Positions 1 to 64,000 of a stretch of DNA of 64,000 bases are shown in pieces. The stretch is taken from positions 844 to 64,843 of the forward strand of contig JAVBOA010000012.1 in the NCBI GenBank assembly GCA_031551135.1, given 5' to 3'. Position numbers and translations under genes: made by a program. Below the pieces are notes generated by a model. That model ran no database searches. It worked only from the letters and a program-made list of their open reading frames with translations, and had not been told where the DNA came from. The first letter of the stretch is position 1. Every line of letters begins with the position of its first letter. The stretch comes from Eubacteriales bacterium. GTDB taxonomy: Bacteria > Bacillota > Clostridia > Lachnospirales > JAITVM01.

Positions 1-746
1 GGTTTGGATTCTACCCAGACGGTAAGCCAATTACACAAAAAGACCTAAGACTTGAATTGAGTATTGACGAACAGGAAGATGAATTTTGCAATCTCTACAT
101 AAGAGAATTGGAAAAAGGAAATCAAGACACGCAGCGATATGGTCATAGCATGGAATATCTTGAATGTCAAAGGCGAATGGTTGCATTTTATGAGATGAGT
201 GTGGATGGTTTCAGCGCAAAAACAATACGACTCGAACAGATAAATTCTCAAATTAAAACCTTTGAAAATGCCATTGAATCTCTAAGGCGAGCTGGTACTT
301 CCGACGTGACCGAATACGATAATGAGATTTTAGAGCTTAGGCTTGAAAAAGCAAAGATAACAAATTCCCTCTATGGTAAAGAAAATGAATCCGATGAGGA
401 AATGAAGCGAAAGCTTAGCGTTAATGAAAGAGCGTATGAGAGTGACTTCGCATGGAATCAGTATTTCCCAAATCTCAGGTGCAGAGCCAGTGAGAAGTAT
501 TTCAGAGAGCATCCTGAGGCTACCCCCTCTGGGCAGTTGAAACTCGCAAACGAAAGGCTTTCAAATACATTAGATGAGATGCTTGTGATGTCTGCTGCCC
601 TGTTTGTTAGTATAGTCCTTTTGACGATTTCTGTTTGGCTACAAAATAACCGTCCAGAGTACACTATTATAAGTATTCTATTAAGTGTTCTTGTGGTTGT
701 TGGGTTTCCGATGTCGATAAATCATTTCAGCAGTCGTAAGAAGTAA
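1..746 (+). CDS. Hypothetical phage protein with two C-terminal transmembrane helices (5'-truncated by window)
   Basis: The frame of track ORF 57..746 is open back to base 3 (FGFYPDGKPITQKDLRLELSID...); hydrophobic segments LVMSAALFVSIVLLTISVWL and IISILLSVLVVVGFPM. Confidence 0.7.
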   Translation, partial: FGFYPDGKPITQKDLRLELSIDEQEDEFCNLYIRELEKGNQDTQRYGHSMEYLECQRRMVAFYEMSVDGFSAKTIRLEQINSQIKTFENAIESLRRAGTSDVTEYDNEILELRLEKAKITNSLYGKENESDEEMKRKLSVNERAYESDFAWNQYFPNLRCRASEKYFREHPEATPSGQLKLANERLSNTLDEMLVMSAALFVSIVLLTISVWLQNNRPEYTIISILLSVLVVVGFPMSINHFSSRKK

Positions 747-771
747 AATTAGTGAAGGGATTGAACTTGAT

Positions 772-966
772 GTGAAACAAGTAACAGTAAGAGAATTACA
801 AAATGCTCTAAGAATGGCAAATTATGTTCCAAAGAGGACGAAAGGGAGTCACCAGATATGGACTAACGGGGAACAAAATATTGTTGTCCCCGTTGCGCGT
901 CTTAAATATGTAATAGCTGCAAAAATCATTAAAAAATGTGATTTGTCGAATTATTTAAAGTCATAG
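772..966 (+). CDS. HicA-family mRNA interferase-like protein (no adjacent HicB)
   Basis: 64 aa, HicA pattern RELQNAL...RTKGSHQIW...IVVP with the catalytic GSH histidine. Confidence 0.8.
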   Translation: MKQVTVRELQNALRMANYVPKRTKGSHQIWTNGEQNIVVPVARLKYVIAAKIIKKCDLSNYLKS

Positions 967-988
967 ATAAGTTATAAATAATACCATA

Positions 989-1017
989 TTGACTTTATTT
1001 TAATTTCGTGTTAAATT
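989..1017 (+). promoter_or_regulatory. SigA-type promoter upstream of the mazF-like gene
   Basis: TTGACT (989-994), 17-bp spacer, TGn-TAAATT (1012-1017). Confidence 0.5.
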
Positions 1018-1041
1018 AGAAGGAAGATTTCTGAGAGAAAA

Positions 1042-1467
1042 ATGCATAGAAATGGAGTGAGTTGTATTATGAGAAGTAATAACGGCGAAGGGAGGATTCT
1101 TACGGGGCAAATAAGATATGTAGATTTCTCTCAAGGTGATGTAGCTCTGCAAGGTGGTGTAAGACCGGCCGTAATAGTTCAGAACAACGCAGGATGTAAT
1201 TTTAGCCCTCGAATCTGGGTTGTGCCTCTGACATGTAAAGTCGATAAAGCGAACCATTTGCCAGTACACATTAGGATACCAAAATCTGATGACAATGGTC
1301 TAAAGCGCGATAGCATGGCTTTAGTGGAACAAACCCAATTTGTTTTAAAGGATAAAATCGGCGATTTTATCGGCTATTTAGAGACAGAAAACGCAACAAA
1401 GCTTGGAAATGCTTGGATTAATAATTGTTGCGGAATGTTTCCGTCGCAAGTATTAGCTCCGGCTTAA
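1042..1467 (+). CDS. MazF/PemK (NdoA/EndoA-like) endoribonuclease, no adjacent antitoxin; start may be ATG 1069
   Basis: GQIRYVDF...QGGVRPAVIVQNNAGCNFSP.IWVVPLT...GLKRDSMALVEQ matches the Firmicute NdoA pattern, with catalytic Arg (RP) and Thr (PLT) retained. Confidence 0.9.
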   Translation: MHRNGVSCIMRSNNGEGRILTGQIRYVDFSQGDVALQGGVRPAVIVQNNAGCNFSPRIWVVPLTCKVDKANHLPVHIRIPKSDDNGLKRDSMALVEQTQFVLKDKIGDFIGYLETENATKLGNAWINNCCGMFPSQVLAPA

Positions 1468-1555
1468 GTTCTGTTCTGATAAATTATACAAAAGAAAATT
1501 GCGAATTTTAAACATTTGTATATCGGATATAATACTAACATTAAGAGGTGATCTG

Positions 1556-2854
1556 ATGTCTAAAATTGAAGAATTAAGGCAGGTACTTTTAAAAAAAGTC
1601 ATTAAGGGGAAGCCAAAAGTTAAGGCGGATATCTTCGACAAATGCGTCGAAATGAAAAAGCTAAGTAGGGTTGAGGCTACTAATATAGAAAATGGAACAA
1701 TCAACCTTGACACAGTAGATGATCAAAAACTATTTTGGATACTAAAGAATTCTATCCCTGTCATTCCCAAATTGGGAAAAATGGAAGATTATTTTACTGA
1801 GCTTGAGCTACGGAACTACGAGTACTTTGAAGTTGATGATCAAACCAAAGTGTCTTATCCACTCAAATTTGAGAATGTTGAAAACCTGAAGCCAAACGAG
1901 ATTGTTTCTAAACAATATGGCTTTTATCTTACTGTAAAGGAAATCAAAAGACTCCATTCGGCTGGAATATTGCAGGTAATACCTGAGCTTCAGCGAGGTG
2001 GAGTAAAGAACGCTTATGACGAACTAAAGACAAAAGTAAATAAGAGTCGTGTGGCGCAAATCGCTGAAAGAATTTCTGAAGGCGAATATTTTTTCAACAG
2101 TATCTCTTTTAACCTGATTAATGACGACAACGCTATTTGGGATTACGACGGAAGCAAGCTATACATCGAAAAGGGCTTAATTATTGTGCCTGATGGAAAT
2201 CACCGTGCTTTTGCTTGCGAAAGCATTCCCGACAACGATCCACACATGGATGATAAGTTCCATGTTTTGTTTACCGTTCTTACACCGGCAGAAACAAAGA
2301 AAAAAATTGCTCAAGAGTGGAATACAGAGCCAATCAGCAAATCTCAAAAAGAGTATATGGTCATTAACAATTCCAATAGAATATTAGATATGGTTTTACG
2401 TGACGATGACTTGGATGACTTGATTAAGAAAAACATTGCTACTTCAAGTGACAAAAGATTAGTTAAGTCCTCCATCTACGTCTACAGTGACATATCGAAG
2501 GCAATTCAAAAGTATTACAATGGCAACAAGATATCAACAAGAGAAGAACAGAGAGAGTTGTCTGATTGGCTTGTTATGGTTTTCAATCGTGTTGCATTTT
2601 TGTTCGGAGATGACCTCAAAAATGCTTCTACATTACGTAGGAAGAAATGGAACCTCCTACCCTATGCCATGTATGGTTTTATTTACTTGAGCAAAGAACT
2701 CTATAAGAAACCGAATTGGAAGACCATTTTTGACCAGTGTATTAGAAGCATTGATTTTTCCAATACGGCCGATTTCACTGGAAATAGTCTTGAGAAAACA
2801 AAAATACTTGAAGCAGAAAAGATATTTCGTGAGGTGTTCAAAAATGTACAATAA
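1556..2854 (+). CDS. DGQHR/DndB-like (ParB/Srx-fold) protein, probable YopQ/SroE-like phage regulator
   Basis: ELQRG and PDGNHR motifs; GAGGTG RBS before ATG 1556; overlaps the downstream MrpR-like gene, as yopQ lies beside yopR in SPbeta. Confidence 0.75.
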   Translation: MSKIEELRQVLLKKVIKGKPKVKADIFDKCVEMKKLSRVEATNIENGTINLDTVDDQKLFWILKNSIPVIPKLGKMEDYFTELELRNYEYFEVDDQTKVSYPLKFENVENLKPNEIVSKQYGFYLTVKEIKRLHSAGILQVIPELQRGGVKNAYDELKTKVNKSRVAQIAERISEGEYFFNSISFNLINDDNAIWDYDGSKLYIEKGLIIVPDGNHRAFACESIPDNDPHMDDKFHVLFTVLTPAETKKKIAQEWNTEPISKSQKEYMVINNSNRILDMVLRDDDLDDLIKKNIATSSDKRLVKSSIYVYSDISKAIQKYYNGNKISTREEQRELSDWLVMVFNRVAFLFGDDLKNASTLRRKKWNLLPYAMYGFIYLSKELYKKPNWKTIFDQCIRSIDFSNTADFTGNSLEKTKILEAEKIFREVFKNVQ

Positions 2855-3779
2855 GCCGTGGAAAAAAGAATATATCTCACAAGAAAAAACAAATGAAATT
2901 GCACTGAGTGCCTTATTTAAGAGAATTGGCGTCTATGAGGAACGATATGGTAAGGACTTGTGTGAAATGAATTTGGAGGAACTTAAAAGTGTTTTTATTG
3001 CATTGAATATTATATCGAACCAAACGAAACTCAGCTTTAAGAGTATGATGATTGGTTACATAGATTGGTGCATTAGTACAAACAAAACGTCGAGAGAAAA
3101 TGCCTTGCGATTGCTCAATGTCAACGAAATCGTGTCACCAAATGCAATTGAAACAGGAATGATTAAGTCACCTGAAGAGGTATCCGAGATACTCGAAAAA
3201 GCATACCCACAAGATTACAGAACTTTATTTCCTAATAAAGCTGTATTGTCTCAGTTGATTTTTTGGTTGCTCTATTCGGGTCTTAAAGATGATGAAATAT
3301 CGCTACTAAAGAAGGATGACCTTGATATTGAAAACAAAACGATAAAAAGTCCATCGCGTGAAAATATTACTCATAGGGCGTTTAACGAAGTTGTTCCTCT
3401 CTGGGAGCGTTTTATGGATATTGACACAATTGAATTCGAAGCGATTGGAAGAGGTGCTGGACGAGTAAACAAGCTTGTTAACAATGATTATCTTTTTAGA
3501 TACTTTGGAAACAAGGTGGGAGAAGAACATATCAACCGTCAGGTTGTTAGAGATTACCTCCACACACTTTTCGTTAAGTATCAAGAAGCGACTGGTATGC
3601 ATAAGATGGTAAGCATTACCAACATGGGTACTTCAGGATATTTTTACCGCCTAATGATGTCTGCTCGCTCTGATGAAGATGTCAAAAATATTATGCTAAA
3701 CTTTTATGGGAGTAATAAAGGCAAAGCATATAGCCAATTTAACAACTACAGAGATTGGCGGCGGTACTACTTCGAGTAG
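2844..3779 (+). CDS. MrpR/YopR (SroF)-like phage master repressor with degenerate tyrosine-recombinase fold
   Basis: GAGGTG RBS then ATG 2844; N-terminal MYN..K.EY...LF......E..YGKDLCEMN..EL...YIDWC pattern; LLYSGLK..EI..L region has Lys at the catalytic Arg position and no HxxR. Confidence 0.7.
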   Translation: MYNKPWKKEYISQEKTNEIALSALFKRIGVYEERYGKDLCEMNLEELKSVFIALNIISNQTKLSFKSMMIGYIDWCISTNKTSRENALRLLNVNEIVSPNAIETGMIKSPEEVSEILEKAYPQDYRTLFPNKAVLSQLIFWLLYSGLKDDEISLLKKDDLDIENKTIKSPSRENITHRAFNEVVPLWERFMDIDTIEFEAIGRGAGRVNKLVNNDYLFRYFGNKVGEEHINRQVVRDYLHTLFVKYQEATGMHKMVSITNMGTSGYFYRLMMSARSDEDVKNIMLNFYGSNKGKAYSQFNNYRDWRRYYFE

Positions 3780-3796
3780 TATTCTTAATAGAAATA

Positions 3797-3836
3797 AAGT
3801 GATAATTGTTGGTTATAATGCCAACAATTATCACTT
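3797..3836. repeat. Perfect 16-bp inverted repeat after the repressor gene (terminator or operator)
   Basis: AAGTGATAATTGTTGG (3797-3812), 8-nt loop, CCAACAATTATCACTT (3821-3836). Confidence 0.85.
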
Positions 3837-3863
3837 GACTTAGCGACACATTATCAATACAAT
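3835..3863 (+). promoter_or_regulatory. SigA-type promoter with a copy of the 15-bp phage motif overlapping its spacer and -10
   Basis: TTGACT-17bp-TACAAT; GACACATTATCAATA at 3845-3859. Confidence 0.7.
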
Positions 3864-3954
3864 ATATATACATATATATAACTTCAATGGAAATGAAGAG
3901 TGTTTTAAGCAACCAAATATAAAATAAGTAGTTTTTAGAAGGGGTCGATAGCAT

Positions 3955-4359
3955 ATGAATAGAACTTTGATGACGACAGAAAAATTTGCTAGAAGAATTC
4001 TTGAAATGGGAAGTTGTAAGTTTAGCTTTTATATTGAAGCTTGCGACTATTTGCTGACTGTAGCAAAGATTATTCTTGGCAAAAGGCAAATAGTGCTGTT
4101 TGTAGACGAGTTCAATGAAAAGGTAGGAAATAAAAACTATACAATGGCTTTTGGTGTAGATGGATTTAGCAACGACTTTGGAGAAGAGCAGATTATTGAT
4201 AAGGCAATGGCTATAAAGTCAATTATTAATGGACTAAATTCATATAAAAACAAATCAGGGCTAACTGATTGCTCTTGGATCTGGGATGATGAATTATTTG
4301 AGGAAAGAGTTTTGATTAATATAAGTTATGACTTTCCTGATTTATCAGCCGAAAATTAA
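3955..4359 (+). CDS. Hypothetical phage protein
   Basis: 134-aa ORF with AAGGGG RBS, downstream of a promoter. Confidence 0.65.
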   Translation: MNRTLMTTEKFARRILEMGSCKFSFYIEACDYLLTVAKIILGKRQIVLFVDEFNEKVGNKNYTMAFGVDGFSNDFGEEQIIDKAMAIKSIINGLNSYKNKSGLTDCSWIWDDELFEERVLINISYDFPDLSAEN

Positions 4360-4485
4360 TTATTATAACTTATCATTATAATATCAACAATGAAATAATT
4401 GTCAATACATACCTGACCTATATTGAAAAGATAATAAGTCTAGATTATAATTTGATGATACGTTTTGCTTGTGAAGGAGATTGAA

Positions 4486-5022
4486 ATGAAATTCTACATT
4501 GCTGATACACATTTTTTTCACGGAAATATGATTAAATATGAAAACAGACCATTTAAAGACGTTGAAGAAATGAATGAAACAATTGTTGCAAACTGGAATA
4601 GAAAAGTTGCTGAGAACGATGAAATCTACATTCTTGGCGATTTCGCTTTCTGCAACGGCGATAAGGTAAACGAACTCCTTGATCGTCTCAATGGTAAAAA
4701 ATACTTAATCACCGGCAATCATGACAGCTTTATGAAGTACAAGGAATTTGATCGAAGTAAATTTGTGAGCATAAGAGATATCATGAAGGTAAGCGACAAC
4801 AAAACGAAAATAGTTCTTTGTCACTACCCTATCGCTGTATGGGAAAGCCAACATCATGGCTCACTGCACTTTTATGGACATATTCACAAGCTTGGATTTG
4901 ACCGCTTTCCAGACTATGCCCACAAGGAAAATTCATATAACGTAGGTGCAGATCTAACAGGATTCGAGCCGGTTACTCTGGATGAAATCCTGGCAAATTA
5001 CAAAACATGGATGTCAAAATAA
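4486..5022 (+). CDS. Calcineurin-like metallophosphoesterase (phage type)
   Basis: ADTH, LGDF, GNHD, HYP, YGHIH and NVG.D motifs; AAGGAGA RBS before ATG 4486. Confidence 0.9.
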   Translation: MKFYIADTHFFHGNMIKYENRPFKDVEEMNETIVANWNRKVAENDEIYILGDFAFCNGDKVNELLDRLNGKKYLITGNHDSFMKYKEFDRSKFVSIRDIMKVSDNKTKIVLCHYPIAVWESQHHGSLHFYGHIHKLGFDRFPDYAHKENSYNVGADLTGFEPVTLDEILANYKTWMSK

Positions 5023-5256
5023 ATCCATGAAATTCAAAGAAAAAAGCTGTCGGGCAACCCTAATGTACAGTAATCAATTAATAGTTTTATGTGATACCGA
5101 TAAATGAGATCAAAAACAATTTATGTGTACCAAGAGCTGCCTCGACACTATTTTTTTGACCTGAACTCAATAAGCATGATGAAATATGTGCAAGTTAGGT
5201 ATAATGCTATAACAGGAAATGCGCTAGAACAGAGCATTTACTTATATGGACATAGT

Positions 5257-5967
5257 TTAATTATAAAGTTCTTCGTCATAAAGTTCATCATCAAGTTCTT
5301 CGTCGTGAAGTTCATCATTATCGAGTTTTTCTACGCCAAGTTCAGCATATGTAATTTCACCGGTTTGGAGTTTATCGTTTAAAATTTCGGAAAAAAATCC
5401 AGCCAATGTTATTCCATAATAAGGAATGGCAACAACTGATAGAATTCCAAATGTCACAAGAGATAAAATTTCCCAAAGAAAGAAAGAAATCCACAAGTTA
5501 AATATTCGCATTTTATATCCATGCGTCAATCTTTCTGAAATTCTTAAGGCATCACGAGCTGACACGTCAGGAAATTCTGAAAGTATAAAAGGGGTAAAAA
5601 TATAAGCATAAGTTTTGATTATTCCGGGAATTAAAAATAATAGTGAATGTAGAACAACAAATAATGTATGCAGGACAAAACACCACAATTTTTTTAGTAT
5701 ATTTTGAAAAAGACCTTCGAAAATATACTCTGGTTTCACTGCTTCTCCACGATAAACTTTTAAATAAAATCCATTTATTGTAGTACACAATAACCACCCC
5801 AAACAATAGGCAATCATTCCTCTTATGTCGCCTGATTTGGGATCAAGCCTCAATAAGATAAACACAAAAATAACACCCAATAGCAATAATGATGAACAAA
5901 TAACAGTAAACCATTGTTCTTTAAATCTTTCTCGGGCAAGTAATTTCATTTCTTGCCTTGTATACAT
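5257..5967 (-). CDS. DUF975-family integral membrane protein (moron, opposite orientation)
   Basis: MYTRQEMKLLARE, SLLFLIPGIIKTYAY.FTPFIL, AL..S..L..GYK..IF.L.ISF, PYY patterns; GGAGGA RBS. Confidence 0.8.
   Translation of the reverse strand: MYTRQEMKLLARERFKEQWFTVICSSLLLLGVIFVFILLRLDPKSGDIRGMIAYCLGWLLCTTINGFYLKVYRGEAVKPEYIFEGLFQNILKKLWCFVLHTLFVVLHSLLFLIPGIIKTYAYIFTPFILSEFPDVSARDALRISERLTHGYKMRIFNLWISFFLWEILSLVTFGILSVVAIPYYGITLAGFFSEILNDKLQTGEITYAELGVEKLDNDELHDEELDDELYDEELYN
5266..5320. repeat. Short tandem repeat (alternating 15/12-bp units) encoding the acidic tail DNDELHDEELDDELYDEELYN
   Basis: aagttcttcgtcata/aagttcatcatc/aagttcttcgtcgtg/aagttcatcatt. Confidence 0.75.
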
Positions 5968-6176
5968 AAATATCTCCTCCATATATCATACTGTTTTCTT
6001 AAGTTCATTAGCTTAAAAAGTCAGGTCTTTAAATTATCGGATTGTGAATTCAATAAATTAATGATCTGTGATACTTAGTAAATATCTGGAAACCAGAAAA
6101 ATATATACAAATAATTATAAAATTGGATAGGGAGAGGAATTGGTAAATATTTATAAATACAATATCAATAATAATA

Positions 6177-6205
6177 TTGACGGCTCATCATCGCTGTGCT
6201 ATTAT
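6177..6205 (+). promoter_or_regulatory. SigA-type extended -10 promoter of the replication operon
   Basis: TTGACG-17bp-TGcTATTAT; motif copy AATACAATATCAATA at 6156-6170 just upstream of the -35. Confidence 0.75.
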
Positions 6206-6319
6206 TATATAGCGGCACATGATACATAGCGGATTTAGTGTTCTGGTAGTGTCATGACATCATCTCTCGATTCGGGAGTTTGATATAGACAAAATATAAA
6301 CATAAAGGAGCATTTTAGA

Positions 6320-7495
6320 ATGGCGAAAAATGAAAAAAAGAAGTTGGACAAATCTGGTTGGAAAGCACAGTTTATGTTAGTGGGTGTGGCAAAGGTCAAC
6401 GATTATACATACAAAATGGATGCAAAATCCGAGAGATCCGATTGGGTGTACAACTCGCTTAATCTCGGTGTAGACTGCGGAAGCAGTTGCGGAACTATTT
6501 ATGCCGAAATGATGGGTGGTTATGGATCAGAGCGTGACAATGTTCTTTATGTGCATGGTAAAAAGGAAAACGGTCAGGACGATTTTGAAAATAGATTTGT
6601 AATTGACTGGGATGATCGTGAATATGGCGATATATTAGAAAGCATCGGGGACGGTTGCTTCATCACAGTCGGATTAGAGAAAGACAAAACCGGCAAGACG
6701 TTTCCGAAAAAGTTTTTGTCACCATATGATGCAATTGCTTATGTTAAGGAAAATCTCAAGGATGGTACTGTCGTGAATGTAAAGGGTAATATTGAATATT
6801 CCGTATATCAGGATAAGGTACAAGCGAGAAAGAGAATTACAAGAGTTTTCTTGTCGAGCGTGGATGATTCGAGTAAATATGCTGCGAGATTTTCGCAATC
6901 AATGCTTCTGAAAAAAGACAGCCTTGGAAAATTCGACAAAGAAAAAGGAAGCTTCCCTGTCTACGCAACAGTTCTTGAGTACATGAAAATGTGGAAAGAG
7001 AAAGAAGTAAAGCAGTTTCTCCCTCTTAACAAGACGTTTGAGTATGTTGTTAATCCGGAGAATAAAGAAGGGTCAAAGAGGTTCGTCGAGAAGTATCTTA
7101 AAATCAAAAAAGATGTAACTGAAATCGCTTTTGATGGAATGTTTATTGAAAGCGGTGCTCTGGTCACTATGACAGTTGATGATTTGCCTGAAGATATTCA
7201 GGAGCTTATTGAGATTGGTGCTTACACCGAAGAAGAAGCATTGGCAAAATGCACTGAGAACACCGGAAAAGAAAAAAGAATGGTGATTTTAAAACCCTCT
7301 CTGAAACTGGTTGGAGAAGAAGGAAGCAAAGTTCCTGCTGTTGCTATAGTAGAAAAGAAATATTCTGAAGAAGATTTGGTATTGGACTTTATGCTCGAAA
7401 GTGAGGAAGAGCCGGAAGAAGAGTATCTTGCTGAAGTAGAAGCAGGTTTAGAAGTATCTGATGGAGATGTTGATTCTTGGCTGGACTCGCTTTAA
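6320..7495 (+). CDS. Putative phage single-stranded DNA-binding protein (YorF-like position)
   Basis: First gene of the replication operon; OB-like VVNVKGNIEYSVY segment and a very acidic tail ending DVDSWLDSL. Confidence 0.55.
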   Translation: MAKNEKKKLDKSGWKAQFMLVGVAKVNDYTYKMDAKSERSDWVYNSLNLGVDCGSSCGTIYAEMMGGYGSERDNVLYVHGKKENGQDDFENRFVIDWDDREYGDILESIGDGCFITVGLEKDKTGKTFPKKFLSPYDAIAYVKENLKDGTVVNVKGNIEYSVYQDKVQARKRITRVFLSSVDDSSKYAARFSQSMLLKKDSLGKFDKEKGSFPVYATVLEYMKMWKEKEVKQFLPLNKTFEYVVNPENKEGSKRFVEKYLKIKKDVTEIAFDGMFIESGALVTMTVDDLPEDIQELIEIGAYTEEEALAKCTENTGKEKRMVILKPSLKLVGEEGSKVPAVAIVEKKYSEEDLVLDFMLESEEEPEEEYLAEVEAGLEVSDGDVDSWLDSL

Positions 7496-7538
7496 AATAC
7501 AATCATAGACATATTGTCAATAATAGAGGAGATAACAT

Positions 7539-8651
7539 ATGGCTAAATACGGAAAACGAAATGAAATTGATTTGAACCCATTGTCTTATGGAATTTCTCT
7601 ACTTGGCGAGAGCGGAGTAGGGAAAACCACACTTATAAAATCAGTATGCGAAAAACTTGCTGGCGAAGATGGATATTTGTTTTTGGACATCGGCAAAGAA
7701 GACGGATGCAGGGCGATCAATGGGATCGTCGCTGAAACCTGTGAGGACTGGGATAAGTTCGAGGAAGTTGTTGATTATATCGTCGATAATAGAACTTCTG
7801 AGTATGCCGACTTGAAAGTAGTTGTTATTGATACAATTGACCAGTTGTTTGACCTTGCAGAGCAGGAAGTCATTGCTCTTCACAACAGAAATAATCCTGA
7901 CAAAAGAGTTGACTCAATTAATGCTGCTATGGGTGGCTATATGAAGGGGCAAGACAAAGCGGTTGAGATTGTTTTAAACAAGCTCTGGGAGCTAAAGCAT
8001 GTTGGGGTATCCTTTATTATCATCGGTCACGTAAAGAACAAAGATGTCACGGACATCGTTTCTGAAGAGTCTTACAAAACACTTACTTCGAACTTGACGC
8101 AAAGATATTTCAACGCTATTAAAACAAAGGTTTATTTCTTAGGTCTTGCATACGTTGACAGAGAGATTATCAAGGAGAAGACCGGCAAGAAAAATACTGT
8201 TACAAAGAAGGATGAAACCAAAAGCGTTTTAAAATCTGAGGTCAGAAAAATTAATTTCAGGGATGACAATTTTGCCTTGGACAGTAAATCAAGATTTGCA
8301 GACATTGTTGAGTCAATACCTCTTGATCCAGATGCCTTTATTAAAGCAATGCAAGACGCTATTTTAGCCGAACATTCTAAAGGCAGTAAAACTGTTGAAC
8401 AATCACAAAAGGAACAGGAAGATGCTGAAGCAAAACGACTCAAAGATCTCGTTATTGCAGAAGAGAAAGCTAAAAAAGAGAAGGAGTTTTCAGGTCTTGT
8501 AGGCAAAATTAAGGACTACATAAGGGAAAACAAATCTGAAATGAATAAGCTTAAGCCTATGCTTGAAGAAGCAAAAAGACTTGGGTATGCAAATCCAACA
8601 GTAGTTGACAATATCGACGACGCCAAGGCTCTGCTGGCTTTGGCTCAGTAA
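7539..8651 (+). CDS. AAA_24/Sak4-like ATPase (YorG-like)
   Basis: Walker A GESGVGKT, Walker B VVVIDT, IIGH and SRF motifs. Confidence 0.8.
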   Translation: MAKYGKRNEIDLNPLSYGISLLGESGVGKTTLIKSVCEKLAGEDGYLFLDIGKEDGCRAINGIVAETCEDWDKFEEVVDYIVDNRTSEYADLKVVVIDTIDQLFDLAEQEVIALHNRNNPDKRVDSINAAMGGYMKGQDKAVEIVLNKLWELKHVGVSFIIIGHVKNKDVTDIVSEESYKTLTSNLTQRYFNAIKTKVYFLGLAYVDREIIKEKTGKKNTVTKKDETKSVLKSEVRKINFRDDNFALDSKSRFADIVESIPLDPDAFIKAMQDAILAEHSKGSKTVEQSQKEQEDAEAKRLKDLVIAEEKAKKEKEFSGLVGKIKDYIRENKSEMNKLKPMLEEAKRLGYANPTVVDNIDDAKALLALAQ

Positions 8652-8659
8652 TAATTGAG

Positions 8660-8695
8660 GGCGATATTACCACTGTGATATCGCCTATCACTTTC
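8660..8695 (+). terminator. Intergenic hairpin, possible attenuator or terminator
   Basis: GGCGATATTAC-cact-GTGATATCGCC followed by a weak T-rich tail. Confidence 0.45.
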
Positions 8696-8712
8696 TATTT
8701 GGAGGTGTTAAG

Positions 8713-9171
8713 TTGGCAAAACAGAAAAAGAACGACGTAGAGTGGACACAATGGTGTGAGCTTTATGAATATGTAAAAAAGGAAATACTCCAATATGATG
8801 AGAATCAAAAAATCCATCAATCTCTTGTCTTGAGGTTGAAAGGATTGGCATCCGGTAAGTTTATAGAGAACAACAATATATCAAGCAGCGCAAAATATGA
8901 TTACAACATAATTCTCCGAACATTTCAAGTCTGTAAGCCTACTATACTGACCGCGACAAAAAATAAGACTTTTGGCAGTGAAATGGCTAAATTTGTTTAC
9001 ATCTGCGCCATTGTCGAACACAACATAAATGATGTATATATGAGGCTTCAGAAAGCAGAACAATCAAAGGAAAAGATGACGGTTGCGGATACGAGTGTTT
9101 TGTACCATGAAGGTGCTGATTATATTACTAAAACAGAAAAGGGAAAGACAAATTTAGAAAACTTATGGTAA
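8713..9171 (+). CDS. Hypothetical phage replication protein (YorH-like position)
   Basis: GGAGGT RBS with TTG start; lies between the AAA ATPase and the helicase. Confidence 0.65.
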   Translation: MAKQKKNDVEWTQWCELYEYVKKEILQYDENQKIHQSLVLRLKGLASGKFIENNNISSSAKYDYNIILRTFQVCKPTILTATKNKTFGSEMAKFVYICAIVEHNINDVYMRLQKAEQSKEKMTVADTSVLYHEGADYITKTEKGKTNLENLW

Positions 9172-9175
9172 GGCT

Positions 9176-10699
9176 GTGATCAATATTTCGACTCAAAAAA
9201 ACACGACTAAAAAGCCAAAGTTGACACCATTTGAAGAAGAGATGGTGTCAACTATAAAAAAGATTAATGAATATAAACTTGCTTGCGAAGCCAACATTGT
9301 AGCGATTTTTTATTCAAAGCCCGATTTCATTCTTGAAACATCATTAAAGCTTGAGGATTTTGGACAGAACCTCTGGAAAGTCTATTTTGCTATAGCTCGT
9401 GATTTGGTTTTACTTGAAAAGAAATCGGTACTCGATGAAGTTACAGTTGGTCTATACCTCGAAAAACATGACAAACTTAAAGAAAAATACGATGAATACG
9501 GCGCCTACGAAACTATTTCCAACGCAACCGCCTACATAAAAGCAGGAAATCTCGACGGATATATTCAAGAATTAAAAAAATGGAATGCGGTAATCAAACT
9601 TGCTAAATGTGGATTTCCTGTCAACGACAAGATAAGCGAATACGCCGACATGTCTGCCGAGGAAATCTTCCAGCAGTTAGAGACGCTATTAAACCACACT
9701 TTCATCAATGTTGATAGTGAGGTTAAAAGCTACAATGCTGTTGAAGGATTACAAGATTATATAGACGAAATGAATGAAGGTTACGCCGTTGGTATGCCTC
9801 TAAGCAGTTGCAGTATTTTGAACAGGGAAATTGGCGGCTTAAATTTTAACGGACATATATATGGGCTTGGTGCCGCCTCCGGTGTGGGCAAATCCACTAT
9901 GGCCATCAATTACATTGTTCCTTCGGTTCTTAAGTATGATGAGAAAGTTGTATTCATTATTAACGAAGAGGATGTTACGAAGGTAAGACGAGAGCTGCTG
10001 ATCTGGTGTGCAAACAATGTTTTCAAAGAAGAGCTACATAAATATGTGCTTCGAGATGGAAAGTTTGATGAAACCACTCTTGCCCTTCTCCGCAAATGCG
10101 CTGATTGGTTAGAAGCAAAAAAAGAGAGCAAGCACATTACAGTTATTCCTCTTGAGAAATATTCTGCCAAACTGGTTGTGAAAATCATCAAAAAATATAA
10201 CAGTTTAGGCGGTGTCCGTTGTTTTGTTCTTGATACTCTTAAAGAAAGCTACGACGCAACCACTGATGATATTTATAAATCCATGACGAGAGATATGGTT
10301 GATCTTTACGATGTGGTCAAACCCTCCGGCAAAAATGTTTGTCTGTTTGTGACTTATCAGTTGACGAAAGCAAGCCTTAAACAAAGATATTTTACAAATC
10401 ATGAAATCGGTCAGTCAAAGTCAATTGTTGATGTTATGAGCGTCAATCTGATGATGAGACCTCCCCTCCTTGATGAGTTCAAAGATGGTAAAAATGAATT
10501 AACTTGCTACAAACTTGAGGGAAAAAATGGACGGTCAAAGATTCCATTTACTTTAGATAAAGAGAAGCATTACATGATTACTTTCGTAACGAAAAATAGA
10601 TTCGGGTCAACAAATGAGTATCAAATTATTTCTGAGTGCGACCTTTCAAGAAACACGCACAGAGATATCGGTATTTGCTATGTCAATCAAGATTGGTAA
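9176..10699 (+). CDS. DnaB-like replicative helicase
   Basis: Walker A GAASGVGKS, INEE, FVLDTLK, TYQL and KNRFG motifs. Confidence 0.88.
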   Translation: MINISTQKNTTKKPKLTPFEEEMVSTIKKINEYKLACEANIVAIFYSKPDFILETSLKLEDFGQNLWKVYFAIARDLVLLEKKSVLDEVTVGLYLEKHDKLKEKYDEYGAYETISNATAYIKAGNLDGYIQELKKWNAVIKLAKCGFPVNDKISEYADMSAEEIFQQLETLLNHTFINVDSEVKSYNAVEGLQDYIDEMNEGYAVGMPLSSCSILNREIGGLNFNGHIYGLGAASGVGKSTMAINYIVPSVLKYDEKVVFIINEEDVTKVRRELLIWCANNVFKEELHKYVLRDGKFDETTLALLRKCADWLEAKKESKHITVIPLEKYSAKLVVKIIKKYNSLGGVRCFVLDTLKESYDATTDDIYKSMTRDMVDLYDVVKPSGKNVCLFVTYQLTKASLKQRYFTNHEIGQSKSIVDVMSVNLMMRPPLLDEFKDGKNELTCYKLEGKNGRSKIPFTLDKEKHYMITFVTKNRFGSTNEYQIISECDLSRNTHRDIGICYVNQDW

Positions 10700-10739
10700 C
10701 TTTATTTTTGACTTTTGTGAGGTATGGGGTGATTTTGGT

Positions 10740-11804
10740 GTGCAAATTCATGAATTAAAAAGATACATTACCAACAATGATAAAATAGAATACATCTTAA
10801 ACGATCTGGGTTGCCATAGTGTCAAATTTCATCCGTCAAAGAATTATTATACCAGTGCCAATCCGGATGGCGACAACAAAGCCGCTGTCTGCGTTATCAA
10901 CGACCAGCACTTAAGTTGTCGTAACTATACTCGCTACATCGGAGATAATGCAGATATTTTTACCCTTATTCAGTTTTACAAAAAGATTGATTTTAAGGAA
11001 GCCTTCAGATATGCGCACAAAGTTTTAGGCTTAAAGTTTTCCGTAACTGACTCAAAGCCAGTTCAAGATAAGCCAAAACAAGATCCATTGGATATCTTTA
11101 AAAAAGTCATTAATCGCAAAACGAAAATTAATGTCTTCGAATATGACGTGTTGAGCGAAAATGCCTTTAATGACTTTGTGCCATATATTCATTCCAGTTG
11201 GTTCAAAGAAGGTGTAATAAAGAGGACGATTGACAAATTCGGCTTAGCTTACAGCTATAAGCACAAGCGAACAGTCGTGCCGTTACGCCATTGGGCAACA
11301 GGTGAACTGCTCGGATTTAACATGAGAACCAGTGTAGACAATTGTACAGAGTTTGGAATTGCAAAATATTTTACAACTCCGAATTATCCGAAGAGCATTA
11401 ACCTCTTTGGTCTATGGGAAAATTCTGATTCAATTCAGACCAAAAAGAGTGTGGTCGTTTTCGAGAGTGAAAAATCAGTATTGAAACGGCACAGTAGAAA
11501 TGACGAAACGGGGGTTGCTTTAAGCGGTCACGCTTTGCATCCTGAACAAGTGCGTATTTTGATTGGTTTAGGTGTACCCATTACAATTGCAATGGACAAA
11601 GATGTTGATTTACAAGAAGTGAGGCATATGTGTGAGAAATTCTATGGCATCAGGCCAGTTTACTATATTTTTGACCGTTGGGGTCTCTTGGGAGCGAAAG
11701 ATAGTCCAAGTGATGCTAATAATCAGGTCTACGAATTCATGTTCAAACATCGCATCGAGTATGACAAGAAGGAACATTTGGAGTACTTGAAATACAAAAA
11801 ATGA
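10740..11804 (+). CDS. DnaG-like DNA primase (TOPRIM)
   Basis: VVVFESEKSV and IAMDKD TOPRIM motifs, KSINLFGL; GTG 10740 with GGGGTG RBS is more likely than track start 10614. Confidence 0.85.
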   Translation: MQIHELKRYITNNDKIEYILNDLGCHSVKFHPSKNYYTSANPDGDNKAAVCVINDQHLSCRNYTRYIGDNADIFTLIQFYKKIDFKEAFRYAHKVLGLKFSVTDSKPVQDKPKQDPLDIFKKVINRKTKINVFEYDVLSENAFNDFVPYIHSSWFKEGVIKRTIDKFGLAYSYKHKRTVVPLRHWATGELLGFNMRTSVDNCTEFGIAKYFTTPNYPKSINLFGLWENSDSIQTKKSVVVFESEKSVLKRHSRNDETGVALSGHALHPEQVRILIGLGVPITIAMDKDVDLQEVRHMCEKFYGIRPVYYIFDRWGLLGAKDSPSDANNQVYEFMFKHRIEYDKKEHLEYLKYKK

Positions 11805-11816
11805 AAGTTGGTTCTT

Positions 11817-12971
11817 ATGGCGAGAAAAACAATCGAAGAAATAAACGCTTTGAAGAAGAAGTTCTCGGTAGATCGCTTTTGGAGCTGGTCGAGGCTAAAT
11901 AAATACCAGATTAGCTCATTTGAATATTTTCTAAAATATGTACTTCATAAGGCTGAGGACAGAGCAACGTCAATATATGCTCCTTTAGGCGGCATTGTCC
12001 ATGACATTTTGGAAAAATTTTACTCTGGTGAGCTTAAATACGCTCAAATGCTTGAGTCATTTGAGGATTATTTATTTACACTTGAGTTTTCTGATTACAA
12101 GTTCAATCACAATGATGAAGAAAAGAACCGGAAAATCGCTGATAAATACATATATGACATGAAACATTTTTTCAAAAATCATAATCCTTTGAAATTTAAG
12201 GTTGCGCTCGAAGAGTTTGTCACCGCAAAGATAGGAAATCATGTATTCATGGGGTACATTGACTTGGTTTTCAAAGATGGCGATGGCTGCTTCAATATCG
12301 TAGACTTCAAGACTAGCAGCATGTACACCGGCGATAAGGTGCGCGAGAACGCAGGACAGTTAATTCTCTACGCAATCGCTCTAACGCAAATGGGAGTTCC
12401 GCTTGAGAAAATTAAAATCTGCTGGAATTTCCTCAAATATTGCAATATTGAAATTGTCCAAGCCAATGGGAAGAAAACCACACGAAAAGCTAAAAGATCG
12501 GAGATTGGAAGCAGTCTAAAATCAAACTGTTTGATGTGGTTAAAAAAGTTAGGTTACGGTGATGAGGCACAAAACTATATCGATCTCCTTTTGGAAACCA
12601 ATGATATCAGTTGCTTACCGTCAGAGATATATTATAAATATCGAATTGATGATTGCTATGTATTTGTGCCTCTCGACAACAAAACTATTCAAGATATTTG
12701 CATTGAAATAATTGACACGATTGCCGACATCGAGAAAAAAGAACGTGAATATAAGAATACGCACGATGAAAAAGTTTTCTTTGATTCTGAAGAGAGTGTC
12801 GGGAAAGAGAGCTTCTACTTTGCTACATTGTGCGGATATAGTGCAAAGCTCCATAAACCCTATGGGCTATACTTAGACAAAATGAATGCAAAAAAGAATG
12901 GCGGCATCTATGGCGACACATTTGAGGAATCAGTTGAAGATGATTCGCTGGCTTGGCTTAATGATATTTAG
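11817..12971 (+). CDS. PD-(D/E)XK nuclease (RecB/AddB-like phage exonuclease)
   Basis: SWSRL, GGIVHDILE, GYIDLV...IVDFKT and QLILYA motifs. Confidence 0.85.
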   Translation: MARKTIEEINALKKKFSVDRFWSWSRLNKYQISSFEYFLKYVLHKAEDRATSIYAPLGGIVHDILEKFYSGELKYAQMLESFEDYLFTLEFSDYKFNHNDEEKNRKIADKYIYDMKHFFKNHNPLKFKVALEEFVTAKIGNHVFMGYIDLVFKDGDGCFNIVDFKTSSMYTGDKVRENAGQLILYAIALTQMGVPLEKIKICWNFLKYCNIEIVQANGKKTTRKAKRSEIGSSLKSNCLMWLKKLGYGDEAQNYIDLLLETNDISCLPSEIYYKYRIDDCYVFVPLDNKTIQDICIEIIDTIADIEKKEREYKNTHDEKVFFDSEESVGKESFYFATLCGYSAKLHKPYGLYLDKMNAKKNGGIYGDTFEESVEDDSLAWLNDI

Positions 12972-12996
12972 GATTTATAAAGGATGGTGATTTTTT

Positions 12997-15900
12997 ATGG
13001 TTGACCTGCATGTTCACACAAAATACAGTTTACTCGACTCGACAATCGAACCGGAAGAACTTGTAAAAAAAATGAAGGCGCAAGGGAAAACAACCTTGTG
13101 CGTTACAGAGCATGGTAATTTGTATTCTAGTATCGAATTATATAAGCTCTGTTTAAAAAACGGAATCAAATATCTTCATGCCTGTGAAATGTATATCTGT
13201 GATGACGTGCAGATAAACGACAAAGACAATAAATACAATCATTTGATACTCATAAGCAAAAACGAAGCCGGTCGTCGCAATTTAGTAAAGCTCGTATCGC
13301 AATCAAATAATCACAAATACTTTGGAAAACCACGTATTGATTTTAACATGCTTTCGGCTCACAAAGAAGGGTTAATTGTTTTAAGTGCATGTATGGCTGG
13401 AGAGATACAAAGAGCCTTAATGAATAATGATATTACTCTAGCAAAAAATACGGCTCTCAAATACAAAGATTTATTTGGAGACGATTATTATTTAGAATAT
13501 CAAAGCCATTCAGATAAGGTGCAGCAACGACTAAACAGACAGATTATTGATTTGGCGAATGAGGTGAAGATAAAGTATGTCGTCACCACTGATGCCCATT
13601 ACATTGAAAGAGATGTGCAAAAATACCATAATATCTTTGTTCAGATAGGTCAGTCGAGAGAAGTTGGAGAAACTTACAACGACTGCTTTCTCCAAACAGA
13701 AGAAGAGATTTTAGAAATTTGCAAAAGTACCACCAGAGATGAAAATATGGCTGCCATCAGGACTACTGAGGAAATAGCAAATAAATGCAATGTTACAATT
13801 CCTCTGTCTGATCCAATTATGCAGCACTTTGAAACTCCTTCCGGATTCAAAAGCGAAATTGACTATCTTAAACACTTGTGTATTAAAGGGTGGTCAAATA
13901 GAAAGATTGACAAGCTTTCTAATGAGCAAAAGGTTCTTCGAAAGAAACGACTTGCTTATGAGGTTCATGCAATTGAGGAAATGGGTTTTGAAGGCTATTA
14001 CCTAAATGTGTGGGATTACGCAAACTCAGTAACTCGAAGGGGTATAGCCCGTGGCTCTGGAGGAGGAAGCCTTGTAGCATACTTGCTCAATATTGTTGAT
14101 ACCGATCCGGTTAAATATGGTCTTTACTTCGAAAGATTTATTGATGTTGGTGCTCTCCAGCTTCTCAAAGACGGCAAGATTACAAAAGCACAGTTGAAAA
14201 CGCCGGATTTCGACTTGGATTTTGGAAGAGAAGACAGGGAAAAAGTTTTGCAATCAGTCATTGACAAACATGGCATAGAGAAAATCGCCAGCCTCGGATC
14301 ATTCCAGTACATTTGGGCAAAGGGAGCGATCAAGGATATCGGAAAAGTCCTTGGTATTCCCTTTTCTGTCACAAACGAGATGACTTCGAAGCTGGATGGC
14401 GAGACAATTCAAGAAGTATTGGACTTAGGTTTATTGAAACAATTTGAAAAAGAATATCCGGAGCTTTTTGAGTATGCTTCGAAACTTGCTGGATTACCTA
14501 AAGCGTTTTCAGTACATCCTTGTGGAAAAGTTATTTGTGAGCAGTCTGTGGACTACTACAATTCTACTGAGATAAGTGACTCTGGCGATATTGTTCTCCA
14601 AGGCGACATGCATACAGCCGAGGACTTGGGATTAATCAAAGCCGACTTCCTCGGATTGAGAACTGTTGATATTATTTATGATGTTTTGGATATGATCGGT
14701 AAGAACTATGATTATATTGCTCCCCACAATATCAATTTTGAAGATGCTACAGTCTGGGACAGCTTCAGGAATGGTCATACAGCAGGGATTTTTCAATTTG
14801 AATCCGAGGGTATGAAATCCACTCTAAGAAATATCGAGTGTTCCTCGCTGTATGACTTAACCGTAGCGAACGCACTCTACAGACCGGGGTCGATGGCGTT
14901 CATTGACAATTATGCCAAGCGTAGAAAAGGCATTGAAAAATATGAATTCCTGCATAATGACCTCAAGCCTATTCTCGAAGACAGTTACGCAATTATAGTC
15001 TTCCAAGAACAGCTCATCGAAATTGGCAGACTAGCCGGATTAAGCAATCCCGATGAACTGCGTCAGGCAACAGCAAAAAAGAAACCTCAGTTAATGGCAA
15101 AAATTGAACCTGAGCTTAAAGATGGTTTGATGCAAAGAGGTTGGAATCAGGAGCAGGTTGATATTCTTTGGGATACTATATTAGATTTTGCACGATACTC
15201 CTTCAACAAATCCCATGCGCTGGCGTATGCAATGATAGCATATATCTGCATGTTTCTAAAAACTTATCATCCAAAGGAATTTATCTGTGCGTGGATCAAC
15301 AGCTACGGAGGTAAAACACAGAAGCTTCCGGTTTGCTATGCTGAGTCAAGAAGGCTTGGTGTTCCATTGTATGATGCTCAGTTTGGCGAAAGTAAGTCTA
15401 TAGCTCAGGTTTACAAAGATGGCGTAATGATTGGAACCCAGACAATTAAGTTTTGCAATGCTCAAATTGCTGAAGAGTTGATGGTGTTATCAAAAAATAA
15501 ATATAGATCATTTATTGAATTGATAGGCGATATCAAAACCAAAACATCAATTGAAAGTCGGCAGTTAAGAATTTTGACTGGACTCAATTTCTTCAGCAAG
15601 TTTGGTAAATCGCAATACTTGTTAGATTCCATTGAAATTTATGATAAGTTCCACAACGCTAAAAAAGAAGAGATTAAGCAAATCAAAATTAACGAGCTTG
15701 AAAAATACGGTCTGACGGAATATCTTATGGAAAAGTTTGCTGGGAAAAGAACGGCTGCTCTTTATAAGGAACTTGATGTTAAAGGACTGATATCAGAACT
15801 TTGCTCAAAGCTTGAAAACAAGGTTATGAGTATCGTCGAGCAAGTGAAGTTTGAAATAGAATTCCTTGAATATACCACTTATATTAACCCGAATGTAAAT

Positions 15901-16164
15901 CATGAGTATTTCATTGTCATAGGCTTTAAATGCTATAAAGATGTCACAAAACCTTACCTTATTTTGAGAAATATCAGCTCTGGCGAAGAGGTCAAAACAA
16001 GGGTTAAACAGGGAAAGAGTTTCAAACAAAATCCTTTTGGGTGCTTTAGTATTTTGAGGATAAGGGAATTTAGTGAACAGTTCAAAAAGAGAAATGTTGG
16101 AGGCGACTGGGTTGAGACTGATGAGAGGGAGCCTATATTAGACGAGTGGGAAGTGATTAAATAA
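12997..16164 (+). CDS. dnaE: Phage DNA polymerase III alpha subunit (DnaE type)
   Basis: PHP domain DLHVHTKYSLLD, RGSGGGSLVAYLL, catalytic PDFDLDF, YSFNKSHA; no intein evident. Confidence 0.95.
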   Translation: MVDLHVHTKYSLLDSTIEPEELVKKMKAQGKTTLCVTEHGNLYSSIELYKLCLKNGIKYLHACEMYICDDVQINDKDNKYNHLILISKNEAGRRNLVKLVSQSNNHKYFGKPRIDFNMLSAHKEGLIVLSACMAGEIQRALMNNDITLAKNTALKYKDLFGDDYYLEYQSHSDKVQQRLNRQIIDLANEVKIKYVVTTDAHYIERDVQKYHNIFVQIGQSREVGETYNDCFLQTEEEILEICKSTTRDENMAAIRTTEEIANKCNVTIPLSDPIMQHFETPSGFKSEIDYLKHLCIKGWSNRKIDKLSNEQKVLRKKRLAYEVHAIEEMGFEGYYLNVWDYANSVTRRGIARGSGGGSLVAYLLNIVDTDPVKYGLYFERFIDVGALQLLKDGKITKAQLKTPDFDLDFGREDREKVLQSVIDKHGIEKIASLGSFQYIWAKGAIKDIGKVLGIPFSVTNEMTSKLDGETIQEVLDLGLLKQFEKEYPELFEYASKLAGLPKAFSVHPCGKVICEQSVDYYNSTEISDSGDIVLQGDMHTAEDLGLIKADFLGLRTVDIIYDVLDMIGKNYDYIAPHNINFEDATVWDSFRNGHTAGIFQFESEGMKSTLRNIECSSLYDLTVANALYRPGSMAFIDNYAKRRKGIEKYEFLHNDLKPILEDSYAIIVFQEQLIEIGRLAGLSNPDELRQATAKKKPQLMAKIEPELKDGLMQRGWNQEQVDILWDTILDFARYSFNKSHALAYAMIAYICMFLKTYHPKEFICAWINSYGGKTQKLPVCYAESRRLGVPLYDAQFGESKSIAQVYKDGVMIGTQTIKFCNAQIAEELMVLSKNKYRSFIELIGDIKTKTSIESRQLRILTGLNFFSKFGKSQYLLDSIEIYDKFHNAKKEEIKQIKINELEKYGLTEYLMEKFAGKRTAALYKELDVKGLISELCSKLENKVMSIVEQVKFEIEFLEYTTYINPNVNHEYFIVIGFKCYKDVTKPYLILRNISSGEEVKTRVKQGKSFKQNPFGCFSILRIREFSEQFKKRNVGGDWVETDEREPILDEWEVIK

Positions 16165-18476
16165 TGGTTGAATCCATAGAACAGGTATTCAAATGTACTG
16201 TAGCCAGAAAGATTTATTCCGCAGAAGGCTTTAGAGTGTACGCAGTTGAGGTTGACAGAGACAAATATCCTAAAATAAAACAAACAAAATACGGTACAGT
16301 CTCCATTTGTGGAGACATTCATGAACTTGGCATAGGGGTAAAATACGAGGCTTATGCGACAGAAGAAAACGGAAAGAATGGCTACAGCTATCGAATAAGA
16401 AATATCAAGCGCGAAAAACCGACTACATCAAACGATATGGAACTTTTTCTTTTAGAAATCCTAACTCATCGTCAAGCTCAAAGTTTGTATGCGGCTTATC
16501 CTGATATTGTTGTTCGTGTCATTGAGGATCGGATTGACGACATAGATCTCAGTAAAACATATGGAATCAAAGAATACACTTTCAACAGAATAAAGGAGAA
16601 AATCGTAGAAAATTATTGTCTGGTGGAACTGGTTGATGAGTTTAAAGGTCTTCTAAGCTTGTCAATGCTCAAAAAAATATACCTCAAGTATGCTTCAATA
16701 CAGATGGTTCGAAAGAAAATGAAGGCTGATCCTTATAAATGCCTCTGTGACATCAGTGGAATTGGATTCAAAACAGCAGACAGTCTTTTGCTTGAAGTTG
16801 ATAGGGTATCAAAAGAAAATATCATGACAGGCAAGCCTCCAATTATTGAATTTGAATACTGTCTGATGGATAGTCACCAAAGGTGTCTGGCATGTGTAAT
16901 GTATCTATTGCAGGAAAATGAGAGTAACGGTCACACAAAGATGAATATCATCGAGCTTAAAGATCAATGTGAAAAACTTGTCCCAGCTTGCGCAAAACAT
17001 TTCCCCTCCGTAGTAAAGGATGAAAATATCTTCTATGATAAGATAACCAAGGATGCTTCATTAAGGTCAACTTATGAGATCGAGCTATCCATAGCACAGA
17101 GTATTCTGGAGGCTCTCAAGATAAAAAAGGAATGGGATTGCAATATTGAAGCCTACAGAACATGCGATAATGGCGTTCAGTTAGTCGATCAGCAGGTAAA
17201 TGCTATAGAGAACCTGCGAAAGTATAATGTGAGTATCTTAAATGGTTCTGCCGGAACAGGTAAAAGCCAGACTACATCAGCAATGATAAAGATGCTTGAT
17301 GATTTAGGGAAATCTTATAAGCTGTTATCTCCTACAGGAAGGGCAGCAAAAATCCTGAAGAATTATACTAACCGGCCTACATCCACCGTTCATCGTGGAC
17401 TCGGATTTTATCCTCCCAATGATTGGTGTTACAACAAAGAAAATAAGCTCGACGTTGATGTGATTATCATAGACGAGGCTTCAATGTGTGATATCTTTAT
17501 GTTTAGACGTGTAATAGATGCTATTGATTTTAGTCAAACAAAACTTGTTTTAGTTGGAGATAATGCACAGCTCCCTTCAGTGTCGTGCGGCAATTTACTT
17601 CATGATTTCATAGAAAGCCACATTATCCCTGTTTCAACACTTTCTATAGTTTTCCGTTATGGCGAAGGTGGATTAATGAAAGTGGCTACTGATGTAAGGC
17701 AAATGAAAAAGTTTTTGGATGGCAATGTTGGTAGCCATATTGCTTTAGGAGACAACAAGGATTACATGTTCATACAGAGCAGTTCTGAAAAAACTGTTAA
17801 AAATGTTCTATCTCTCTACAAGAAACTGATGTCGCAGGGATATTGCACTGATGATATGGTAATCCTTTCAGCTCAAAACAAAGGGGAGCTGGGAACTGTA
17901 GTAATCAATAATCATGTGCAAAAGATTGCTAATCCTAACGCACTACAAACAACTTCCGAAAAGATAAGAATAGGCGAAACCACATATTATGTTGGTGACA
18001 TCGTAATTCAAACCAAGAATAATTATAAGGCTAAACTGGACGCAATCACAGAGGTAAGCAATGAGTGGGAGACAGGCAATCAGGAAGAGCCTCAAACATT
18101 TATTGCGAATGGAGAAACCGGCAAAATTCTACAAATAGATAGTCAAAACGTAATAATTGACTTTGATGGCAACAGGGTTAAATATTCTCGTGATGAAATG
18201 TCAGAGGTAAATCTTGGGTATTGTATATCATGTCATAAGTCTCAGGGCGGTAGCTTCAAGATTGTTATCTTTATCTCGCCTTCTTCACACACCTTCATGC
18301 TTAACTCAAACTTAATGTATGTAGGGCTTACCCGTACTACCCAGAGATGCTTTCATGTTGGCGATATAGGGACAATCAATAAGGCAGTAAAAAAGAAAGA
18401 AAACCTTAAAAGAAATACCTTTATGCAGGGCTTTCTTTGCGGAAAAATAGCATCATGGACACAATATCAATATTAA
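16164..18476 (+). CDS. RecD2-like SF1B helicase
   Basis: GSAGTGKS, SPTGRAA, IIDEASM, GDNAQLPSV, NGETG, HKSQG and YVGLTR motifs. Confidence 0.92.
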   Translation: MVESIEQVFKCTVARKIYSAEGFRVYAVEVDRDKYPKIKQTKYGTVSICGDIHELGIGVKYEAYATEENGKNGYSYRIRNIKREKPTTSNDMELFLLEILTHRQAQSLYAAYPDIVVRVIEDRIDDIDLSKTYGIKEYTFNRIKEKIVENYCLVELVDEFKGLLSLSMLKKIYLKYASIQMVRKKMKADPYKCLCDISGIGFKTADSLLLEVDRVSKENIMTGKPPIIEFEYCLMDSHQRCLACVMYLLQENESNGHTKMNIIELKDQCEKLVPACAKHFPSVVKDENIFYDKITKDASLRSTYEIELSIAQSILEALKIKKEWDCNIEAYRTCDNGVQLVDQQVNAIENLRKYNVSILNGSAGTGKSQTTSAMIKMLDDLGKSYKLLSPTGRAAKILKNYTNRPTSTVHRGLGFYPPNDWCYNKENKLDVDVIIIDEASMCDIFMFRRVIDAIDFSQTKLVLVGDNAQLPSVSCGNLLHDFIESHIIPVSTLSIVFRYGEGGLMKVATDVRQMKKFLDGNVGSHIALGDNKDYMFIQSSSEKTVKNVLSLYKKLMSQGYCTDDMVILSAQNKGELGTVVINNHVQKIANPNALQTTSEKIRIGETTYYVGDIVIQTKNNYKAKLDAITEVSNEWETGNQEEPQTFIANGETGKILQIDSQNVIIDFDGNRVKYSRDEMSEVNLGYCISCHKSQGGSFKIVIFISPSSHTFMLNSNLMYVGLTRTTQRCFHVGDIGTINKAVKKKENLKRNTFMQGFLCGKIASWTQYQY

Positions 18477-18479
18477 TCA

Positions 18480-18508
18480 TTGACATTGTGCTTGAAATGT
18501 GGTATTCT
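18480..18508 (+). promoter_or_regulatory. SigA-type extended -10 promoter before rnh
   Basis: TTGACA-17bp-TGgTATTCT; motif copy GACACAATATCAATA at 18458-18472. Confidence 0.75.
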
Positions 18509-18564
18509 ATTTATTGTCACATTAAAGAATTCTTCTTGTTAGAGTTTATTTAGGAAGGTGAGAT

Positions 18565-19032
18565 ATGGAAAGAGTAAACTGGGTTTATGCAGATGGAGGT
18601 TGTCGAAATAACCAGTCAAGAGAGAACGTTGGGGGTTGGGGCGTACTGCTAATAAATGGAGATAGTCGCACTGAACTAAAAGGTGCTGCCAGAAACACCA
18701 CAAACAACAAAATGGAACTAACGTCTTGTATAAATGCCCTAAGAGCCATAAAGGACAAATCCATAAAAACCATCGTTGTGATGGATAGCCAATATGTAAT
18801 AAAAGGCATTAATGAGTGGATGGCAGGTTGGATAAAGAAAGGTTGGAAAAGCTCCCAGAAAAAGCCGGTGGAAAACAAAGAACTATGGCAAGAGATTTTA
18901 GAACTGAAAGGTCAGTTCGAAGACATAACTTTTCAACACTGCTATGGTCATGGAGATAATGAAGGCAATAATCGAGCTGATGCGTTAGCAAATGAAGCTA
19001 TGGACGGTAATTTGCCTGAAGAACAGCTATAA
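18565..19032 (+). CDS. rnhA: Ribonuclease HI
   Basis: YADGGC, TTNNKMEL, DSQYV, W.K.GWK, N.ELW and GH...EGN.RAD.LA motifs. Confidence 0.95.
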   Translation: MERVNWVYADGGCRNNQSRENVGGWGVLLINGDSRTELKGAARNTTNNKMELTSCINALRAIKDKSIKTIVVMDSQYVIKGINEWMAGWIKKGWKSSQKKPVENKELWQEILELKGQFEDITFQHCYGHGDNEGNNRADALANEAMDGNLPEEQL

Positions 19033-19051
19033 AATATTATGTAAAGTTACA

Positions 19052-19074
19052 AAACCCTTGATTTATAAGGGTTT
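19052..19074. repeat. Intergenic inverted repeat
   Basis: AAACCCTT-gatttat-AAGGGTTT. Confidence 0.6.
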
Positions 19075-19110
19075 GCCGACATTGAAAACCATATAAAACA
19101 GATATTTGGT

Positions 19111-19857
19111 GTGATAACAGAAAATGAAAGGAATGGTTTTTTGCAAAGGTATATAAAGATTTCAAGTGCTATCTTGATTGCAGGATGCATGGGAATAGGA
19201 TTGTCTTCGTCAATAGTAAAATCAAATGATGAGACTTTAGAGGTAAAAGAGCGAGGTGTAATTAATAAGTCGCCATCAAAGATACAATATCAATACCACA
19301 AAATAAATAGTAATAATTTGGAAACACAAACCGCATCTGAGAAAGAAGTTGTCGTTCAGCAAACTGAGCCGCAAGTCTCACCAACGCCTACACCGGTTCC
19401 TATTGTTGAAAAGGCAGAGGTGATAGTAGAAGAAGTATTTGAACCTTATGATATTCCGCTTTCAACAGAGATTCAAGAATATACATATGAGCTTTGTAAG
19501 GAACGTGGGTTAGAATTTGAGATTGTTTTGGCATTGATGTTTGCCGAAAGTTCCTATCGACCTTCGCTAATTAGTAAAACAAATGATTATGGCATCATGC
19601 AGATAAATAAATGCAACCATCAAAGGCTGAAATCAGAGCTTGGCATTACTGACTTTTTAGATGTTAAGCAAAACATTGACGCTGGAACTTACCTGTTGTC
19701 TGAACTTGCAGCAAAGTATCCTGACAATCATAAGATGCTCATGGCCTACAATTTTGGAGAAGGAGGCGCGAAAAAGCATTGGAATAATGGAGTTTATAGC
19801 AGCAAATACAGCAGAAATATTGTCGGCTTAGCAGAGGAGATTAAAAATGGAGACTAA
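19111..19857 (+). CDS. SLT-domain lytic transglycosylase with N-terminal signal/anchor
   Basis: LALMFAESS (catalytic Glu), GIMQIN, AYNFGEG; hydrophobic N-terminus and PT-rich linker. Confidence 0.85.
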   Translation: MITENERNGFLQRYIKISSAILIAGCMGIGLSSSIVKSNDETLEVKERGVINKSPSKIQYQYHKINSNNLETQTASEKEVVVQQTEPQVSPTPTPVPIVEKAEVIVEEVFEPYDIPLSTEIQEYTYELCKERGLEFEIVLALMFAESSYRPSLISKTNDYGIMQINKCNHQRLKSELGITDFLDVKQNIDAGTYLLSELAAKYPDNHKMLMAYNFGEGGAKKHWNNGVYSSKYSRNIVGLAEEIKNGD

Positions 19858-20458
19858 AACTAAAGACTGGGTTGGTAATCAGAATAGTGTTTATAAGACT
19901 TTAGGAGCATCTAATCATACAGAAAAAGAAAGAGAGCAAGATGACTTCTACGCCACAGAGCCAAAGGCCATTGATGTACTATGTGAGGTTGAGAAATTTG
20001 ATGGACAGGTTTGGGAATGTGCTTGTGGAGAAGGACATTTATCGGAGAGATTAAAGGACTTCGGATATGACGTTATCAGCTCCGACTTAGTAGACAGGGG
20101 TTATGGGAAGAGCGGAGTCGATTTCTTGTCAGTTGGCAAGCAATATTACGGAAACATTGTCACAAATCCTCCTTACAAATATGCCAAAGAATTTATTGAA
20201 AAAGCGATGGAATTAGTTCCGGAAGGTAAAAAAGTAGCCATGTTCTTAAAAGTTCAGTTTCTTGAAGGCAAAGCACGTAAGGAAATGTTTAAGAAGTATC
20301 CTCCCAAAACTGTCTATGTATCAAGCTCAAGATTACTTTGCGCTAAAAACGCACAGTTTGATGACATGAAAGCCGGTGGTGGGAGTGCAGTCGCCTATTG
20401 CTGGTACATATGGGAAAAAGGATTTTATGGCGAGACGACTTTGAAATGGGTTAATTAG
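19847..20458 (+). CDS. Small phage amino-DNA methyltransferase (m6A or m4C)
   Basis: DFYAT, SAM-binding ECACGEG, catalytic NPPY, WYIWEKG. Confidence 0.8.
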   Translation: METKTKDWVGNQNSVYKTLGASNHTEKEREQDDFYATEPKAIDVLCEVEKFDGQVWECACGEGHLSERLKDFGYDVISSDLVDRGYGKSGVDFLSVGKQYYGNIVTNPPYKYAKEFIEKAMELVPEGKKVAMFLKVQFLEGKARKEMFKKYPPKTVYVSSSRLLCAKNAQFDDMKAGGGSAVAYCWYIWEKGFYGETTLKWVN

Positions 20459-20634
20459 TTACTATATCAACTCGTCACAAATGGGGAAGGAAATAATGAA
20501 GCAGAAAAATAACATGAGAGATATTAACAGCATGAAAATCTTGATTCATTCTTGACAGACATATTATAAATAATCACAGGAGAACTTGCAAGTTATTAGT
20601 GTGGCCACACCTCCCCGATCAGGAGGTAATTATC

Positions 20635-21831
20635 ATAAAAAAAATACTTATAGGTGGAAGCCCCTGTACTCACTGGAGTATAGCTCAGAAAAACAATCGT
20701 GAAACAAAAGCAGAAGGTTTAGGATGGGAATTATTCAAAAACTACCTTATAGCAAAAGAAAAATTCAAACCAGATTTCTTTCTCTATGAAAATAACAAGT
20801 CAGCAGCGCAGCCGATTAAAGAACAAATAAGCAGAGAACTTGATGTTGAGCTTCAATATATCAATAGCTCATTAGTGTCGGCACAAAATAGGCAAAGATT
20901 TTACGCTCACAATATTCCGAATGTTCCTCAGCCTGAGGATCGAGGAATTTTTCTGAAAGATATTTTGGAAAGTGGTATTCCTTGTAGAAATGAAAAAGCT
21001 TATTGTTTAGATGTGAATTATTATAAAGGTGGAAATCTAACAAGCTTTAATAAGCAAAGTGGACAAAGATTGATGGTTGCTGAACCAATCTGTGTTGCAC
21101 AGAGAGGTAGATACTCAACTAAGGATGGTTCAATAGAACAGCATTTTGAGGCAAGGAACGATGGAAAGACAAATGTCTTAACTACCGTCACAAAAGACAA
21201 CTTAATCGCAGAGCCTTTAAGAATCGGAAGTATCGGAAGTGATAGTCAAGCTCATCGAGTATACTCTGTATATGGAAAATCAATAAATCTTGTTGCAAAT
21301 GGAGGTGGTCAGGGTGCAAAAACAGGACTATATGCAGTGCCAGTTGACAAATCCTTTGATGCGCAGCCTGTATATACTGTTGTCAACGGAATGATTTCGA
21401 TTAACGAAAAAATATATCCGATAAAGCTTCCTGATGGATATTATATTATTCGTAAACTGATTGTTACTGAGGCCGCAAGGTTGCAAATGATGCCTGACGA
21501 CTATTGTAGGGCGGTAAGTAATTCTCAAGCATACAAATGCCTTGGTAATGGATGGACAGCAGAAGTGATTATACATATTTTAAAACACATGAATATTCCT
21601 CGTGACGAAGAATTGCTTGTTTTGTCTATGTATGACGGGATAGCAACAGGAAGATATTGCTTTGATAAAATGGGATACAAAAATATAAGGTATGCCGCGT
21701 GTGAAATTGACAAGTTTGCAATCAAAGTGGCAAATAGCAATTATTCAGACAACATTCAACTTGGCGATGCATTTCAAGTTAGAGACGAGCAATGGAGTTT
21801 CGAAGACATTCTCTTCAATAGAGCTGGTTAA
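20635..21831 (+). CDS. Circularly permuted C5 cytosine DNA methyltransferase, possibly multispecific; likely non-AUG start at ATA 20635 (track start GTG 20599)
   Basis: Motif order is IV (GGSPC), VI (ENN), VIII (QNRQRFY), long variable region, IX-X (EAARLQ...LGNGW), then I (LSMYDGIATG), II (CEID), III (LGDAF). Confidence 0.85.
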   Translation: MKKILIGGSPCTHWSIAQKNNRETKAEGLGWELFKNYLIAKEKFKPDFFLYENNKSAAQPIKEQISRELDVELQYINSSLVSAQNRQRFYAHNIPNVPQPEDRGIFLKDILESGIPCRNEKAYCLDVNYYKGGNLTSFNKQSGQRLMVAEPICVAQRGRYSTKDGSIEQHFEARNDGKTNVLTTVTKDNLIAEPLRIGSIGSDSQAHRVYSVYGKSINLVANGGGQGAKTGLYAVPVDKSFDAQPVYTVVNGMISINEKIYPIKLPDGYYIIRKLIVTEAARLQMMPDDYCRAVSNSQAYKCLGNGWTAEVIIHILKHMNIPRDEELLVLSMYDGIATGRYCFDKMGYKNIRYAACEIDKFAIKVANSNYSDNIQLGDAFQVRDEQWSFEDILFNRAG

Positions 21832-21886
21832 AGGCTTTGTATTGGAAAGGTTTACAATAATCTACTCATAGAATAGGAGTTGAGAT

Positions 21887-22498
21887 ATGGATCAAAAGAA
21901 TCTACTTACAGAAGCTAAAAAATTACAGGTTATATCAAGGTTGTCAAAAGAATTTTGGGAACTTGAAAATTCACTTCCAAAAGAAATATTTGACACAGAA
22001 AACTTTTATTTCGCTGGAGGATGTATCTATAGTATATGGAATGGGAAGCCACCGAAAGACTACGACATCTTTTGCACTTCCAAAGCAGCTGTAGATAAGC
22101 TAAAAAAATGGTTTGAAGCTAATCCTCACAGAGCAAATTTCACTACTGAAAATGCAATTACAATGGGGAAATATCAGTTTATTTTGAAATACATAGGAAA
22201 GCCTGAAGTTGAAGTAGCCAAATTTGACTTCAAACACAACTGTTGCTACTTCCATAGATACGAATTAAAAACACTCTACGGATATGAATTTTTGGATAGC
22301 AAGAAGCTGGTGTTCAACTCGGCTAGACCAAGAGATGTCCTTAATATCGTCACACGAATTCCAAAATTCATTGAAAGAGGTATGGAAATTTCTCAGAAAG
22401 AGATTTTAGAGATACTGGAAGTTGGGACAAGACCTACTAGATTATACGGAGAAAGAACAAGGTTAATCCATAGGATGAACAGCAATGACAACTATTAA
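21887..22498 (+). CDS. Pol-beta-like nucleotidyltransferase (poly(A) polymerase/CCA head-like)
   Basis: FAGGCIYS...PKDYDIF signature and downstream FDF. Confidence 0.65.
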   Translation: MDQKNLLTEAKKLQVISRLSKEFWELENSLPKEIFDTENFYFAGGCIYSIWNGKPPKDYDIFCTSKAAVDKLKKWFEANPHRANFTTENAITMGKYQFILKYIGKPEVEVAKFDFKHNCCYFHRYELKTLYGYEFLDSKKLVFNSARPRDVLNIVTRIPKFIERGMEISQKEILEILEVGTRPTRLYGERTRLIHRMNSNDNY

Positions 22499-22515
22499 TT
22501 CAAGGAGGCACATTT

Positions 22516-22995
22516 ATGAAGGTTGTAATCGCTACCGAAGGAACTGATTTCTTTCTCAGCTATAAAGTTATCTTAGAATATTGCAAAATCAAAGGATATG
22601 ATGTTTACCCTTATGTGGAGCATTGCGAATATAATCCAAGCATGTGCTGGTATAAACTTTGTTTTGATCCCGATGAACTTGACAGTGGACATATGGTTTG
22701 CCTTCTAAACAGGAATTACGGTGAAACATTTGAGTGTGAAATCATTGAAGATGATATGTGGCTGTACCCAGATGAGTTGTTGCATATTGAGTGCAGTTCT
22801 TGCGCCGATGTTAGAACCGATCCAACATTAATCAAAGCAATTGAAAATATTGGTGTAGAAAACAGCGGTAGAAAAAATGATATGTTCAAATGTGTGTTGA
22901 AAATCCATGATATCCCTGATGATGTTGAATGGGAATTAGAAATCTACGACTGCGGTGGTGAAGCGATTAGAGAAGTATCGAGGATTTGGGATTAA
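22516..22995 (+). CDS. Hypothetical phage protein
   Basis: AAGGAGG RBS; 159-aa acidic ORF within the operon. Confidence 0.7.
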   Translation: MKVVIATEGTDFFLSYKVILEYCKIKGYDVYPYVEHCEYNPSMCWYKLCFDPDELDSGHMVCLLNRNYGETFECEIIEDDMWLYPDELLHIECSSCADVRTDPTLIKAIENIGVENSGRKNDMFKCVLKIHDIPDDVEWELEIYDCGGEAIREVSRIWD

Positions 22996-23086
22996 TGCTG
23001 AGAACAACAATTTCTTAGACGAATTTGATAATAATATGCTTAAATAGACTCATTATCAATAACACATAATTAAGAGGTGTGGGTAT

Positions 23087-23257
23087 ATGGAACAGTTTAT
23101 ATGTTTTCATAGGAATTACCTGAAATTTAAAGGCGGTGTCAAATACAAAATTACCAAAATTACCTCTAAACATTTCTTTGTCGGCAGCACAAAAATCAGT
23201 CGGCATCTCAGTGAGCTGTTTTGGACAGGTGATGTAATTAGGCAAAACAAAAATTGA
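23087..23257 (+). CDS. Small basic hypothetical protein (56 aa, not in track)
   Basis: GAGGTG RBS 7 nt before ATG; MEQFICFHRNYLKFKGGVKYKITKIT...RQNKN; fills the gap before nrdJ. Confidence 0.6.
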   Translation: MEQFICFHRNYLKFKGGVKYKITKITSKHFFVGSTKISRHLSELFWTGDVIRQNKN

Positions 23258-23276
23258 TTATAATAGGAGCGTTTTG

Positions 23277-25544
23277 ATGAAGGTACAAGAATGGTTGGGC
23301 GAAGATAATAAGCTTGCAATTGATATTTGGGAAAAGAAATATAGAAATGGCAATGAAAATTTCGATGAATGGCTAAATAGAGTGAGCGCAGGGAATGAAG
23401 ATTTAAAAGAGTTAATTACTAAAAAGAAATTTCTCTTTGGTGGCAGAATTCTCAGCAACAGAGGTTTAAACAAGGAAGGTAAGAAAATCTCTTACAGTAA
23501 TTGCTATGTCCTTTCTCCGCCAGAAGATAATATTGAAAGCATTTTTGAAGCTGCAAAGAAATTGGCGAGAACCTTCAGCTATGGTGGCGGTTGTGGAATC
23601 GATATTAGTAAACTGTCTCCAAGAGGTGCGGTAATAAACAATGCGGCAAAATCAACGTCAGGGTCAGTTTCTTTTATGGATTTATATGATTTGGTCACAA
23701 GCCTTATAGGACAGTCGGGAAGACGTGGAGCATTAATGCTATCTATTGACTGTACTCATCCTGATTTGGAAGAATTTATTGGGATTAAGTCTGACCTGAG
23801 CAAAGTAAATAAAGCAAACATCTCTGTGAAGATAAACGATGGTTTCATGCAAGCCGTCAAGAATAAAACAGATTTCGAATTGAAGTTTATTAGAGAAGAA
23901 ACTGGCGAAGAGATTATAAAGAAGATAAAGGCAGACGAGTTATTTCATAAGCTTGCAGAGATGAACTGGGATTACGCCGAACCGGGGATGCTGTTTTGGG
24001 ACAGAATTAAAAGCTATAATCTTCTAAGCAATAACGATGATTTTCAATACGCTGGAGTGAATCCCTGCGCAGAGGAACCCCTTCCTGCCGGTGGAAGCTG
24101 TTTGCTGGGAAGCATAAATCTCGCCGAGTATGTTACTCAAAACAAGCAATTTGACTATGTTAGTTTCAGATATGATGTCAAAAAGGCAATCGTAGCTCTT
24201 AATGAAGTATTAGACGAAGGTCTTCCTCTTCATCCGTTGGAAGAACAACAAAATAGTGTTCGTGATTGGAGACAGATTGGACTTGGGATTATGGGTCTTG
24301 CTGATTGCTTAATTAAAATGGGCATTAAATACGGTTCAAAGAGAGCAGTGTACACATGCGACCTTATAGGTTTTAACATGGCTGAAGCATCTCTTTATTC
24401 CTCAGCAATTTTGGCAAGTAAATATGGTACTTATCCAAAGTACAACAATAAGGTTCTGGAAACTGAGTTTTTTCAGATGAATGCGTCAACTGAGACAATA
24501 GAAATAGTCAAGAAACATGGTTTAAGAAACTCTCAGCTTTTGACATGCGCTCCAACAGGCACTATCTCAACCATGTTGGGTGTAAGTGGCGGTATCGAGC
24601 CGATTTTTGCAAACTACTACATAAGAAAAACTCAGTCTCTTCATAATGAAGACTTTGAATATAAGGTTTACACTCCTATCGTAAAAGAATATATAGATTC
24701 AAATAATATTACTGATGACGCTGATTTGCCTGATTATTTTGTTACGTCTCAGCAGTTAGATTATGCAAATCGGATTGAAATGCAAGCAATCTGGCAAAGT
24801 CATATTGATGCTTCAATATCTTCCACCGTTAATCTGCCAAACTCTGCAACAGTAGAAGACGTGAAAAAGCTTTACTTATATGCTTGGGAAAAAGGATTGA
24901 AAGGCATAACAGTTTATCGGGATGGCTGCAAAAGAAGTGGAATTCTTATTACTGAGCCTAAATCCAAGGAAACCAGTAAACCCGAAGGAGCATCGGAAAG
25001 TACTGAGCTAAAGCGTGGAGATGTAATTCAAGTAAAAGATGATGTAGTTGGCAAGAAGAGAAAGCTGATGTCTGGATGTGGCACACTTCATTGCAAGGCG
25101 TTCTTTGACCCGGCAACAGGAGATATTCTTGAGACTTATTTTAGTAAGGGTTCATCAGGAGGTTGTAATAATTTCATGATTGGACTTTCGAGGATGATTT
25201 CTCTATCGGCAAGAGCTGGATGCGACGTTTACACAATAGCTGATCAGTTAGACAGTTGTGGTGTTTGCGCTTCTTATGCGGTCAGAACTGCGACCAAGAA
25301 AGATACCTCGAAAGGCTCGTGCTGTCCAATCGCAATCGGAAAAGCCCTCATCGATATGTATGAAGAATTTCAGGCTGAACTAAATTTAAAAATCAAGACC
25401 CCTCCAGTTGTAAAATCTGCAAAAAAGCAGACCATTCAAGAAGAGAAAAAGGGCTATGCCAATTGCCCTGAATGTGGAGAGAGTTTAGTGTTCGAGGGCG
25501 GTTGTAACACCTGTAAATCATGCGGATATTCAAAGTGTTCATAA
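23277..25544 (+). CDS. nrdJ: Class II (adenosylcobalamin-dependent) ribonucleotide reductase
   Basis: [31 protein letters not shown] and a C-terminal Cys-rich zinc ribbon (CPECG...CKSCGYSKC). Confidence 0.93.
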
Positions 25545-25558
25545 AAAAGGAGAAAAAT

Positions 25559-25993
25559 ATGCTGAAAATAATAAGAACAAATAAAGAATTACCTTTGCCT
25601 CAGTACCAGACAGAAGATGCTGCTGGAATGGATTTATATGCGAGTATCAACGAACAGATAACGCTTAAGCCACTTGAGAGAAAGCTTATTCCTGCCGGAA
25701 TTATGACAGAAATACCGTCAGGCTATGAAATTCAAATTAGACCTCGCAGCGGATTGGCCTTAAAAAATGGCATTACTGTACTCAACAGCCCCGGCACTAT
25801 AGATCCTGACTACAGAGGAGAGATTGGAGTTATTCTAATAAATCTAGGCAACAAAGATTTCATAATTAATAAAGGCGACAGAATAGCACAAGCAGTGATT
25901 AATAAAGTTGAAAGGTTTTTTATAACAGAGGTAAATGATTTAGGAGAAAGCGAAAGAGGTTCTGGAGGCTTCGGCTCAACTGGAAAAAAATAA
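25559..25993 (+). CDS. dut: Trimeric dUTPase
   Basis: [24 protein letters not shown] and [10 protein letters not shown] motifs. Confidence 0.96.
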
Positions 25994-26029
25994 AACATAT
26001 CTTTATTGATATGATTTCAATAATGAAAG

Positions 26030-26659
26030 GTGAATAGTATGTATATGATTTGCGACTATATTATTCCAACTGATAAGTATCCATGTGTTTCAAATTGTAA
26101 AGTTTATGGCTTAGAAAATGCAATCCTTGTAAGCGGCTATCCTATGCTGGCTTCATTAAAAAAACAGGATATTAATTCTACAGATGTCCATCGAGCGGTA
26201 AAGCTCGGTGGTTCTGCCAAAGGTGAAGGGCATGACAATTTCCTAAATGGAGTAATCGTTCAGTTTGACTTAACTTTTTCAAATAAAGCTTGGGTTGAGC
26301 TTGAAAGATACCATTTCATTGATTTCATCAGCAGTCAATCAACGATGCACAGAATTGCTAAGTTCGACTTGGATGAACAGTATAACAGCTATGTTGATCC
26401 TCGCATCATTAAAATTATGAATGAGCTGAAAGATAAATATAATCGGACAAAAAATTCGGATGATTATTTAAAGCTTCTTTATTCTAATCCGGCAGGATTC
26501 ACGATCACAGCAGGGATGACGACAAATTACAGACAATTGAAAACCATATATGCACAGAGAAAAACACACAGACTTCCTGAATGGAGAGAGTTCTGCAAGT
26601 GGATGGAATCACTGCCGTTGTTTAAAGAGATTTGTTTGAGGAGAAATTCGCATGAGTAA
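26030..26659 (+). CDS. ThyX/Thy1-fold protein (divergent flavin-dependent thymidylate synthase-like)
   Basis: GH..FL, ELERYH...SSQST and TNYRQL..IY.QR...RLPEWR resemble ThyX segments, but the canonical RHRxxSxxxxSxR is altered. Confidence 0.6.
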   Translation: MNSMYMICDYIIPTDKYPCVSNCKVYGLENAILVSGYPMLASLKKQDINSTDVHRAVKLGGSAKGEGHDNFLNGVIVQFDLTFSNKAWVELERYHFIDFISSQSTMHRIAKFDLDEQYNSYVDPRIIKIMNELKDKYNRTKNSDDYLKLLYSNPAGFTITAGMTTNYRQLKTIYAQRKTHRLPEWREFCKWMESLPLFKEICLRRNSHE

Positions 26660-26714
26660 AGAACTGAAAGTTATTCTCCATGAGATTTTTGAAGAATTGG
26701 AGGCTATCAAATGA
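26652..26714 (+). CDS. 20-aa micro-ORF MSKELKVILHEIFEELEAIK, coupled to both neighbours
   Basis: GAGGAGA RBS; ATG overlaps the end of the upstream gene and TGA overlaps the ATG of the kinase. Confidence 0.45.
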   Translation: MSKELKVILHEIFEELEAIK

Positions 26715-27226
26715 TTATTTTATTAGGTGAGTCTGCATCAGGAAAATCCACTATAGAAAAAGAACTGGTAAAACGCGGGCTTATAAATATTGTTTCCTAT
26801 ACAACAAGACCTATTAGAGCTGGAGAAATTGACAGTGTTGATTATCACTATATTTCAGATAAAAAGTTCGAAGAGCTTCTTCAGAAAGATTTTTTTGCAG
26901 AATATACCAGATACAATGGTTGGAGTTATGGAATTGCAAAGGAAGATTGTAAAGACAATACTGTTGTAGTAGTTGAGCCACATGGATTTAGACAATTGCT
27001 GAAACTTAGAGACATCAATATTTCCTCATTCTACATTAAAGTTTCGGAAAATGATCGTTTAGTTCGAATAGCGCAGCGTGGCGATAATATTATGGAAATA
27101 TTTAGACGCATAATATCTGATCAAGGTGTATTTCAAGGAATTGAAGAAGATGTTACCTATATATTGGACGGAACTATGCCTGTAACTGATAATGTTGAGA
27201 AAATATTGCATACCTTGTTACCGTGA
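26711..27226 (+). CDS. Guanylate kinase-like (d)NMP kinase
   Basis: GESASGKST, YTTRPIRAGE.D.VDYHY and YNGWSYG motifs. Confidence 0.85.
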   Translation: MIILLGESASGKSTIEKELVKRGLINIVSYTTRPIRAGEIDSVDYHYISDKKFEELLQKDFFAEYTRYNGWSYGIAKEDCKDNTVVVVEPHGFRQLLKLRDINISSFYIKVSENDRLVRIAQRGDNIMEIFRRIISDQGVFQGIEEDVTYILDGTMPVTDNVEKILHTLLP

Positions 27227-27244
27227 AAACATGACTAAAGCAGA

Positions 27245-27427
27245 TGTTCTGATAGATGGTGTGTATATAAATTTGAGAGGCATATAACAGCTTGATGTAC
27301 AAAATGTCCAATTGATAAACATGGGATAGAAATTGTGAAATCAAACATGCATAAGACTTCGGAATTTATTACAATAAAAAAGACTTTTAAGGATTTAGAG
27401 ACGAGAGGGGTTAATGGATTTGAATAG
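27245..27427 (+). pseudogene. Probable remnant of a small Cys-containing phage gene
   Basis: Frame reads CSDRWCVYKFERHITA*CTKCPID...GFE* with an internal TGA at 27293 and no intact start. Confidence 0.3.
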
Positions 27428-27500
27428 TTTAGCGTATAATTGTGTAATTACAGAGCCTTCACCTGAATATAATTCTATTGTGGGTAAGGAGGGGCTTAAA

Positions 27501-27674
27501 ATGATTAAAAAAGATGAAAAACATGAGGAGAGTAATCATTTTAAAGTTATACACACTATCCCTAAAATGTCGATTAGTGACAGAGAAAAAAAGACACAAA
27601 TGATAGGAAATGATCTTTATGAAGTGTTTATTAGAATCCAATCACAACTTGCTTCTGAAAGTGTATATAATTAA
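27501..27674 (+). CDS. Small protein upstream of the integrase, candidate recombination directionality factor
   Basis: AAGGAGGGG RBS, ATG 27501, 57 aa; function inferred from size and position only. Confidence 0.55.
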   Translation: MIKKDEKHEESNHFKVIHTIPKMSISDREKKTQMIGNDLYEVFIRIQSQLASESVYN

Positions 27675-27676
27675 TA

Positions 27677-27722
27677 TTGACAGTGAAGGTTATTGATGCT
27701 ATTATATCGGTAACCTTTTTTG
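27677..27722 (+). promoter_or_regulatory. Integrase promoter overlapping an intrinsic terminator-like hairpin
   Basis: TTGACA-17bp-TGcTATTAT; AAGGTTATTGAT...ATCGGTAACCTT stem followed by a T run. Confidence 0.65.
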
Positions 27723-29261
27723 TTTGGGGTGATGAAAACGAATGCGATTTATGTTAGGCAATCAGTGGACAGACCTGATAGTATCTCCATTGAAAGCCAA
27801 GTAGAATATTGCAAATATGAAGTAAGAAACGAACAATTCCAACTTTATGCAGATAAAGGCTATAGTGGTAAAAATACTGAACGCCCGGAATTTCAAATGA
27901 TGATGAATCATATTAAAGATGGAATAATTAAAAAGGTAATAGTATATAAACTTGATAGGATAAGTAGGTCAATTTTAGACTTTTCTAATATGATGAATAT
28001 CTTTCAAGATTATGGAGTCGAATTTGTGTCAACAACAGAGAAATTTGACACATCTACACCAATGGGACGAGCTATGCTCAATATTTGTATTGTATTTGCT
28101 CAACTTGAACGGGAAACTATTCAAAAACGTGTGTCGGATGCGTATGCTTCGCGTAGTAAGGCTGGTTTTTATATGGGAGGACGCGTACCATACGGATTTA
28201 AGCGCATTCCAGTTACAATAAATGGTATTAATACTTCACAGTATGCGCCAATAGATATAGAGGTAGAGCATTTGCAGTTGATTTTTGAAAAGTACTCTAA
28301 ACCATCAACCTCAATAAGCGATGTAGTCAGATATTTTAGGGAACATAACATTGAGAAATCGAGGGGAAAAGAGTGGAGTACGTCACGTATTTCAGAAGTG
28401 CTTCGTAATCCGATTTATGCAAAAGCAGACATGAATTTATACAATTTTTATATCTCTCGCGGAACGGAAATCGTTAATATGCCTGAAAGTTTTATTGGCG
28501 AAAACGGTTGTTATCTATACACCAAGGACGTGAATAGTTTTGTAGGTGCCAAAAAGGATATGGCGCAATACAATAACATGATACTTGTGCTTGCTCCACA
28601 TAAAGGTATAGTTGATTCAGAAACATGGATTAAGTGTAGGTTAAAAGGGGAGCAAAATGTGCAAATACCAAACAGAAAAAAAGTTCGAGTGACATGGCTT
28701 TCAGGAAAATTAAAATGTGGGAAATGTGGACATGCATTACGTTACAATAAATGGATAGGTAAGACTGTGGTAAATGAATACTACTTATGCAGCGAAGTGT
28801 GTGGAAATCGTAGATGCAAGGGCTTTGGTGCAGTGAAAAAAGATAAAATTGAAGCAGAAATACTTAAACAACTTGAGGCAAAAGTAAAAAGTATAAAAAT
28901 AGAACAAAGTCAACCGAGAGAAAACCATATTGAGATTAATGCTATTAAAGCCCAAATAGCAATAAAAGAGAATGAAATTCAAGAAATAATGGAAAATCTT
29001 AAAGGTGCAAATTCTGCTGTATTAAAGTATATTAATACTACAGTAGAAAAATACGACGACGAAATCATAGAAATGAAAAATAATCTTATTAGACTTGAAA
29101 TGAGCAACAGTGGTAAAAAACAATTAGACACTGACACAATCGAAAAAACATTCAAGCATTGGGAAAAAATATCTATTGATGAAAGACAAGCTATTTCAGA
29201 TATATTAATCAAAAAGGTGCTAGTAACTAAAGACACGATTGAGATAGTATGGAAAGTCTAA
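27720..29261 (+). CDS. Large serine recombinase (prophage integrase)
   Basis: IYVRQS (catalytic Ser), GYSG...RP.F, VYKLDRISR, AQLERE, PYG, zinc ribbon CGKCG...YYLC...C and a coiled coil. Confidence 0.96.
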   Translation: MFGVMKTNAIYVRQSVDRPDSISIESQVEYCKYEVRNEQFQLYADKGYSGKNTERPEFQMMMNHIKDGIIKKVIVYKLDRISRSILDFSNMMNIFQDYGVEFVSTTEKFDTSTPMGRAMLNICIVFAQLERETIQKRVSDAYASRSKAGFYMGGRVPYGFKRIPVTINGINTSQYAPIDIEVEHLQLIFEKYSKPSTSISDVVRYFREHNIEKSRGKEWSTSRISEVLRNPIYAKADMNLYNFYISRGTEIVNMPESFIGENGCYLYTKDVNSFVGAKKDMAQYNNMILVLAPHKGIVDSETWIKCRLKGEQNVQIPNRKKVRVTWLSGKLKCGKCGHALRYNKWIGKTVVNEYYLCSEVCGNRRCKGFGAVKKDKIEAEILKQLEAKVKSIKIEQSQPRENHIEINAIKAQIAIKENEIQEIMENLKGANSAVLKYINTTVEKYDDEIIEMKNNLIRLEMSNSGKKQLDTDTIEKTFKHWEKISIDERQAISDILIKKVLVTKDTIEIVWKV

Positions 29262-29305
29262 TACACTGTCAATTGACCGTTTTGGGGAAGCACTTAGAAT
29301 CGTAC
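29261..29305. other. Predicted attR junction (P-B'), crossover near GG 29285-29286
   Basis: Directly after the integrase stop; host CotJC-like frame begins here; ATAC (left) and GTAC (right) lie pseudo-symmetrically with a 5-bp offset. Confidence 0.6.
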
Positions 29306-29346
29306 AGGATTATTTGGACAGCAAGCGCATGTTTTACGCAAAATAA
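29278..29346 (+). pseudogene. cotJC: 3' fragment of a cotJC-like spore coat manganese catalase gene split by the prophage
   Basis: Frame reads RFGEALRIVQDYLDSKRMFYAK*, resembling the CotJC C-terminus as recalled (…REREIVHxQRF(G/R)EA…); no start codon; followed by a terminator. Confidence 0.75.
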
Positions 29347-29352
29347 TCAATC

Positions 29353-29392
29353 AGTCCCTGAAACTCGAAATAAAAGAGTCAGGGACTTTTTT
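29353..29392 (+). terminator. Rho-independent terminator after the cotJC fragment
   Basis: AGTCCCTG...CAGGGACT followed by TTTTT. Confidence 0.8.
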
Positions 29393-29432
29393 ATAGAAAA
29401 TTTTTTAGTGCATAGTGGTATTCAACAAATTT

Positions 29433-30359
29433 TTACAATTGGTATTTATGTTTTAAAAATGAAATTCCGTTTGATTTAGGCCCCCTCGATTCGCTTACGG
29501 AAATGGAAAGCATAATCAAAGTTATGATATATGGCAGCATACTCAGCAAATCAACAGGAATATCAATTATTTTAGTTATTTGAATCTGCACTTTCAGCGC
29601 CTCGAAAAAGGCGAAAAGCAGAGAAGCGGCGACAGCTCTTTTGATATTCCAACGTCCCAAAATCATTGCGGCAAGTGCGATATATCCTCTGCCCGCAACC
29701 ATATTTTCTTGGAATCTGTCGAGGTTACCTATCGAGAGGTAAGAGCCGCCGAGACCTGCCAACGCACTTGAAATTAACATTGCGCAGTATCTTATTCTCC
29801 ATACATTTATTCCAACGCTTTCGGCCGTTTTTGGGTCTTCTCCGACACTCACAAGGCGCAGACCCACGGGAGTGTGATACAAAACATAATATGCTGCAAT
29901 AGCTACAACTATAAGTATATAGAAATATGGTGACATCTGTGACAGAAATTTCCCGATAACAGGTATATCGGAAAAAATTTCGGATGTTTTTACGGTATTT
30001 ACTTTCGGACTGTTTCCTCTTGTCTTAAATATTGCTTCCAAAAGGAAAGTCGTAACACCTGATGCAAATAGGGATATTCCAAGACTGCTTACGGGTTGTG
30101 AGCCACCGAACTCAATGGTAATAACGGCGTGAATTAAGCCGAGAGCCATTCCGCCCAAAATACCGCAAAGCATTCCGATTAACATATTTCCGCCGCTGTA
30201 ATAAGCTCCCAAAACCGATGTAAACGAACCCATTAACATCATACCTTCTATACCGATGTTAATAACGCCAGATTTTTCGTTAATAGTCGCGCCGATTGCA
30301 GCAAGACCAAGGGGAATTGTTAATAAAAGTGTAGATATAATCAGCGAAGAAAGATTCAT
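29433..30359 (-). CDS. Nucleoside/simple-sugar ABC transporter permease (NupC-like)
   Basis: EKSGVINIGIEGMML, GLRL..VGEDP..A...GINV, GRGYIALAA.ILG.W. Confidence 0.9.
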   Translation of the reverse strand: MNLSSLIISTLLLTIPLGLAAIGATINEKSGVINIGIEGMMLMGSFTSVLGAYYSGGNMLIGMLCGILGGMALGLIHAVITIEFGGSQPVSSLGISLFASGVTTFLLEAIFKTRGNSPKVNTVKTSEIFSDIPVIGKFLSQMSPYFYILIVVAIAAYYVLYHTPVGLRLVSVGEDPKTAESVGINVWRIRYCAMLISSALAGLGGSYLSIGNLDRFQENMVAGRGYIALAAMILGRWNIKRAVAASLLFAFFEALKVQIQITKIIDIPVDLLSMLPYIITLIMLSISVSESRGPKSNGISFLKHKYQL

Positions 30360-31408
30360 TTCGAAAGTCCTCCCTTCGTTTTTCTATAAAGATGGCTGAA
30401 AACAAATTGTCCTGCTATGAACAAAACTACCAAACCCTGTATTACATTAATTAAGCTTGTCGATACTCCCATTTTCTGCATTTCTGTCGAACCGGTACTA
30501 AGAATACTGAAAAGCAGAGCAGAAAGGATAACAGCGAAAGGATTGTTTTTTGCCATAAGAGAAACAGGTATTCCTGAATAGCCGTATCCCGGCGAAAATC
30601 CCGAAGATAGAAAATGCTGTCTGCCCAAAAGCTCAAGCCCGCCGCCCATTCCAGCCAGCGCGCCCGATATTACCAGCCCTAACAATGCCAGAAATGTAAC
30701 ATTCATTCCGGCATATTCTGCGGCATCTTTATTAAGTCCGACTATTTTTATTTTAAAGCCAAAAACTGTCTTATCTAAAATAATATATACGGCTACTACG
30801 GCAATCAGCGCAAAAACAATCGCCAGAGATACGCCGTAAGGCATTGGAATAATATACGGAAGTTTGGCGGTATCCTGAATTTTTGGAGTTGAGGAAGCTA
30901 AACTGTCGTTGCCCATATATTCGTTTATCAAAAATTGAACCAGAAAAATTGCAAGATAATTCAGCAAGATTGTGGAAATTACAACATTTACTTTTCTGGA
31001 TTCTTTTAAATAAGAAGCTATCAGCGCCCATAATGCTCCTCCGATTATAGCCGCCAAAACCGCCGCAATAGAATGAACGAAAGGAGGAAGCTTTACAAAA
31101 AGTCCCACGATTGTGGCGAATAATGCGCCGACATAAAGCTGTCCTTCTGCGCCTATATTGAATATTCCGACTTTGGCGGAAAAAACAAGTGCAAGGCCCG
31201 TGAGAATCAGCGGCACAGAATTTGTGATTGTGTCGGAAATTCCATATTTGCTACCAAGAGCGCCTTTCAGTAAAGCTCCGTATGCTTCGAACGGGTTGTG
31301 GCCGGAGATTTGCAGGAATATCCCGCCGACAAACAATGCTCCGAAAAGGCTTAAAATCATTAAAAATGCTTCTTGATGCTTGTCTAAAAATTTCAAAACA
31401 GCCGACAT
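30356..31408 (-). CDS. ABC transporter permease (NupB-like)
   Basis: FNIGAEGQ, STILLNY, GLN..AAEYAGM motifs. Confidence 0.9.
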   Translation of the reverse strand: MSAVLKFLDKHQEAFLMILSLFGALFVGGIFLQISGHNPFEAYGALLKGALGSKYGISDTITNSVPLILTGLALVFSAKVGIFNIGAEGQLYVGALFATIVGLFVKLPPFVHSIAAVLAAIIGGALWALIASYLKESRKVNVVISTILLNYLAIFLVQFLINEYMGNDSLASSTPKIQDTAKLPYIIPMPYGVSLAIVFALIAVVAVYIILDKTVFGFKIKIVGLNKDAAEYAGMNVTFLALLGLVISGALAGMGGGLELLGRQHFLSSGFSPGYGYSGIPVSLMAKNNPFAVILSALLFSILSTGSTEMQKMGVSTSLINVIQGLVVLFIAGQFVFSHLYRKTKGGLSK

Positions 31409-32926
31409 TTAACAACCTACCTTTCCGACCATCATACGGCCAATTTTTTCTTTATCAAATTCGCTGCTTTCGAGGCAACCGGTTATTTCGCCGCCGCACA
31501 TAACAATGATTTTGTCACAAAGCGCAAGTAATTCATCAAGCTCAAAAGAAATCATAAGAACGCCTTTATTTTCGTTTTTCAGATGAATCAGCTTATCGTG
31601 CACAAATTCAATCGCGCCGATATCAAGGCCTCTCGTTGGGTGCGCGACTAATATAAAATCAGGATTTTCGCCGGATTCTCTTGCTAAAATTACTTTCTGC
31701 TGATTACCTCCGGATAATGAACCAAGATTCAGAAATTCTGAAGAAGTGCGTATATCATAATCTTTTATTTTCTGTTTTGCGTTTTGATTAATATTTGCTC
31801 TATTCAGAAAATATTTTCTGCTTCTGAAGATTTCTTTATCTTCAAGCCCCATAATAAGATTATCTTCGATGGAAAAATCCAGAACAAGACCTTCTTTATG
31901 CCTGTCTTGCGGAACATATCCGAAACTTTTATTGCGTCTGTCTTTTACATGCAGATTTTCTACGTTTTCGCCATTAAATTGTATAGTTCCGTTTTGGTTG
32001 CGGTATACACCGGAAAGAAGATGTATCAATTCGCTTTGCCCGGAGCCGTCCACACCTGCAATACCGACAATTTCACCTTTTTTAACTTCAAAACTAATAT
32101 TATTTAAATTTTTTCCGCTTTTATCGGAATAATTTAAGCACTCGACTTTTAATGCAGGTACGCCGGATGTTGCGGATTTGCGTTCGGTTTTGCCGCCTAT
32201 TTTTGCGCTTCTGCCGATCATTTTTTCTACAATTTCATCAACGCTTGTATTTTTTGTTATCAAATCACCTGTAAGTTTTCCGAGTCGGAAAACTGTTATT
32301 CTATCAGTAAAATCCATTACTTCCTGCAGTTTATGAGTAATAATTATTATTGTTTTACCAAGTTTTTTCAATTTTTGAATTATATCGCCTAATTCTCTTA
32401 TTTCTTGCGGAGTAAGAACCGCCGTAGGTTCGTCCAGGATTAGGATATCGCTTTTCCTATAAAGCGCTTTCAATATTTCGACTCTTTGCTGCGCGCCTAC
32501 AGAAATATCTTTTACAAGAGCTTTTGAGTCAACAAACAATGAATATTCATCCATGAGTTTTTCGATATCCGCTGCAGCTTTTTTGCGGTCAAGAAAAAAC
32601 TTTGAACCGTATTCGGTGCCAAGGATAATATTTTCGGTTGTTGTAAGCGTTGGGATCAGCCTAAAATGTTGGCTTACCATACCAATACCCATATTGATAG
32701 CGTCTTTTGTGCTTTTATAGTTTACTTCACTGCCCTTGATAAAAATTTTTCCGCTTGTTTTTAAAGTTGAGCCGTAAATCATATTTACAAAAGTTGATTT
32801 TCCGGCACCATTTTCTCCGACAATGGCGTGAACTGAATTATCGGTAATTTCTATAGAAATATTGTCATTGGCAATAAAATTCCCATATTTTTTTGTTAAG
32901 TCCTCTGTTTTTATAATAGGATTCAT
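31409..32926 (-). CDS. ABC transporter ATP-binding protein with two ABC domains (NupA-like)
   Basis: GENGAGKST, LILDEPTAVL, LSGGNQQK, PTRGLDIGA. Confidence 0.93.
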   Translation of the reverse strand: MNPIIKTEDLTKKYGNFIANDNISIEITDNSVHAIVGENGAGKSTFVNMIYGSTLKTSGKIFIKGSEVNYKSTKDAINMGIGMVSQHFRLIPTLTTTENIILGTEYGSKFFLDRKKAAADIEKLMDEYSLFVDSKALVKDISVGAQQRVEILKALYRKSDILILDEPTAVLTPQEIRELGDIIQKLKKLGKTIIIITHKLQEVMDFTDRITVFRLGKLTGDLITKNTSVDEIVEKMIGRSAKIGGKTERKSATSGVPALKVECLNYSDKSGKNLNNISFEVKKGEIVGIAGVDGSGQSELIHLLSGVYRNQNGTIQFNGENVENLHVKDRRNKSFGYVPQDRHKEGLVLDFSIEDNLIMGLEDKEIFRSRKYFLNRANINQNAKQKIKDYDIRTSSEFLNLGSLSGGNQQKVILARESGENPDFILVAHPTRGLDIGAIEFVHDKLIHLKNENKGVLMISFELDELLALCDKIIVMCGGEITGCLESSEFDKEKIGRMMVGKVGC

Positions 32927-33060
32927 TGGCTATTCCTCCAAAAACGGGGCTGTATGCAAAAAGCAACAACCCCGAGATATACTGACGAACGAATAGATTT
33001 GTACACCTGTTCCATTCGGCAGAACAGCAATTTGCTAAAATAATTTGATTAAATTGCTTA

Positions 33061-34116
33061 TTACTCAACAGTATCCGGAACTTGAATTTCTCCGCTGATG
33101 ATTTTGTCTCTGAAAGAGGTGATTTTATCCATTACATCTTGAGGGATTTTAACCCCAAGCTCTTCGTTTTTAGGGTTGAAACGGATATCCACGCCGTTTT
33201 CGCTTAAACCGTTTTTAGTGATACCGGCAGTAAAAGATTTATCTTTTGCATAAGCTGTAATCAGGTTTTCAACAAGAGTATCAACTGATTTAACATGGGA
33301 GGCCATGATTTTATCTGACTTGTCAAATTGGCCTGTGGCTGCGCCCAAAGGAATAAAATCATTTTCGTTTGCTGCTTCAAAAACGCCTAAGTTACATGCT
33401 CCGGCACATGTAAAAATAAATTTTGCACCGTTTTTCGCCATAGCTGTGGCAGTTTCTTTTCCAAGAGCAGGGTCAGAGAAAGAGTTTGTGTATACAACTA
33501 AAATATCAGCATCTGTTTTGCCTACGGCTTTCGCGCCTTCAACGAATCCGGCTTCGAAACGTTTTAAAACAGGATTTCTCACTCCGGATATATATCCGAC
33601 TTTGCCGTCGGACATAAGGCCTGCAAAAGCTCCCACTAAATAAGCGGCTTCTTGCTCTTTAAACTGCGCAGACATAACATTTGGTAAATCGCTCGCTTGT
33701 CCGTCAATTTGAATAAATTTTGTGTCGGGAAATTCTTTTGAAACAACAAGAGTAGCTTCCTCCAAAGAAGACGCGCCTACAACAATCAGCTCATTGCCGT
33801 CTCTTGCCAGAGTACGGAGAGTCGATTCCAATGAACCTGCATCTTTCGGAGTGACAACAGTCGCTTCGATATTGGCGTTTGCGGCATCGGCAGCCATAAC
33901 GCCGGCATTGATAGCGTCGTTGAAAGCTTGGTCACCAAGTCCGGCAGTGTCTGTAAGATATCCTACTTTAATAACATCCTGCGCAGCTTGTTCGGCTTGC
34001 GATTCTGTGGCAGGTGCGCCGGAAGAATCTCCAGTATTTGTATTTGGCTGGCTGCATGACGTAAACAGCATCATCGCTGCAACAAGCGTAACTGAGAGTA
34101 CTCTCTTCATTTTCAT
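33061..34116 (-). CDS. BMP-family ABC substrate-binding lipoprotein
   Basis: Lipobox FTSC, GLGDQAFN, FKEQEAAYLVG, RFEAGF..G, F.DPALGKE.A. Confidence 0.9.
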   Translation of the reverse strand: MKMKRVLSVTLVAAMMLFTSCSQPNTNTGDSSGAPATESQAEQAAQDVIKVGYLTDTAGLGDQAFNDAINAGVMAADAANANIEATVVTPKDAGSLESTLRTLARDGNELIVVGASSLEEATLVVSKEFPDTKFIQIDGQASDLPNVMSAQFKEQEAAYLVGAFAGLMSDGKVGYISGVRNPVLKRFEAGFVEGAKAVGKTDADILVVYTNSFSDPALGKETATAMAKNGAKFIFTCAGACNLGVFEAANENDFIPLGAATGQFDKSDKIMASHVKSVDTLVENLITAYAKDKSFTAGITKNGLSENGVDIRFNPKNEELGVKIPQDVMDKITSFRDKIISGEIQVPDTVE

Positions 34117-34250
34117 TATAAATACCTCCTATTTATTGCAATTCCATATTTGATTTGCTCTTCACAAGGCGGAAAATGCTAAAATTAATACATTTTTTCG
34201 GCGAAGCGAAACGGAATTGCTATATAGTATTGTCATTGCTCTGTAAACTT

Positions 34251-34291
34251 AGCATAACAAAAATAACAATAACAAAAAAGGACATATGGCA
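34251..34291 (-). promoter_or_regulatory. Putative Crp/Fnr-activated promoter for the ABC operon
   Basis: Site GGACATATGGCA (34280-34291) centred 29.5 bp from the start of TGn-TATGCT (34256-34251, minus strand). Confidence 0.5.
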
Positions 34292-34425
34292 GTAATTTTG
34301 AAAAATATATATCTCTTATAATGGTAAATCAATTTAAGAGTGACACAATGTATATATTTGGTTAAATTTATATAAATGAATGAAATCAAAATTCATATTT
34401 GTTCCAATCCCAGGAATAAAGTTCT

Positions 34426-34466
34426 TGCCACATGACATTTTTTTTATGCAGCTTATAAAGTATAAT
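34426..34466 (+). promoter_or_regulatory. Putative Crp/Fnr-activated promoter for sulfatase and regulator
   Basis: Site TGCCACATGACA (34426-34437) centred 29.5 bp from the start of TATAAT (34461). Confidence 0.5.
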
Positions 34467-34503
34467 CACATTAAAAAACGCCAACCTGTGGAGGTTTATT
34501 GAT

Positions 34504-35997
34504 ATGGATTACCCAAACGAACAAACTAATATTGTGTTAATTATGAATGATCATCAGGCGTATTACCGCCATGGATGGGACGGAGGCGTAAAACCGAAAC
34601 GTCCTTATTTTGATAAACTTGCGGAGCAGGGTGTTGAATTTACTAAATCTTATTGTGCAACGCCGCTTTGCGGACCTGTGAGACGTTCTTTTATTAATGG
34701 TCTGTTTCCGCATAATCACGGACATTATTATAACGACTCAAAAGTTTCATATGACAATGAAGAAAGTTACCTTAAAATACTGAAAGAAAATAATTATGAT
34801 GTTTATTATTATGGAAAATGGCATGCCGGCCCGGGGACTGCAATCAGCGAACACGGCTGTGAGGGATTTAGCTGTGAAGCCTATGGAAATCCCTATATAA
34901 CAAAGGAATATAAAGAATATCTTGAAAAAAGAAATCTGCCTGAAGCTAGGCATTTTATAGAACATAATTTTACACCGGAGCGTTTTGCAGAAGAGGGTTT
35001 TTTTGTAGACATTTGCGAAAATATTGAATACCAGTGTAAATCAACCTGGTGCGGAGAACATGCCTCAGGCATAACTGTAACCCCGGAGGATACCCATGAA
35101 TCATTTTTTCTTGCGAATCTCGCTTGTGAAAAATTAGAAGAAATAGCCTCCTCAAAAAATAAAAAGCCTTTTCATTTGAGGGTTGACTTTTGGGGGCCGC
35201 ACCAACCGTTTTTTCCAACGCAAAAATACGCAGATATGTATAACCCCGACGATATTCAGATTTACGGCAATTTCTATGATACTCTCGAAAATAAACCGGA
35301 AGTGCATATGCTGGATGACAACAGGCTGATTAGCAAGGACAACAAAATGATTGTGCCTTCGCCTTTAGAATGGAAGGAATGGCAGAAAGTTTTGGCAAGA
35401 GCCTATGCTCATCAAACAATGATTGACGCAGCAGGCGGGCGTATTCTTGATAAACTGAAAGAATTGGGACTCGACAAAAACACGCTTATAATTTGGACTA
35501 CAGATCATGGCGACGGGCTTGCAAGTCATGGCGGACATTTTGATAAATCTTCGTATATGACAGAAGAGGTAATGAGAATACCGATGGCTATTTCATATCC
35601 CGAAAAAATAAATCCGAATACCAAAAACGACAGGCTGGTTTCAAATTTGGATTTGCCGACAACGATTTTGGCTTCTGCCGGACTTTCTTTTAAAAATAAA
35701 ACCGACAGCCGTAATCTTTTTGATGCTATCGATATGAATAAGTCTTGGCCGGACGATTTATTCTGTGAAACATTTGGCCATGGATATAAAGAACGCATTC
35801 GCGGTAGAATGTATGTAAACGGCGATTTTAAATATGTTAAATTTGAGGGACAGATGAAGGAATTGTATAATCTTGCGGAAGACCCGTATGAAATGAATAA
35901 CCTTGCCCTTGACGAAGGCTATGCTGATATGATACAAAAGATGGAGGACGGATTGCAGAAATTGCAAAGTGAAAATGGCGACACTCATGTGTTTTAA
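34504..35997 (+). CDS. Cys-type sulfatase (arylsulfatase A family)
   Basis: CGPVR (CxPxR) motif, GKWH, PH.PF, TTDHG and ELYNL..DPYEM.NL. Confidence 0.92.
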   Translation: MDYPNEQTNIVLIMNDHQAYYRHGWDGGVKPKRPYFDKLAEQGVEFTKSYCATPLCGPVRRSFINGLFPHNHGHYYNDSKVSYDNEESYLKILKENNYDVYYYGKWHAGPGTAISEHGCEGFSCEAYGNPYITKEYKEYLEKRNLPEARHFIEHNFTPERFAEEGFFVDICENIEYQCKSTWCGEHASGITVTPEDTHESFFLANLACEKLEEIASSKNKKPFHLRVDFWGPHQPFFPTQKYADMYNPDDIQIYGNFYDTLENKPEVHMLDDNRLISKDNKMIVPSPLEWKEWQKVLARAYAHQTMIDAAGGRILDKLKELGLDKNTLIIWTTDHGDGLASHGGHFDKSSYMTEEVMRIPMAISYPEKINPNTKNDRLVSNLDLPTTILASAGLSFKNKTDSRNLFDAIDMNKSWPDDLFCETFGHGYKERIRGRMYVNGDFKYVKFEGQMKELYNLAEDPYEMNNLALDEGYADMIQKMEDGLQKLQSENGDTHVF

Positions 35998-36026
35998 TAA
36001 TAGGTTTATATAAAGCAGGTGACTAT

Positions 36027-36740
36027 ATGACTTTAGATGAATTAACAAACATAAATCCAGTAGCATTACAAATTGTTGAGAGAATGCCGGAATATGTCAA
36101 AAATTCATCCAAGGTCATTTTTTTTCAGCAAAATATGTTTATTGTAGAAAAGGGCGAGCCTGCTAATAGTATATATATTTTTTGTGAAGGCGAAGTCGAG
36201 GTAATCAACAATTTTGAAAATGGCAGGTTTTATGTGCTCAAAAAGAATACGCCGGAAAGTTCGCATTATGACGAAATTCCTGATTTTTTCGGTTCGATAG
36301 CGATATTGGGAGGGCGGGAAACATACGCTTCGTCTGTGCTTGCCAGGTCTCATTGCACAACAATAAGGGTATCAAGAACAGATTTTTCAAAATGGTTTCA
36401 TGAGGATTTTTCCTTTGCAGTTCATATATCTAAATTAATTGCAAAACAGCATTGCGATAGCGCTGAGCTTTATGGAAATACAAGAGTATATCCGATAAAA
36501 TTTCTTATGGTGAAATATTTGATGGAAAGCTATAGGCAGAGCAAAGAAAGCGAGTTATTTATATTGAAGGACAAAAGGCGAGAGCTTGCCGGTCTGTTTT
36601 GCAGCACTGAAAGAACAATTAACCGTACTGTGAAATTTTTGCAAAACAATGGTTTCATACAGATTTTTAGAGGCAAAATTGCCGTTTCGCCGGATAATTA
36701 TAAAAAAATGCTGGAAAAGTTTGATACTTTATTGGAATAG
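36027..36740 (+). CDS. Crp/Fnr family transcriptional regulator
   Basis: cNMP-like domain (GEPANSIYIF.EGEV) and C-terminal HTH ELA.LF.STERTINR. Confidence 0.88.
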   Translation: MTLDELTNINPVALQIVERMPEYVKNSSKVIFFQQNMFIVEKGEPANSIYIFCEGEVEVINNFENGRFYVLKKNTPESSHYDEIPDFFGSIAILGGRETYASSVLARSHCTTIRVSRTDFSKWFHEDFSFAVHISKLIAKQHCDSAELYGNTRVYPIKFLMVKYLMESYRQSKESELFILKDKRRELAGLFCSTERTINRTVKFLQNNGFIQIFRGKIAVSPDNYKKMLEKFDTLLE

Positions 36741-36750
36741 AAAATTTTTA

Positions 36751-36790
36751 TACTATTTTCAATATAAATGATAGAAAAACGAAAATAGTA
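36751..36790. repeat. Short (40-bp) copy of MITE-like repeat
   Basis: TACTATTTTC...GAAAATAGTA flanked by TTA on both sides. Confidence 0.75.
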
Positions 36791-36817
36791 TTATTTGCTG
36801 ATACAATTTGATATATA

Positions 36818-36858
36818 AAAAAACTTCACAGCGGAGTGCTCCGATGTGAAGTTTTTTA
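36818..36858. terminator. Bidirectional terminator between convergent genes
   Basis: AAAAAACTTCACA...TGTGAAGTTTTTT. Confidence 0.75.
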
Positions 36859-36879
36859 CGTCAAAAGAGAATTAGTTAA

Positions 36880-38997
36880 TTATTCTGTTTTTAAATCAAC
36901 ATTAGTGAGTAAAAGGCTGCTGAACGGCGGCATTGTAATATTTAAGAGCCCGTCTTTTACAAAAAAGCGGCGGCGGTCGGAATAAAATGTATCGTTTGCC
37001 GTGCCGAAAACTTGGTAAAGTGAGGAATCTTTTTTGACATTTGCTTTCCAAACCGGAATATTCATCGCGCGTTCGTTTTCGTTGTTATTAATAATAACAA
37101 TGACGCTTTCTTCGTGCATCCAACGCCCGAAACACATCACTCCGTAATTTGAATAGAGAAATAAAACCGGTCCTTTTTTTATTGCCAGCGAGTTTTTATG
37201 AAAGGCAATTATTTCTTTATGAAAATCCAATAAAACTTTATTTTCATGTCCCCAAGGGAACGGCCTACGGTTGTCGGGGTCGGTCCAGCCGACTGCACCG
37301 GCTTCGTCGCCGTAATAAACGGTAGGCGCGCCCGGCCAAGTCATTTGAAACATTACGGCTTCCAGCATTATCGATAATCTTATATTTATTCCGGCCTCGA
37401 ATGCTCCTTTTGTGTGAAGCCTGCCTTCGGTCATATTTGTTCTTGTCAGAAAACGAGAGTGGTCATGGTTAGAAAGCTGATTCATCGAGCAATAAAGTGA
37501 CTGGTACGAAAAGCGTGACATAAAATAACGCATTGTGTTTTCAAAAACCATTCCGTTTCTAAGCATATCCGGATTAAATGATTCGCTGTGCTTTTCCATA
37601 CCGGTCAAAAACCAAGTCAACGGCTCCATAAAAGCATCATAGTTCATAACGGTGTCCCATTGGTCACCTTTCAGCCAGTCTTGAGGGTCTCCGTAATGCT
37701 CCGCCAAAATAATCGCATCGGGATTTGCTTCTTTTACGGAATTTCGAAAATCCTTCCAAAATTTATGGTTAAATTCTTTGCTATGACCTAAATCAGCGGC
37801 AACGTCCAGCCGCCAGCCGTCTGCATTAAAAGGAGGAGAAACCCATTTTGCTCCGACTTTTAAAATATAATTATAAAGCTCTTCAGAACCTTCAAAATTT
37901 AATTTCGGGTGATTGTCGTGCCCCCACCAACTGTCATAGCAATCGTTATTCGGCCAGTTATTATCATACCATCTGAAATAATCGTGATAAATACTTTTTT
38001 CTTCACGGTAAGCGCCTTTTTCATAACCGCCGGCGGCATAAAAACCTTCTTTGTCCATCCATTTATTAAATGCTCCGCAATGGTTGAACACGCCGTCTAA
38101 AATAACTTTTATTCCATTTTCATGAGCGATTTTTATAAGCTCAATCATAATATTATTGCTTGCTTCTAAATTGACTTTGTTCGTCGTGCGCTGAATGTAC
38201 ATATTTGCATACCGGTTTAATAATTTATCCGTAGAAAGCGGCTTTTCATTATCCTCAATCAAAACACCGTAATGCGGGTCGACATAATCATAATCTTGGG
38301 TATCATATTTGTGGTTTGAGGGCGAAACGAAAATAGGGTTAAAATAAATCGCCTCTATTCCTAATTCTTTAAGATAGGACATTTTTTTTATAACACCGGA
38401 TAAATCACCGCCGTAAAAATTACAAATATCATCAGATTTTACATCGGAATCCCAATCTGTTATTTTTTTTGCAACACGTCCTAAATACATATATTCGTAA
38501 TCGACAACGTCGTTTTTCTCATCGCCGTTAAAAAATCTGTAAACATATATTTGATACATAACTGCGCCTTTTGCCCAATCAGGAGTTTCGAAACCATAAA
38601 TTACATTGAAATTGTATATTTGGTCAATATCGGTATAAATTCCGCGTTTGTTATAAAAATATACAATATTGTCTTTTTCTAAAGAAAAATAATATTTTAA
38701 TTGGTTTTTTGTATAACTTAGGTTAATATAATAATAGTCAAATAGTTCTTCGGAATAATAGTAGGACATTGGAATTTTTTCGCTGTCAAAATGTATAAAA
38801 ACACGATCAATATTATTTTTTCCTGTACGAATTTTAATTGAAATATTTTCGTTGATTTTCGGCTGGCAAGGCGACACAAAAATTTCGCTTTCGTCACTAA
38901 AAATAGCTTCAATATTAATATATTGTTTGGAAAGTTTTTGTAATAAAGAGATTTTTTCTGTTTTTCCTAAGTTTTTAATATCTATGATATTTTGCAT
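36880..38997 (-). CDS. GH13 alpha-glycosidase (neopullulanase/maltodextrin glucosidase-like)
   Basis: NHKYDT.DY, DGVFNH, DGWRLDVA, AEH, SNHD and YYGDE motifs. Confidence 0.92.
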   Translation of the reverse strand: MQNIIDIKNLGKTEKISLLQKLSKQYINIEAIFSDESEIFVSPCQPKINENISIKIRTGKNNIDRVFIHFDSEKIPMSYYYSEELFDYYYINLSYTKNQLKYYFSLEKDNIVYFYNKRGIYTDIDQIYNFNVIYGFETPDWAKGAVMYQIYVYRFFNGDEKNDVVDYEYMYLGRVAKKITDWDSDVKSDDICNFYGGDLSGVIKKMSYLKELGIEAIYFNPIFVSPSNHKYDTQDYDYVDPHYGVLIEDNEKPLSTDKLLNRYANMYIQRTTNKVNLEASNNIMIELIKIAHENGIKVILDGVFNHCGAFNKWMDKEGFYAAGGYEKGAYREEKSIYHDYFRWYDNNWPNNDCYDSWWGHDNHPKLNFEGSEELYNYILKVGAKWVSPPFNADGWRLDVAADLGHSKEFNHKFWKDFRNSVKEANPDAIILAEHYGDPQDWLKGDQWDTVMNYDAFMEPLTWFLTGMEKHSESFNPDMLRNGMVFENTMRYFMSRFSYQSLYCSMNQLSNHDHSRFLTRTNMTEGRLHTKGAFEAGINIRLSIMLEAVMFQMTWPGAPTVYYGDEAGAVGWTDPDNRRPFPWGHENKVLLDFHKEIIAFHKNSLAIKKGPVLFLYSNYGVMCFGRWMHEESVIVIINNNENERAMNIPVWKANVKKDSSLYQVFGTANDTFYSDRRRFFVKDGLLNITMPPFSSLLLTNVDLKTE

Positions 38998-39145
38998 AGG
39001 TGCCTCCGTTTGTAAACTATCTCCATTTTAAAGGATAAAAAATAGAATAGTATAAATATTATTAATCAGCAGAAGTATATCCACCAGAACTAATTATACC
39101 ATATCTATACAAATTGAAAATAGTATAAAATGAGGAGGAATTTTT

Positions 39146-41143
39146 ATGAGATGTAGAAAATGTGGAGTCGAACTGCCCCAAGACTCACAATATTGCAGCA
39201 ATTGCGGCAAAAAAAACAGAGCCGGAGAGAAAGTTACATTTAAAACCGTTATGTGGGCTTTGTTGACAATAGCTTGTTTTTTTGCGGTCACATTCGCATT
39301 AGTTTATTTTTTATCAATCAATAATGTATTAAATGTCGTACAAAACTTTTTTAATCCTCAAGCACCGGCCGTGAACCCGGAGCCCGAGCCGATTGTATCA
39401 GTTGCTCCTTCTCCAACTCCTACAGCGGAATTAAAAGTTGAAGTTCCCGAATTCAAAAAAGAGGAAGTTGAAAAAACAGGATTTGGATATACTGAATTCT
39501 ATGACAATGAAAAACTTTTTTATATAAATCCTAAAACAAAGAATATTGTTCTGAATATGGATTATAGAAATGTTTCCGAACGAGAGGCAATTATATCTAA
39601 AAGAGAAGTAAAATCGATTTTCAAGCAAATGAATTATATATATGCGATTACTGAAAACGAAATCATTCGAATAGATTATGAAAACGAAAATAATGAAAGT
39701 ATTTTAACTTCGGTTAAAGCGTTAAGTTTTTTTGTTGATAAAGACTTTATATTTTATACGGTAAGGCGTTCTGCACTTACAAATGATTTGTTTAGAATTG
39801 ATAAAAACGGCGGGAATCCTGTTCTGGTTGCTGAAAATATTTTTAATTTTGATATAAACCAAAATATCAGCACAGTTTTTTATTCCAGCATTGTTGAAAA
39901 AGAAAATTATGATGAGAAAAACGGGAACATGAAATTTATTCAACTTCAAAAACCAACGGAAAGCACAATCGGTTATCTAACAATATTCGCATGTGATTAT
40001 GCGGGCGAGGGCAAATATAAATTTGCGGAAAAGCCTGTGGACTCCCTGTTGAATTTCTTTACGACACAATTCGCTTTTCTTGATGAAAGAACGGCGTTTT
40101 CGATAAATCATTATTATTCTACTACTTTATGTGTCGCTGAAAATAACCGTGATAAATATATTTCTTTGGACAGCGCAAAAGACCAATTGAGAGATTATTT
40201 TTTGTTTGACGAAAATATTTATTATACGAAATATGAAAACGACCGACCGTATATTTATGGGTTTTACAGGTATAATTACGCAACAGGCGAATCTACAAAA
40301 ATCACCGAGACTATTCCGTATACTAATATAAAAATCGATAACGGTGTTGTTTATATTTTGATAGACAGCCGCTATGTAATTACTTGCAATCTCGACGGCT
40401 CCAGCAAAAAAGGATTTTTTGATTTTTCCGACGAAGAAAAAGAATTGGGTTCTTTTATAGATTTTGACAATGAGAATCTTTATTTTAAAAATGCGATTTT
40501 AGGCCGTGATAAAAATGAATTGTTTTACGTGATAAAAGACAATAATCAAACAATGCGCTACAATTATGATGTTCCGCGTGAATATAAATCAGATTATCCG
40601 GCAAGCGAAAAATATTTCGCGCTTTTGACAGATTCGAATTTTCTTACGCAGAAAAAAGCTTTCGCTATTCAGGATATAAATTCTGATAATATTCCGGAAG
40701 TTTTTATCGCGGATAATAACAACGAAAATGTCGAAACTAATTCATATTATTTCGAAAATCTTACGAATACAAAGATTTATACTTTTGTCGAAAATAATTT
40801 AGCGGAAGTAGAAATCCAAAATCCGAATTTGTTTTCAACTTCATTGCTTTTTAACCGCTTTGATGATGAATTAATTACTTACAGCAAGAAAGACGGTTTT
40901 CTTGAAATAGCGTACAACGCTTTGGATGGCACTAAATTTACCACAAGACCGTATTTAAAGCAGGAAACAATTGAGGAAAAAGAAAAATATTTTATGTATA
41001 CCGACGGCTTATACAAAGAAATTTCTTATGATGATTTTTTGGCGTTTAAAGATGAAATCGAGAGGGGATATTTTGCGTATCTTCGAAAACTCGATATCAA
41101 TATTTCAAATATAATCGAGAATTTATACTTCTCTGTGCAATAA
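39146..41143 (+). CDS. Membrane-anchored protein with N-terminal zinc ribbon and DUF5050-like beta-propeller
   Basis: CRKCG...CSNCG, one TM helix, P-rich linker, repeated IYY/FY...N.DG strands. Confidence 0.7.
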   Translation: MRCRKCGVELPQDSQYCSNCGKKNRAGEKVTFKTVMWALLTIACFFAVTFALVYFLSINNVLNVVQNFFNPQAPAVNPEPEPIVSVAPSPTPTAELKVEVPEFKKEEVEKTGFGYTEFYDNEKLFYINPKTKNIVLNMDYRNVSEREAIISKREVKSIFKQMNYIYAITENEIIRIDYENENNESILTSVKALSFFVDKDFIFYTVRRSALTNDLFRIDKNGGNPVLVAENIFNFDINQNISTVFYSSIVEKENYDEKNGNMKFIQLQKPTESTIGYLTIFACDYAGEGKYKFAEKPVDSLLNFFTTQFAFLDERTAFSINHYYSTTLCVAENNRDKYISLDSAKDQLRDYFLFDENIYYTKYENDRPYIYGFYRYNYATGESTKITETIPYTNIKIDNGVVYILIDSRYVITCNLDGSSKKGFFDFSDEEKELGSFIDFDNENLYFKNAILGRDKNELFYVIKDNNQTMRYNYDVPREYKSDYPASEKYFALLTDSNFLTQKKAFAIQDINSDNIPEVFIADNNNENVETNSYYFENLTNTKIYTFVENNLAEVEIQNPNLFSTSLLFNRFDDELITYSKKDGFLEIAYNALDGTKFTTRPYLKQETIEEKEKYFMYTDGLYKEISYDDFLAFKDEIERGYFAYLRKLDINISNIIENLYFSVQ

Positions 41144-41159
41144 TTAAGGAGCTTTATAA

Positions 41160-41420
41160 ATGGAAATAATAAAAACTGCTAAAGCGGGGTCGCTTTTTTC
41201 AAATGATGTTTTGATTATGATTTCACCGAATGACGAGCTGGTTATCGAGCTTGACACGATTGTCAAACAATTTGAAGAAGCGATTCTTGACACAATACAA
41301 AATAAACTTGCTGAAATGAATGTTGCGAAAGGTTTAATTCAAATTAAGGATAAAGGCGCACTAGATTATACTCTGCGTGCACGTTTGGAAACAGCGATTT
41401 TAAGGGGGATTGAATTGTGA
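41160..41420 (+). CDS. citD: Citrate lyase acyl carrier protein (gamma subunit)
   Basis: AGSLFSND and DKGALD..L.AR. Confidence 0.92.
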   Translation: MEIIKTAKAGSLFSNDVLIMISPNDELVIELDTIVKQFEEAILDTIQNKLAEMNVAKGLIQIKDKGALDYTLRARLETAILRGIEL

Positions 41421-42286
41421 ATACAACATATTTATTTGTACCGGGCAACAATCCGGGCATGATACAATCTTCCATGTTATTTGGTGCAGACAGCGTTATC
41501 ATAGATTTGGAAGACGCTGTTTCGGCGAACGAAAAAGACGGCGCAAGGGTTTTGCTAAGAGAAGCTTTATTGAATTTGGATTTTTTAAATTCGAATATTG
41601 TAATTCGGATAAATCCGTATAATTCGGAATATTTTGAAAAAGATATCAAAAATATATCTTTTGCTAATCCGACGATAAAATCATTCTCGATTCTTGTACC
41701 AAAATCAGAACCTAAATCTTTTTTTGAAATCGAGAAAATTTTAGATGAAATGAAAATTTCAATAGATACAAAAATGATTGCTCTGATTGAAACGGCAGTC
41801 GGGCTTGAAAATATTTCGGAAATTATTAAAAACTCAAAACGCATTAAAGGTATATTGCTTGGAGCCGAAGATTTGACAAGCGATTTCGGGATTCCTCGAA
41901 CAAAATCCTCTCATGAGATTTTATATGCAAGAAATAAAACTGTCGCGGCTTGCAAAGCCTACAATTTGGAATGTATAGACACTCCGTTTACAGATGTCGA
42001 CGACGAAAAAGGACTTTTTGAGGATTCTTTGTTTGCCAAAAATATTGGCTTTTCGGGTAAAGCTTGTATAAATCCGCGCCAAATTGAAATTGTAAAAAAA
42101 GCTTTCTTGCCGTCCAAAGAAGAATTGGAATTTGCTAAACGTGTAATAAAAACAAATGAATTGGCCAAAAAAGATAATCTAGGTGTTTTTTCCATAGACG
42201 GGAAAATGGTAGATGCTCCGATTATAAAACGTGCCGAAAATACCCTGAATTTGTACGAAGAATTAGTTGGTGAAAAATATGATTAA
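41417..42286 (+). CDS. citE: Citrate lyase beta subunit
   Basis: LFVPGNNP, DLEDAV, IETA.G, GAED, GKACINPRQ, GKMVDAP. Confidence 0.93.
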   Translation: MNTTYLFVPGNNPGMIQSSMLFGADSVIIDLEDAVSANEKDGARVLLREALLNLDFLNSNIVIRINPYNSEYFEKDIKNISFANPTIKSFSILVPKSEPKSFFEIEKILDEMKISIDTKMIALIETAVGLENISEIIKNSKRIKGILLGAEDLTSDFGIPRTKSSHEILYARNKTVAACKAYNLECIDTPFTDVDDEKGLFEDSLFAKNIGFSGKACINPRQIEIVKKAFLPSKEELEFAKRVIKTNELAKKDNLGVFSIDGKMVDAPIIKRAENTLNLYEELVGEKYD

Positions 42287-43811
42287 TCAATTTGGAATAG
42301 AAATTCTGGAATATATTGAAGGAATAGGGGAGCTTGAAGCTTTTCGCGGAATAAAAAAAGAAAGCGGAATTATCAATACTGTTCCGGTAAAAATAAAATC
42401 CAATAATTCTCAAAAAGTATTTTATTCGATTGAGGAGATTTTGGACAAACTCGATTTAAAAGATGGAATTTGTGTTTCGTTTCATCATCATTTGCGCAAC
42501 GGCGATAAAGTTTTGAATTTTATTATGGAATCGTTGGCAAAAAGAGGGATTAAAGATATTATGCTTGCCCCCAGCTCGGTTTTTCCGGTACATGAGCCTC
42601 TGGTTGAGCATATAATGAGCGGTTGTGTTACAAAAATAACATCTTCATATATCTCCGGACCTGTTGCAAAAGCGATTTCGGAAGGTAAATTAAAATACCC
42701 GGCGATTTTGACAACGCATGGCGGTCGGCCGGCTCTTATCGAAAGCGGAAAAATTCATATTGACATTGCTTTTGTTGCAGCGGCTTCGTCGGATTCTATG
42801 GGAAATATTAACGGCATAAATGGAAAATCCGCATTCGGAACTTTGGGCTACGCCGTTGCAGATGCCGAATATGCTGATACGACAGTTGTTATAACCGATA
42901 ATCTCGTGGATTATCCAAATGCTCCGATTGATATTTCGCAGATTTATACGGATTATGTTTTAGTTGTGGATTCAATCGGCGATCCGAGCGGAATTGTTGC
43001 CGGAACCACAAGAATTACAAAAGATCCGCTTGGCTTAAAAATCGCCGCTCTTACTTCGAAATTAATTTTTCATTCGGGATATTTTAAAAACGGAATGAGT
43101 TTTCAAACCGGCGCAGGAGGCACATCACTTGCTGTAGCGGCAGAGCTTGCGAAATTAATGCAGGAAAAAAATATAAAAGGGTCGTTTGCTTCCGGAGGAA
43201 CTAATTCTTTTATAGTCGATATGCTGAATAAAAATCTTTTTGAATATATTTTTGATACGCAATGCTTTGATTTGGCGGCAGTGGAATCATATAAAAGCAA
43301 TCCGAAGCATTTGTTTATGAGCTGCTCTATGTATACTAATCCAAACCGAAAAGGCACGGTCGCTGATATGCTTGATATTATGATTTTGGGAGCTACAGAA
43401 ATTGACAAGGATTTCAATGTAAATGTTATAACCGGCTCTGATGGATATATAATGGGCGGTTCGGGCGGACATTCCGATACTGCGGCAGGCGCTAAACTTT
43501 CGATTGTTGTCACAAATTTAATCAAAACCCGAATTCCTATTGTCAAAGAAAAAATAACTACAATAACGACACCCGGCGAAAGTATTGATGTTTTGGTCAC
43601 AGAATACGGAATTGCAATAAATCCTCTGCGCAAAGATATTATCGAAAAATTAAAAAATACAAATTTACCTATAGTAGAAATTTCGGAACTGATTAAAACG
43701 GCGGAGAAAATTTGCGGAATCCCGAAGGAAATAAAATTTGATGAAAAAATCGTTGCGCTTGTAATGTACCGTGACGGGACAATTATTGATACAGTGAGGA
43801 AAGTTTTATGA
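42279..43811 (+). CDS. citF: Citrate lyase alpha subunit
   Basis: SFHHHLRNGD, HGGR, FQTGAGG, GGHSDTAAG, YRDGTIIDTV. Confidence 0.95.
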   Translation: MINQFGIEILEYIEGIGELEAFRGIKKESGIINTVPVKIKSNNSQKVFYSIEEILDKLDLKDGICVSFHHHLRNGDKVLNFIMESLAKRGIKDIMLAPSSVFPVHEPLVEHIMSGCVTKITSSYISGPVAKAISEGKLKYPAILTTHGGRPALIESGKIHIDIAFVAAASSDSMGNINGINGKSAFGTLGYAVADAEYADTTVVITDNLVDYPNAPIDISQIYTDYVLVVDSIGDPSGIVAGTTRITKDPLGLKIAALTSKLIFHSGYFKNGMSFQTGAGGTSLAVAAELAKLMQEKNIKGSFASGGTNSFIVDMLNKNLFEYIFDTQCFDLAAVESYKSNPKHLFMSCSMYTNPNRKGTVADMLDIMILGATEIDKDFNVNVITGSDGYIMGGSGGHSDTAAGAKLSIVVTNLIKTRIPIVKEKITTITTPGESIDVLVTEYGIAINPLRKDIIEKLKNTNLPIVEISELIKTAEKICGIPKEIKFDEKIVALVMYRDGTIIDTVRKVL

Positions 43812-44776
43812 TTTGCGAAATAGCGGATGATTTAGATGAAGTCAGGCTTTTTCTATCCGGATTTGATTTAAAATTAGATGAAGATGTTGATTATACGGTA
43901 GTAATCCGGCAAAATAAAAAAATAATTGCAACCGCTTCAAAATCCGATTATGTTTTTAAATGCTTTGCCGTAGAAAAATCTTTTCAAGGCGAAAACCTTA
44001 CGGCTTTGCTTTTGGATAATTTATTTAGTAAACTTTTTTCTGAAAATAAAACTCATGCTTTTTTGTTCACGAAAACCGAAAATAAAATAATTTTCGAAAA
44101 TTCGGGTTTTAGTTTAATTCATTCTGAAAAAGATGTATCGCTTTTAGAATTCGGCACGCATAATATAAATTCTTATGTGAACAATTTGAAAATTGATAAA
44201 AATTCGAAAAAAGCGGCGATTGTAATGAATTGCAATCCTACAACGCTTGGGCATTTATATTTAATCGAAAAAGCGGCGGCCGAAAATGAAAATCTTTTGA
44301 TATTTTTAGTTGAAGAGGATAAATCATTTTTTAGTTTTGAAAGCAGATTCGAATTATTGAAAAATGCAACAAGACATTTGAAAAATCTGACAATTATTCC
44401 GAGCAGTAAATATATTATTTCGAAATCAACATTTCCGACTTATTTTATAAAAAAAGAAACCGAGCTATTATCGGCATATACAAGATTGGATATAAATATA
44501 TTCTGCAAATATTTCTGCGAAAAATTAAATATACAATCAAGATACGCCGGTGACGAGCCGCTCGATGAATTGACAAATTTCTATAATAAAACAATGAGTG
44601 AAATACTTCCGAAATATAATATAGAATTTAAGTTAATCAAACGTTTGGAAAAAGAGGGCGCAATAATTTCGGCTTCGAAGGTTCGAAAATTGTTGAATGA
44701 AAAAAAGTTTAATGAAATAAAAAAAATCGTACCTGAAAATGTGTATGAATATTTATGCATTCATCATATGAAATAA
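43808..44776 (+). CDS. citC: [Citrate lyase] ligase
   Basis: VMNCNP.TLGH.YLIE, IS..TFP.YF, R.AG.EP and ISASKVR. Confidence 0.92.
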   Translation: MICEIADDLDEVRLFLSGFDLKLDEDVDYTVVIRQNKKIIATASKSDYVFKCFAVEKSFQGENLTALLLDNLFSKLFSENKTHAFLFTKTENKIIFENSGFSLIHSEKDVSLLEFGTHNINSYVNNLKIDKNSKKAAIVMNCNPTTLGHLYLIEKAAAENENLLIFLVEEDKSFFSFESRFELLKNATRHLKNLTIIPSSKYIISKSTFPTYFIKKETELLSAYTRLDINIFCKYFCEKLNIQSRYAGDEPLDELTNFYNKTMSEILPKYNIEFKLIKRLEKEGAIISASKVRKLLNEKKFNEIKKIVPENVYEYLCIHHMK

Positions 44777-44779
44777 ATT

Positions 44780-45265
44780 ATGGATAAAATATTAAAAGCC
44801 AGAGAAGATAATTTTAATTTTATGCTGGAGATTTTCGAAAAATATAAAAAGACAATTATTATTTGCAGGATAAATTATCCGGGTGTAGATAAAAATTCCG
44901 AAAATTCCGAAATTGCTTTTGAAAATATGCGAAAAAAAGTCACAGCGGAATTTTCGAAAAATATTTTATATTCGTATAATAAAAACTCATTTGACGGGAA
45001 AATTTTTTTCGGAGTTTTGGATTTGCCGCCACGAGATTCGAAATTAAAAGCGGTATCATTAGAGGAAAAAGACAAGCTGGGCAGGTTATTTGATATTGAT
45101 ATTTTTCATGGAGATTTTATTTCCAGAAAAGAGCTAAACCTGCCGGAACGTAGGTGCTTTATATGTGACAGAAATTCGAGAGAATGTATGCGTGAGCATA
45201 ATCACTCGAATGCAGAGATTGAAAATTATGTGAATAAATTGATTATTTCGTCAACTGCAGAGTAA
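44780..45265 (+). CDS. citX: Apo-citrate lyase phosphoribosyl-dephospho-CoA transferase
   Basis: IL.ARE, N.PG..K, GRLFDID and R.CFIC......C.R...H. Confidence 0.9.
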   Translation: MDKILKAREDNFNFMLEIFEKYKKTIIICRINYPGVDKNSENSEIAFENMRKKVTAEFSKNILYSYNKNSFDGKIFFGVLDLPPRDSKLKAVSLEEKDKLGRLFDIDIFHGDFISRKELNLPERRCFICDRNSRECMREHNHSNAEIENYVNKLIISSTAE

Positions 45266-45290
45266 ACACAATTACTCTGCAGTATTTATT
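45254..45290. terminator. Hairpin terminator between convergent genes
   Basis: ACTGCAGAGTAA-6nt-TTACTCTGCAGT. Confidence 0.75.
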
Positions 45291-45687
45291 TCTTGAAAAA
45301 AGTAACGATTAAGTAGATTATTCCTGCGATTGAGGAAATTAAGTAAATCATTAATATTTTACCGGTCTTTTTAGCTTTTTTTATATTTGCCGGAGTTTTG
45401 AAAATCATTTCATTGTCAATTTTTTGCAGAGCTTCCTGAAATGAATAATTTTTATTTATAAATTCAGCGGCTTCATCTTGTTTGCAATATGCTTGGTTAA
45501 TCAATAGCCTGATTGCGTCATTTTTTCTGCCATCATGTATCAATAAATAGAGAGAGTATACTATTTGATAATTATCCAGTTTATTATTACGTTTACTAAT
45601 AAGCTCCAGTATTTCAAAATTTGAATCCGGTGGCTGCCCGTAAAAAATTTCGTCTTTGATTTTGTAAAAAATATTATTTCTCTGCAT
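45286..45687 (-). CDS. Hypothetical protein with C-terminal membrane anchor
   Basis: GGAGGT RBS; 133 aa with a hydrophobic C-terminus. Confidence 0.65.
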   Translation of the reverse strand: MQRNNIFYKIKDEIFYGQPPDSNFEILELISKRNNKLDNYQIVYSLYLLIHDGRKNDAIRLLINQAYCKQDEAAEFINKNYSFQEALQKIDNEMIFKTPANIKKAKKTGKILMIYLISSIAGIIYLIVTFFKK

Positions 45688-45864
45688 ATTAAATCAACCT
45701 CCATGCAAAAAAATTCTTTATTCATTACGAAGCATTAAATTTTGTTTCTATATATTATACCATAACTATTTCTAATATATAGCAGAATAAGCACGGAAAA
45801 TTGTATAAATGAAAAATAATATTTTACAAATACAGGATTTCGGTTTAAAATGTCATCCATTTTA

Positions 45865-46752
45865 TTATTTATCGTCAAGCAAAGATTTTAGTTCCGCAAG
45901 TTCGTCCGGAGAAAGGGATTCTTCTTTTATTTTTCTGCGTTGAACAACTTCCAATTCTTCAGCGTTATAATAATCAATCGCAATATCATCTTTTGGTTTA
46001 ACACGCACGGCTACTTTTACTAATTTTCTCAAAACATTGACAGATAAAACCTCGCCTTCGCCTTTTGGTGTGCGCACGATATCTCCGATATTAGGTAAAA
46101 GTTTATTAAGCTCAAAATACGCTTCTTCTTCATATTTTAAACAACACATTAAGCGGCCGCAGATTCCGGAAATTTTTGTTGGGTTCAAAGAAAGATTTTG
46201 TTCTTTCGCCATTTTTATCGAAACAGGCTGAAATTCGGATAAAAAAGTTGCGCAGCACAAAGTAACTCCGCAGATTCCCATTCCGTTCATCATTTTTGCC
46301 TCGTCGCGAACACCGATCTGCCGAAGCTCAATTCGCGTGCGGAAAATAGCGGCAAGGTCTTTTACTAATTCTCTAAAATCAACGCGCCCGTCGGAAGTAA
46401 AGTAAAAAATAACTTTATTTTGGTCGAATGTAAATTCAACATCAATTAGCTTCATATCCAATTTATGATCTCTAATCTTTTTATAGCAAATATCAAAAGC
46501 GTCTTTTTGCTTGTCAATATTTGCTTGGTGAACAACAGCATCTTCAGCGGTTGCAACTCGGATTATTTTTTTTAAAGGCATAATAACTTCGCTGTCATCG
46601 ACGAAACGGTTAGAAAGCTCAATTTTACCGTATTCAACGCCCCTTATAGTTTCGACGATAACGCTTTGTCCGCGCTCGATAATAACGCCATTTGGGTCAA
46701 AATAATATATTCTGCCCACGGGTTTAAACCTAACGCCTACTACTTCTATCAT
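45865..46752 (-). CDS. yaaT: Stage 0 sporulation protein YaaT/RicT (PSP1 domain)
   Basis: GRVDFRELVKDLA, RQIGVRDEAK, KISGICGRLMCCL. Confidence 0.95.
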   Translation of the reverse strand: MIEVVGVRFKPVGRIYYFDPNGVIIERGQSVIVETIRGVEYGKIELSNRFVDDSEVIMPLKKIIRVATAEDAVVHQANIDKQKDAFDICYKKIRDHKLDMKLIDVEFTFDQNKVIFYFTSDGRVDFRELVKDLAAIFRTRIELRQIGVRDEAKMMNGMGICGVTLCCATFLSEFQPVSIKMAKEQNLSLNPTKISGICGRLMCCLKYEEEAYFELNKLLPNIGDIVRTPKGEGEVLSVNVLRKLVKVAVRVKPKDDIAIDYYNAEELEVVQRRKIKEESLSPDELAELKSLLDDK

Positions 46753-46758
46753 AAATTT

Positions 46759-47745
46759 TTACTCCTTCATTGTTATTAACATCACTTCGATTGTTAAATT
46801 AAAATTGCCGTAATAATGTATGGAATATTTTGCTTTATCAATCGCATCTAAAATATTATATAATTTATTTTTACTGTATTCAAAAGATTCATTCTTTATT
46901 TTTTCAAAATTAGATTTATCCAGAACAAAATTAAAAGATTCTGTTTCTTTATAAACAAGGATGTCCCGATACCAAACATACATAAAATCAAAGACATCTT
47001 TTACATTATCTTTATATTCATCAAAAATTTTGGCCGAAGCGAATAAATCGGTTAAGCTCATATTTTTAAAAGAAATTAGGAATGAAATTATTTTTTCACG
47101 CATAGATTTAAGATATTCATCATTTAGAAATTCTATTCCGCGTCCGATACTGCCTTCCGAAAAAAATCCGGCAATCTCCGAATTATTTTTGGAAATATCA
47201 AATTTTGAAGAAAGATAATCCGAAACTTTAATGTAGGGCAGAGGTTTAATTTTTAATAAGACACAGCGCGAAATTATTGTAGGTAAAAAAATCTTATAAT
47301 TGGCTGACTTCAAAATAAAAATCGCATACACAGGCGGCTCCTCGATTGTTTTCAGCAATGCGTTTTGTGCTTGCACGGTAAGCTTATCTGCGTCATCGAT
47401 TATAAAAATTTTATAAGGATATTTATAGGGCTTTATAGAAACGAGATTATTAATTCCTTCCCGAACTTCCTCAACCCCGATGGATTTTTTGTCTTTCAGT
47501 GATAATCTTATTATATCAGGATGATTATCATTATCAAAAGCGCGGCAGGAAACACATTCCAAACATGGCTCATTGCCGTGTTTTTCGCATTGCAGAGTTT
47601 TTGCGAAGATATTCGAAATAAATGTCTTGCCGGTTCCGGAAGCTCCGTCAAAAATAAAAGCCTGCGGAACTTTTTCTTCTTCAATTATATTTTGCAGATA
47701 TTTTACAATATTTTTATTCCCGATGATATCATTAAATTTATACAA
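46759..47745 (-). CDS. holB: DNA polymerase III delta' subunit
   Basis: G..GTGK, PC.EC.SC, HPD, AQNALLKTIEEP, TIISRC; adjacent to yaaT. Confidence 0.92.
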   Translation of the reverse strand: MYKFNDIIGNKNIVKYLQNIIEEEKVPQAFIFDGASGTGKTFISNIFAKTLQCEKHGNEPCLECVSCRAFDNDNHPDIIRLSLKDKKSIGVEEVREGINNLVSIKPYKYPYKIFIIDDADKLTVQAQNALLKTIEEPPVYAIFILKSANYKIFLPTIISRCVLLKIKPLPYIKVSDYLSSKFDISKNNSEIAGFFSEGSIGRGIEFLNDEYLKSMREKIISFLISFKNMSLTDLFASAKIFDEYKDNVKDVFDFMYVWYRDILVYKETESFNFVLDKSNFEKIKNESFEYSKNKLYNILDAIDKAKYSIHYYGNFNLTIEVMLITMKE

Positions 47746-47829
47746 AAAAACACCTTATTCCCGATTATCATAAAAAGATGATAACACAGCGTTTTGTTTA
47801 TGACAATAAAAATCTTAAACCCAATTAAT

Positions 47830-48744
47830 TCAACTGCCGATAAATACCGGAAAATAAAGGTATGGGTCGTTGACATCAAATTCTTTTATAACAATATAAT
47901 TAATATCCGGTTTATGAACAACGAAAAACATTTTACTATTAAATTTATCGTACAAAATATCATAATGACCGATTGTAAATTTGTAATATCTCGAGACTTC
48001 GCCGACATAAAGTATTCGATTTATTTCTTTTTGAATATTTTTGAATTGAGAATCCAATTCTTTTATATCCAAGCCTTCGAGCCAATAATTTTTTGTTGTC
48101 GTAAGCTGAAATTCATCAAAGCCTTTTAGACAAAGCTCTTTTGCTTTTTTCATGGCTTCATCTTTTGAAATCGCTTTCGTTGTATCATATTTTTCATCAA
48201 TAATAATATTTGGATAAGAACGGATGATTGCGTTAGCCGGAGACAGAGGAAGTTTTGTGTCGTAATAATATGTGTATTTAGTCGAGAATTTTGGAGAGTA
48301 ATTTACATTTAAATCAAAATTTTCAGCGATGAATCTAAGAGGTACGTATGTATAATTATTGTAAATAATTGCAGGATAATCGAGTGCGATTTCTTTGCCG
48401 TTCACTAATGCCGTATTCTCGTTGATTTTGAAAATAAAATTTTTTTCTTCTTTATTGATTGTAACTTTTCTGTTTGTTTTGTCCCATTCAACATTTGCCC
48501 CGAATTCTTCGCTGATCAGCCGGACGGGAACAAGCGAACGGTTATTTTTGATGATAATTTCGTAATCCGGAATTATTGTGCCGTTTATAAATAGATATGT
48601 TTTGTATTCGTTCAGCATATATCTTTCTGTATAGTTGATGAGAATCAATTGATAATAATATGTTGCGGTAGGATTGCCTTTTTCGATCGGTTTTGCCGCG
48701 ATTAAAATAAAAGATAAAAAGAGTAAGATAAATAGTTTTTTCAT
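47830..48744 (-). CDS. Secreted protein with copper amine oxidase-like N-terminal domain
   Basis: Signal peptide; NNRSLVPVR.ISE.FGA.VEWD and TYVPLRFIAE repeats. Confidence 0.8.
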   Translation of the reverse strand: MKKLFILLFLSFILIAAKPIEKGNPTATYYYQLILINYTERYMLNEYKTYLFINGTIIPDYEIIIKNNRSLVPVRLISEEFGANVEWDKTNRKVTINKEEKNFIFKINENTALVNGKEIALDYPAIIYNNYTYVPLRFIAENFDLNVNYSPKFSTKYTYYYDTKLPLSPANAIIRSYPNIIIDEKYDTTKAISKDEAMKKAKELCLKGFDEFQLTTTKNYWLEGLDIKELDSQFKNIQKEINRILYVGEVSRYYKFTIGHYDILYDKFNSKMFFVVHKPDINYIVIKEFDVNDPYLYFPVFIGS

Positions 48745-48914
48745 AAGCCCGCTCCATGTATATTTTTAATTTGATTATAGCATACATGGAAAAAAAGAAA
48801 TTTCTGTAATATAATAAAATAATTACATAATAATTAAAAAACTGCTAAACGCGATGTAATATAAGATAAAAAATATCTCAAATAAAATTACCGTGTTTAA
48901 CAGTTTTATTTTTA

Positions 48915-48957
48915 TACGATTTTAATTATTAAGGATAGAAAAAAATTGAAAATAGTA
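48915..48957. repeat. Degenerate short copy of MITE-like repeat
   Basis: TACGATTTTAA...AAGGATAGAAAAAAATTGAAAATAGTA flanked by TTA; the right TTA is the yaaR stop codon. Confidence 0.65.
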
Positions 48958-49401
48958 TTATATAATTATATCTAATAAGAGTCCTCTTATTTCGTCGGTT
49001 TTATCGAGAATTGCGATATGGTCTTTTTCTTTTTTTAAAAGCTCCGAAGCGAGTTCGTCTAGGTTTTTGTTTACAAGCTTAACAATACCATAAACCCTGT
49101 GGCGGCCGCGCCTGTCTAAAAAGTTTTCACGATAAAATTTATGCGAGTTTGTAACAACTTCGTTTACAAAATCGGTTATAAGTGAACGGTATTTTTTCAT
49201 ATCTTTTAAATCGGCGTGCTCAGCGATTTTTGTACCCATTTCCGATATATCTTCAATAAGATTTTTAAGGCGTGCGAAAAGCCCTTCTTCGTCCAATTTA
49301 TTTAAAGTAAAACTAAAGTCTTCGGTTTTATCGACTTTTTTATTGGAATTATTTATTTCGTTTAACCTATTTGGAGAAATTTCAGAAATTTTTAAATCCA
49401 T
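48958..49401 (-). CDS. yaaR: YaaR/DUF327 family protein
   Basis: DRRGRHRVY and DEIRGLLLD; tmk-darA-yaaR-holB synteny. Confidence 0.88.
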   Translation of the reverse strand: MDLKISEISPNRLNEINNSNKKVDKTEDFSFTLNKLDEEGLFARLKNLIEDISEMGTKIAEHADLKDMKKYRSLITDFVNEVVTNSHKFYRENFLDRRGRHRVYGIVKLVNKNLDELASELLKKEKDHIAILDKTDEIRGLLLDIII

Positions 49402-49415
49402 TTATAATTGCTCCT

Positions 49416-49745
49416 TTAGATTTTTTTAAACTCGGCAACATCCAATACGAATATCGTGGCTCCGCCAACTGTTACTTCAATCGGATACGAGGCAAAAGAT
49501 TCGCTTGCAGTTCCCGTTGTAGCTCCCATAGAAGTAATCTGTTTTCGGGATTTGCATTTTTTCTCAATAATATCAACGACTTCCGGAACTTTATCGTCAT
49601 CAACACCGCAAATAAGCGTAGTGTTTCCGGCGCGCAGAAATCCGCCGGTCGACGCAAGTTTCGTTGCGGAATAATTTTTTTCGCTTAATACATCCATTAC
49701 TAAAAAAGCATCTTCATCATGTATAATTGCTAAAACAAGTTTCAT
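49416..49745 (-). CDS. darA: c-di-AMP receptor DarA/PstA (YaaQ, PII-like)
   Basis: TKLASTGGFLRAGNTT and VGGATIFV. Confidence 0.93.
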   Translation of the reverse strand: MKLVLAIIHDEDAFLVMDVLSEKNYSATKLASTGGFLRAGNTTLICGVDDDKVPEVVDIIEKKCKSRKQITSMGATTGTASESFASYPIEVTVGGATIFVLDVAEFKKI

Positions 49746-49790
49746 AATAAAACCCCCTAATAAATAACTTGATTAGAAATCTTCAAGTTA

Positions 49791-49900
49791 TACTATTTTC
49801 ATTTTGATAAGTAGAAAAAATTTTTCACAGCGGAGCGTTTCACGCATGCTTCAAGCGTGAAATGAAATATTTTTTTCTATCCTTAATAATGAAAATAGTA
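49791..49900. mobile_element. MITE-like element, 110 bp
   Basis: 11-bp terminal inverted repeats TACTATTTTCA/TGAAAATAGTA, TTA on both flanks, near-identical inverted copy at 55434. Confidence 0.75.
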
Positions 49901-50524
49901 TTAAATAAAATTTATAATAATATCGATTATTTCATTGTGTATATAATCAGCATTTCCTAAAGCGTTAATTTTATGTATACGTTTTGGAAATTTTAGACAT
50001 AAATCTAAATAACCCTGATATACTTTGTGATGAAATTCAATTTTTTCGGATTCTATTCTATCGGGAACAGCGGCGCTGGTTCGGCGGAAAAGCGATTCTT
50101 CGGGTGATATATCCATAAAAAAAGTAAGGTCGGGCATCAAATCATTAATGCCGAATTTATTTATATTATAAATATTTTCAGAGCCTAAATTTCGGGCATA
50201 GCCTTGATAAGCGATAGATGAATCCAGAAATCTGTCACAAAGCACAATCTTCTTTTCTTCGATAGCGTTTTTGATATTCGAGTTTACTAATTCCGCACGT
50301 GCAGCCGCATATAAAAGCGCTTCCGTATATGGCGACATATCATAATTTATCAATAATTCCCGGATTTTTTCCGAAATAAAAGTTCCGCCGGGTTCTCTCA
50401 ACATAAGTACATCCAGATTTTTTGATAACAAGAATTTATAAAGCAAATTAATTTGGGTTGTCTTGCCTGAGCCGTCCAATCCCTCAAAACTAATAAATAA
50501 TCCTTTATTCATTATTAACTCCAT
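49901..50524 (-). CDS. tmk: Thymidylate kinase
   Basis: FEGLDGSGKTTQ, REPGGT, CDRF.DSS.AYQG. Confidence 0.96.
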   Translation of the reverse strand: MELIMNKGLFISFEGLDGSGKTTQINLLYKFLLSKNLDVLMLREPGGTFISEKIRELLINYDMSPYTEALLYAAARAELVNSNIKNAIEEKKIVLCDRFLDSSIAYQGYARNLGSENIYNINKFGINDLMPDLTFFMDISPEESLFRRTSAAVPDRIESEKIEFHHKVYQGYLDLCLKFPKRIHKINALGNADYIHNEIIDIIINFI

Positions 50525-50654
50525 TGTAATTTTAAGTAGTTATTATAATATCGTTTAATTTATTATATCATATTAGGTAAAATATTGTTAATATTTTTAT
50601 GTATACTGATGAACAAATGTACAGTTTATTTTCGCTCGTCAGTGTAATGAAGCC

Positions 50655-50692
50655 GCCCTTACAGTGAATTTTTTTGTAAGGGCAGAGTTTTT
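50655..50692. terminator. Hairpin downstream of lysC, probable terminator
   Basis: GCCCTTACA...TGTAAGGGC stem. Confidence 0.55.
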
Positions 50693-51915
50693 TATATATT
50701 AATATTTATATTTTCGGTCAAAAATTTATCGTGAACATAATTAGAAGCGACCTCGACATCTTTTTCATCAATCAAAACAGATATTTTTATTTCAGAAGTG
50801 CTTATCATATGAATATTCACATTAGCATCGAATAAAGCCTCGAACATACGGGAGGCCACGCCGGGATTTGTAGCCATACCTGCGCCGACAATTGAAAGCT
50901 TTGCTATTTTATCATCCGATGATAATTTTTCGTATCCGATAGAATCAATATTCTGTTCCAAAATTAAGAGCGCATCTTTTAAATCGGATCTCGGCACAGT
51001 AAAAGTAATATCTTTCGAGCCGTTTCTGCCAATACTTTGTAAAATAATATCTACATTAATTTTGCTATTTGCAAGTATAGAAAATATTCTAAACGCCTTG
51101 CCGGGTTGGTCGGAAACACCGATCAAAGAAATTCTTGCGACATTTCTATCTACAGCAAGACCGCTAACAAACATTTTTTCCACTTTAGATTCCTCCTTAA
51201 CTCTCGTTCCTTCTGCATTTGTCAAGCTTGAGCGTACTACCAAATTAACACTGTGTTTTTTTGCAAGTTCTACGGACCTATTATGCAAAACCTGCGCGCC
51301 AAGCGAAGCAAGCTCCAACATTTCATCGTAAGAAATCTCGTCTAATTTTACAGCGTTTTTCACAACTCTTGGGTCTGCAGTGTAAACTCCGTCTACATCT
51401 GTATATATTTCGCATAAATCAGCATTGAGTTTAACAGCCAAAGCAACAGCGGTCGTGTCCGAGCCGCCGCGCCCCAAGGTTGTGATATCGCCTTTTCGGT
51501 TATATCCTTGAAAACCGGCGATGATGACTATATTCTTATTTTCCAGCTCCTGAAAAATTCTTTCGGTATCGATATTTTTAATTCGCGCGTTTGTATGGTT
51601 TGAAGAGGTAAAAAAACCTATCTGTGTTGCAATCAATGATTTTGCAGGAAAACCCAGCTCGTGAATTGCCATTGCCATCAGTGCGACGGATTGTTGTTCG
51701 CCCGTAGACAGCAGCATGTCTATTTCTCTTTTTGAAGGGTTTTCGGAAATCTCGTGTGCCTTGTCCAAAAGCTCATCTGTTGTATCTCCTTGGGCAGATA
51801 GGACAACAACAACATCGTTTCCCTGTTTTGATGTTTCCACAATACGCCTTGCAACATTCATAATTTTATCTTTATTTGCAACCGAACTGCCTCCGAATTT
51901 TTGTACGACTAACAT
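50692..51915 (-). CDS. lysC: Aspartate kinase
   Basis: VQKFGGSSV, TTLGRGGSDTTAV, DVDGVYTADPR and two ACT domains. Confidence 0.95.
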   Translation of the reverse strand: MLVVQKFGGSSVANKDKIMNVARRIVETSKQGNDVVVVLSAQGDTTDELLDKAHEISENPSKREIDMLLSTGEQQSVALMAMAIHELGFPAKSLIATQIGFFTSSNHTNARIKNIDTERIFQELENKNIVIIAGFQGYNRKGDITTLGRGGSDTTAVALAVKLNADLCEIYTDVDGVYTADPRVVKNAVKLDEISYDEMLELASLGAQVLHNRSVELAKKHSVNLVVRSSLTNAEGTRVKEESKVEKMFVSGLAVDRNVARISLIGVSDQPGKAFRIFSILANSKINVDIILQSIGRNGSKDITFTVPRSDLKDALLILEQNIDSIGYEKLSSDDKIAKLSIVGAGMATNPGVASRMFEALFDANVNIHMISTSEIKISVLIDEKDVEVASNYVHDKFLTENININI

Positions 51916-52029
51916 ATATTTTTTTCCTCCTAACAATTCATGCGAAATTCGTACAGCTATACCGGAAACAATTTTTGTACGCCGGTACAGCAGAGCATTT
52001 TTAAATAATTTATAATATAGAGGATTCCT

Positions 52030-52920
52030 TTATATTTCTTTTAGAATTGCGCCGTCATTATCAAGCTCTATATTATTTATTTTCCAATTATCCTCAAGTT
52101 TCTCTAAATACGATTTCATTTTATCAAAAAAATCGGGTTCTGTAAAAACTGAAATCAGCGTCGGACCCGCCCCGCTTAAAAAACTAGCTCTTGCGCCAAA
52201 ATCTTTTGCTTTGGCAAAAATTTCATTCATATTATTTATTATATTCGCGCGGTATATTTGGTGCAACCTATCATCCATCGCAGTCGAAATAAGCTCAAAA
52301 TTGCCGGAATAAAGAGCAGCGACTAAAAGCGATGCTCTTGAAACGTTGAAAACAACATCTTTTATGGGATATGTTTTTGGTAGAATATTTCTTGCTTTTT
52401 CTGTAGAAAGCTCAAAATCGGGTATCATTACCCCAAAATTCAATTTTTTTATATTCTCACTTTCCAATTTTACAAAATCGAGCGAATTTTCGGACAATGC
52501 TCCGACAACAACGCCGCCCATCAAGGCAGGCGTGGAATTATCGGGATGTCCTTCAATTTTTGCGGCTATATAGGCAAGCTCTTTTTTTGATAAAGCGGCC
52601 TTTGAAAAATGATTCGCTGCCAAAATTCCGGTGATAATGCAAGCCGCACTGCTGCCCAAACCTCTGGTCAGAGGGATTTCGTCTTTTTGCTCTATTCGAA
52701 AATTATTTTCAATTTTTTTTCCGACTATATTATAAAAATCTACCATTGTTTTATAGATTAAATTCGTTTCATCTTTTGGTATTACAATATTATCCGAGAG
52801 AATTTCAAGATTTTCGGATTCAGAAGTTTTTGTATTATTATAAAGTTTCAGAGCCATGCCGATACAATCGAAACCCGGACCGAGATTTGCCGAAGTTGCT
52901 GGAACTTTAATCTCAATCAT
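52030..52920 (-). CDS. thrB: Homoserine kinase
   Basis: PATSANLGPGFD, RGLGSSAA, EGHPDN, SGAGPT. Confidence 0.96.
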   Translation of the reverse strand: MIEIKVPATSANLGPGFDCIGMALKLYNNTKTSESENLEILSDNIVIPKDETNLIYKTMVDFYNIVGKKIENNFRIEQKDEIPLTRGLGSSAACIITGILAANHFSKAALSKKELAYIAAKIEGHPDNSTPALMGGVVVGALSENSLDFVKLESENIKKLNFGVMIPDFELSTEKARNILPKTYPIKDVVFNVSRASLLVAALYSGNFELISTAMDDRLHQIYRANIINNMNEIFAKAKDFGARASFLSGAGPTLISVFTEPDFFDKMKSYLEKLEDNWKINNIELDNDGAILKEI

Positions 52921-54179
52921 ATGAGCACCTCATATTCGATTTTGAATGTACTGCAAATTTCGTCGGCCAATTTTTTATCGAAAAGAATTTTCAAACCTGC
53001 ATCCAATTTAGTTTTATCTATAGATTTCGTAACAAAAGCTAATTGGTTAGGATATTTTTCATCCAAAATAATTTCTTCAGGCTCGAAGATTTCATTTATT
53101 TCTTTTGAAAGCTCGTTTATATTTTGGGATTTCAAGCGTACAAATTTTTTATATTCAACATTATCGAAAGATACAATTTTTTGTTTTTCTCCCGACCAGA
53201 AATAGCCTATATTTTTCTTTTCGTGGCGCAGAGCGTCGATAATATCTCCGACAACAGCGCTTGCTGTCGGCATTTTTCCGGCACCTCGACCGTAAAACAT
53301 CAGTTCATCTACGGCATTTCCCTTTAATAAAACCGAGTTAAAAACACCGTGAACGGCGAAAAGAGGGGAATTATCTCTGATAATAACAGGCATTACCGCC
53401 GCAGAATATGTTCCGTTTAATTTCTTTGCGCTTGCAATAAGTTTAAAAGCTCCGCCGATTTTTTTGGCAAAGGCAATATCTTCTATTTTTATATCTTGGA
53501 TTCCCTGAATATCAAGGTCTTCATAAGCCGCATTTTTGCCGCTGATTAAAGAAAGCAAAATCGCCAGTTTTCTGCCGGTATCGTAGCCGTAAACATCAGC
53601 GGTAGGGTCTTTTTCAGCGTAACCTTTTTGCTGCGCCCGTTTCAAGGCTTCATCAAAACTCATTCCGTCGCGCGTCATTTTTGTTAAGATATAATTTGTT
53701 GTTCCGTTTAAAATTCCTTCCATTTCGTAAATATCATCAGCGGTTAAAGCTTGTTTTATCGAACGGATTATTGGTATACCGCCGCCGGCGCTGGCTTCAA
53801 ACAGAAAATTTATCTGTTTGGACATAGCGATTTCCAAAAGCTCTGCTCCGTGTGCCGCAACTAATTCTTTATTGGAAGTAACAACGGATTTGCCTAAAAG
53901 AAGTGCGGATTTTACAAATTCATATGCAGGCTTTAAGCCGCCCATTGTCTCCACAACAAGGTCAACAGATTCATCATTTAGAATATCGTCGATATTACTT
54001 GTAACGAGATTTTCGATTTCAGTTCCTTTAAAATCACGTATATCCAATATATATTTAACATTAATCTGCTTAAAAAAAACTCGTTTAGAAATAAGCTCTT
54101 TATTAAGTTTTATTACATCATAAATTCCTGAACCGACTACACCAAAGCCCAGTATTGCTATATTATGCACAAAAATCAC
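52917..54179 (-). CDS. hom: Homoserine dehydrogenase
   Basis: LGFGVVGSG, VVTSNK, EAS.GGGIP, GILNGTTNYIL, GAG..PTASAV. Confidence 0.95.
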   Translation of the reverse strand: MIFVHNIAILGFGVVGSGIYDVIKLNKELISKRVFFKQINVKYILDIRDFKGTEIENLVTSNIDDILNDESVDLVVETMGGLKPAYEFVKSALLLGKSVVTSNKELVAAHGAELLEIAMSKQINFLFEASAGGGIPIIRSIKQALTADDIYEMEGILNGTTNYILTKMTRDGMSFDEALKRAQQKGYAEKDPTADVYGYDTGRKLAILLSLISGKNAAYEDLDIQGIQDIKIEDIAFAKKIGGAFKLIASAKKLNGTYSAAVMPVIIRDNSPLFAVHGVFNSVLLKGNAVDELMFYGRGAGKMPTASAVVGDIIDALRHEKKNIGYFWSGEKQKIVSFDNVEYKKFVRLKSQNINELSKEINEIFEPEEIILDEKYPNQLAFVTKSIDKTKLDAGLKILFDKKLADEICSTFKIEYEVLI

Positions 54180-54643
54180 TCCCTTGCGATTGTTTTAAAA
54201 TTTTTAACTCCATCTGTATTTATTATTTTATTAATAAGCTCGGTAAACTCTTTGCTCATTTTTCCGGTTTCCAAAGTAATTGTTACATTCGCGATATTAT
54301 TAATCGGAATATTCTGATTGATTGTCAAAATATTTCCGCCGTCTGAAGCAATAAGATTTAAAACATCCGATAGAACTCCGGCACGGTTTTCGAGACCCAA
54401 AGCGATTGTCATTGTTCTGCCTCGAAAATTTTCATACAGCGGAAAAATACTGTCACGATATTTATAATATGCGCTTCGGCTGATGTCGACTTTTTTTGTG
54501 GCTTCCTGAACTGTTTTGACAGCGCCGCTTTCCAGCATAGACTTTGCCTCGATAACTTTCAAAAAAACTTCCGGCAAAGCTTTTACGTCAACAACAAAAT
54601 AGTTTTTATCTTCCTTCATAATTTGTCGCTCCAATATATACAT
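54176..54643 (-). CDS. thrR: ACT-domain transcriptional regulator ThrR/PheB-like
   Basis: ALPEVF.KV..AK, ISRSAYYKY.D, NILTINQ.IP; heads the hom-thrB operon. Confidence 0.85.
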   Translation of the reverse strand: MYILERQIMKEDKNYFVVDVKALPEVFLKVIEAKSMLESGAVKTVQEATKKVDISRSAYYKYRDSIFPLYENFRGRTMTIALGLENRAGVLSDVLNLIASDGGNILTINQNIPINNIANVTITLETGKMSKEFTELINKIINTDGVKNFKTIARE

Positions 54644-54751
54644 TTGTATTCACAACAAGGAATATATCATAATTTGATTTTTTTTGCAAGCGTTTTCGGC
54701 TTTGTTCATCAAAAAAAACAACACCGGCAAGCGGTGTTGAAATTGATTATT

Positions 54752-55357
54752 TTATTTGGCTGTAATTGATTCGAACTGTTTTACGCAATCTTCGATATTT
54801 CTAAAAAGAATTGTTTTGAATCCCAGACGATTGGCCGTATCAATATTTTTGTCAAAGTCATCTATAAAAATACATTCGCCGGCAATTAGATCGTATTCGT
54901 TCAAAAGATGAAGATAAATTTCTTCATCCGGTTTAATTTTATGTACATATCCCGAAATAACTTTACCGTCACATAATTTAAAAAAGTCAAATTTATTATA
55001 AAGAAACTCGAAACCTTCCGCAGAAAAATTCGAAAGAAAGTAGATTTTGTAATTTTCATTTTTCAATTTTCGTAAAAAATCCGAAGTTTCTTTTTTTTCT
55101 TCAAGAATATCCAGCCAATTTCTGTCCAGAACCCTAGCGATTTCGTCTTTAAGATGCGGATTTTCGTTCTGCAAATATTCGATACCTTGTTCATAAGTAT
55201 AATTTCCAAGGTCAAATTGAAGCCAGAATTTATTTTTAAAAATTGCGGAATCCAGTTCTTTTACTGTCTTTTTGTCGTAGCCCAATGAATGTAAATACGC
55301 TGTCGGTTCGTATTGTATCAAAACTCTTCCTATATCAAAAATAATGTTTTTTATCAT
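54752..55357 (-). CDS. HAD-family phosphatase
   Basis: IIFDIGRVL, LSN, KPDEEIY, FIDD. Confidence 0.9.
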   Translation of the reverse strand: MIKNIIFDIGRVLIQYEPTAYLHSLGYDKKTVKELDSAIFKNKFWLQFDLGNYTYEQGIEYLQNENPHLKDEIARVLDRNWLDILEEKKETSDFLRKLKNENYKIYFLSNFSAEGFEFLYNKFDFFKLCDGKVISGYVHKIKPDEEIYLHLLNEYDLIAGECIFIDDFDKNIDTANRLGFKTILFRNIEDCVKQFESITAK

Positions 55358-55433
55358 AAAAAAGCTCCTTCTATTAAAAATAAATTTAATATATCATAAT
55401 AATTTCAAAAATTCAAATTTAAAAAACAATTTA

Positions 55434-55545
55434 TACTATTTTCAATATAAAGGATAGAAAAAAATATTTCATTTCGCGCTAGAAACATTGCGCGAAACGC
55501 TCCGCTGTGAAAAATTTTTTTCTACTTATCAAAATGAAAATAGTA
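55434..55545. mobile_element. MITE-like element, 112 bp, inverted relative to the 49791 copy
   Basis: Same terminal inverted repeats and TTA flanks; internal CGCTCCGCTGTGAAAAAT segment shared in reverse. Confidence 0.75.
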
Positions 55546-55647
55546 TTAATTTGTTCTATCTCAATTATTTATTTCATAGATTTGTCATATAGCGTTTCGA
55601 TTTTTAAGTTGCCGTAAGAATGTTTTTTGGAAGAGGGGATTATACAA

Positions 55648-56742
55648 ATGCAAAAAAAGAATGATAATCAATATTTAAAAAAAATCTCACAAGGAACATT
55701 TTTATCGATAATAATCATGTTCTTGCTCTTTTTTTTAAATAGAAATGATTTATATAACAAATTTTTGATTTACGAAACTTTACCGTATGTAAAACTTCAA
55801 AAAGAGATGCTCTTTAAATTCCATCAAGAACCCGAAAAGTCCAAAACCGTTGTTCAAGCTACAGAAGAAGTTCAAGATGATATTATCGGAATTCATAATG
55901 TGATTTTTCAGGATGATACTAAAGAAGAAGAGCCGGTTCAAGAACATAAGCAAGAAAAAATTAATTTTAAAAATATCGAAAAATTAAGTGACTTTTCTTA
56001 TTTAATAAAAAATTTCTATACCGTGGATTCCAAAACTTCTGTGAATCAAGAACTTATAAATGTGGATAGATTTTTAAATACGGATTTGAAAATCGATAAT
56101 TCGGTCAGCGGCCCGAAAGTGCTTATTTTTCATACACATGCCCATGAAACTTATTATGACAGCAACGACGAGTCTGAAGGAGTTTTGGGGGTCGGCGCAC
56201 GATTGAAAGAAGAACTCGAAACAGTTTACGGAATAGAAGTGTATCATTATACAAACGGGCTACGGGATATCGGCGGCAGTATGAATACTGCATACGAGGA
56301 CATTGAACCGCCGGTGCGTGAAATTTTGGAAAAATTCCCGACAATTCAAGTTGTGATAGATTTGCATAGGGATGGATTCGATATCAAACAAGGAGAACCT
56401 TTGAAAAAATTCGTATCAGAAATAGACGGCAAGCAAACCGCACAGATAATGTTTTTCAACGGTCTCAGTATACTTAATAAAAACGGAAAGCCAACGCAAT
56501 TGACATCTTTACCGAATCCGAATCTCGATACAAATTTAGCGTTTAGCTTTAATATGCAATTGGCGGCAAATGAGCTTTATCCTGAATTTACACGAAAAAT
56601 ATATTTAAAATCCTACCGTTATTCACTGCATATGAAGCCGAAATCTTTGCTGATAGAGGTTGGCGCAAATACAAATACAAAAGAGGAAGCTTTTAATACA
56701 GCAAAACCGCTTGCAAAAATTTTAGCTTCCGTAATTAATTAA
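55648..56742 (+). CDS. spoIIP: Stage II sporulation protein P
   Basis: PKVLIFHTH.HE.Y, IDLHRDG, LLIEVG...NT.EEA. Confidence 0.9.
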   Translation: MQKKNDNQYLKKISQGTFLSIIIMFLLFFLNRNDLYNKFLIYETLPYVKLQKEMLFKFHQEPEKSKTVVQATEEVQDDIIGIHNVIFQDDTKEEEPVQEHKQEKINFKNIEKLSDFSYLIKNFYTVDSKTSVNQELINVDRFLNTDLKIDNSVSGPKVLIFHTHAHETYYDSNDESEGVLGVGARLKEELETVYGIEVYHYTNGLRDIGGSMNTAYEDIEPPVREILEKFPTIQVVIDLHRDGFDIKQGEPLKKFVSEIDGKQTAQIMFFNGLSILNKNGKPTQLTSLPNPNLDTNLAFSFNMQLAANELYPEFTRKIYLKSYRYSLHMKPKSLLIEVGANTNTKEEAFNTAKPLAKILASVIN

Positions 56743-56748
56743 TCTACA

Positions 56749-56772
56749 CGAATGGCGCAATTGCGCCATTCG
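56749..56772. terminator. Perfect 24-bp palindrome between convergent genes, probable bidirectional terminator
   Basis: CGAATGGCGCAATTGCGCCATTCG. Confidence 0.65.
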
Positions 56773-56781
56773 ATATAGTAT

Positions 56782-58338
56782 CTATTTTTTAGCCAGCTCA
56801 CCGGCGGCTTTTATTTTAACACGGTTTGTATTGCCGGGATAATACGCCAGCGGAACATCTTCGATATCAATTATTTCTACAGTCTCACGAATAGCGCCTG
56901 CATCAACGGCGATATTAACCGCCTCCAGTTTAGCATCTTCGAGTGCTTTGTCACGTGGGATTTTATTATAATCGATTAATTTTTCAAAAGTTCCGCTTAC
57001 TTTTGAAATCGCTGAACCGATTGCGTTTGCAGTTCCGAAATATTCAGGTTTAGTAACTGTAGACGCACCTTTTAAAGCGTTCGGCAAAATAATCGAGCCA
57101 CCGCCGACAAGGATAACATCTACATCTTGATTGGAAATTTTCATCACGTCAAGGGCATCTTCAGCCAGACGCAGGATTTCCGCCATAGCTTTATTCGCTA
57201 AATCTTCACTGATGCAATTGGTTTTAGTTTTATCTCCTAAATCAAACATTCCGAGCCGAACGGCAATATCCGTTGCGGTAATCACGTCTCCGCCAAAAAC
57301 AAGCGCTTTTTCGGTTATTTTATAGCCGACGCTGTCCGGTCCAACGCTTACGCTTCCGTCAGAATTTTCTCGAACAACAGAGCCGCCGCCCAAGCCGATT
57401 GTCAGGACATCCGGCATACGGAAATTAGTTCGTACGCCGCCGATAACCGCCGCCATGCTGGATTCGCGCGGAAATCCGTTTTGAATAACGCCGATATCGG
57501 TTGTAGTTCCGCCAACGTCGATTACCAAAGCGTCACGCAATTTCGAAAGATAAGAAGCACCTCTGATAGAGTTTGTCGGGCCGCAGGCGATTGTTAAAAC
57601 GGGATATTTGCGGGCGTGTTCCATTGTCATAAGCGTTCCGTCGTTTTGCGAAAGATAGATATCGGCGTTTACAACTCCGAGTTCGTTAAGCGAACGTGAA
57701 AATCCTTCGGTAAAACGTTCGGCGACTTTATAAAGAGCCGCATTCAAAATAGTAGCGTTCTCACGTTCGATTAATCCCATAGAGCCGATTTCATGCGAAA
57801 CCGAAATATGCGTATCATTTCCTAAAACTTCACGGCATATTTCTGCGATACGGGTTTCGTGTTCATTTCTGACCGTGGAAAATACACAGGATATCGCCAC
57901 AGAACTAATTTTATTTTTTAAACTTTCAAAAAATTTCCTAGCCGCATTTTCATCTAGGTCGGCAATTAATTTGCCGTCATATTCGAAACCGCCGCGAATC
58001 ATTTCTTGAGCCGCAACAATATTGCGGATATCGTCTGACCAATCTGCCATCGGAGGAACTCCCATTGCCGCCGGTGCGCCAATCCGAACTAAAGCTATAG
58101 GCGCAAGCTCTTTCCGCTCAACGATTGCGTTTGTACATTGTGTAGTACCGAGCATAGCTTGACGAATATCCTTCGGATTAATACCGGATATTTCAAGAAG
58201 ATTTTTGACAGCGCCGACAATGCCGTCGTAAACATCTCCTGTTGTCGGGTTTTTAATTTGAGCTATGATTTTCAAATCCTGATCGATAAGGACAGCGTCT
58301 GTATTTGTGCCGCCTACGTCAATTCCAAGTTTATACAT
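56782..58338 (-). CDS. Hydantoinase/oxoprolinase family protein
   Basis: GIDVGGTNTDAV, GTT..TNA, ERENATILNA, DVGGTTTD, GLGGGS. Confidence 0.9.
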   Translation of the reverse strand: MYKLGIDVGGTNTDAVLIDQDLKIIAQIKNPTTGDVYDGIVGAVKNLLEISGINPKDIRQAMLGTTQCTNAIVERKELAPIALVRIGAPAAMGVPPMADWSDDIRNIVAAQEMIRGGFEYDGKLIADLDENAARKFFESLKNKISSVAISCVFSTVRNEHETRIAEICREVLGNDTHISVSHEIGSMGLIERENATILNAALYKVAERFTEGFSRSLNELGVVNADIYLSQNDGTLMTMEHARKYPVLTIACGPTNSIRGASYLSKLRDALVIDVGGTTTDIGVIQNGFPRESSMAAVIGGVRTNFRMPDVLTIGLGGGSVVRENSDGSVSVGPDSVGYKITEKALVFGGDVITATDIAVRLGMFDLGDKTKTNCISEDLANKAMAEILRLAEDALDVMKISNQDVDVILVGGGSIILPNALKGASTVTKPEYFGTANAIGSAISKVSGTFEKLIDYNKIPRDKALEDAKLEAVNIAVDAGAIRETVEIIDIEDVPLAYYPGNTNRVKIKAAGELAKK

Positions 58339-59432
58339 TAATTGCGTACCCCCTTAAATCGTTCTTCAATCGGTATATACTCTGTATCACAGCCGAAATA
58401 TCGTGGGCCGACTAATTCCAAGCCTTTTTCACTGCGCCACATTTCAAAGCATTTTAAACCTACAACAATAACCCGTTTTCCGTATTTCAAAGCATCTGTG
58501 GTAACAGGGATAAAAGTTTCCGTATCAACAAGGCAGATTAAATCCGGTACAGTTGCAACGATTTCGCCATCAACGCAAGCAATGAGATTTTCGTTTTGAA
58601 ATTCAACATATGCGCTGTGGTCTTTAAATTCGCCGATACCCTCGATAACGACTTTTCCGAAATTAAATGCGCCTCTGGTTTCACGCAGTACATCTACAAT
58701 TTTGCCTTTGAAAATTTTAAATCCCTCTGTAGCGTTATAAAAATTCTCTTCGGGAGTTCCGTTGGTGCAAGATTTCAATTCACGGATTGCTTTTCCAAGC
58801 ATTTCACTTCTTGTAACAATATTTTTTACGGCATATTCTTTAAGCTGTTTTCCGTTCATTGCATATAAACAAACGCTGACGCTTCCGCCGCAGCTCATTG
58901 TTACGGCACGCGCCAATTCTTCTGTCCATTTGTTTGTAATTGTGTCAAATATTGCGCAATTTCCTTTTTCGTCGGTCAGTGCCATTGGAGTTGCTTTTAA
59001 TCCGCCGATTGTAAATGTAACCATCTGTAATTCCGGAAAAGCTCTGCCCATTCCGTCACAATCGACCATAGGCAGCCCGAGTCTTGCAGAAGCGGCAATC
59101 GGCAGCATAGAGTTTACGCCGCCGGCTTCGATTGGCATAAAAGCATAAATTTCTTTTCCGTAAAATTGCGAAACCATTTTGTAAAGGGTTTTGTATTCTT
59201 CGCCGCCGATGGCTTTTTCACTCAAAACAGTCGGTGCGCCCATCATTGCTATAGGTACAATCAGGGCATCATCCGGAACTTCCTCCGGGTCTAAGAGAGT
59301 GACTTCTCCGTATTCACGAATTGCACTGATAGCGACAAGCTTACCGATATACGGGTCACCTCCGCCGCCAGCGCCCAGCAATGCCGCTCCGAGCGCAATA
59401 TCTTCAATTTCTTTTAATCCTATTTTACGCAA
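58338..59432 (-). CDS. DUF917 family protein
   Basis: LGAGGGGDP, EAGGVN, D.DGMGRAFPELQM, FQNENL, VPDLI. Confidence 0.9.
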   Translation of the reverse strand: MRKIGLKEIEDIALGAALLGAGGGGDPYIGKLVAISAIREYGEVTLLDPEEVPDDALIVPIAMMGAPTVLSEKAIGGEEYKTLYKMVSQFYGKEIYAFMPIEAGGVNSMLPIAASARLGLPMVDCDGMGRAFPELQMVTFTIGGLKATPMALTDEKGNCAIFDTITNKWTEELARAVTMSCGGSVSVCLYAMNGKQLKEYAVKNIVTRSEMLGKAIRELKSCTNGTPEENFYNATEGFKIFKGKIVDVLRETRGAFNFGKVVIEGIGEFKDHSAYVEFQNENLIACVDGEIVATVPDLICLVDTETFIPVTTDALKYGKRVIVVGLKCFEMWRSEKGLELVGPRYFGCDTEYIPIEERFKGVRN

Positions 59433-59460
59433 ATTAATTACTCCTTTCGGTGTTTAAAAT

Positions 59461-60024
59461 TTATTTTTTAATCTCAAACCAATCTTCTTTTAAAATTCCG
59501 TAATGCGCCACATCATGAAAAATATCTTTGATTTTTACTTCCTTTTTCAAAATTCCTTCGAGTTCCATTCCGCATTTTTGCATAACTCGCCCGGAAGCAG
59601 GATTACCTGTATAATGTGTTGCTTCGACACGGTTCACTTCCAATTTTTCGAAACAAAGTTTCAAAACTGCCGAAAGAGCTTCCGTCATATAGCCTTTGCC
59701 CCAATATTTTCGGTTTAAAACATATCCGAAACCGGCTTTTTCGTGTTCAGGGTCTAAGCGGATATCAATACACCCGATGCATTTATTTTCATCTTTCGGC
59801 TCGATTGCAAAAATTCCGGGACGTGACCAGTTATAATTTATGATAGCATCTAAAGCTTCTTCTTCGGTTTTTACGCCGCACCATGTCAAATATTTCAAAG
59901 TTTCGGAGTCAGAGGCGTATTCAAGAACATCTGCTTTATCAGATTTTCGAAATCGCCGAAGATTCAAATGTTCGGTGTATAAGTTTTCATTGTCATAAAG
60001 AATTTCGTTGTAGTTTTTTACCAT
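59461..60024 (-). CDS. GNAT acetyltransferase (RimJ/RimL family)
   Basis: GY.LNRKYWGKGYMTEA and NPASGRVMQKCGM. Confidence 0.9.
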   Translation of the reverse strand: MVKNYNEILYDNENLYTEHLNLRRFRKSDKADVLEYASDSETLKYLTWCGVKTEEEALDAIINYNWSRPGIFAIEPKDENKCIGCIDIRLDPEHEKAGFGYVLNRKYWGKGYMTEALSAVLKLCFEKLEVNRVEATHYTGNPASGRVMQKCGMELEGILKKEVKIKDIFHDVAHYGILKEDWFEIKK

Positions 60025-60054
60025 ACAATCGCCGCCCTTATCGTTTTTTTTATC

Positions 60055-60513
60055 TCAACCGCTATACAATTCTTTGCGATATTCTTTATTCTCGAAATCA
60101 AATATTTCTCTAAATGGTTTATTATCTTCGTAAATCCAAAGCGTTATTTTTGTGGGAACTACTTTTATCAAAATCTCGTCGGGAAAAGCAGAATATCTGT
60201 CAAAAGAAGATTTATAATGCGTTTCGTATGCTTCGGCAAAAAATTTATTCTTTTCATCCAAGGGATGTCCGATATTGTGTGCAATTCCTTCAATCTGTAT
60301 ATTGTCCATGCACAGAGCAACCGACGGATTAGAATATATTTGCGAATATTTTTCGGATTTTGAATCTGCTTGCATATAAAATGAATTATCAATACAGACA
60401 CAGCTCATCATTCTTGCGGTAACTTTATTGTTTTTGGATGTTGCCAAAACCATTTTTTTAGCTGAGCCAATCGAATTGAAAAGTTCAGTGCAATTAATTC
60501 CAAATAAATTCAT
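60055..60513 (-). CDS. Pyridoxamine 5'-phosphate oxidase-like FMN-binding protein
   Basis: MVLATS...V.AR.M and K..QI..NP.VAL. Confidence 0.8.
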   Translation of the reverse strand: MNLFGINCTELFNSIGSAKKMVLATSKNNKVTARMMSCVCIDNSFYMQADSKSEKYSQIYSNPSVALCMDNIQIEGIAHNIGHPLDEKNKFFAEAYETHYKSSFDRYSAFPDEILIKVVPTKITLWIYEDNKPFREIFDFENKEYRKELYSG

Positions 60514-62468
60514 TCATGCTCCTCCGCATTCATAAATTTAGATATAAACTCATCTTCAGATATTATAGGGATTTTTAATTCGTTCGCTTTTTTGTTTTTT
60601 GAAGAATTTGAATTTATATCATTATTTATTAAATAGTTCGTTTTAGAGGTCACGGAAGAGGTTACTTTTCCGCCGAGTTTTTCTATAGTTTCCTGCAATT
60701 CTTTGCGGTTTTTGAACTTTGATACATCTCCGGTTATAACAAAAACAAGATTCTCGAGTTTATTTTCCATTTCTTGAGGCTTGTTTATATTCAGAATTTT
60801 CAGCGCATCATAAAATAATTCTAAATTTTCTTTTTGATGAAAATAATTATAAATGCATTCGGAAATAACTTCGCCGTAGCCTTCAATAGATTTCAGCTCG
60901 TCTTTTTCGGCATCCACGATTTTATCGATATCATATTTAAAATGCGAACAAAGAAGCTTTGCGTTACTCAAGCCAACTTGACTTATGCCAAGCGAATAAA
61001 TAAAATTAGGCAAATCTACATTTTTCGATTTTTCAATGGCTTTAATAAGTTTTTCATAAGAGCGTTTTCCAAAGCCTTCGAGATTTTGTATTTCATTTTC
61101 GAATTTATTTATATTAAAAATATCCAGATAATTACTGATAAAATTGTTTTCGATAAATTTTTCCAATGTGGCTTCCGAAAGTCCTTCAATATTCATGGCA
61201 TCACGAGAAGTAAAATGCCCCAAAAAGCTTAATTGCTGAGCTTTGCAATTTGGATTGCTGCATAATAAAACTTTTGTATCCTTTTGTTTTACAATTTCGG
61301 TTTTATTGCCGCAAACCGGGCAATTATCCGGTATTTTCAAATTATTGCTTCGGGTCTGGTTTTCCAATATCTGCGGAATAATCATATTCGCCTTATATAC
61401 TTCCAATGTGTCGCCGATTCCGATTTCCAAAGCTTCCAAAATCGATAAATTATGCAAAGATGCACGGTTTACGGTAGTACCTTCAAGTTCGACCGGCTCG
61501 AAAAGTGCGATTGGATTTATAAGCCCTGTTCTGGAAGTATTCCATATAATATCAATTAATTTTGTCTCACGGACTTCATCAGCCCATTTAAAAGCAATTG
61601 AGTCACGCGGAAATTTTGAGGTAGAGCCTAAAGAATCGCTGTAAGAAATCGAATCGTAGGTAAGAACAAGACCGTCCGAACCGAAATCGTTTGTTTCGAT
61701 TTTAGCTTCAAATTCGTATACAATATTTTCGATATTTTCGGCGTTCACGATTTTATATTCAACAACATCAAAACCCAATTCTTTCAAAAATTCAAGCTCA
61801 TTTTGTTTTTTATTTTGAAAATCTTTTGTTCCGGCGGAAACGAGTGAAAAAGCGAAAAAACAGACATTGCGTTTCGCAACAATTTCGCTGTTCAGCTGCC
61901 GAACCGTACCGCTGCAAAGGTTTCGCGGATTTTTGTATTTTTCATTTTCTTCAATATTTTCGTTTATCCGCTCGAATTCAGAATACGAAATAACTGCTTC
62001 GCCGCGCAAAATCAGATTTTCTTTAAAATTAATTTTCAGCGGTATGTTTTTAAAAACTTTGGCATTATGCGTAACATCCTCGCCGATTTCGCCGTTGCCG
62101 CGTGTTATAGCTTTTGATAAATTTCCGTTCTCGTATTTTAAAACGATAGTCAAGCCGTCTAATTTCCAAGAAAGCAAACCTTCGTTTTCGCCTAAAAAAG
62201 ATTTTAATTTAGAAATTTCTTTGGTCTTGTCCAAGGAGAGCATTCTGGAATCATGGCGGACTTTTTCCAAAACGCTGATAGTTTCAAAACCGACTATCTG
62301 TGTCGGGGAATTTTGAAAAATAATTCCATTTTCTGCTTCCAAGCCCTCAAGCTCATCATAGAGTTTATCATATTCAAAATTTGACATTATTTCTTCATTA
62401 TCGATATAATATGCTTTAGACGCTTTATTTAAAATTTCGATTAATTCTTTCATTCTGTCCAATTTCAT
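60510..62468 (-). CDS. ligA: NAD-dependent DNA ligase
   Basis: KLDG adenylation motif, TRGNG..GEDVT, NPRN, zinc finger CPVC...C...C, C-terminal BRCT. Confidence 0.96.
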   Translation of the reverse strand: MKLDRMKELIEILNKASKAYYIDNEEIMSNFEYDKLYDELEGLEAENGIIFQNSPTQIVGFETISVLEKVRHDSRMLSLDKTKEISKLKSFLGENEGLLSWKLDGLTIVLKYENGNLSKAITRGNGEIGEDVTHNAKVFKNIPLKINFKENLILRGEAVISYSEFERINENIEENEKYKNPRNLCSGTVRQLNSEIVAKRNVCFFAFSLVSAGTKDFQNKKQNELEFLKELGFDVVEYKIVNAENIENIVYEFEAKIETNDFGSDGLVLTYDSISYSDSLGSTSKFPRDSIAFKWADEVRETKLIDIIWNTSRTGLINPIALFEPVELEGTTVNRASLHNLSILEALEIGIGDTLEVYKANMIIPQILENQTRSNNLKIPDNCPVCGNKTEIVKQKDTKVLLCSNPNCKAQQLSFLGHFTSRDAMNIEGLSEATLEKFIENNFISNYLDIFNINKFENEIQNLEGFGKRSYEKLIKAIEKSKNVDLPNFIYSLGISQVGLSNAKLLCSHFKYDIDKIVDAEKDELKSIEGYGEVISECIYNYFHQKENLELFYDALKILNINKPQEMENKLENLVFVITGDVSKFKNRKELQETIEKLGGKVTSSVTSKTNYLINNDINSNSSKNKKANELKIPIISEDEFISKFMNAEEHE

Positions 62469-62808
62469 GGTATACCCTTTCTTGTACGATAAGATATTTT
62501 TTTGTAATAAAAAAGTGATACAAGGATTAAGGCTTTTTGTATCAATTGTGATATAATATTATTATTTTACTACAATCTTTCGAATAAAGCGAATCTGCTT
62601 GTAAAAATTATCTGTTTTTTTTGAATGTCCGAAAATATAAACTCTGCTTTCAAAAAACATTAATTATTATCTCAAAAAAGTACGAATAAATATTAATACT
62701 ATATTAAATTCTATAATCTGTCAGAGGGTTTTTCATTTCTGATAGATTACAAATTACCAATTTATCAAAATATTATGATATACAACTGTAATTTAATTAA
62801 GGAAAGGC

Positions 62809-63288
62809 ATGGTTAAAATGAAAACAATATACTTGGCTGGCGGATGTTTTTGGGGAATAGAAGAATTTTTTTCCAGATTAGACAACATTTTAAATACAGA
62901 GGTTGGCTATGCAAACGGAAATACCGAAAATCCCAGTTATGAAGAAGTTTGTAAGGATAATACCGGATTTGCGGAAACGGTTAAAGTTGAATATGATGAA
63001 AATAAAATATCACTTGAGTTTTTGTTGGAAAAATTTTTTTCTGTAATTGATCCAACATCCTTAAATCAACAAGCCGGTGATGTCGGCTCGCAATATCGCA
63101 CAGGCATTTATTATATCGATGTCGATGATATGAAAAAAATTTTGTTGTTTCGGGAAAAACAGGCAAAATTATATCAGAAGCCGATTGTTACAGAGGTATT
63201 GCCTTTGGGAAATTATTATAAGGCTGAGGAATATCATCAAAAATACCTGAAAAAAAATCCCGGCGGATATTGTCATATAAAATTTTAA
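62809..63288 (+). CDS. msrA: Peptide methionine sulfoxide reductase A
   Basis: AGGCFWG, YEEVC, QYRTGIY, AEEYHQ.YL.KNP.GYCH. Confidence 0.96.
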
Positions 63289-63300
63289 TTGAGGTAACTT

Positions 63301-64000
63301 ATGAATAGGAAAATATTTGAGCAAAAGATAGAGCAGTTTACGGAAAAAAAGAATGCTTTGCAAAAAACATTCTCACTGCTCGGAAATTTAAAGTTGGCAT
63401 GTGCTTTTGGTATAATATTTTTTGGATATTATTCTTTAAGAGGTGGCAGCCTTGTATATAATGTTTTATTTGTATTGTTAGTAGGTGTTTTTATCTATTT
63501 AGCAATAAAACAAAGCCGCGTAAAAAAAGATATTGATTATTCTTCGAGGATTCTCGAAATAAACAAGCGGTACCTGAAAAGACTGGAAGGAACTTGGTCG
63601 GATTTTGAGGATTCCGGAATTGAGTTTCTGGATAAAGAGCATGACTTTTCTTATGATTTAGATATTTTTGGAAAAAAATCTCTTTTTCAATTTATCAATG
63701 TTTCGCACACTTATTTGGGCAGAATAAAATTGGCAAATTATTTGTCTAATCCAAAATTTTCTCCCGAAACAATTGCCGCGAACCAAGAAGCGACGAAAGA
63801 ACTTTTTTCCAAGCCGGATTTTTGCCAAAATCTCGAAGCTTTTTCGCAAGCGTCCGACGATAACGCTGATGTATTAAAGATAATCAATTATTTAAAAGAT
63901 AATACGGTTTTTTATAAAAATAAAATAATTAAAGCTGTTTTGCATTTTATGCCGCTTATTTTTGCGCCCGTTGTTTTTGCAATTTATATTTTTGGACTTA
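63301..64000 (+). CDS. MutS-related protein with N-terminal membrane segments (3'-truncated by window)
   Basis: GAGGT RBS and ATG 63301; two hydrophobic helices then H.FSYDLDIFG..SLFQFIN...T..G...LA..L, typical of membrane MutS-domain-V proteins. Confidence 0.7.
   Translation, partial: MNRKIFEQKIEQFTEKKNALQKTFSLLGNLKLACAFGIIFFGYYSLRGGSLVYNVLFVLLVGVFIYLAIKQSRVKKDIDYSSRILEINKRYLKRLEGTWSDFEDSGIEFLDKEHDFSYDLDIFGKKSLFQFINVSHTYLGRIKLANYLSNPKFSPETIAANQEATKELFSKPDFCQNLEAFSQASDDNADVLKIINYLKDNTVFYKNKIIKAVLHFMPLIFAPVVFAIYIFGL

Follow-up and report, generated by a model that had tools for sequence, protein, structure and literature searches.

A MazF-family gene next to YopQ- and MrpR-like regulator genes in an SPbeta-like prophage of Clostridia

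Results

The window, i.e., the whole stretch of 64,000 nucleotides analysed here, belongs to contig C33 of the genome of a gut Clostridia bacterium, 92.8% complete, and its part from 1 to 29.3 kb represents the right arm of a large prophage of the SPbeta-like kind. Verification of open reading frames confirmed four genes of the same orientation in 772-3779 and the lack of any gene for MazE or HicB between them, both proposed in the initial annotation; among ORFs of at least 20 aa located between the cassette genes none looked antitoxin-like on visual inspection. Profile matches place Sak4-like, helicase, Pol III alpha, RecD-like, C5 methylase and RNR genes downstream, in this order, with a serine recombinase at the end, which agrees with SPBc2, where yopQ-yopR are followed by yorG, yorI, yorL, mtbP and nrdE. 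Judged by such comparison of the window families with the SPBc2 gene order, an SPbeta-like genome context is present around the pair of YopQ-like and MrpR-like genes. Contig C33 breaks off 0.2 kb ahead of the gene preceding the cassette, inside an IS present in several copies, and the phage-like contig C21 is probably the left part of the same prophage.

The first member of the presumed regulatory set is the gene of a 132-aa endoribonuclease of the MazF/PemK family (1069..1467, plus strand), assigned by PF02452 (E 1.8e-16), phrog_1936 and alignment to B. subtilis EndoA (4mdx). Its ATG at 1069 is preceded by GGAG at 1054, and the same frame also opens at ATG 1042. The alignment shows that both the GGVRP Arg and the LT Thr, which we take to be the catalytic residues of MazF, are retained, as had been noticed from the sequence; among the MazF proteins aligned, this Arg is kept in 9 of 10 and the Thr in all 10. 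No ORF of the MazE/PemI antitoxin type was seen by eye in 700-1560, while genome-wide PF04014 matches were confined to C4, C25 and C58 and PF01402 gave none. In having a PemK-fold toxin gene without adjacent MazE, the prophage resembles the phages of PHROG 1936 ("MazF-like growth inhibitor").

The second gene (1556..2854, plus strand) encodes a 432-aa YopQ/SroE-like protein of the ParB-fold DndB family, recognized by PF14072 (36.7 bits, cut-off 29.1), phrog_5732 (4e-42) and tblastn against yopQ of SPBc2 (3e-5) and its phi3T counterpart (1e-9). Its ribosome-binding site and start were read from the sequence. The motif is DGNHR rather than the DGQHR of the earlier description. Assignment to the DGQHR-domain Dnd proteins was rejected for this motif and a TIGR03187 score of just 20.5 bits against the cut-off of 58.85, and dnd genes, which would indicate a phosphorothioation context, are absent among the neighbours. 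The stop of this gene overlaps by 11 nt the start of the third one (2844..3779, plus strand), coding for a 311-aa integrase-fold regulator of the MrpR/YopR/SroF family (PF22822, 1.2e-15, 58.3 bits, cut-off 27). Identity to the SPbeta protein is too low for tblastn and the relationship becomes visible only by profile: one built from 53 relatives matched the YopR/MrpR structures (8bj6, 8bjv, 8a0a, and 9rd5) over full length (positions 4-309 of 322) with E 6e-30. The proposed kinship of the last two proteins with YopQ/SroE and MrpR/SroF is thereby borne out as true homology.

As for the HicA-like gene (772..966, plus strand), its 64-aa product starting from GTG is a borderline member of PF07927 (E 5e-6, 26.9 bits, just below the cut-off of 27), carries the precomputed label PF07927.18 and, with 25.9 bits in the genome-wide search, is the sole match to this family in the genome. 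It also matches phrog_353 "toxin" (7e-8); its GSH motif lines up with GGH of 1whz; and PF07927 appears on all three best ESM Atlas clusters (score 0.88), which serves as a lead only. The conserved Gly-x-His motif of this small HicA-like protein resembles that of hicAB modules, whereas the gene that follows is MazF rather than HicB. The only HicB-like ORF found (C21:132995-133238, PF15919, 27.4 bits against the cut-off of 27) and a RelB-like ORF both reside on C21. Upstream of the HicA-like gene, 1..746 (plus strand) is occupied by the 3′ part of an ORF that starts at C33:594-627; searches of Pfam, NCBIfam, PADLOC and the ESM Atlas gave no match for its full protein, which is about 320-331 aa long and hydrophobic at the C-terminus. 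The two genes are probably co-transcribed, and a single RNA-library contig spans 1-921 of the window.

In the metatranscriptome run X2, another contig, 2773 nt in length, coincides with 1027-3799 without differences and bridges the MazF, YopQ-like and MrpR-like genes, although contigs of RNA libraries do not prove transcript ends, strand or level. Its k-mer depth is 110 versus 8.6 for 1-921, while the DNA run X1 shows an even depth of 14; being unfit for ranking genes, contig depth renders this contrast a hint only. Between the HicA-like and MazF genes, consensus scan detected a promoter-like site (TTGACT, 17 nt, TAAATT, with TG ahead of the -10 element; 989..1017, plus strand), although such sites are no commoner here than in shuffles. 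Since the MazF-to-MrpR contig begins just past this site, the HicA-like gene, which falls on a different contig, probably belongs to a separate upstream transcription unit. Just past the MrpR-like stop, near the contig end at 3799, two perfectly matching 16-bp arms enclose an 8-nt loop (3797..3836); this inverted repeat could serve as terminator or operator.

Behind it, in the spacer of the promoter-like site 3835-3863, is the first copy of the 15-mer GACACAWTATCAATA (3845..3859, plus strand); further copies with at most 2 mismatches start at 6156, 7508, 18458, 19281, 20558, and 23047 and precede downstream genes. The window contains 17 matches against 6.75 +/- 2.6 in shuffles, none of 100 shuffles reaching 17, and the enrichment concerns the phage region as well as the phage-like C21. 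The 15-mer is a candidate counterpart of SPBRE, the SPbeta element bound by MrpR (PMC10516654).

The initial annotation staked its proposal on MazF and MrpR-like genes being linked in related elements, and this is supported by 13 distinct loci in which the two genes share a strand and lie no more than 1.4 kb apart (the window locus, a second one on C60 of this genome, G592, G882, all 8 IMG/VR contigs, and L049); 8 of the loci come from one query clade and therefore are not independent. In the IMG/VR contigs, identity of MrpR to the query ranges from 25 to 61%, and three arrangements occur across the set: MazF, MrpR; MazF, DndB-like, MrpR; and MrpR, DUF262, MazF. The C60 locus belongs to a second prophage of this genome. 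Genome-wide, there are three PF02452 and two PF22822 matches, and because each of the two MrpR-like genes is preceded, at no more than 1.4 kb and in the same orientation, by one of these MazF genes, the pairing exceeds chance. Resolution of the MazF tree is poor, none of its 13 inner branches being starred, and MazF is absent from five loci with flanks of at least 3 kb (SPbeta, Mammaliicoccus phi36, G522, G018, and L047). MrpR-like genes paired with GmrSD_N/DUF262 genes in metagenome contigs likewise combine this family with a ParB-superfamily partner, L049 adding MazF; there, however, MrpR comes first and the partner is of DUF262 type, whereas in the window the partner is of DndB type and MrpR is last. 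The proposal that HicA is a linked part of the locus found no support: phmmer found it beside MrpR-like genes in none of the other 12 MazF-linked loci, and at home it is separated from MazF by the RNA-library contigs.

Discussion

The account given by the initial annotation for arbitrium and host MazEF in Bacillus phages agrees with PMC10769878 and PMC10516654, according to which the lysis-lysogeny choice of phi3T/SPbeta passes through host MazF. These sources describe that the first genes of the sro operon free host MazF, which promotes lysogeny: phi3T_93 (SroB) binds MazE and AimX (PMC10769878), YopM binds MazE (PMC10516654, citing Cui 2022), and lysis requires MazF activity to be blocked (PMC10769878). 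A recent preprint (10.1101/2025.11.27.690993) adds that MazF degrades most phage mRNAs while sparing the sro operon (citing reference 38), and treats the mechanism by which MazF promotes lysogeny and the role of SroE in phi3T/SPbeta as open questions; another one (10.1101/2023.04.27.537455) reports MazEF serving as a defence against mutant phi3T.

Compared with the sro operon (yopMNOPQR or sroABCDEF), the window shares a YopQ/SroE-like DndB-family gene followed directly by an MrpR/SroF-family gene, location of this pair upstream of early/replication genes in a genome ending with a serine recombinase, a stem-loop after the last gene and a repeated 15-mer before downstream genes, SPBRE playing this part in SPbeta. 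The difference is that no homologues of YopM/SroA, YopN/SroB, YopO (HTH) or YopP (integrase) were found by phmmer in or near the cassette, MazF heading the operon instead, and that the host belongs to Clostridia rather than Bacilli. Homologues of aimR, yosL, yopM and yopN were not found in the 92.8%-complete genome, where they may have been missed because C33 breaks in the multi-copy IS just upstream of the cassette; SPbeta AimR gave nothing by phmmer at E <=0.01, and aimP was not found either. YopM and YopN themselves have no HicA or PemK Pfam match. With the arbitrium/host MazEF network (AimX, YosL, SroB/phi3T_93, YopM), the locus shares a MazF-family RNase tied to the MrpR/SroF operon, but here MazF is phage-encoded, a YosL-like MazE-mimic gene was not found by sequence, and the role of MazF in lysogeny is an inferred one.

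The host has an alr-linked mazF of its own, accompanied by no mazE ORF, and MazE-type genes were found beside none of the MazF genes, leaving no MazE to sequester. The suggestion that the prophage acts by titrating host MazE is therefore unlikely. Of 14 related loci, 13 have no ORF of at least 50 aa abutting their alr-linked mazF, so solitary MazF seems to be tolerated in this host lineage.

We tentatively favour the reading, to which we give somewhat less than even confidence, that MazF has been built into the repressor operon and may perform in cis the task that host MazF fulfils for phi3T/SPbeta. Under this scheme, 1069-3779 would be one operon of MazF, YopQ/SroE-like and MrpR/SroF-like genes, matching the end of the SPbeta sro operon and expressed in the lysogen. 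Early promoters would be repressed by the MrpR-like protein together with the ParB-fold partner, and co-expressed MazF would cut lytic transcripts of its own or superinfecting phages, so that lysogeny might be favoured and stabilised. The RNase would thus be hard-wired, MazE being unneeded, while in phi3T/SPbeta phage proteins free host MazF from MazE for the same job. MazF might be tolerated through narrow specificity or a restraining partner, and the HicA-like gene, grouped with that of a membrane protein in a unit of its own further upstream, would probably be accessory cargo. The pentamer UACAU is the site of B. subtilis MazF and may not be the specificity of the window enzyme; in this low-power test it is not depleted from the operon (3 observed versus 3.0-4.6 expected), the rest of the phage having 33 versus 28-39 expected. 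A further point against this scheme is that in G592-type phages a 106-aa ORF, MazF and MrpR head an operon diverging from a classical CI-like repressor (HTH_3 and Peptidase_S24 in L034), and that the C60 neighbourhood has ImmA- and XRE-looking genes, recognized by eye; the MrpR-like protein therefore does not have to be the master repressor in all phages, and in G592-type phages MazF could be early lytic.

A less probable assumption takes both MazF and the HicA-like protein for defence cargo (morons), which would be expressed in the lysogen owing to a place in or beside the repressor operon and would shield the host by abortive infection or exclusion of other phages, with no role in the phage's own lysis-lysogeny decision. 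PHROGs assigns both families to the class "moron, auxiliary metabolic gene and host takeover"; solitary MazF genes away from MrpR are found in 102 phage records of varied contexts, with an MrpR-like neighbour in none of 4 inspected; HicA is linked to MrpR-like genes only at the window locus; HicB-like and RelB-like ORFs occur on the probable left part of the prophage; and the defence against mutant phi3T mentioned above conforms to such a function. Nevertheless, MazF keeps to MrpR-like genes across 25-61% identity and three gene orders, which exceeds expectation for freely shuffled cargo, and none of the cassette proteins matched a PADLOC defence model.

Rather unlikely, in our estimation, is the view that MazF and the MrpR-like protein, perhaps joined by the ParB-fold partner, form a toxin-antitoxin-like pair, in which the integrase-fold regulator would neutralise MazF; its loss by curing or its inactivation by an antirepressor would free the RNase, resulting in prophage addiction or in shut-off of the host upon induction. 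The MrpR-like gene is the sole constant neighbour of these MazF genes in the 13 loci, and neither prophage of this genome has a conventional antitoxin next to MazF. Type II antitoxins are typically DNA-binding autorepressors, and the toxin-first order is known in hicAB and higBA. Yet the G592 clade has, directly 5′ of MazF, a conserved ORF of 106-134 aa with no family match that could be the real antitoxin; the ParB-fold gene intervenes between MazF and the MrpR-like gene in the window and in L049; MrpR relatives of Bacillales phages function without MazF; and mazF genes of this host order are as a rule solitary, so that an antitoxin in cis may be unnecessary. The stricter version, in which MazF has its cognate neutraliser in the MrpR-type regulator, acting by itself or together with the ParB-fold partner, would make the prophage master repressor the antitoxin of a novel type of toxin-antitoxin pair and appears improbable; if true, inactivation of the repressor at induction or curing would release the RNase in the same step, and this would explain why Bacillus relatives evolved, from the same operon, proteins tapping host MazEF.

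Quite improbable is that MazF is a lytic-cycle RNase for host takeover, degrading host mRNA early, its adjacency to MrpR reflecting early timing rather than lysogeny, since, although MazF-MrpR of L034 and L036 open an operon running into HD-domain, ERF and SSB genes and diverging from a CI-like repressor, and MazF lies amid early and replication genes in phages Lagaffe, NatCom and Perkons, the RNA-library contig of the window genes is distinct from those of replication genes with far higher k-mer depth (a hint only), and MazF must be blocked for phi3T/SPbeta lysis (PMC10769878). Four named phages of PHROG 1936 inspected have MazF among early/replication genes and no MrpR-like neighbour, in difference to the window and 12 other loci, where the two are paired.

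Returning to the favoured role of MazF within the repressor operon, Clostridia prophages with MazF in or beside the MrpR/SroF operon provide independent comparative evidence, suggesting that a MazF-type RNase is integral to this lysogeny control, beyond a B. subtilis quirk. No description of phage-encoded MazF linked to MrpR/YopR/SroF was found in the PMC open-access and bioRxiv literature, while the 321-genome database of SPbeta-like phages in the 2025 preprint may hold such cases. Composed of three genes, with neither MazE nor arbitrium genes detected, the locus offers a simpler test system for the mechanism. It also extends MrpR-type regulators with ParB-fold partners beyond Bacilli, this partner being of DndB or DUF262 type and encoded in either gene order.

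Composition of the cassette

The window (C33:844-64843) belongs to a 3.38-Mb draft genome of the class Clostridia, assembled in 60 contigs, and ORF calling delineated in it four co-oriented genes at 772-966, 1042-1467, 1499-2854, and 2730-3779. By reading of the DNA their starts are placed at GTG 772 preceded by GAAGGGA (HicA-like), ATG 1069 with GGAG at 1054 ahead of it (MazF; ATG 1042 is likewise open), ATG 1556 preceded by AAGAGGTGA (YopQ-like), and ATG 2844 preceded by GAGGTG (MrpR-like), the latter in an 11-nt overlap with the stop of the YopQ-like gene (2852-2854). The first product scores 26.9 bits against PF07927, slightly below the cut-off of 27, and matches phrog_353 (“toxin”); its Gly-Ser-His pairs in alignment with Gly-Gly-His of 1whz, and its best three ESM Atlas clusters are HicA (score 0.88), which is regarded as a lead only. 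The second was recognized as MazF by PF02452 (E 1.8e-16) and phrog_1936, and its alignment to B. subtilis EndoA (4mdx) demonstrated conservation of the GGVRP arginine and LT threonine, the catalytic Arg25 and Thr48; the integrity of these residues claimed in the initial annotation is thereby supported. The third exceeds the cut-off of the DndB family (PF14072), matches phrog_5732 at 4e-42, and in tblastn retrieves yopQ of SPBc2 (3e-5) and phi3T (1e-9). Its motif reads DGNHR rather than the DGQHR of the former designation, and the TIGR03187 DGQHR model scores far below its cut-off. The fourth matches PF22822 (MrpR_N_CB) and has 690 relatives at E ≤ 0.001 in a search of 1.84 billion representatives; the profile built from 53 of these 690 aligns over the full length with the solved structures of YopR/MrpR and phi3T SroF (E 6e-30 to 4e-24). 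The proposed comparison with YopQ and MrpR gave a positive answer for both proteins. Given the family matches of all four products, the gene arrangement noticed initially is confirmed. NCBIfam returned weak matches only, and ESM Atlas gave no usable match for the membrane protein encoded upstream of the HicA-like gene.

Transcription units

Between the HicA-like gene and MazF, positions 989-1017 resemble a promoter (TTGACT, 17 nt, TAAATT, with TG), and a perfect 16-bp palindrome is found 3′ of the MrpR-like gene at 3797-3836. In run X2, a metatranscriptome of the study that also yielded the probable source DNA, one contig of 2773 nt corresponds exactly to 1027-3799 with zero differences and bridges the MazF, YopQ-like, and MrpR-like genes; a separate contig spans 1-921 and another one 4425-5935. 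The k-mer depth amounts to 110, 8.6, and 31 for these three segments, respectively, and is flat at 14 in the DNA run (X1). Parts of the region 1-20000 are devoid of X2 cover (e.g., 922-1026 and 18010-20000), where gaps as such prove nothing, and run X3 is nearly empty. Since assembled RNA contigs reveal neither transcript ends nor strand nor level, we take them as no more than a hint that MazF, YopQ-like, and MrpR-like genes share one well-covered RNA and that the HicA-like gene is grouped with the membrane-protein gene ahead of it. Judging by the separate RNA contig and the promoter-like site between the two genes, HicA is probably not a member of the MazF-MrpR unit.

Recurrent linkage of MazF and MrpR-like genes

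The proposal was made dependent on the linkage of toxin genes to MrpR homologues in related elements, and for MazF such linkage was found: in a uniform re-scan, MazF lies at most 1.4 kb from an MrpR-like gene on the same strand at 13 distinct loci presenting three gene orders, 8 of these 13 tracing back to a single clade of queries. The MazF tree is poorly resolved, and the count of independent recruitments is not derivable from it. HicA-like genes were found at none of the other loci, and this part of the proposed linkage is not supported. One case resides in the same genome, where contig C60 harbors a second prophage-like element (C60:67401-69969) with a tyrosine integrase, MazF (PF02452, 5.8e-32), and, directly downstream of it, a second MrpR-like gene of 33% identity. 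Beyond the latter, ImmA-like and XRE genes (other strand, by eye) are followed by SSB-like and Sak4-like ones.

The search with PF22822 gave matches in 6 of 400 genomes of the class, the window’s own genome included, and in 2 of 164 genomes from the family of genome G592. This genome and G882 share the arrangement of a 106-107 aa ORF, MazF, and MrpR, and the alignment of their MrpR proteins led to 8 IMG/VR contigs (identity 25-61%), in all 8 of which MazF ends 10-90 nt before the MrpR start. The conserved ORF of 106-134 aa upstream of MazF in this clade was considered as HicA-like and rejected (hhalign probability 1.25%). MazFs of the clade (L032-L040) have a conserved C-terminal extension of ~30 aa past the PemK domain, which is absent from the MazFs of the window, C60, and host.

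The MrpR subfamily closer to the window’s protein is represented by 11 metagenome contigs, 6 of them (L042, L045, L047, L048, L049, and L050) with a gene for a GmrSD_N/DUF262 protein of ParB fold directly 3′ of the MrpR-like gene, i.e., in the order reverse to YopQ-YopR and with a different ParB-type partner. One of these 6, L049, continues with MazF. Five MrpR loci with flanks of at least 3 kb are devoid of MazF (SPbeta, Mammaliicoccus phi36, G522 with Tn7-like context, G018 with YopQ-MrpR alone, and L047); the other metagenome contigs are too short for such a judgment. RtcB RNA ligase genes are located 0.5-1.1 kb upstream of MrpR-like genes on two contigs (L044:860-2056 and L049:2591-3790), the second of which also carries MazF; RtcB can re-join RNA ends produced by RNase toxins.

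Antitoxin-less MazF genes are common in phages (102 records), and MrpR-like genes are present in 46 records of GenBank phages, the best 40 of which belong exclusively to phages of Bacillales hosts; the best 40 of 46 MrpR and best 60 of 102 MazF records do not overlap, and no MrpR-like neighbor of MazF was seen in the four named phages inspected. No relatives were obtained by blastn of window 700-3900 against phages, by scans of viral contigs with single cassette proteins, with alignment A3 in genome and viral contigs, with alignment A6 in viral contigs, or with G882-type MrpR in GenBank phages. Clostridioides phage ES-S-0107-01 was set aside as a relative, having a DGQHR-like gene among replication genes and no MrpR-like ORF evident in its gene listing.

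All protein families involved, as well as the SroE/SroF pair, are known already. What appears to be new is the repeated presence of MazF inside or beside the MrpR operon in Clostridia prophages, the occurrence of MrpR with a ParB-fold partner beyond Bacilli in either gene order, and the hint from RNA at a joint MazF-YopQ-MrpR unit; no paper on MazF-MrpR linkage was found among PMC open-access articles and bioRxiv preprints.

Possible role of the phage MazF

The single chromosomal mazF is situated between alr and clpS-clpA (C11:2760-3500; 1094-1836 in the extracted locus L006) behind a gap of 390 nt in which no ORF exceeds 47 codons. No mazE adjoins it; PF04014 matches lie elsewhere in the genome and PF01402 has zero. 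Of 14 alr-mazF loci from this bacterial order (L056-L069), one (L065) has an ORF of at least 50 aa abutting mazF, and the gaps in several are just 45-71 nt. MazF without a partner seems to be the norm, and to be tolerated, in this lineage. Titration of host MazE by the phage, suggested initially as one of the options, is therefore implausible here.

According to the published accounts, SroB of phi3T (phi3T_93) binds MazE and AimX, thus freeing host MazF, which is blocked by AimX and YosL and, when active, favors lysogeny (PMC10769878); MazE is also bound by YopM (PMC10516654, citing Cui 2022), and MazF degrades most phage mRNAs, sparing the sro operon (10.1101/2025.11.27.690993, citing its reference 38). 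In place of the MazE-binding proteins of Bacillus phages, the prophage described here encodes a genuine MazF. The reading favored, to which we assign slightly less than an even chance, is that this MazF is hard-wired into the lysogeny operon and would perform in cis the job done in Bacillus by host MazF. Avoidance of UACAU, UACAUA, and ACA was compared between the cassette and the rest of the phage in a test of low power, showing no depletion. SPbeta YopM and YopN were considered as hidden HicA or MazF folds and gave no Pfam signal.

It is possible, with a lower probability, that MazF is defence cargo; PADLOC had no match for the 8 proteins tested. We regard as unlikely a toxin-antitoxin-like pair in which MazF is neutralized by the MrpR-like protein, for which complex prediction gave no answer (score 0.00) when MazF in two copies (alignment A5) was combined with the MrpR-like protein (A1), a result informative neither for nor against binding. 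Action of MazF as an early host-takeover RNase is quite improbable; it is favored by the G592-type phages, in which MazF-MrpR heads an operon diverging from a CI-like repressor (HTH_3 and Peptidase_S24). In these phages the CI/LexA-like repressor, encoded at L034:2970-3770 (−) by Pfam and at L036:3046-3924 (−) by eye, faces the operon of the 106-aa ORF, MazF, MrpR, HD, ERF, and SSB, so that two regulators would be present.

Prophage context and upstream boundary

Downstream of the cassette follow genes for a phosphoesterase, phrog_2367 SSB-like, Sak4-like, and helicase-like proteins, PD-(D/E)XK nuclease, Pol III alpha, RecD-like helicase, SLT lysozyme, C5 methylase, ribonucleotide reductase, and a large serine recombinase (27720-29261), which closes the prophage region. 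The order is common with SPbeta, where yopQ-yopR are followed by yorG, yorI, yorL, mtbP, nrdE, and a serine recombinase, SprA (PMC10516654).

The window’s contig, C33, begins directly upstream of the cassette region with the 3′ end of a TnpB gene. It belongs to an IS607-family element encoding TnpA (MerR HTH and resolvase) and TnpB, copies of which are found at C33:1-450, at the ends of C5, C17, C22, C26, C36, C38, C41, C42, and C28, and in full near C52:94457-95845, breaking many contigs of the assembly. Because this element is multi-copy, C33 lacks a join to the left portion of the prophage. The best candidate for it is the end of contig C21, which is phage-like and terminates in the start of an IS607-type TnpA, complementing the TnpB end on C33; the join is supported by phage-like genes and a common 15-mer, and adjacency is rated as no more than probable since the element is multi-copy. 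The end of C21 contains a lone HicB-like/UPF0150 ORF (C21:132995-133238; PF15919, 27.4 bits versus cut-off 27) and a RelB-family antitoxin ORF (C21:141172-141448) directly before the terminal TnpA, neither of them adjoined by a partner toxin. As for an aimR-like gene sought upstream, phmmer with AimR, as well as with YosL, YopM, YopN, YopO, YopS, and YopT, gave nothing credible in the draft genome, C33 being interrupted on this side by the multi-copy element.

The 15-mer GACACAWTATCAATA is repeated ahead of phage genes, often right after a TTGAC −35-like hexamer, at positions 3845, 6156, 7508, 18458, 19281, 20558, and 23047 of the window (+ strand) and within C21:124935-137719. Its matches in the window number 17 against 6.75 expected, and 15 of the 43 genomic matches with at most two mismatches fall on C21 (8) and C33 (7). 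This element may be a putative counterpart of SPBRE, the SPbeta operator bound by MrpR, or else a core of phage promoters.

What the first reader, a model, noticed from the sequence alone, without database searches (positions are those of the whole stretch)
29261..29392. Prophage appears to split the spore-coat gene cotJC, a candidate developmentally excised element
Sixteen bases after the integrase stop, an orphan frame reads RFGEALRIVQDYLDSKRMFYAK*, followed by a terminator. It resembles the CotJC C-terminus just after the metal-binding ExxH. Established: serine-recombinase elements interrupt mother-cell genes and excise during sporulation (skin in sigK, SPbeta in spsM). The host is a sporulator (spoIIP, yaaT). 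Inference: this SPbeta-like phage may act as a genetic switch that restores cotJC during sporulation.
Basis: partly seen in the sequence, partly recalled or inferred. Interest (0 to 1): 0.85.

Follow-up and report, generated by a model that had tools for sequence, protein, structure and literature searches.

The report
Spore-coat gene cotJC split by two elements
In this gut Clostridia genome the spore-coat gene cotJC is cut into three pieces by a giant SPbeta-like prophage and a tiny recombinase element, and a rejoined copy turns up in an RNA library, so both probably behave as cut-out switches like those known for other sporulation genes.

Summary
Sixteen bases after a large serine recombinase gene (window 27720-29261), the frame RFGEALRIVQDYLDSKRMFYAK* is the true 3' end of cotJC. 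It is 17/22 identical to the intact CotJC of a same-genus genome.

The rest of the gene lies on contig C21 behind cotJA-cotJB. There it is interrupted a second time, at codon ~30, by a 3,902-bp non-phage element with its own serine recombinase. The three pieces tile exactly onto intact CotJC.

The large element is about 112 kb. It carries a YonO-type RNA polymerase, terminase, tail, lysin and replication genes, so it is SPbeta-like.

A contig from a metatranscriptome of the same study reads cotJA-cotJB-cotJC with the small element removed precisely at a 6-bp core. It leaves the prophage sequence exactly at the second junction.

Each recombinase is preceded by a conserved small ORF, a candidate directionality factor. 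The small element's ORF has a conserved sigmaE/K-type -10 box. The prophage's ORF is predicted to bind its integrase.

Related recombinases sit at the same cotJC sites in many genomes of the order, and some cotJC genes there are in four or more pieces.

Timing of excision in the mother cell is inferred, not shown. I class this as a new variant of a known kind.

The parts
1..29292 (.). Right arm of the SPbeta-like prophage: replication and nucleotide-metabolism module, then the integration module. The left arm is off-window on contig C21:60509-141796.
   Evidence: PHROGs hits: DnaB-like helicase, primase, DNA polymerase (865 bits), exonuclease V/Dda-like helicase and methyltransferase. Pfam hits: ribonucleotide reductase, dUTPase, guanylate kinase. 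The left arm carries a YonO-like RNA polymerase, terminase, minor tail protein and endolysin.
27414..27674 (+). 86-aa ORF directly upstream of the integrase. It is the candidate recombination directionality factor of the prophage.
   Evidence: No Pfam, PHROG or phage-database match. Homologues lie directly upstream of related integrases in L022-L025, and weaker ones in 5 further loci. Complex prediction with integrase residues 140-509 scored 0.77 against a best control of 0.00.
27677..27705 (+). Sigma-70/sigmaA-type promoter-like site (TTGACA, 17 nt, TATTAT, with TG before the second hexamer) just before the integrase gene.
   Evidence: 11 of 12 matches, the best site in the region scanned. 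This is a consensus match only.
27720..29261 (+). Large serine recombinase (integrase) of the prophage. The likely start is the ATG at 27732.
   Evidence: Pfam Resolvase + Recombinase + Zn_ribbon_recom. PHROG 95 integrase, 323.9 bits. The Y-R-Q-S motif is invariant in the 30-sequence alignment A2.
29262..29300 (.). attR of the prophage. The shared core TTTGGnGAAGCA lies at 29281-29292; phage arm to its left, host cotJC to its right.
   Evidence: Comparison of attL (C21:60490-60520), attR and the uninterrupted cotJC of G001. The same core lies next to related integrases in G033, G154, G017 and G037.
29278..29346 (+). 3' piece of cotJC: 22 codons plus stop. The last 17 codons (29293-29343) are found nowhere else in the genome.
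   Evidence: One search shows all four junction arms are unique in the assembly.
29353..29393 (+). Intrinsic terminator of the cotJ operon: hairpin 29353-29387 followed by a T run.
   Evidence: -17.1 kcal/mol, z -4.35.
29433..34116 (-). Host flank: ABC transporter genes (two BPD_transp_2 permeases, an ATPase and a Bmp/PnrA-like binding protein). This marks the end of the mobile DNA.

Best explanation
cotJC, the third gene of a cotJA-cotJB-cotJC spore-coat operon, is held in three pieces in this genome by two unrelated elements. Each element carries its own large serine recombinase (LSR).

Element 1 is 3,902 bp and carries no phage genes. It sits at codons ~30-32 (QYGG|PDGEL) with a 6-bp core CGGTGG, at C21:56165-60066.

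Element 2 is an SPbeta-like prophage of about 112 kb. It sits at codons ~176-180 (RFGEA|L) with core TTTGGnGAAGCA. It runs from C21:60509 to the contig end, and then from the start of C33 to window 29292.

In both elements the recombinase gene is the last gene, reads toward attR, and is preceded by a small conserved ORF that I take to be the directionality factor.

Proposed mechanism, by analogy with SPbeta/spsM, skin/sigK and gin/gerE:
1. In the sporulating mother cell the small factor is made from a sigmaE/sigmaK-type promoter and switches its recombinase to attL x attR.
2. Each element leaves as a circle.
3. The three cotJC pieces are joined in frame, and the operon gives full-length CotJC.
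4. The forespore chromosome keeps both elements.

Shown: the split, the exact tiling, both recombinases, the SPbeta-like gene content, and one RNA-library contig with element 1 precisely removed.

Inferred: prophage excision (from contig ends only), the role of the small ORFs, and the restriction of excision to the mother cell.
For: Split and tiling:
- The only Mn_catalase hits in the genome are the two pieces on C21, at 136.2 and 22.7 bits.
- cotJA (PF11007, 60.5 bits) and cotJB (PF12652, 94.1 bits) precede them.
- The three fragments tile onto 8 intact CotJC proteins, with overlaps of only GGP and RFGEA.
- G001, of the same genus, has an uninterrupted 198-aa cotJC behind glyA-cotJA-cotJB.

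Recombinases:
- Both have the three LSR domains.
- They are only 23% identical to each other.

Rejoined form:
- Metatranscriptome run X2 holds a 1,024-nt contig with 0 other letters. It lies on L003 1607-2164 and then on 6067-6508.
- The joint is reported as 'skips 3902' with 6 letters that fit either side.
- The contig's last 24 letters do not lie on the prophage, and the match stops at the last base of the GAAGCA core.
- Six plus 24 equals k-1 for 31-mers counted from the one base that distinguishes attL from attR. That is where an attB path would merge with the attR path (my inference; the letters were not shown).
- In DNA run X1, contigs break with a 30-nt overlap at exactly that base (records 5 and 7). 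This is what a co-existing attP form would give.
- All four junction arms are unique in the assembly.

Recurrence of the sites:
- 19 of 29 loci with homologues of the element-1 recombinase (38-54% identity) hold a cotJC piece bounded at residues ~28-32.
- 4 of 29 loci with homologues of the prophage integrase hold cotJC bounded at RFGE, as do 5 of 80 viral-contig loci.

Small ORFs:
- The 65-aa ORF's stop overlaps the element-1 recombinase start. It has homologues beside the recombinase in 11 of 29 loci.
- All 12, counting G000, carry CATANNNT at -50..-11 of the start. The background is 5.6% of 40-nt windows. These loci are kin, not independent.
- In G000 the site reads AC-N17-CATATATTA. It is the only such match in 20 kb, where 0.81 is expected.
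- The 86-aa ORF with integrase residues 140-509 scored 0.77 in complex prediction, with best control 0.00. That mark was reached by 58 of 80 solved complexes and 2 of 110 mismatched pairs. The runs agree in at least 64% of contacts and partner pLDDT is at least 55. The tool's verdict is that the model supports binding and does not show it.

Spore-former: sigK is intact at 330.9 bits against a cut-off of 298.65, and SpoIVA scores 755 bits.
Against: - No datum ties excision to sporulation or to the mother cell.
- The joined contig comes from an RNA library, which can hold DNA, and from a different sample (S2) than the assembly (S1). It could therefore come from a co-existing strain with empty sites.
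- DNA run X1 shows only the integrated form of element 1 in its contigs.
- For the prophage the evidence is contig ends only, which the tool says cannot show starts or ends. The 24 loose letters were not displayed.
- Adjacency of the C21 end and the C33 start is not proven. Both end in a multi-copy IS607-like element, and about ten contigs share those ends.
- Synteny downstream of cotJC is not conserved with G001. Its CBS-domain neighbour lies on C28 in G000.
- The promoter before the 86-aa ORF is only a weak match in G000.
- The sigmaE/sigmaK consensus sequences are recalled from Bacillus subtilis and are low in information.
- By a passage I read, insertional mutants of two CotJC homologues in C. 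difficile showed reduced catalase activity but no significant defect in coat formation (PMC11222575). Loss of the gene might therefore be tolerated.
Confidence: 0.65

Rival explanations
1. Strain polymorphism without developmental control. The two elements are ordinary mobile DNA that landed in a dispensable coat gene. The rejoined contig comes from a co-occurring strain, or from cells that lost the elements, whose cotJC was never interrupted or was restored by sporadic excision.
For: - The joined contig is from sample S2, while the integrated assembly is from S1.
- Contigs drop rare variants, and RNA libraries can hold DNA (tool text).
- G001 shows that empty sites exist in the genus.
- Mutants of C. 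difficile CotJC homologues showed no significant coat-formation defect (passage in PMC11222575).
Against: - The joined contig has 0 differing letters over 1,000 nt against G000.
- The same library also holds element-internal contigs, one of which starts exactly at the junction (record 11).
- All three cotJC pieces keep open frames and are about 85% identical to G001.
- The small ORF beside the element-1 recombinase carries a conserved mother-cell-type -10 box in 12 of 12 loci. Nothing in an ordinary mobile element requires such a box.
Confidence: 0.2
2. Ordinary lysogeny. The prophage uses cotJC only as a conserved attB. It excises on induction for lytic growth and not in the mother cell. Lysogens simply make spores without CotJC, or with a truncated CotJC ending ...RFGEANRGIESE.
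For: - The integrase has a sigmaA-type promoter.
- No convincing sigmaE/K site was found before the 86-aa ORF in G000.
- The prophage looks complete, with packaging, tail, lysis and replication genes.
- The break in the DNA-run contigs at the core would also fit virion or induced DNA.
Against: - The X2 contig leaves the prophage sequence exactly at the core while reading through the cotJ operon.
- In the model case SPbeta, a constitutive integrase together with a sporulation-controlled factor is the known arrangement (passages in PMC4191935).
- A truncated CotJC could not be made in any case, because element 1 cuts the gene at codon ~30 and the middle piece has no ribosome-binding site.
Confidence: 0.12
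3. Assembly or binning artefact. C21 and C33 come from different organisms, or the junctions are chimeric, so no single chromosome carries this arrangement.
For: - The genome is a 60-contig assembly, 92.8% complete.
- The C21-C33 link runs through a repeated insertion sequence.
Against: - Both junctions of element 1, and attL2, lie inside single long contigs; C21 is 141.8 kb.
- Source-run contigs cover each junction.
- The C33 piece supplies exactly the 17 missing codons.
- The two arms carry complementary phage modules.
- Independent genomes show the same layouts.
Confidence: 0.03

Closest known systems
SPbeta prophage in spsM of Bacillus subtilis (SprA integrase, SprB directionality factor)
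   Same: - A very large temperate phage with a YonO-type RNA polymerase.
- It is inserted in the coding sequence of a spore-envelope gene.
- It carries a large serine integrase at the attR end, apparently under a vegetative promoter.
- A separate small factor is expected to set the direction of recombination.
   Basis: passages of PMC4191935.
   Different: - The host is an uncultured gut Clostridia genome, not Bacillus.
- The target is cotJC, not spsM.
- The integrase is not close to any in the phage collection; the best match is 32% identical.
- The candidate factor lies directly upstream of the integrase. In SPbeta it is at the far end of the prophage (recalled).
- The gene also carries a second element.
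gin element in gerE of Bacillus cereus ATCC 10987 (GirC/GirX)
   Same: Element 1 resembles it in being a few kb long, carrying no phage genes, carrying a serine recombinase with a small partner ORF, and sitting inside a small sporulation gene. Basis: abstract and passages of PMC5595907.
   Different: - The target gene and the host class differ.
- The cargo is a VCA0040-like/DUF368 membrane protein plus a 241-aa protein with a weak HTH match.
- No sequence comparison with GirC or GirX was made.
skin element in sigK (B. subtilis, C. difficile) and yin element in yabG (C. botulinum)
   Same: - They are serine-recombinase elements in mother-cell genes.
- A small directionality factor is made from a sigmaE/K-dependent promoter, or is proposed to be.
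- They excise as a circle.
   Basis: passages of PMC10747680 and the listing of PMC5025042.
   Different: sigK is intact here. The interrupted gene is a coat gene, not a regulator, so the switch would affect coat make-up and not the developmental programme.
Earlier notes of cotJC as an insertion target
   Same: - A preprint states that skin-like elements interrupt cotJC of Laceyella sacchari (10.1101/2022.02.25.481979, passage).
[quoted passage not shown] 2013 (10.1101/2021.11.22.469490, passage).
- A CotJC homologue lies next to prophage phi027 in C. difficile (PMC11222575, passage).
   Different: - In what I could read, those are one-line mentions in Bacilli or C. difficile, with no junctions, no excision data and no double interruption.
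- Abe 2013 is not in the library, and the supplementary tables were closed.
Fragmented nif genes of heterocystous cyanobacteria, for example Calothrix NIES-4101 with nifBHDK in 13 parts
   Same: A gene of a terminally differentiating cell is cut by several recombinase elements that must all be removed. Basis: abstract in the search listings only.
   Different: The phylum, the cell type and at least some of the recombinases differ. No homology is implied.

Membership tests
Sporulation-gene intervening elements (skin / SPbeta-spsM / vfbin / vrin / gin / yin class) | Inserted inside the coding sequence of a sporulation gene | tested here: met
   cotJC lies behind cotJA and cotJB and is cut at codons ~30 and ~178. 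The pieces tile onto intact homologues.
Sporulation-gene intervening elements (skin / SPbeta-spsM / vfbin / vrin / gin / yin class) | The interrupted gene is expressed in the mother cell | not testable with these tools
   Inferred from B. subtilis, where cotJ is called a sigma E-controlled operon in the title of Henriques 1995, seen in a reference list. A CATATGCT box lies upstream of cotJA in G000; this is my reading only.
Sporulation-gene intervening elements (skin / SPbeta-spsM / vfbin / vrin / gin / yin class) | Element-encoded site-specific recombinase next to an att site | tested here: met
   A large serine recombinase is the last gene before attR in both elements.
Sporulation-gene intervening elements (skin / SPbeta-spsM / vfbin / vrin / gin / yin class) | Precise excision restores the reading frame | tested here: met
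   - Crossover within either shared core gives the in-frame sequences QYGGPDGEL and RFGEALRIV, as in G001.
- For element 1, a contig with the exact joint exists in run X2.
- For the prophage, the support is in-silico analysis and contig ends only.
Sporulation-gene intervening elements (skin / SPbeta-spsM / vfbin / vrin / gin / yin class) | Excision is confined to sporulation, in the mother cell | not testable with these tools
   No staged samples exist and the organism is uncultured.
Sporulation-gene intervening elements (skin / SPbeta-spsM / vfbin / vrin / gin / yin class) | A directionality factor under sigmaE/sigmaK control | tested here: inconclusive
   - Conserved small ORFs lie beside both recombinases.
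- A CATANNNT box is present in 12 of 12 loci for the 65-aa family.
- Predicted binding of the 86-aa ORF scored 0.77 against a best control of 0.00.
- The promoter in G000 is weak for the 86-aa ORF.
- No function was tested.
SPbeta-like phages | Genome over 100 kb with a YonO-type single-subunit RNA polymerase | tested here: met
   - The 947-aa protein at C21:121803-124646 is 49-50% identical to SPbeta and phi3T records over about 80% of its length, and matches phrog_8308 at 832.5 bits.
- The size is 81.3 + 30.1 kb if C21 and C33 are adjacent.
SPbeta-like phages | Membership of the genus Spbetavirus by genome-wide nucleotide or proteome identity | not tested
   Only single proteins were compared. 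The host class differs, so membership of that genus is unlikely.
CotJC / manganese catalase family (Pfam PF05067) | Match to the family model over the curated cut-off, and a cotJA-cotJB-cotJC operon | tested here: met
   The middle piece scores 134.4-136.2 bits against a cut-off of 27. CotJA and CotJB are both over their cut-offs.
Large serine recombinases | Resolvase catalytic domain with the conserved serine motif, a Recombinase domain and a zinc ribbon | tested here: met
   All three domains are over their cut-offs in both proteins. Y7, R9, Q10 and S11 are invariant in alignment A2.
gin-type non-prophage intervening elements (for element 1) | No phage structural, lysis or replication genes; only a recombinase, a small partner ORF and a few cargo genes | tested here: met
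   The element has four ORFs:
- a 241-aa protein with only weak regulator-like hits;
- a 293-aa VCA0040-like membrane protein;
- the 65-aa ORF;
- the 484-aa recombinase.

The most novel reading that the evidence does not exclude
cotJC is a multi-site landing pad for recombinase elements across this order of Clostridia. There are at least four recurrent cut sites, near residues 30, 60, 137 and 178. Single genomes carry the gene in three, four or more pieces (G000, G037, G022, G017, G141). Making one small coat protein would then require several independent, separately controlled excisions in the mother cell. This would be a sporulation counterpart of the fragmented nif genes of heterocysts. Each element's small factor would act as its own sigmaE/K-timed trigger.
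Probability: 0.5. Interest if true: 0.8.

Novelty: new variant of a known kind. Interest (0 to 1): 0.62.

Why it matters
Gene-interrupting elements that are cut out in the mother cell are known for a handful of sporulation genes. They have been studied almost only in Bacillus and in two pathogenic clostridia.

This case adds four things:
- an uncultured gut Clostridia lineage;
- a coat gene carrying two unrelated elements at once, one of them an SPbeta-like giant prophage outside Bacillus;
- natural sequence evidence for the rejoined gene;
- two new small-protein families that are testable as directionality factors for new serine integrases with defined att sites.

If the order-wide pattern holds, cotJC would be a good system for two questions. 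How do several mobile elements share one developmental gene? And why do serine integrases keep choosing mother-cell genes?

Tried and rejected
Searches that found nothing:
- Single-protein scans for relatives of the prophage integrase in genome contigs and in viral contigs.
- An exact 30-nt stretch of the cotJC 3' piece in metagenome contigs.
- The 86-aa and 65-aa ORFs in the phage collection.
- The same two ORFs in Pfam and PHROGs below threshold.
- The same two ORFs in the protein atlas, which gave no usable hit.

Ideas rejected:
- I asked whether sigK is also interrupted in this genome. It is intact.
- I asked whether another Mn-catalase/cotJC copy could make the split harmless. None was found in the 92.8%-complete assembly.

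Left open:
- For the recurrent boundary near residue 137, I looked for a recombinase next to the pieces. My LSR profile found none directly adjacent in 5 of 6 loci examined, and one 2.5 kb away in L170. The agent at that site is unidentified.
- For the boundary near residue 60, one of three loci examined (G073) has an LSR directly upstream.
- Synteny downstream of cotJC with G001 is not conserved. I therefore could not use it to support the C21-C33 join.
- Direct overlap of the C21 end and the C33 start is zero. The link rests on a shared multi-copy insertion sequence.

details not used as evidence:
- The other listed joints (for example 2102 to 6371 in X2 and 2098 to 6375 in X3) have sides under 30 letters at 90% likeness. 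The tool warns that such joints often come from other organisms. I treat them as relatives' cotJC.
- X3 holds next to none of the stretch.
- Depth figures are one per contig and were not used to rank forms.

Survey caveat: the counts are my by-eye classing of local-alignment ends in the 150 of 339 rows shown. They are approximate.

Table S3 of the 2022 preprint (the cotJC case in Laceyella) and the tables of Abe 2013 (not held in the library) may list further cotJC cases that I could not see.
Full report
WHAT IS AT THE SITE

The ORF at window 27720-29261 is a large serine recombinase with Resolvase, Recombinase and Zn_ribbon_recom domains. Its stop is at 29259-29261. Sixteen bases later the frame 29278-29346 reads RFGEALRIVQDYLDSKRMFYAK*. 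A hairpin with a T run follows, at -17.1 kcal/mol and z -4.35. To the right lie host genes: ABC transporter genes, and further on citrate lyase, aspartate kinase, homoserine dehydrogenase, a SpoIIP-like protein (118 bits, just under its 123.15 cut-off) and LigA. The window is G000:C33:844-64843.

WHERE THE REST OF cotJC IS

A Pfam Mn_catalase search of the whole 60-contig genome gave two hits, both on contig C21.

Reading those loci shows this order of features:
- glyA on the minus strand.
- cotJA and cotJB, confirmed with PF11007 at 60.5 bits and PF12652 at 94.1 bits.
- A 5' cotJC piece, MWVYEKK...MDQYGGP, running into GCKRI*.
- About 3.9 kb of foreign DNA ending in a 484-aa large serine recombinase.
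- A middle cotJC piece, GGPDGEL...REREIVHFQRFGEA, running into NRGIESE*.
- Further foreign DNA to the end of the contig.

Aligned to eight intact CotJC proteins from related genomes, the three G000 pieces tile without loss. They overlap only in GGP and in RFGEA. The window fragment is 17/22 identical to residues 172-193 of the intact CotJC of the same-genus genome G001, with E 5e-11. G001 has glyA-cotJA-cotJB-cotJC uninterrupted. No other Mn-catalase gene was found in G000.

THE JUNCTIONS

For the small element, attL and attR share CGGTGG. A crossover there gives ...CAG TAC GGT GGA CCT GAC..., which encodes QYGGPD, as in G001.

For the large element, attL reads TTTGGTGAAGCA and attR reads TTTGGGGAAGCA (window 29281-29292). 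A crossover in that core gives RFGEA-LRIV, as in G001. The phage arms on either side of the core are an imperfect inverted repeat, by my reading. All four arms are unique in the assembly.

THE LARGE ELEMENT IS AN SPbeta-LIKE PROPHAGE

C21:60.5-141.8 kb carries:
- a terminase large subunit, a minor tail protein, an endolysin and an exonuclease;
- a 2,646-aa ORF;
- a 947-aa protein that is 49-50% identical to the YonO-region proteins of SPbeta and phi3T phages, and matches phrog_8308 at 832.5 bits;
- phage-family proteins up to the contig end.

The first 29 kb of the window carry a DnaB-like helicase, primase, a 1,055-aa DNA polymerase, an exonuclease V/Dda-like helicase, a methyltransferase, ribonucleotide reductase, dUTPase and guanylate kinase.

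C21 ends inside, and C33 begins inside, an IS607-like element that is full-length on C52. About ten contigs end in it. The join is therefore plausible, with a gap of about 0.5 kb and a total of about 112 kb, but it is not proven.

The integrase is not close to any in the phage collection; the best match is 32% identical. It is only 23% identical to the small element's recombinase.

THE SMALL ELEMENT

It is 3,902 bp. It has four ORFs:
- a 241-aa protein with only weak regulator-like hits;
- a 293-aa VCA0040-like/DUF368 membrane protein;
- a 65-aa ORF;
- the recombinase.
None is a phage structural gene.

It also contains a copy of a ~47-bp palindromic repeat. That repeat gave 321 short BLAST matches across the genome. 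This suggests the element has been resident in this genome for a long time.

EVIDENCE THAT A REJOINED GENE EXISTS

The stretch was found in three runs of one study of an invertebrate gut metagenome:
- X1, DNA, sample S1, the possible source of the assembly.
- X2, a metatranscriptome, sample S2.
- X3, a metatranscriptome with next to none of the stretch.

I laid these on C21:54501-62500.

X2 holds a 1,024-nt contig with no differing letters. It covers cotJA-cotJB-5' cotJC (L003 1607-2164) and continues at 6067-6508. The tool lists the joint as 'skips 3902' with 6 letters that fit on either side. This is exactly the CGGTGG core predicted beforehand.

The same contig's last 24 letters do not lie on the prophage. 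The match ends at C21:60508, the last base of GAAGCA. I could not see those letters.

Assuming 31-mers, 6 + 24 = 30 = k-1, counted from the single base (C21:60502, T versus G) that distinguishes attL from attR. The 31-mer size is the tool's index word size, and it fits the 30-nt overlaps seen between X1 contigs. That end point is where an attB path would merge with the attR path.

In X1, two contigs end and begin with a 30-nt overlap at exactly that base (records 5 and 7). A co-existing attP form would produce this.

These last two points are hints from contig ends only. X1 contigs show only the integrated form of the small element. X2 also holds element-internal contigs, one of which starts exactly at the junction. 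An RNA library can contain DNA, and S2 is a different sample from S1, so a co-existing strain with empty sites is not excluded.

CANDIDATE DIRECTIONALITY FACTORS AND PROMOTERS

Small element:
- The 65-aa ORF (C21:58392-58586) ends in TAATG, overlapping the recombinase start.
- Homologues lie beside the recombinase in 11 of 29 related loci.
- All 12 loci, G000 included, have CATANNNT at -50..-11 of the start codon. The background is 5.6% of 40-nt windows in the same loci, and the binomial tail is 9e-16. The loci are kin, so that figure overstates the evidence.
- Several read CATACACT or CATACAAT, with an ATA-rich element 15 nt upstream.
- In G000 the site is AC-N17-CATATATTA, the only such match in 20 kb, where 0.81 is expected. 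The whole window had 2 matches, with 1.99 expected, and neither is near the integrase.
- These resemble the sigmaE and sigmaK promoter consensus of B. subtilis, which I recall from memory.

Prophage:
- The integrase is preceded by TTGACA-17-TATTAT, a vegetative-type site.
- The 86-aa ORF (27414-27674) is conserved upstream of related integrases in L022-L025, and weakly in five more loci.
- Complex prediction of this ORF with integrase residues 140-509, using my own alignments A1 and A2, gave 0.76, 0.77 and 0.78 in three runs, against 0.00 for all three controls.
- That mark was reached by 58 of 80 solved complexes and 2 of 110 mismatched pairs. Contacts agree in at least 64% of cases and partner pLDDT is at least 55.
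- The interface is integrase residues 372-393 and 463-509 with ORF residues 41-50 and 57-82. The tool's wording is that the model supports binding and does not show it.
- A convincing sigmaE/K site before this ORF is present in some relatives, for example L022, but only as a weak match in G000.

THE SAME SITES IN OTHER GENOMES

Element-1 recombinase homologues (38-54% identity). Of 29 loci drawn from a 301-genome sample of the order, 19 hold a cotJC piece bounded at residues ~28-32. The layouts are:
- 12 in the G000 layout;
- 5 with the recombinase convergent on the 5' piece;
- 2 with the recombinase downstream of the 5' piece on the same strand.

Prophage integrase homologues. Of 29 loci, the four closest (46-64% identity) hold cotJC bounded at RFGE. 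Three are in the G000 layout and one (G037) has the opposite orientation. Of 80 viral-contig loci at 43-49% identity, 5 do as well.

Survey with intact CotJC. The search over 301 genomes found a match in 182. In the 150 rows shown, out of 339, I could class the best match of 146 genomes by eye:
- about 82 span the whole protein;
- about 20 start at residues 19-30;
- about 17 start at residues 54-62;
- about 15 end at residues 130-140;
- 12 end at residues 178-183, of which 6 are uncertain.
These counts are approximate and rest on local-alignment ends.

Multiply split genes:
- G037 has pieces 1-34, 29-65 and 56-181.
- G022, G141, G148 and G255 also show several pieces.
- G017 has boundaries near residues 31, 134 and 178.
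- One site-60 case (G073) has an LSR directly upstream.
- The agent at site 137 was not identified.

HOST BIOLOGY

G000 has an intact sigK (330.9 bits, cut-off 298.65) and SpoIVA (755 bits), so it is equipped to sporulate. It has 12 Recombinase-domain matches. The nearest named CotJC records are metagenome-assembled Clostridia labelled Clostridiales, Eubacteriales, Ruminococcaceae, Acutalibacteraceae and Oscillospiraceae.

WHAT IS KNOWN

The following is documented:
- Excision of SPbeta from spsM, with a constitutive sprA and a sporulation-promoter-driven sprB expressed only in the mother cell (PMC4191935, passages).
- gin in gerE (PMC5595907, abstract and passages).
- yin in yabG, with an AlphaFold-identified factor and a putative SigK promoter (PMC10747680, passages).

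cotJC as a target is mentioned in passing in three places:
- Laceyella sacchari (10.1101/2022.02.25.481979, passage).
- A sentence citing Abe 2013 (10.1101/2021.11.22.469490, passage).
- A CotJC homologue beside phi027 (PMC11222575, passage).

Six full-text searches turned up no description of a doubly or multiply interrupted cotJC, of an SPbeta-like phage in cotJC, or of these small ORFs. Abe 2013 and all supplementary tables were out of reach, so prior listings cannot be excluded.

VERDICT

This is a sporulation-gene intervening system of the known kind in a new arrangement. Two unrelated serine-recombinase elements, one a giant SPbeta-like prophage, sit in one 0.6-kb coat gene of an uncultured Clostridia genome. 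There is natural sequence evidence for precise removal of at least the small element. The timing and cell type of excision remain to be shown.

Noticed in passing
off-window, G000 C21:60654-64695 (L003 6654-10695): The left end of the prophage carries a PD-(D/E)XK (PDDEXK_2) gene and an agr-like quorum-sensing set: a LytTR response regulator, a GHKL histidine kinase and AgrB. A contig of the RNA library covers the PDDEXK_2 gene.
   Followed up: partly
off-window, G000 C21:141427-141796 and C33:1-600; full copy at C52:94436-95923: A multi-copy IS607-like element (serine-recombinase TnpA plus TnpB, by my reading of the translations) sits inside the prophage. It breaks the assembly there, and about ten contigs end in it.
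   Followed up: partly
off-window, G000 C21:58131-58180 (L003 4131-4180): A ~47-bp palindromic repeat inside the small element gave 321 short BLAST matches across the genome. It also gave a depth spike of over 1,000 in both runs.
   Followed up: partly
off-window, G000 C60:98005-99947: Another 473-aa large serine recombinase is followed at once by the C-terminal two-thirds of a sigmaF/sigmaG-like gene (spore_sigF model positions 69-229, 194 bits). The missing N-terminal part was not found in the assembly. This may be another interrupted sporulation gene, or a gene carried by an element.
   Followed up: partly
off-window, G000 C27:42243-45863 and other contigs: The genome has 12 Recombinase-domain matches, including three in tandem on C27. 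Their targets were not examined.
   Followed up: no
relatives G037 (L022), and L058, L061, L064, L067, L072: Within both recombinase families the recombinase gene can face cotJC from either side of the same cut site. The att site is therefore flipped relative to the gene in some members.
   Followed up: partly
relative G148, C3:116136-134012: Besides its split cotJC, this genome holds three extra partial copies covering residues ~98-192 within 18 kb.
   Followed up: no
window 2730-3779, and off-window C21:126549-127394: There are two tyrosine-recombinase-like genes inside the prophage (PHROG 'integrase' families 5830 and 216) in addition to the serine integrase.
   Followed up: no
off-window, G000 C58:63316-63937: A sigma-factor gene that I read as sigH-like lies in two overlapping frames. 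This could be a frameshift or an assembly error.
   Followed up: no
loci L026-L029 (G270, G050, G081, G141): Integrase relatives at 45-47% identity are not next to cotJC. They share a different downstream motif, with a reverse-strand frame ending ...TVYKG, so they have another conserved target that I did not identify.
   Followed up: no
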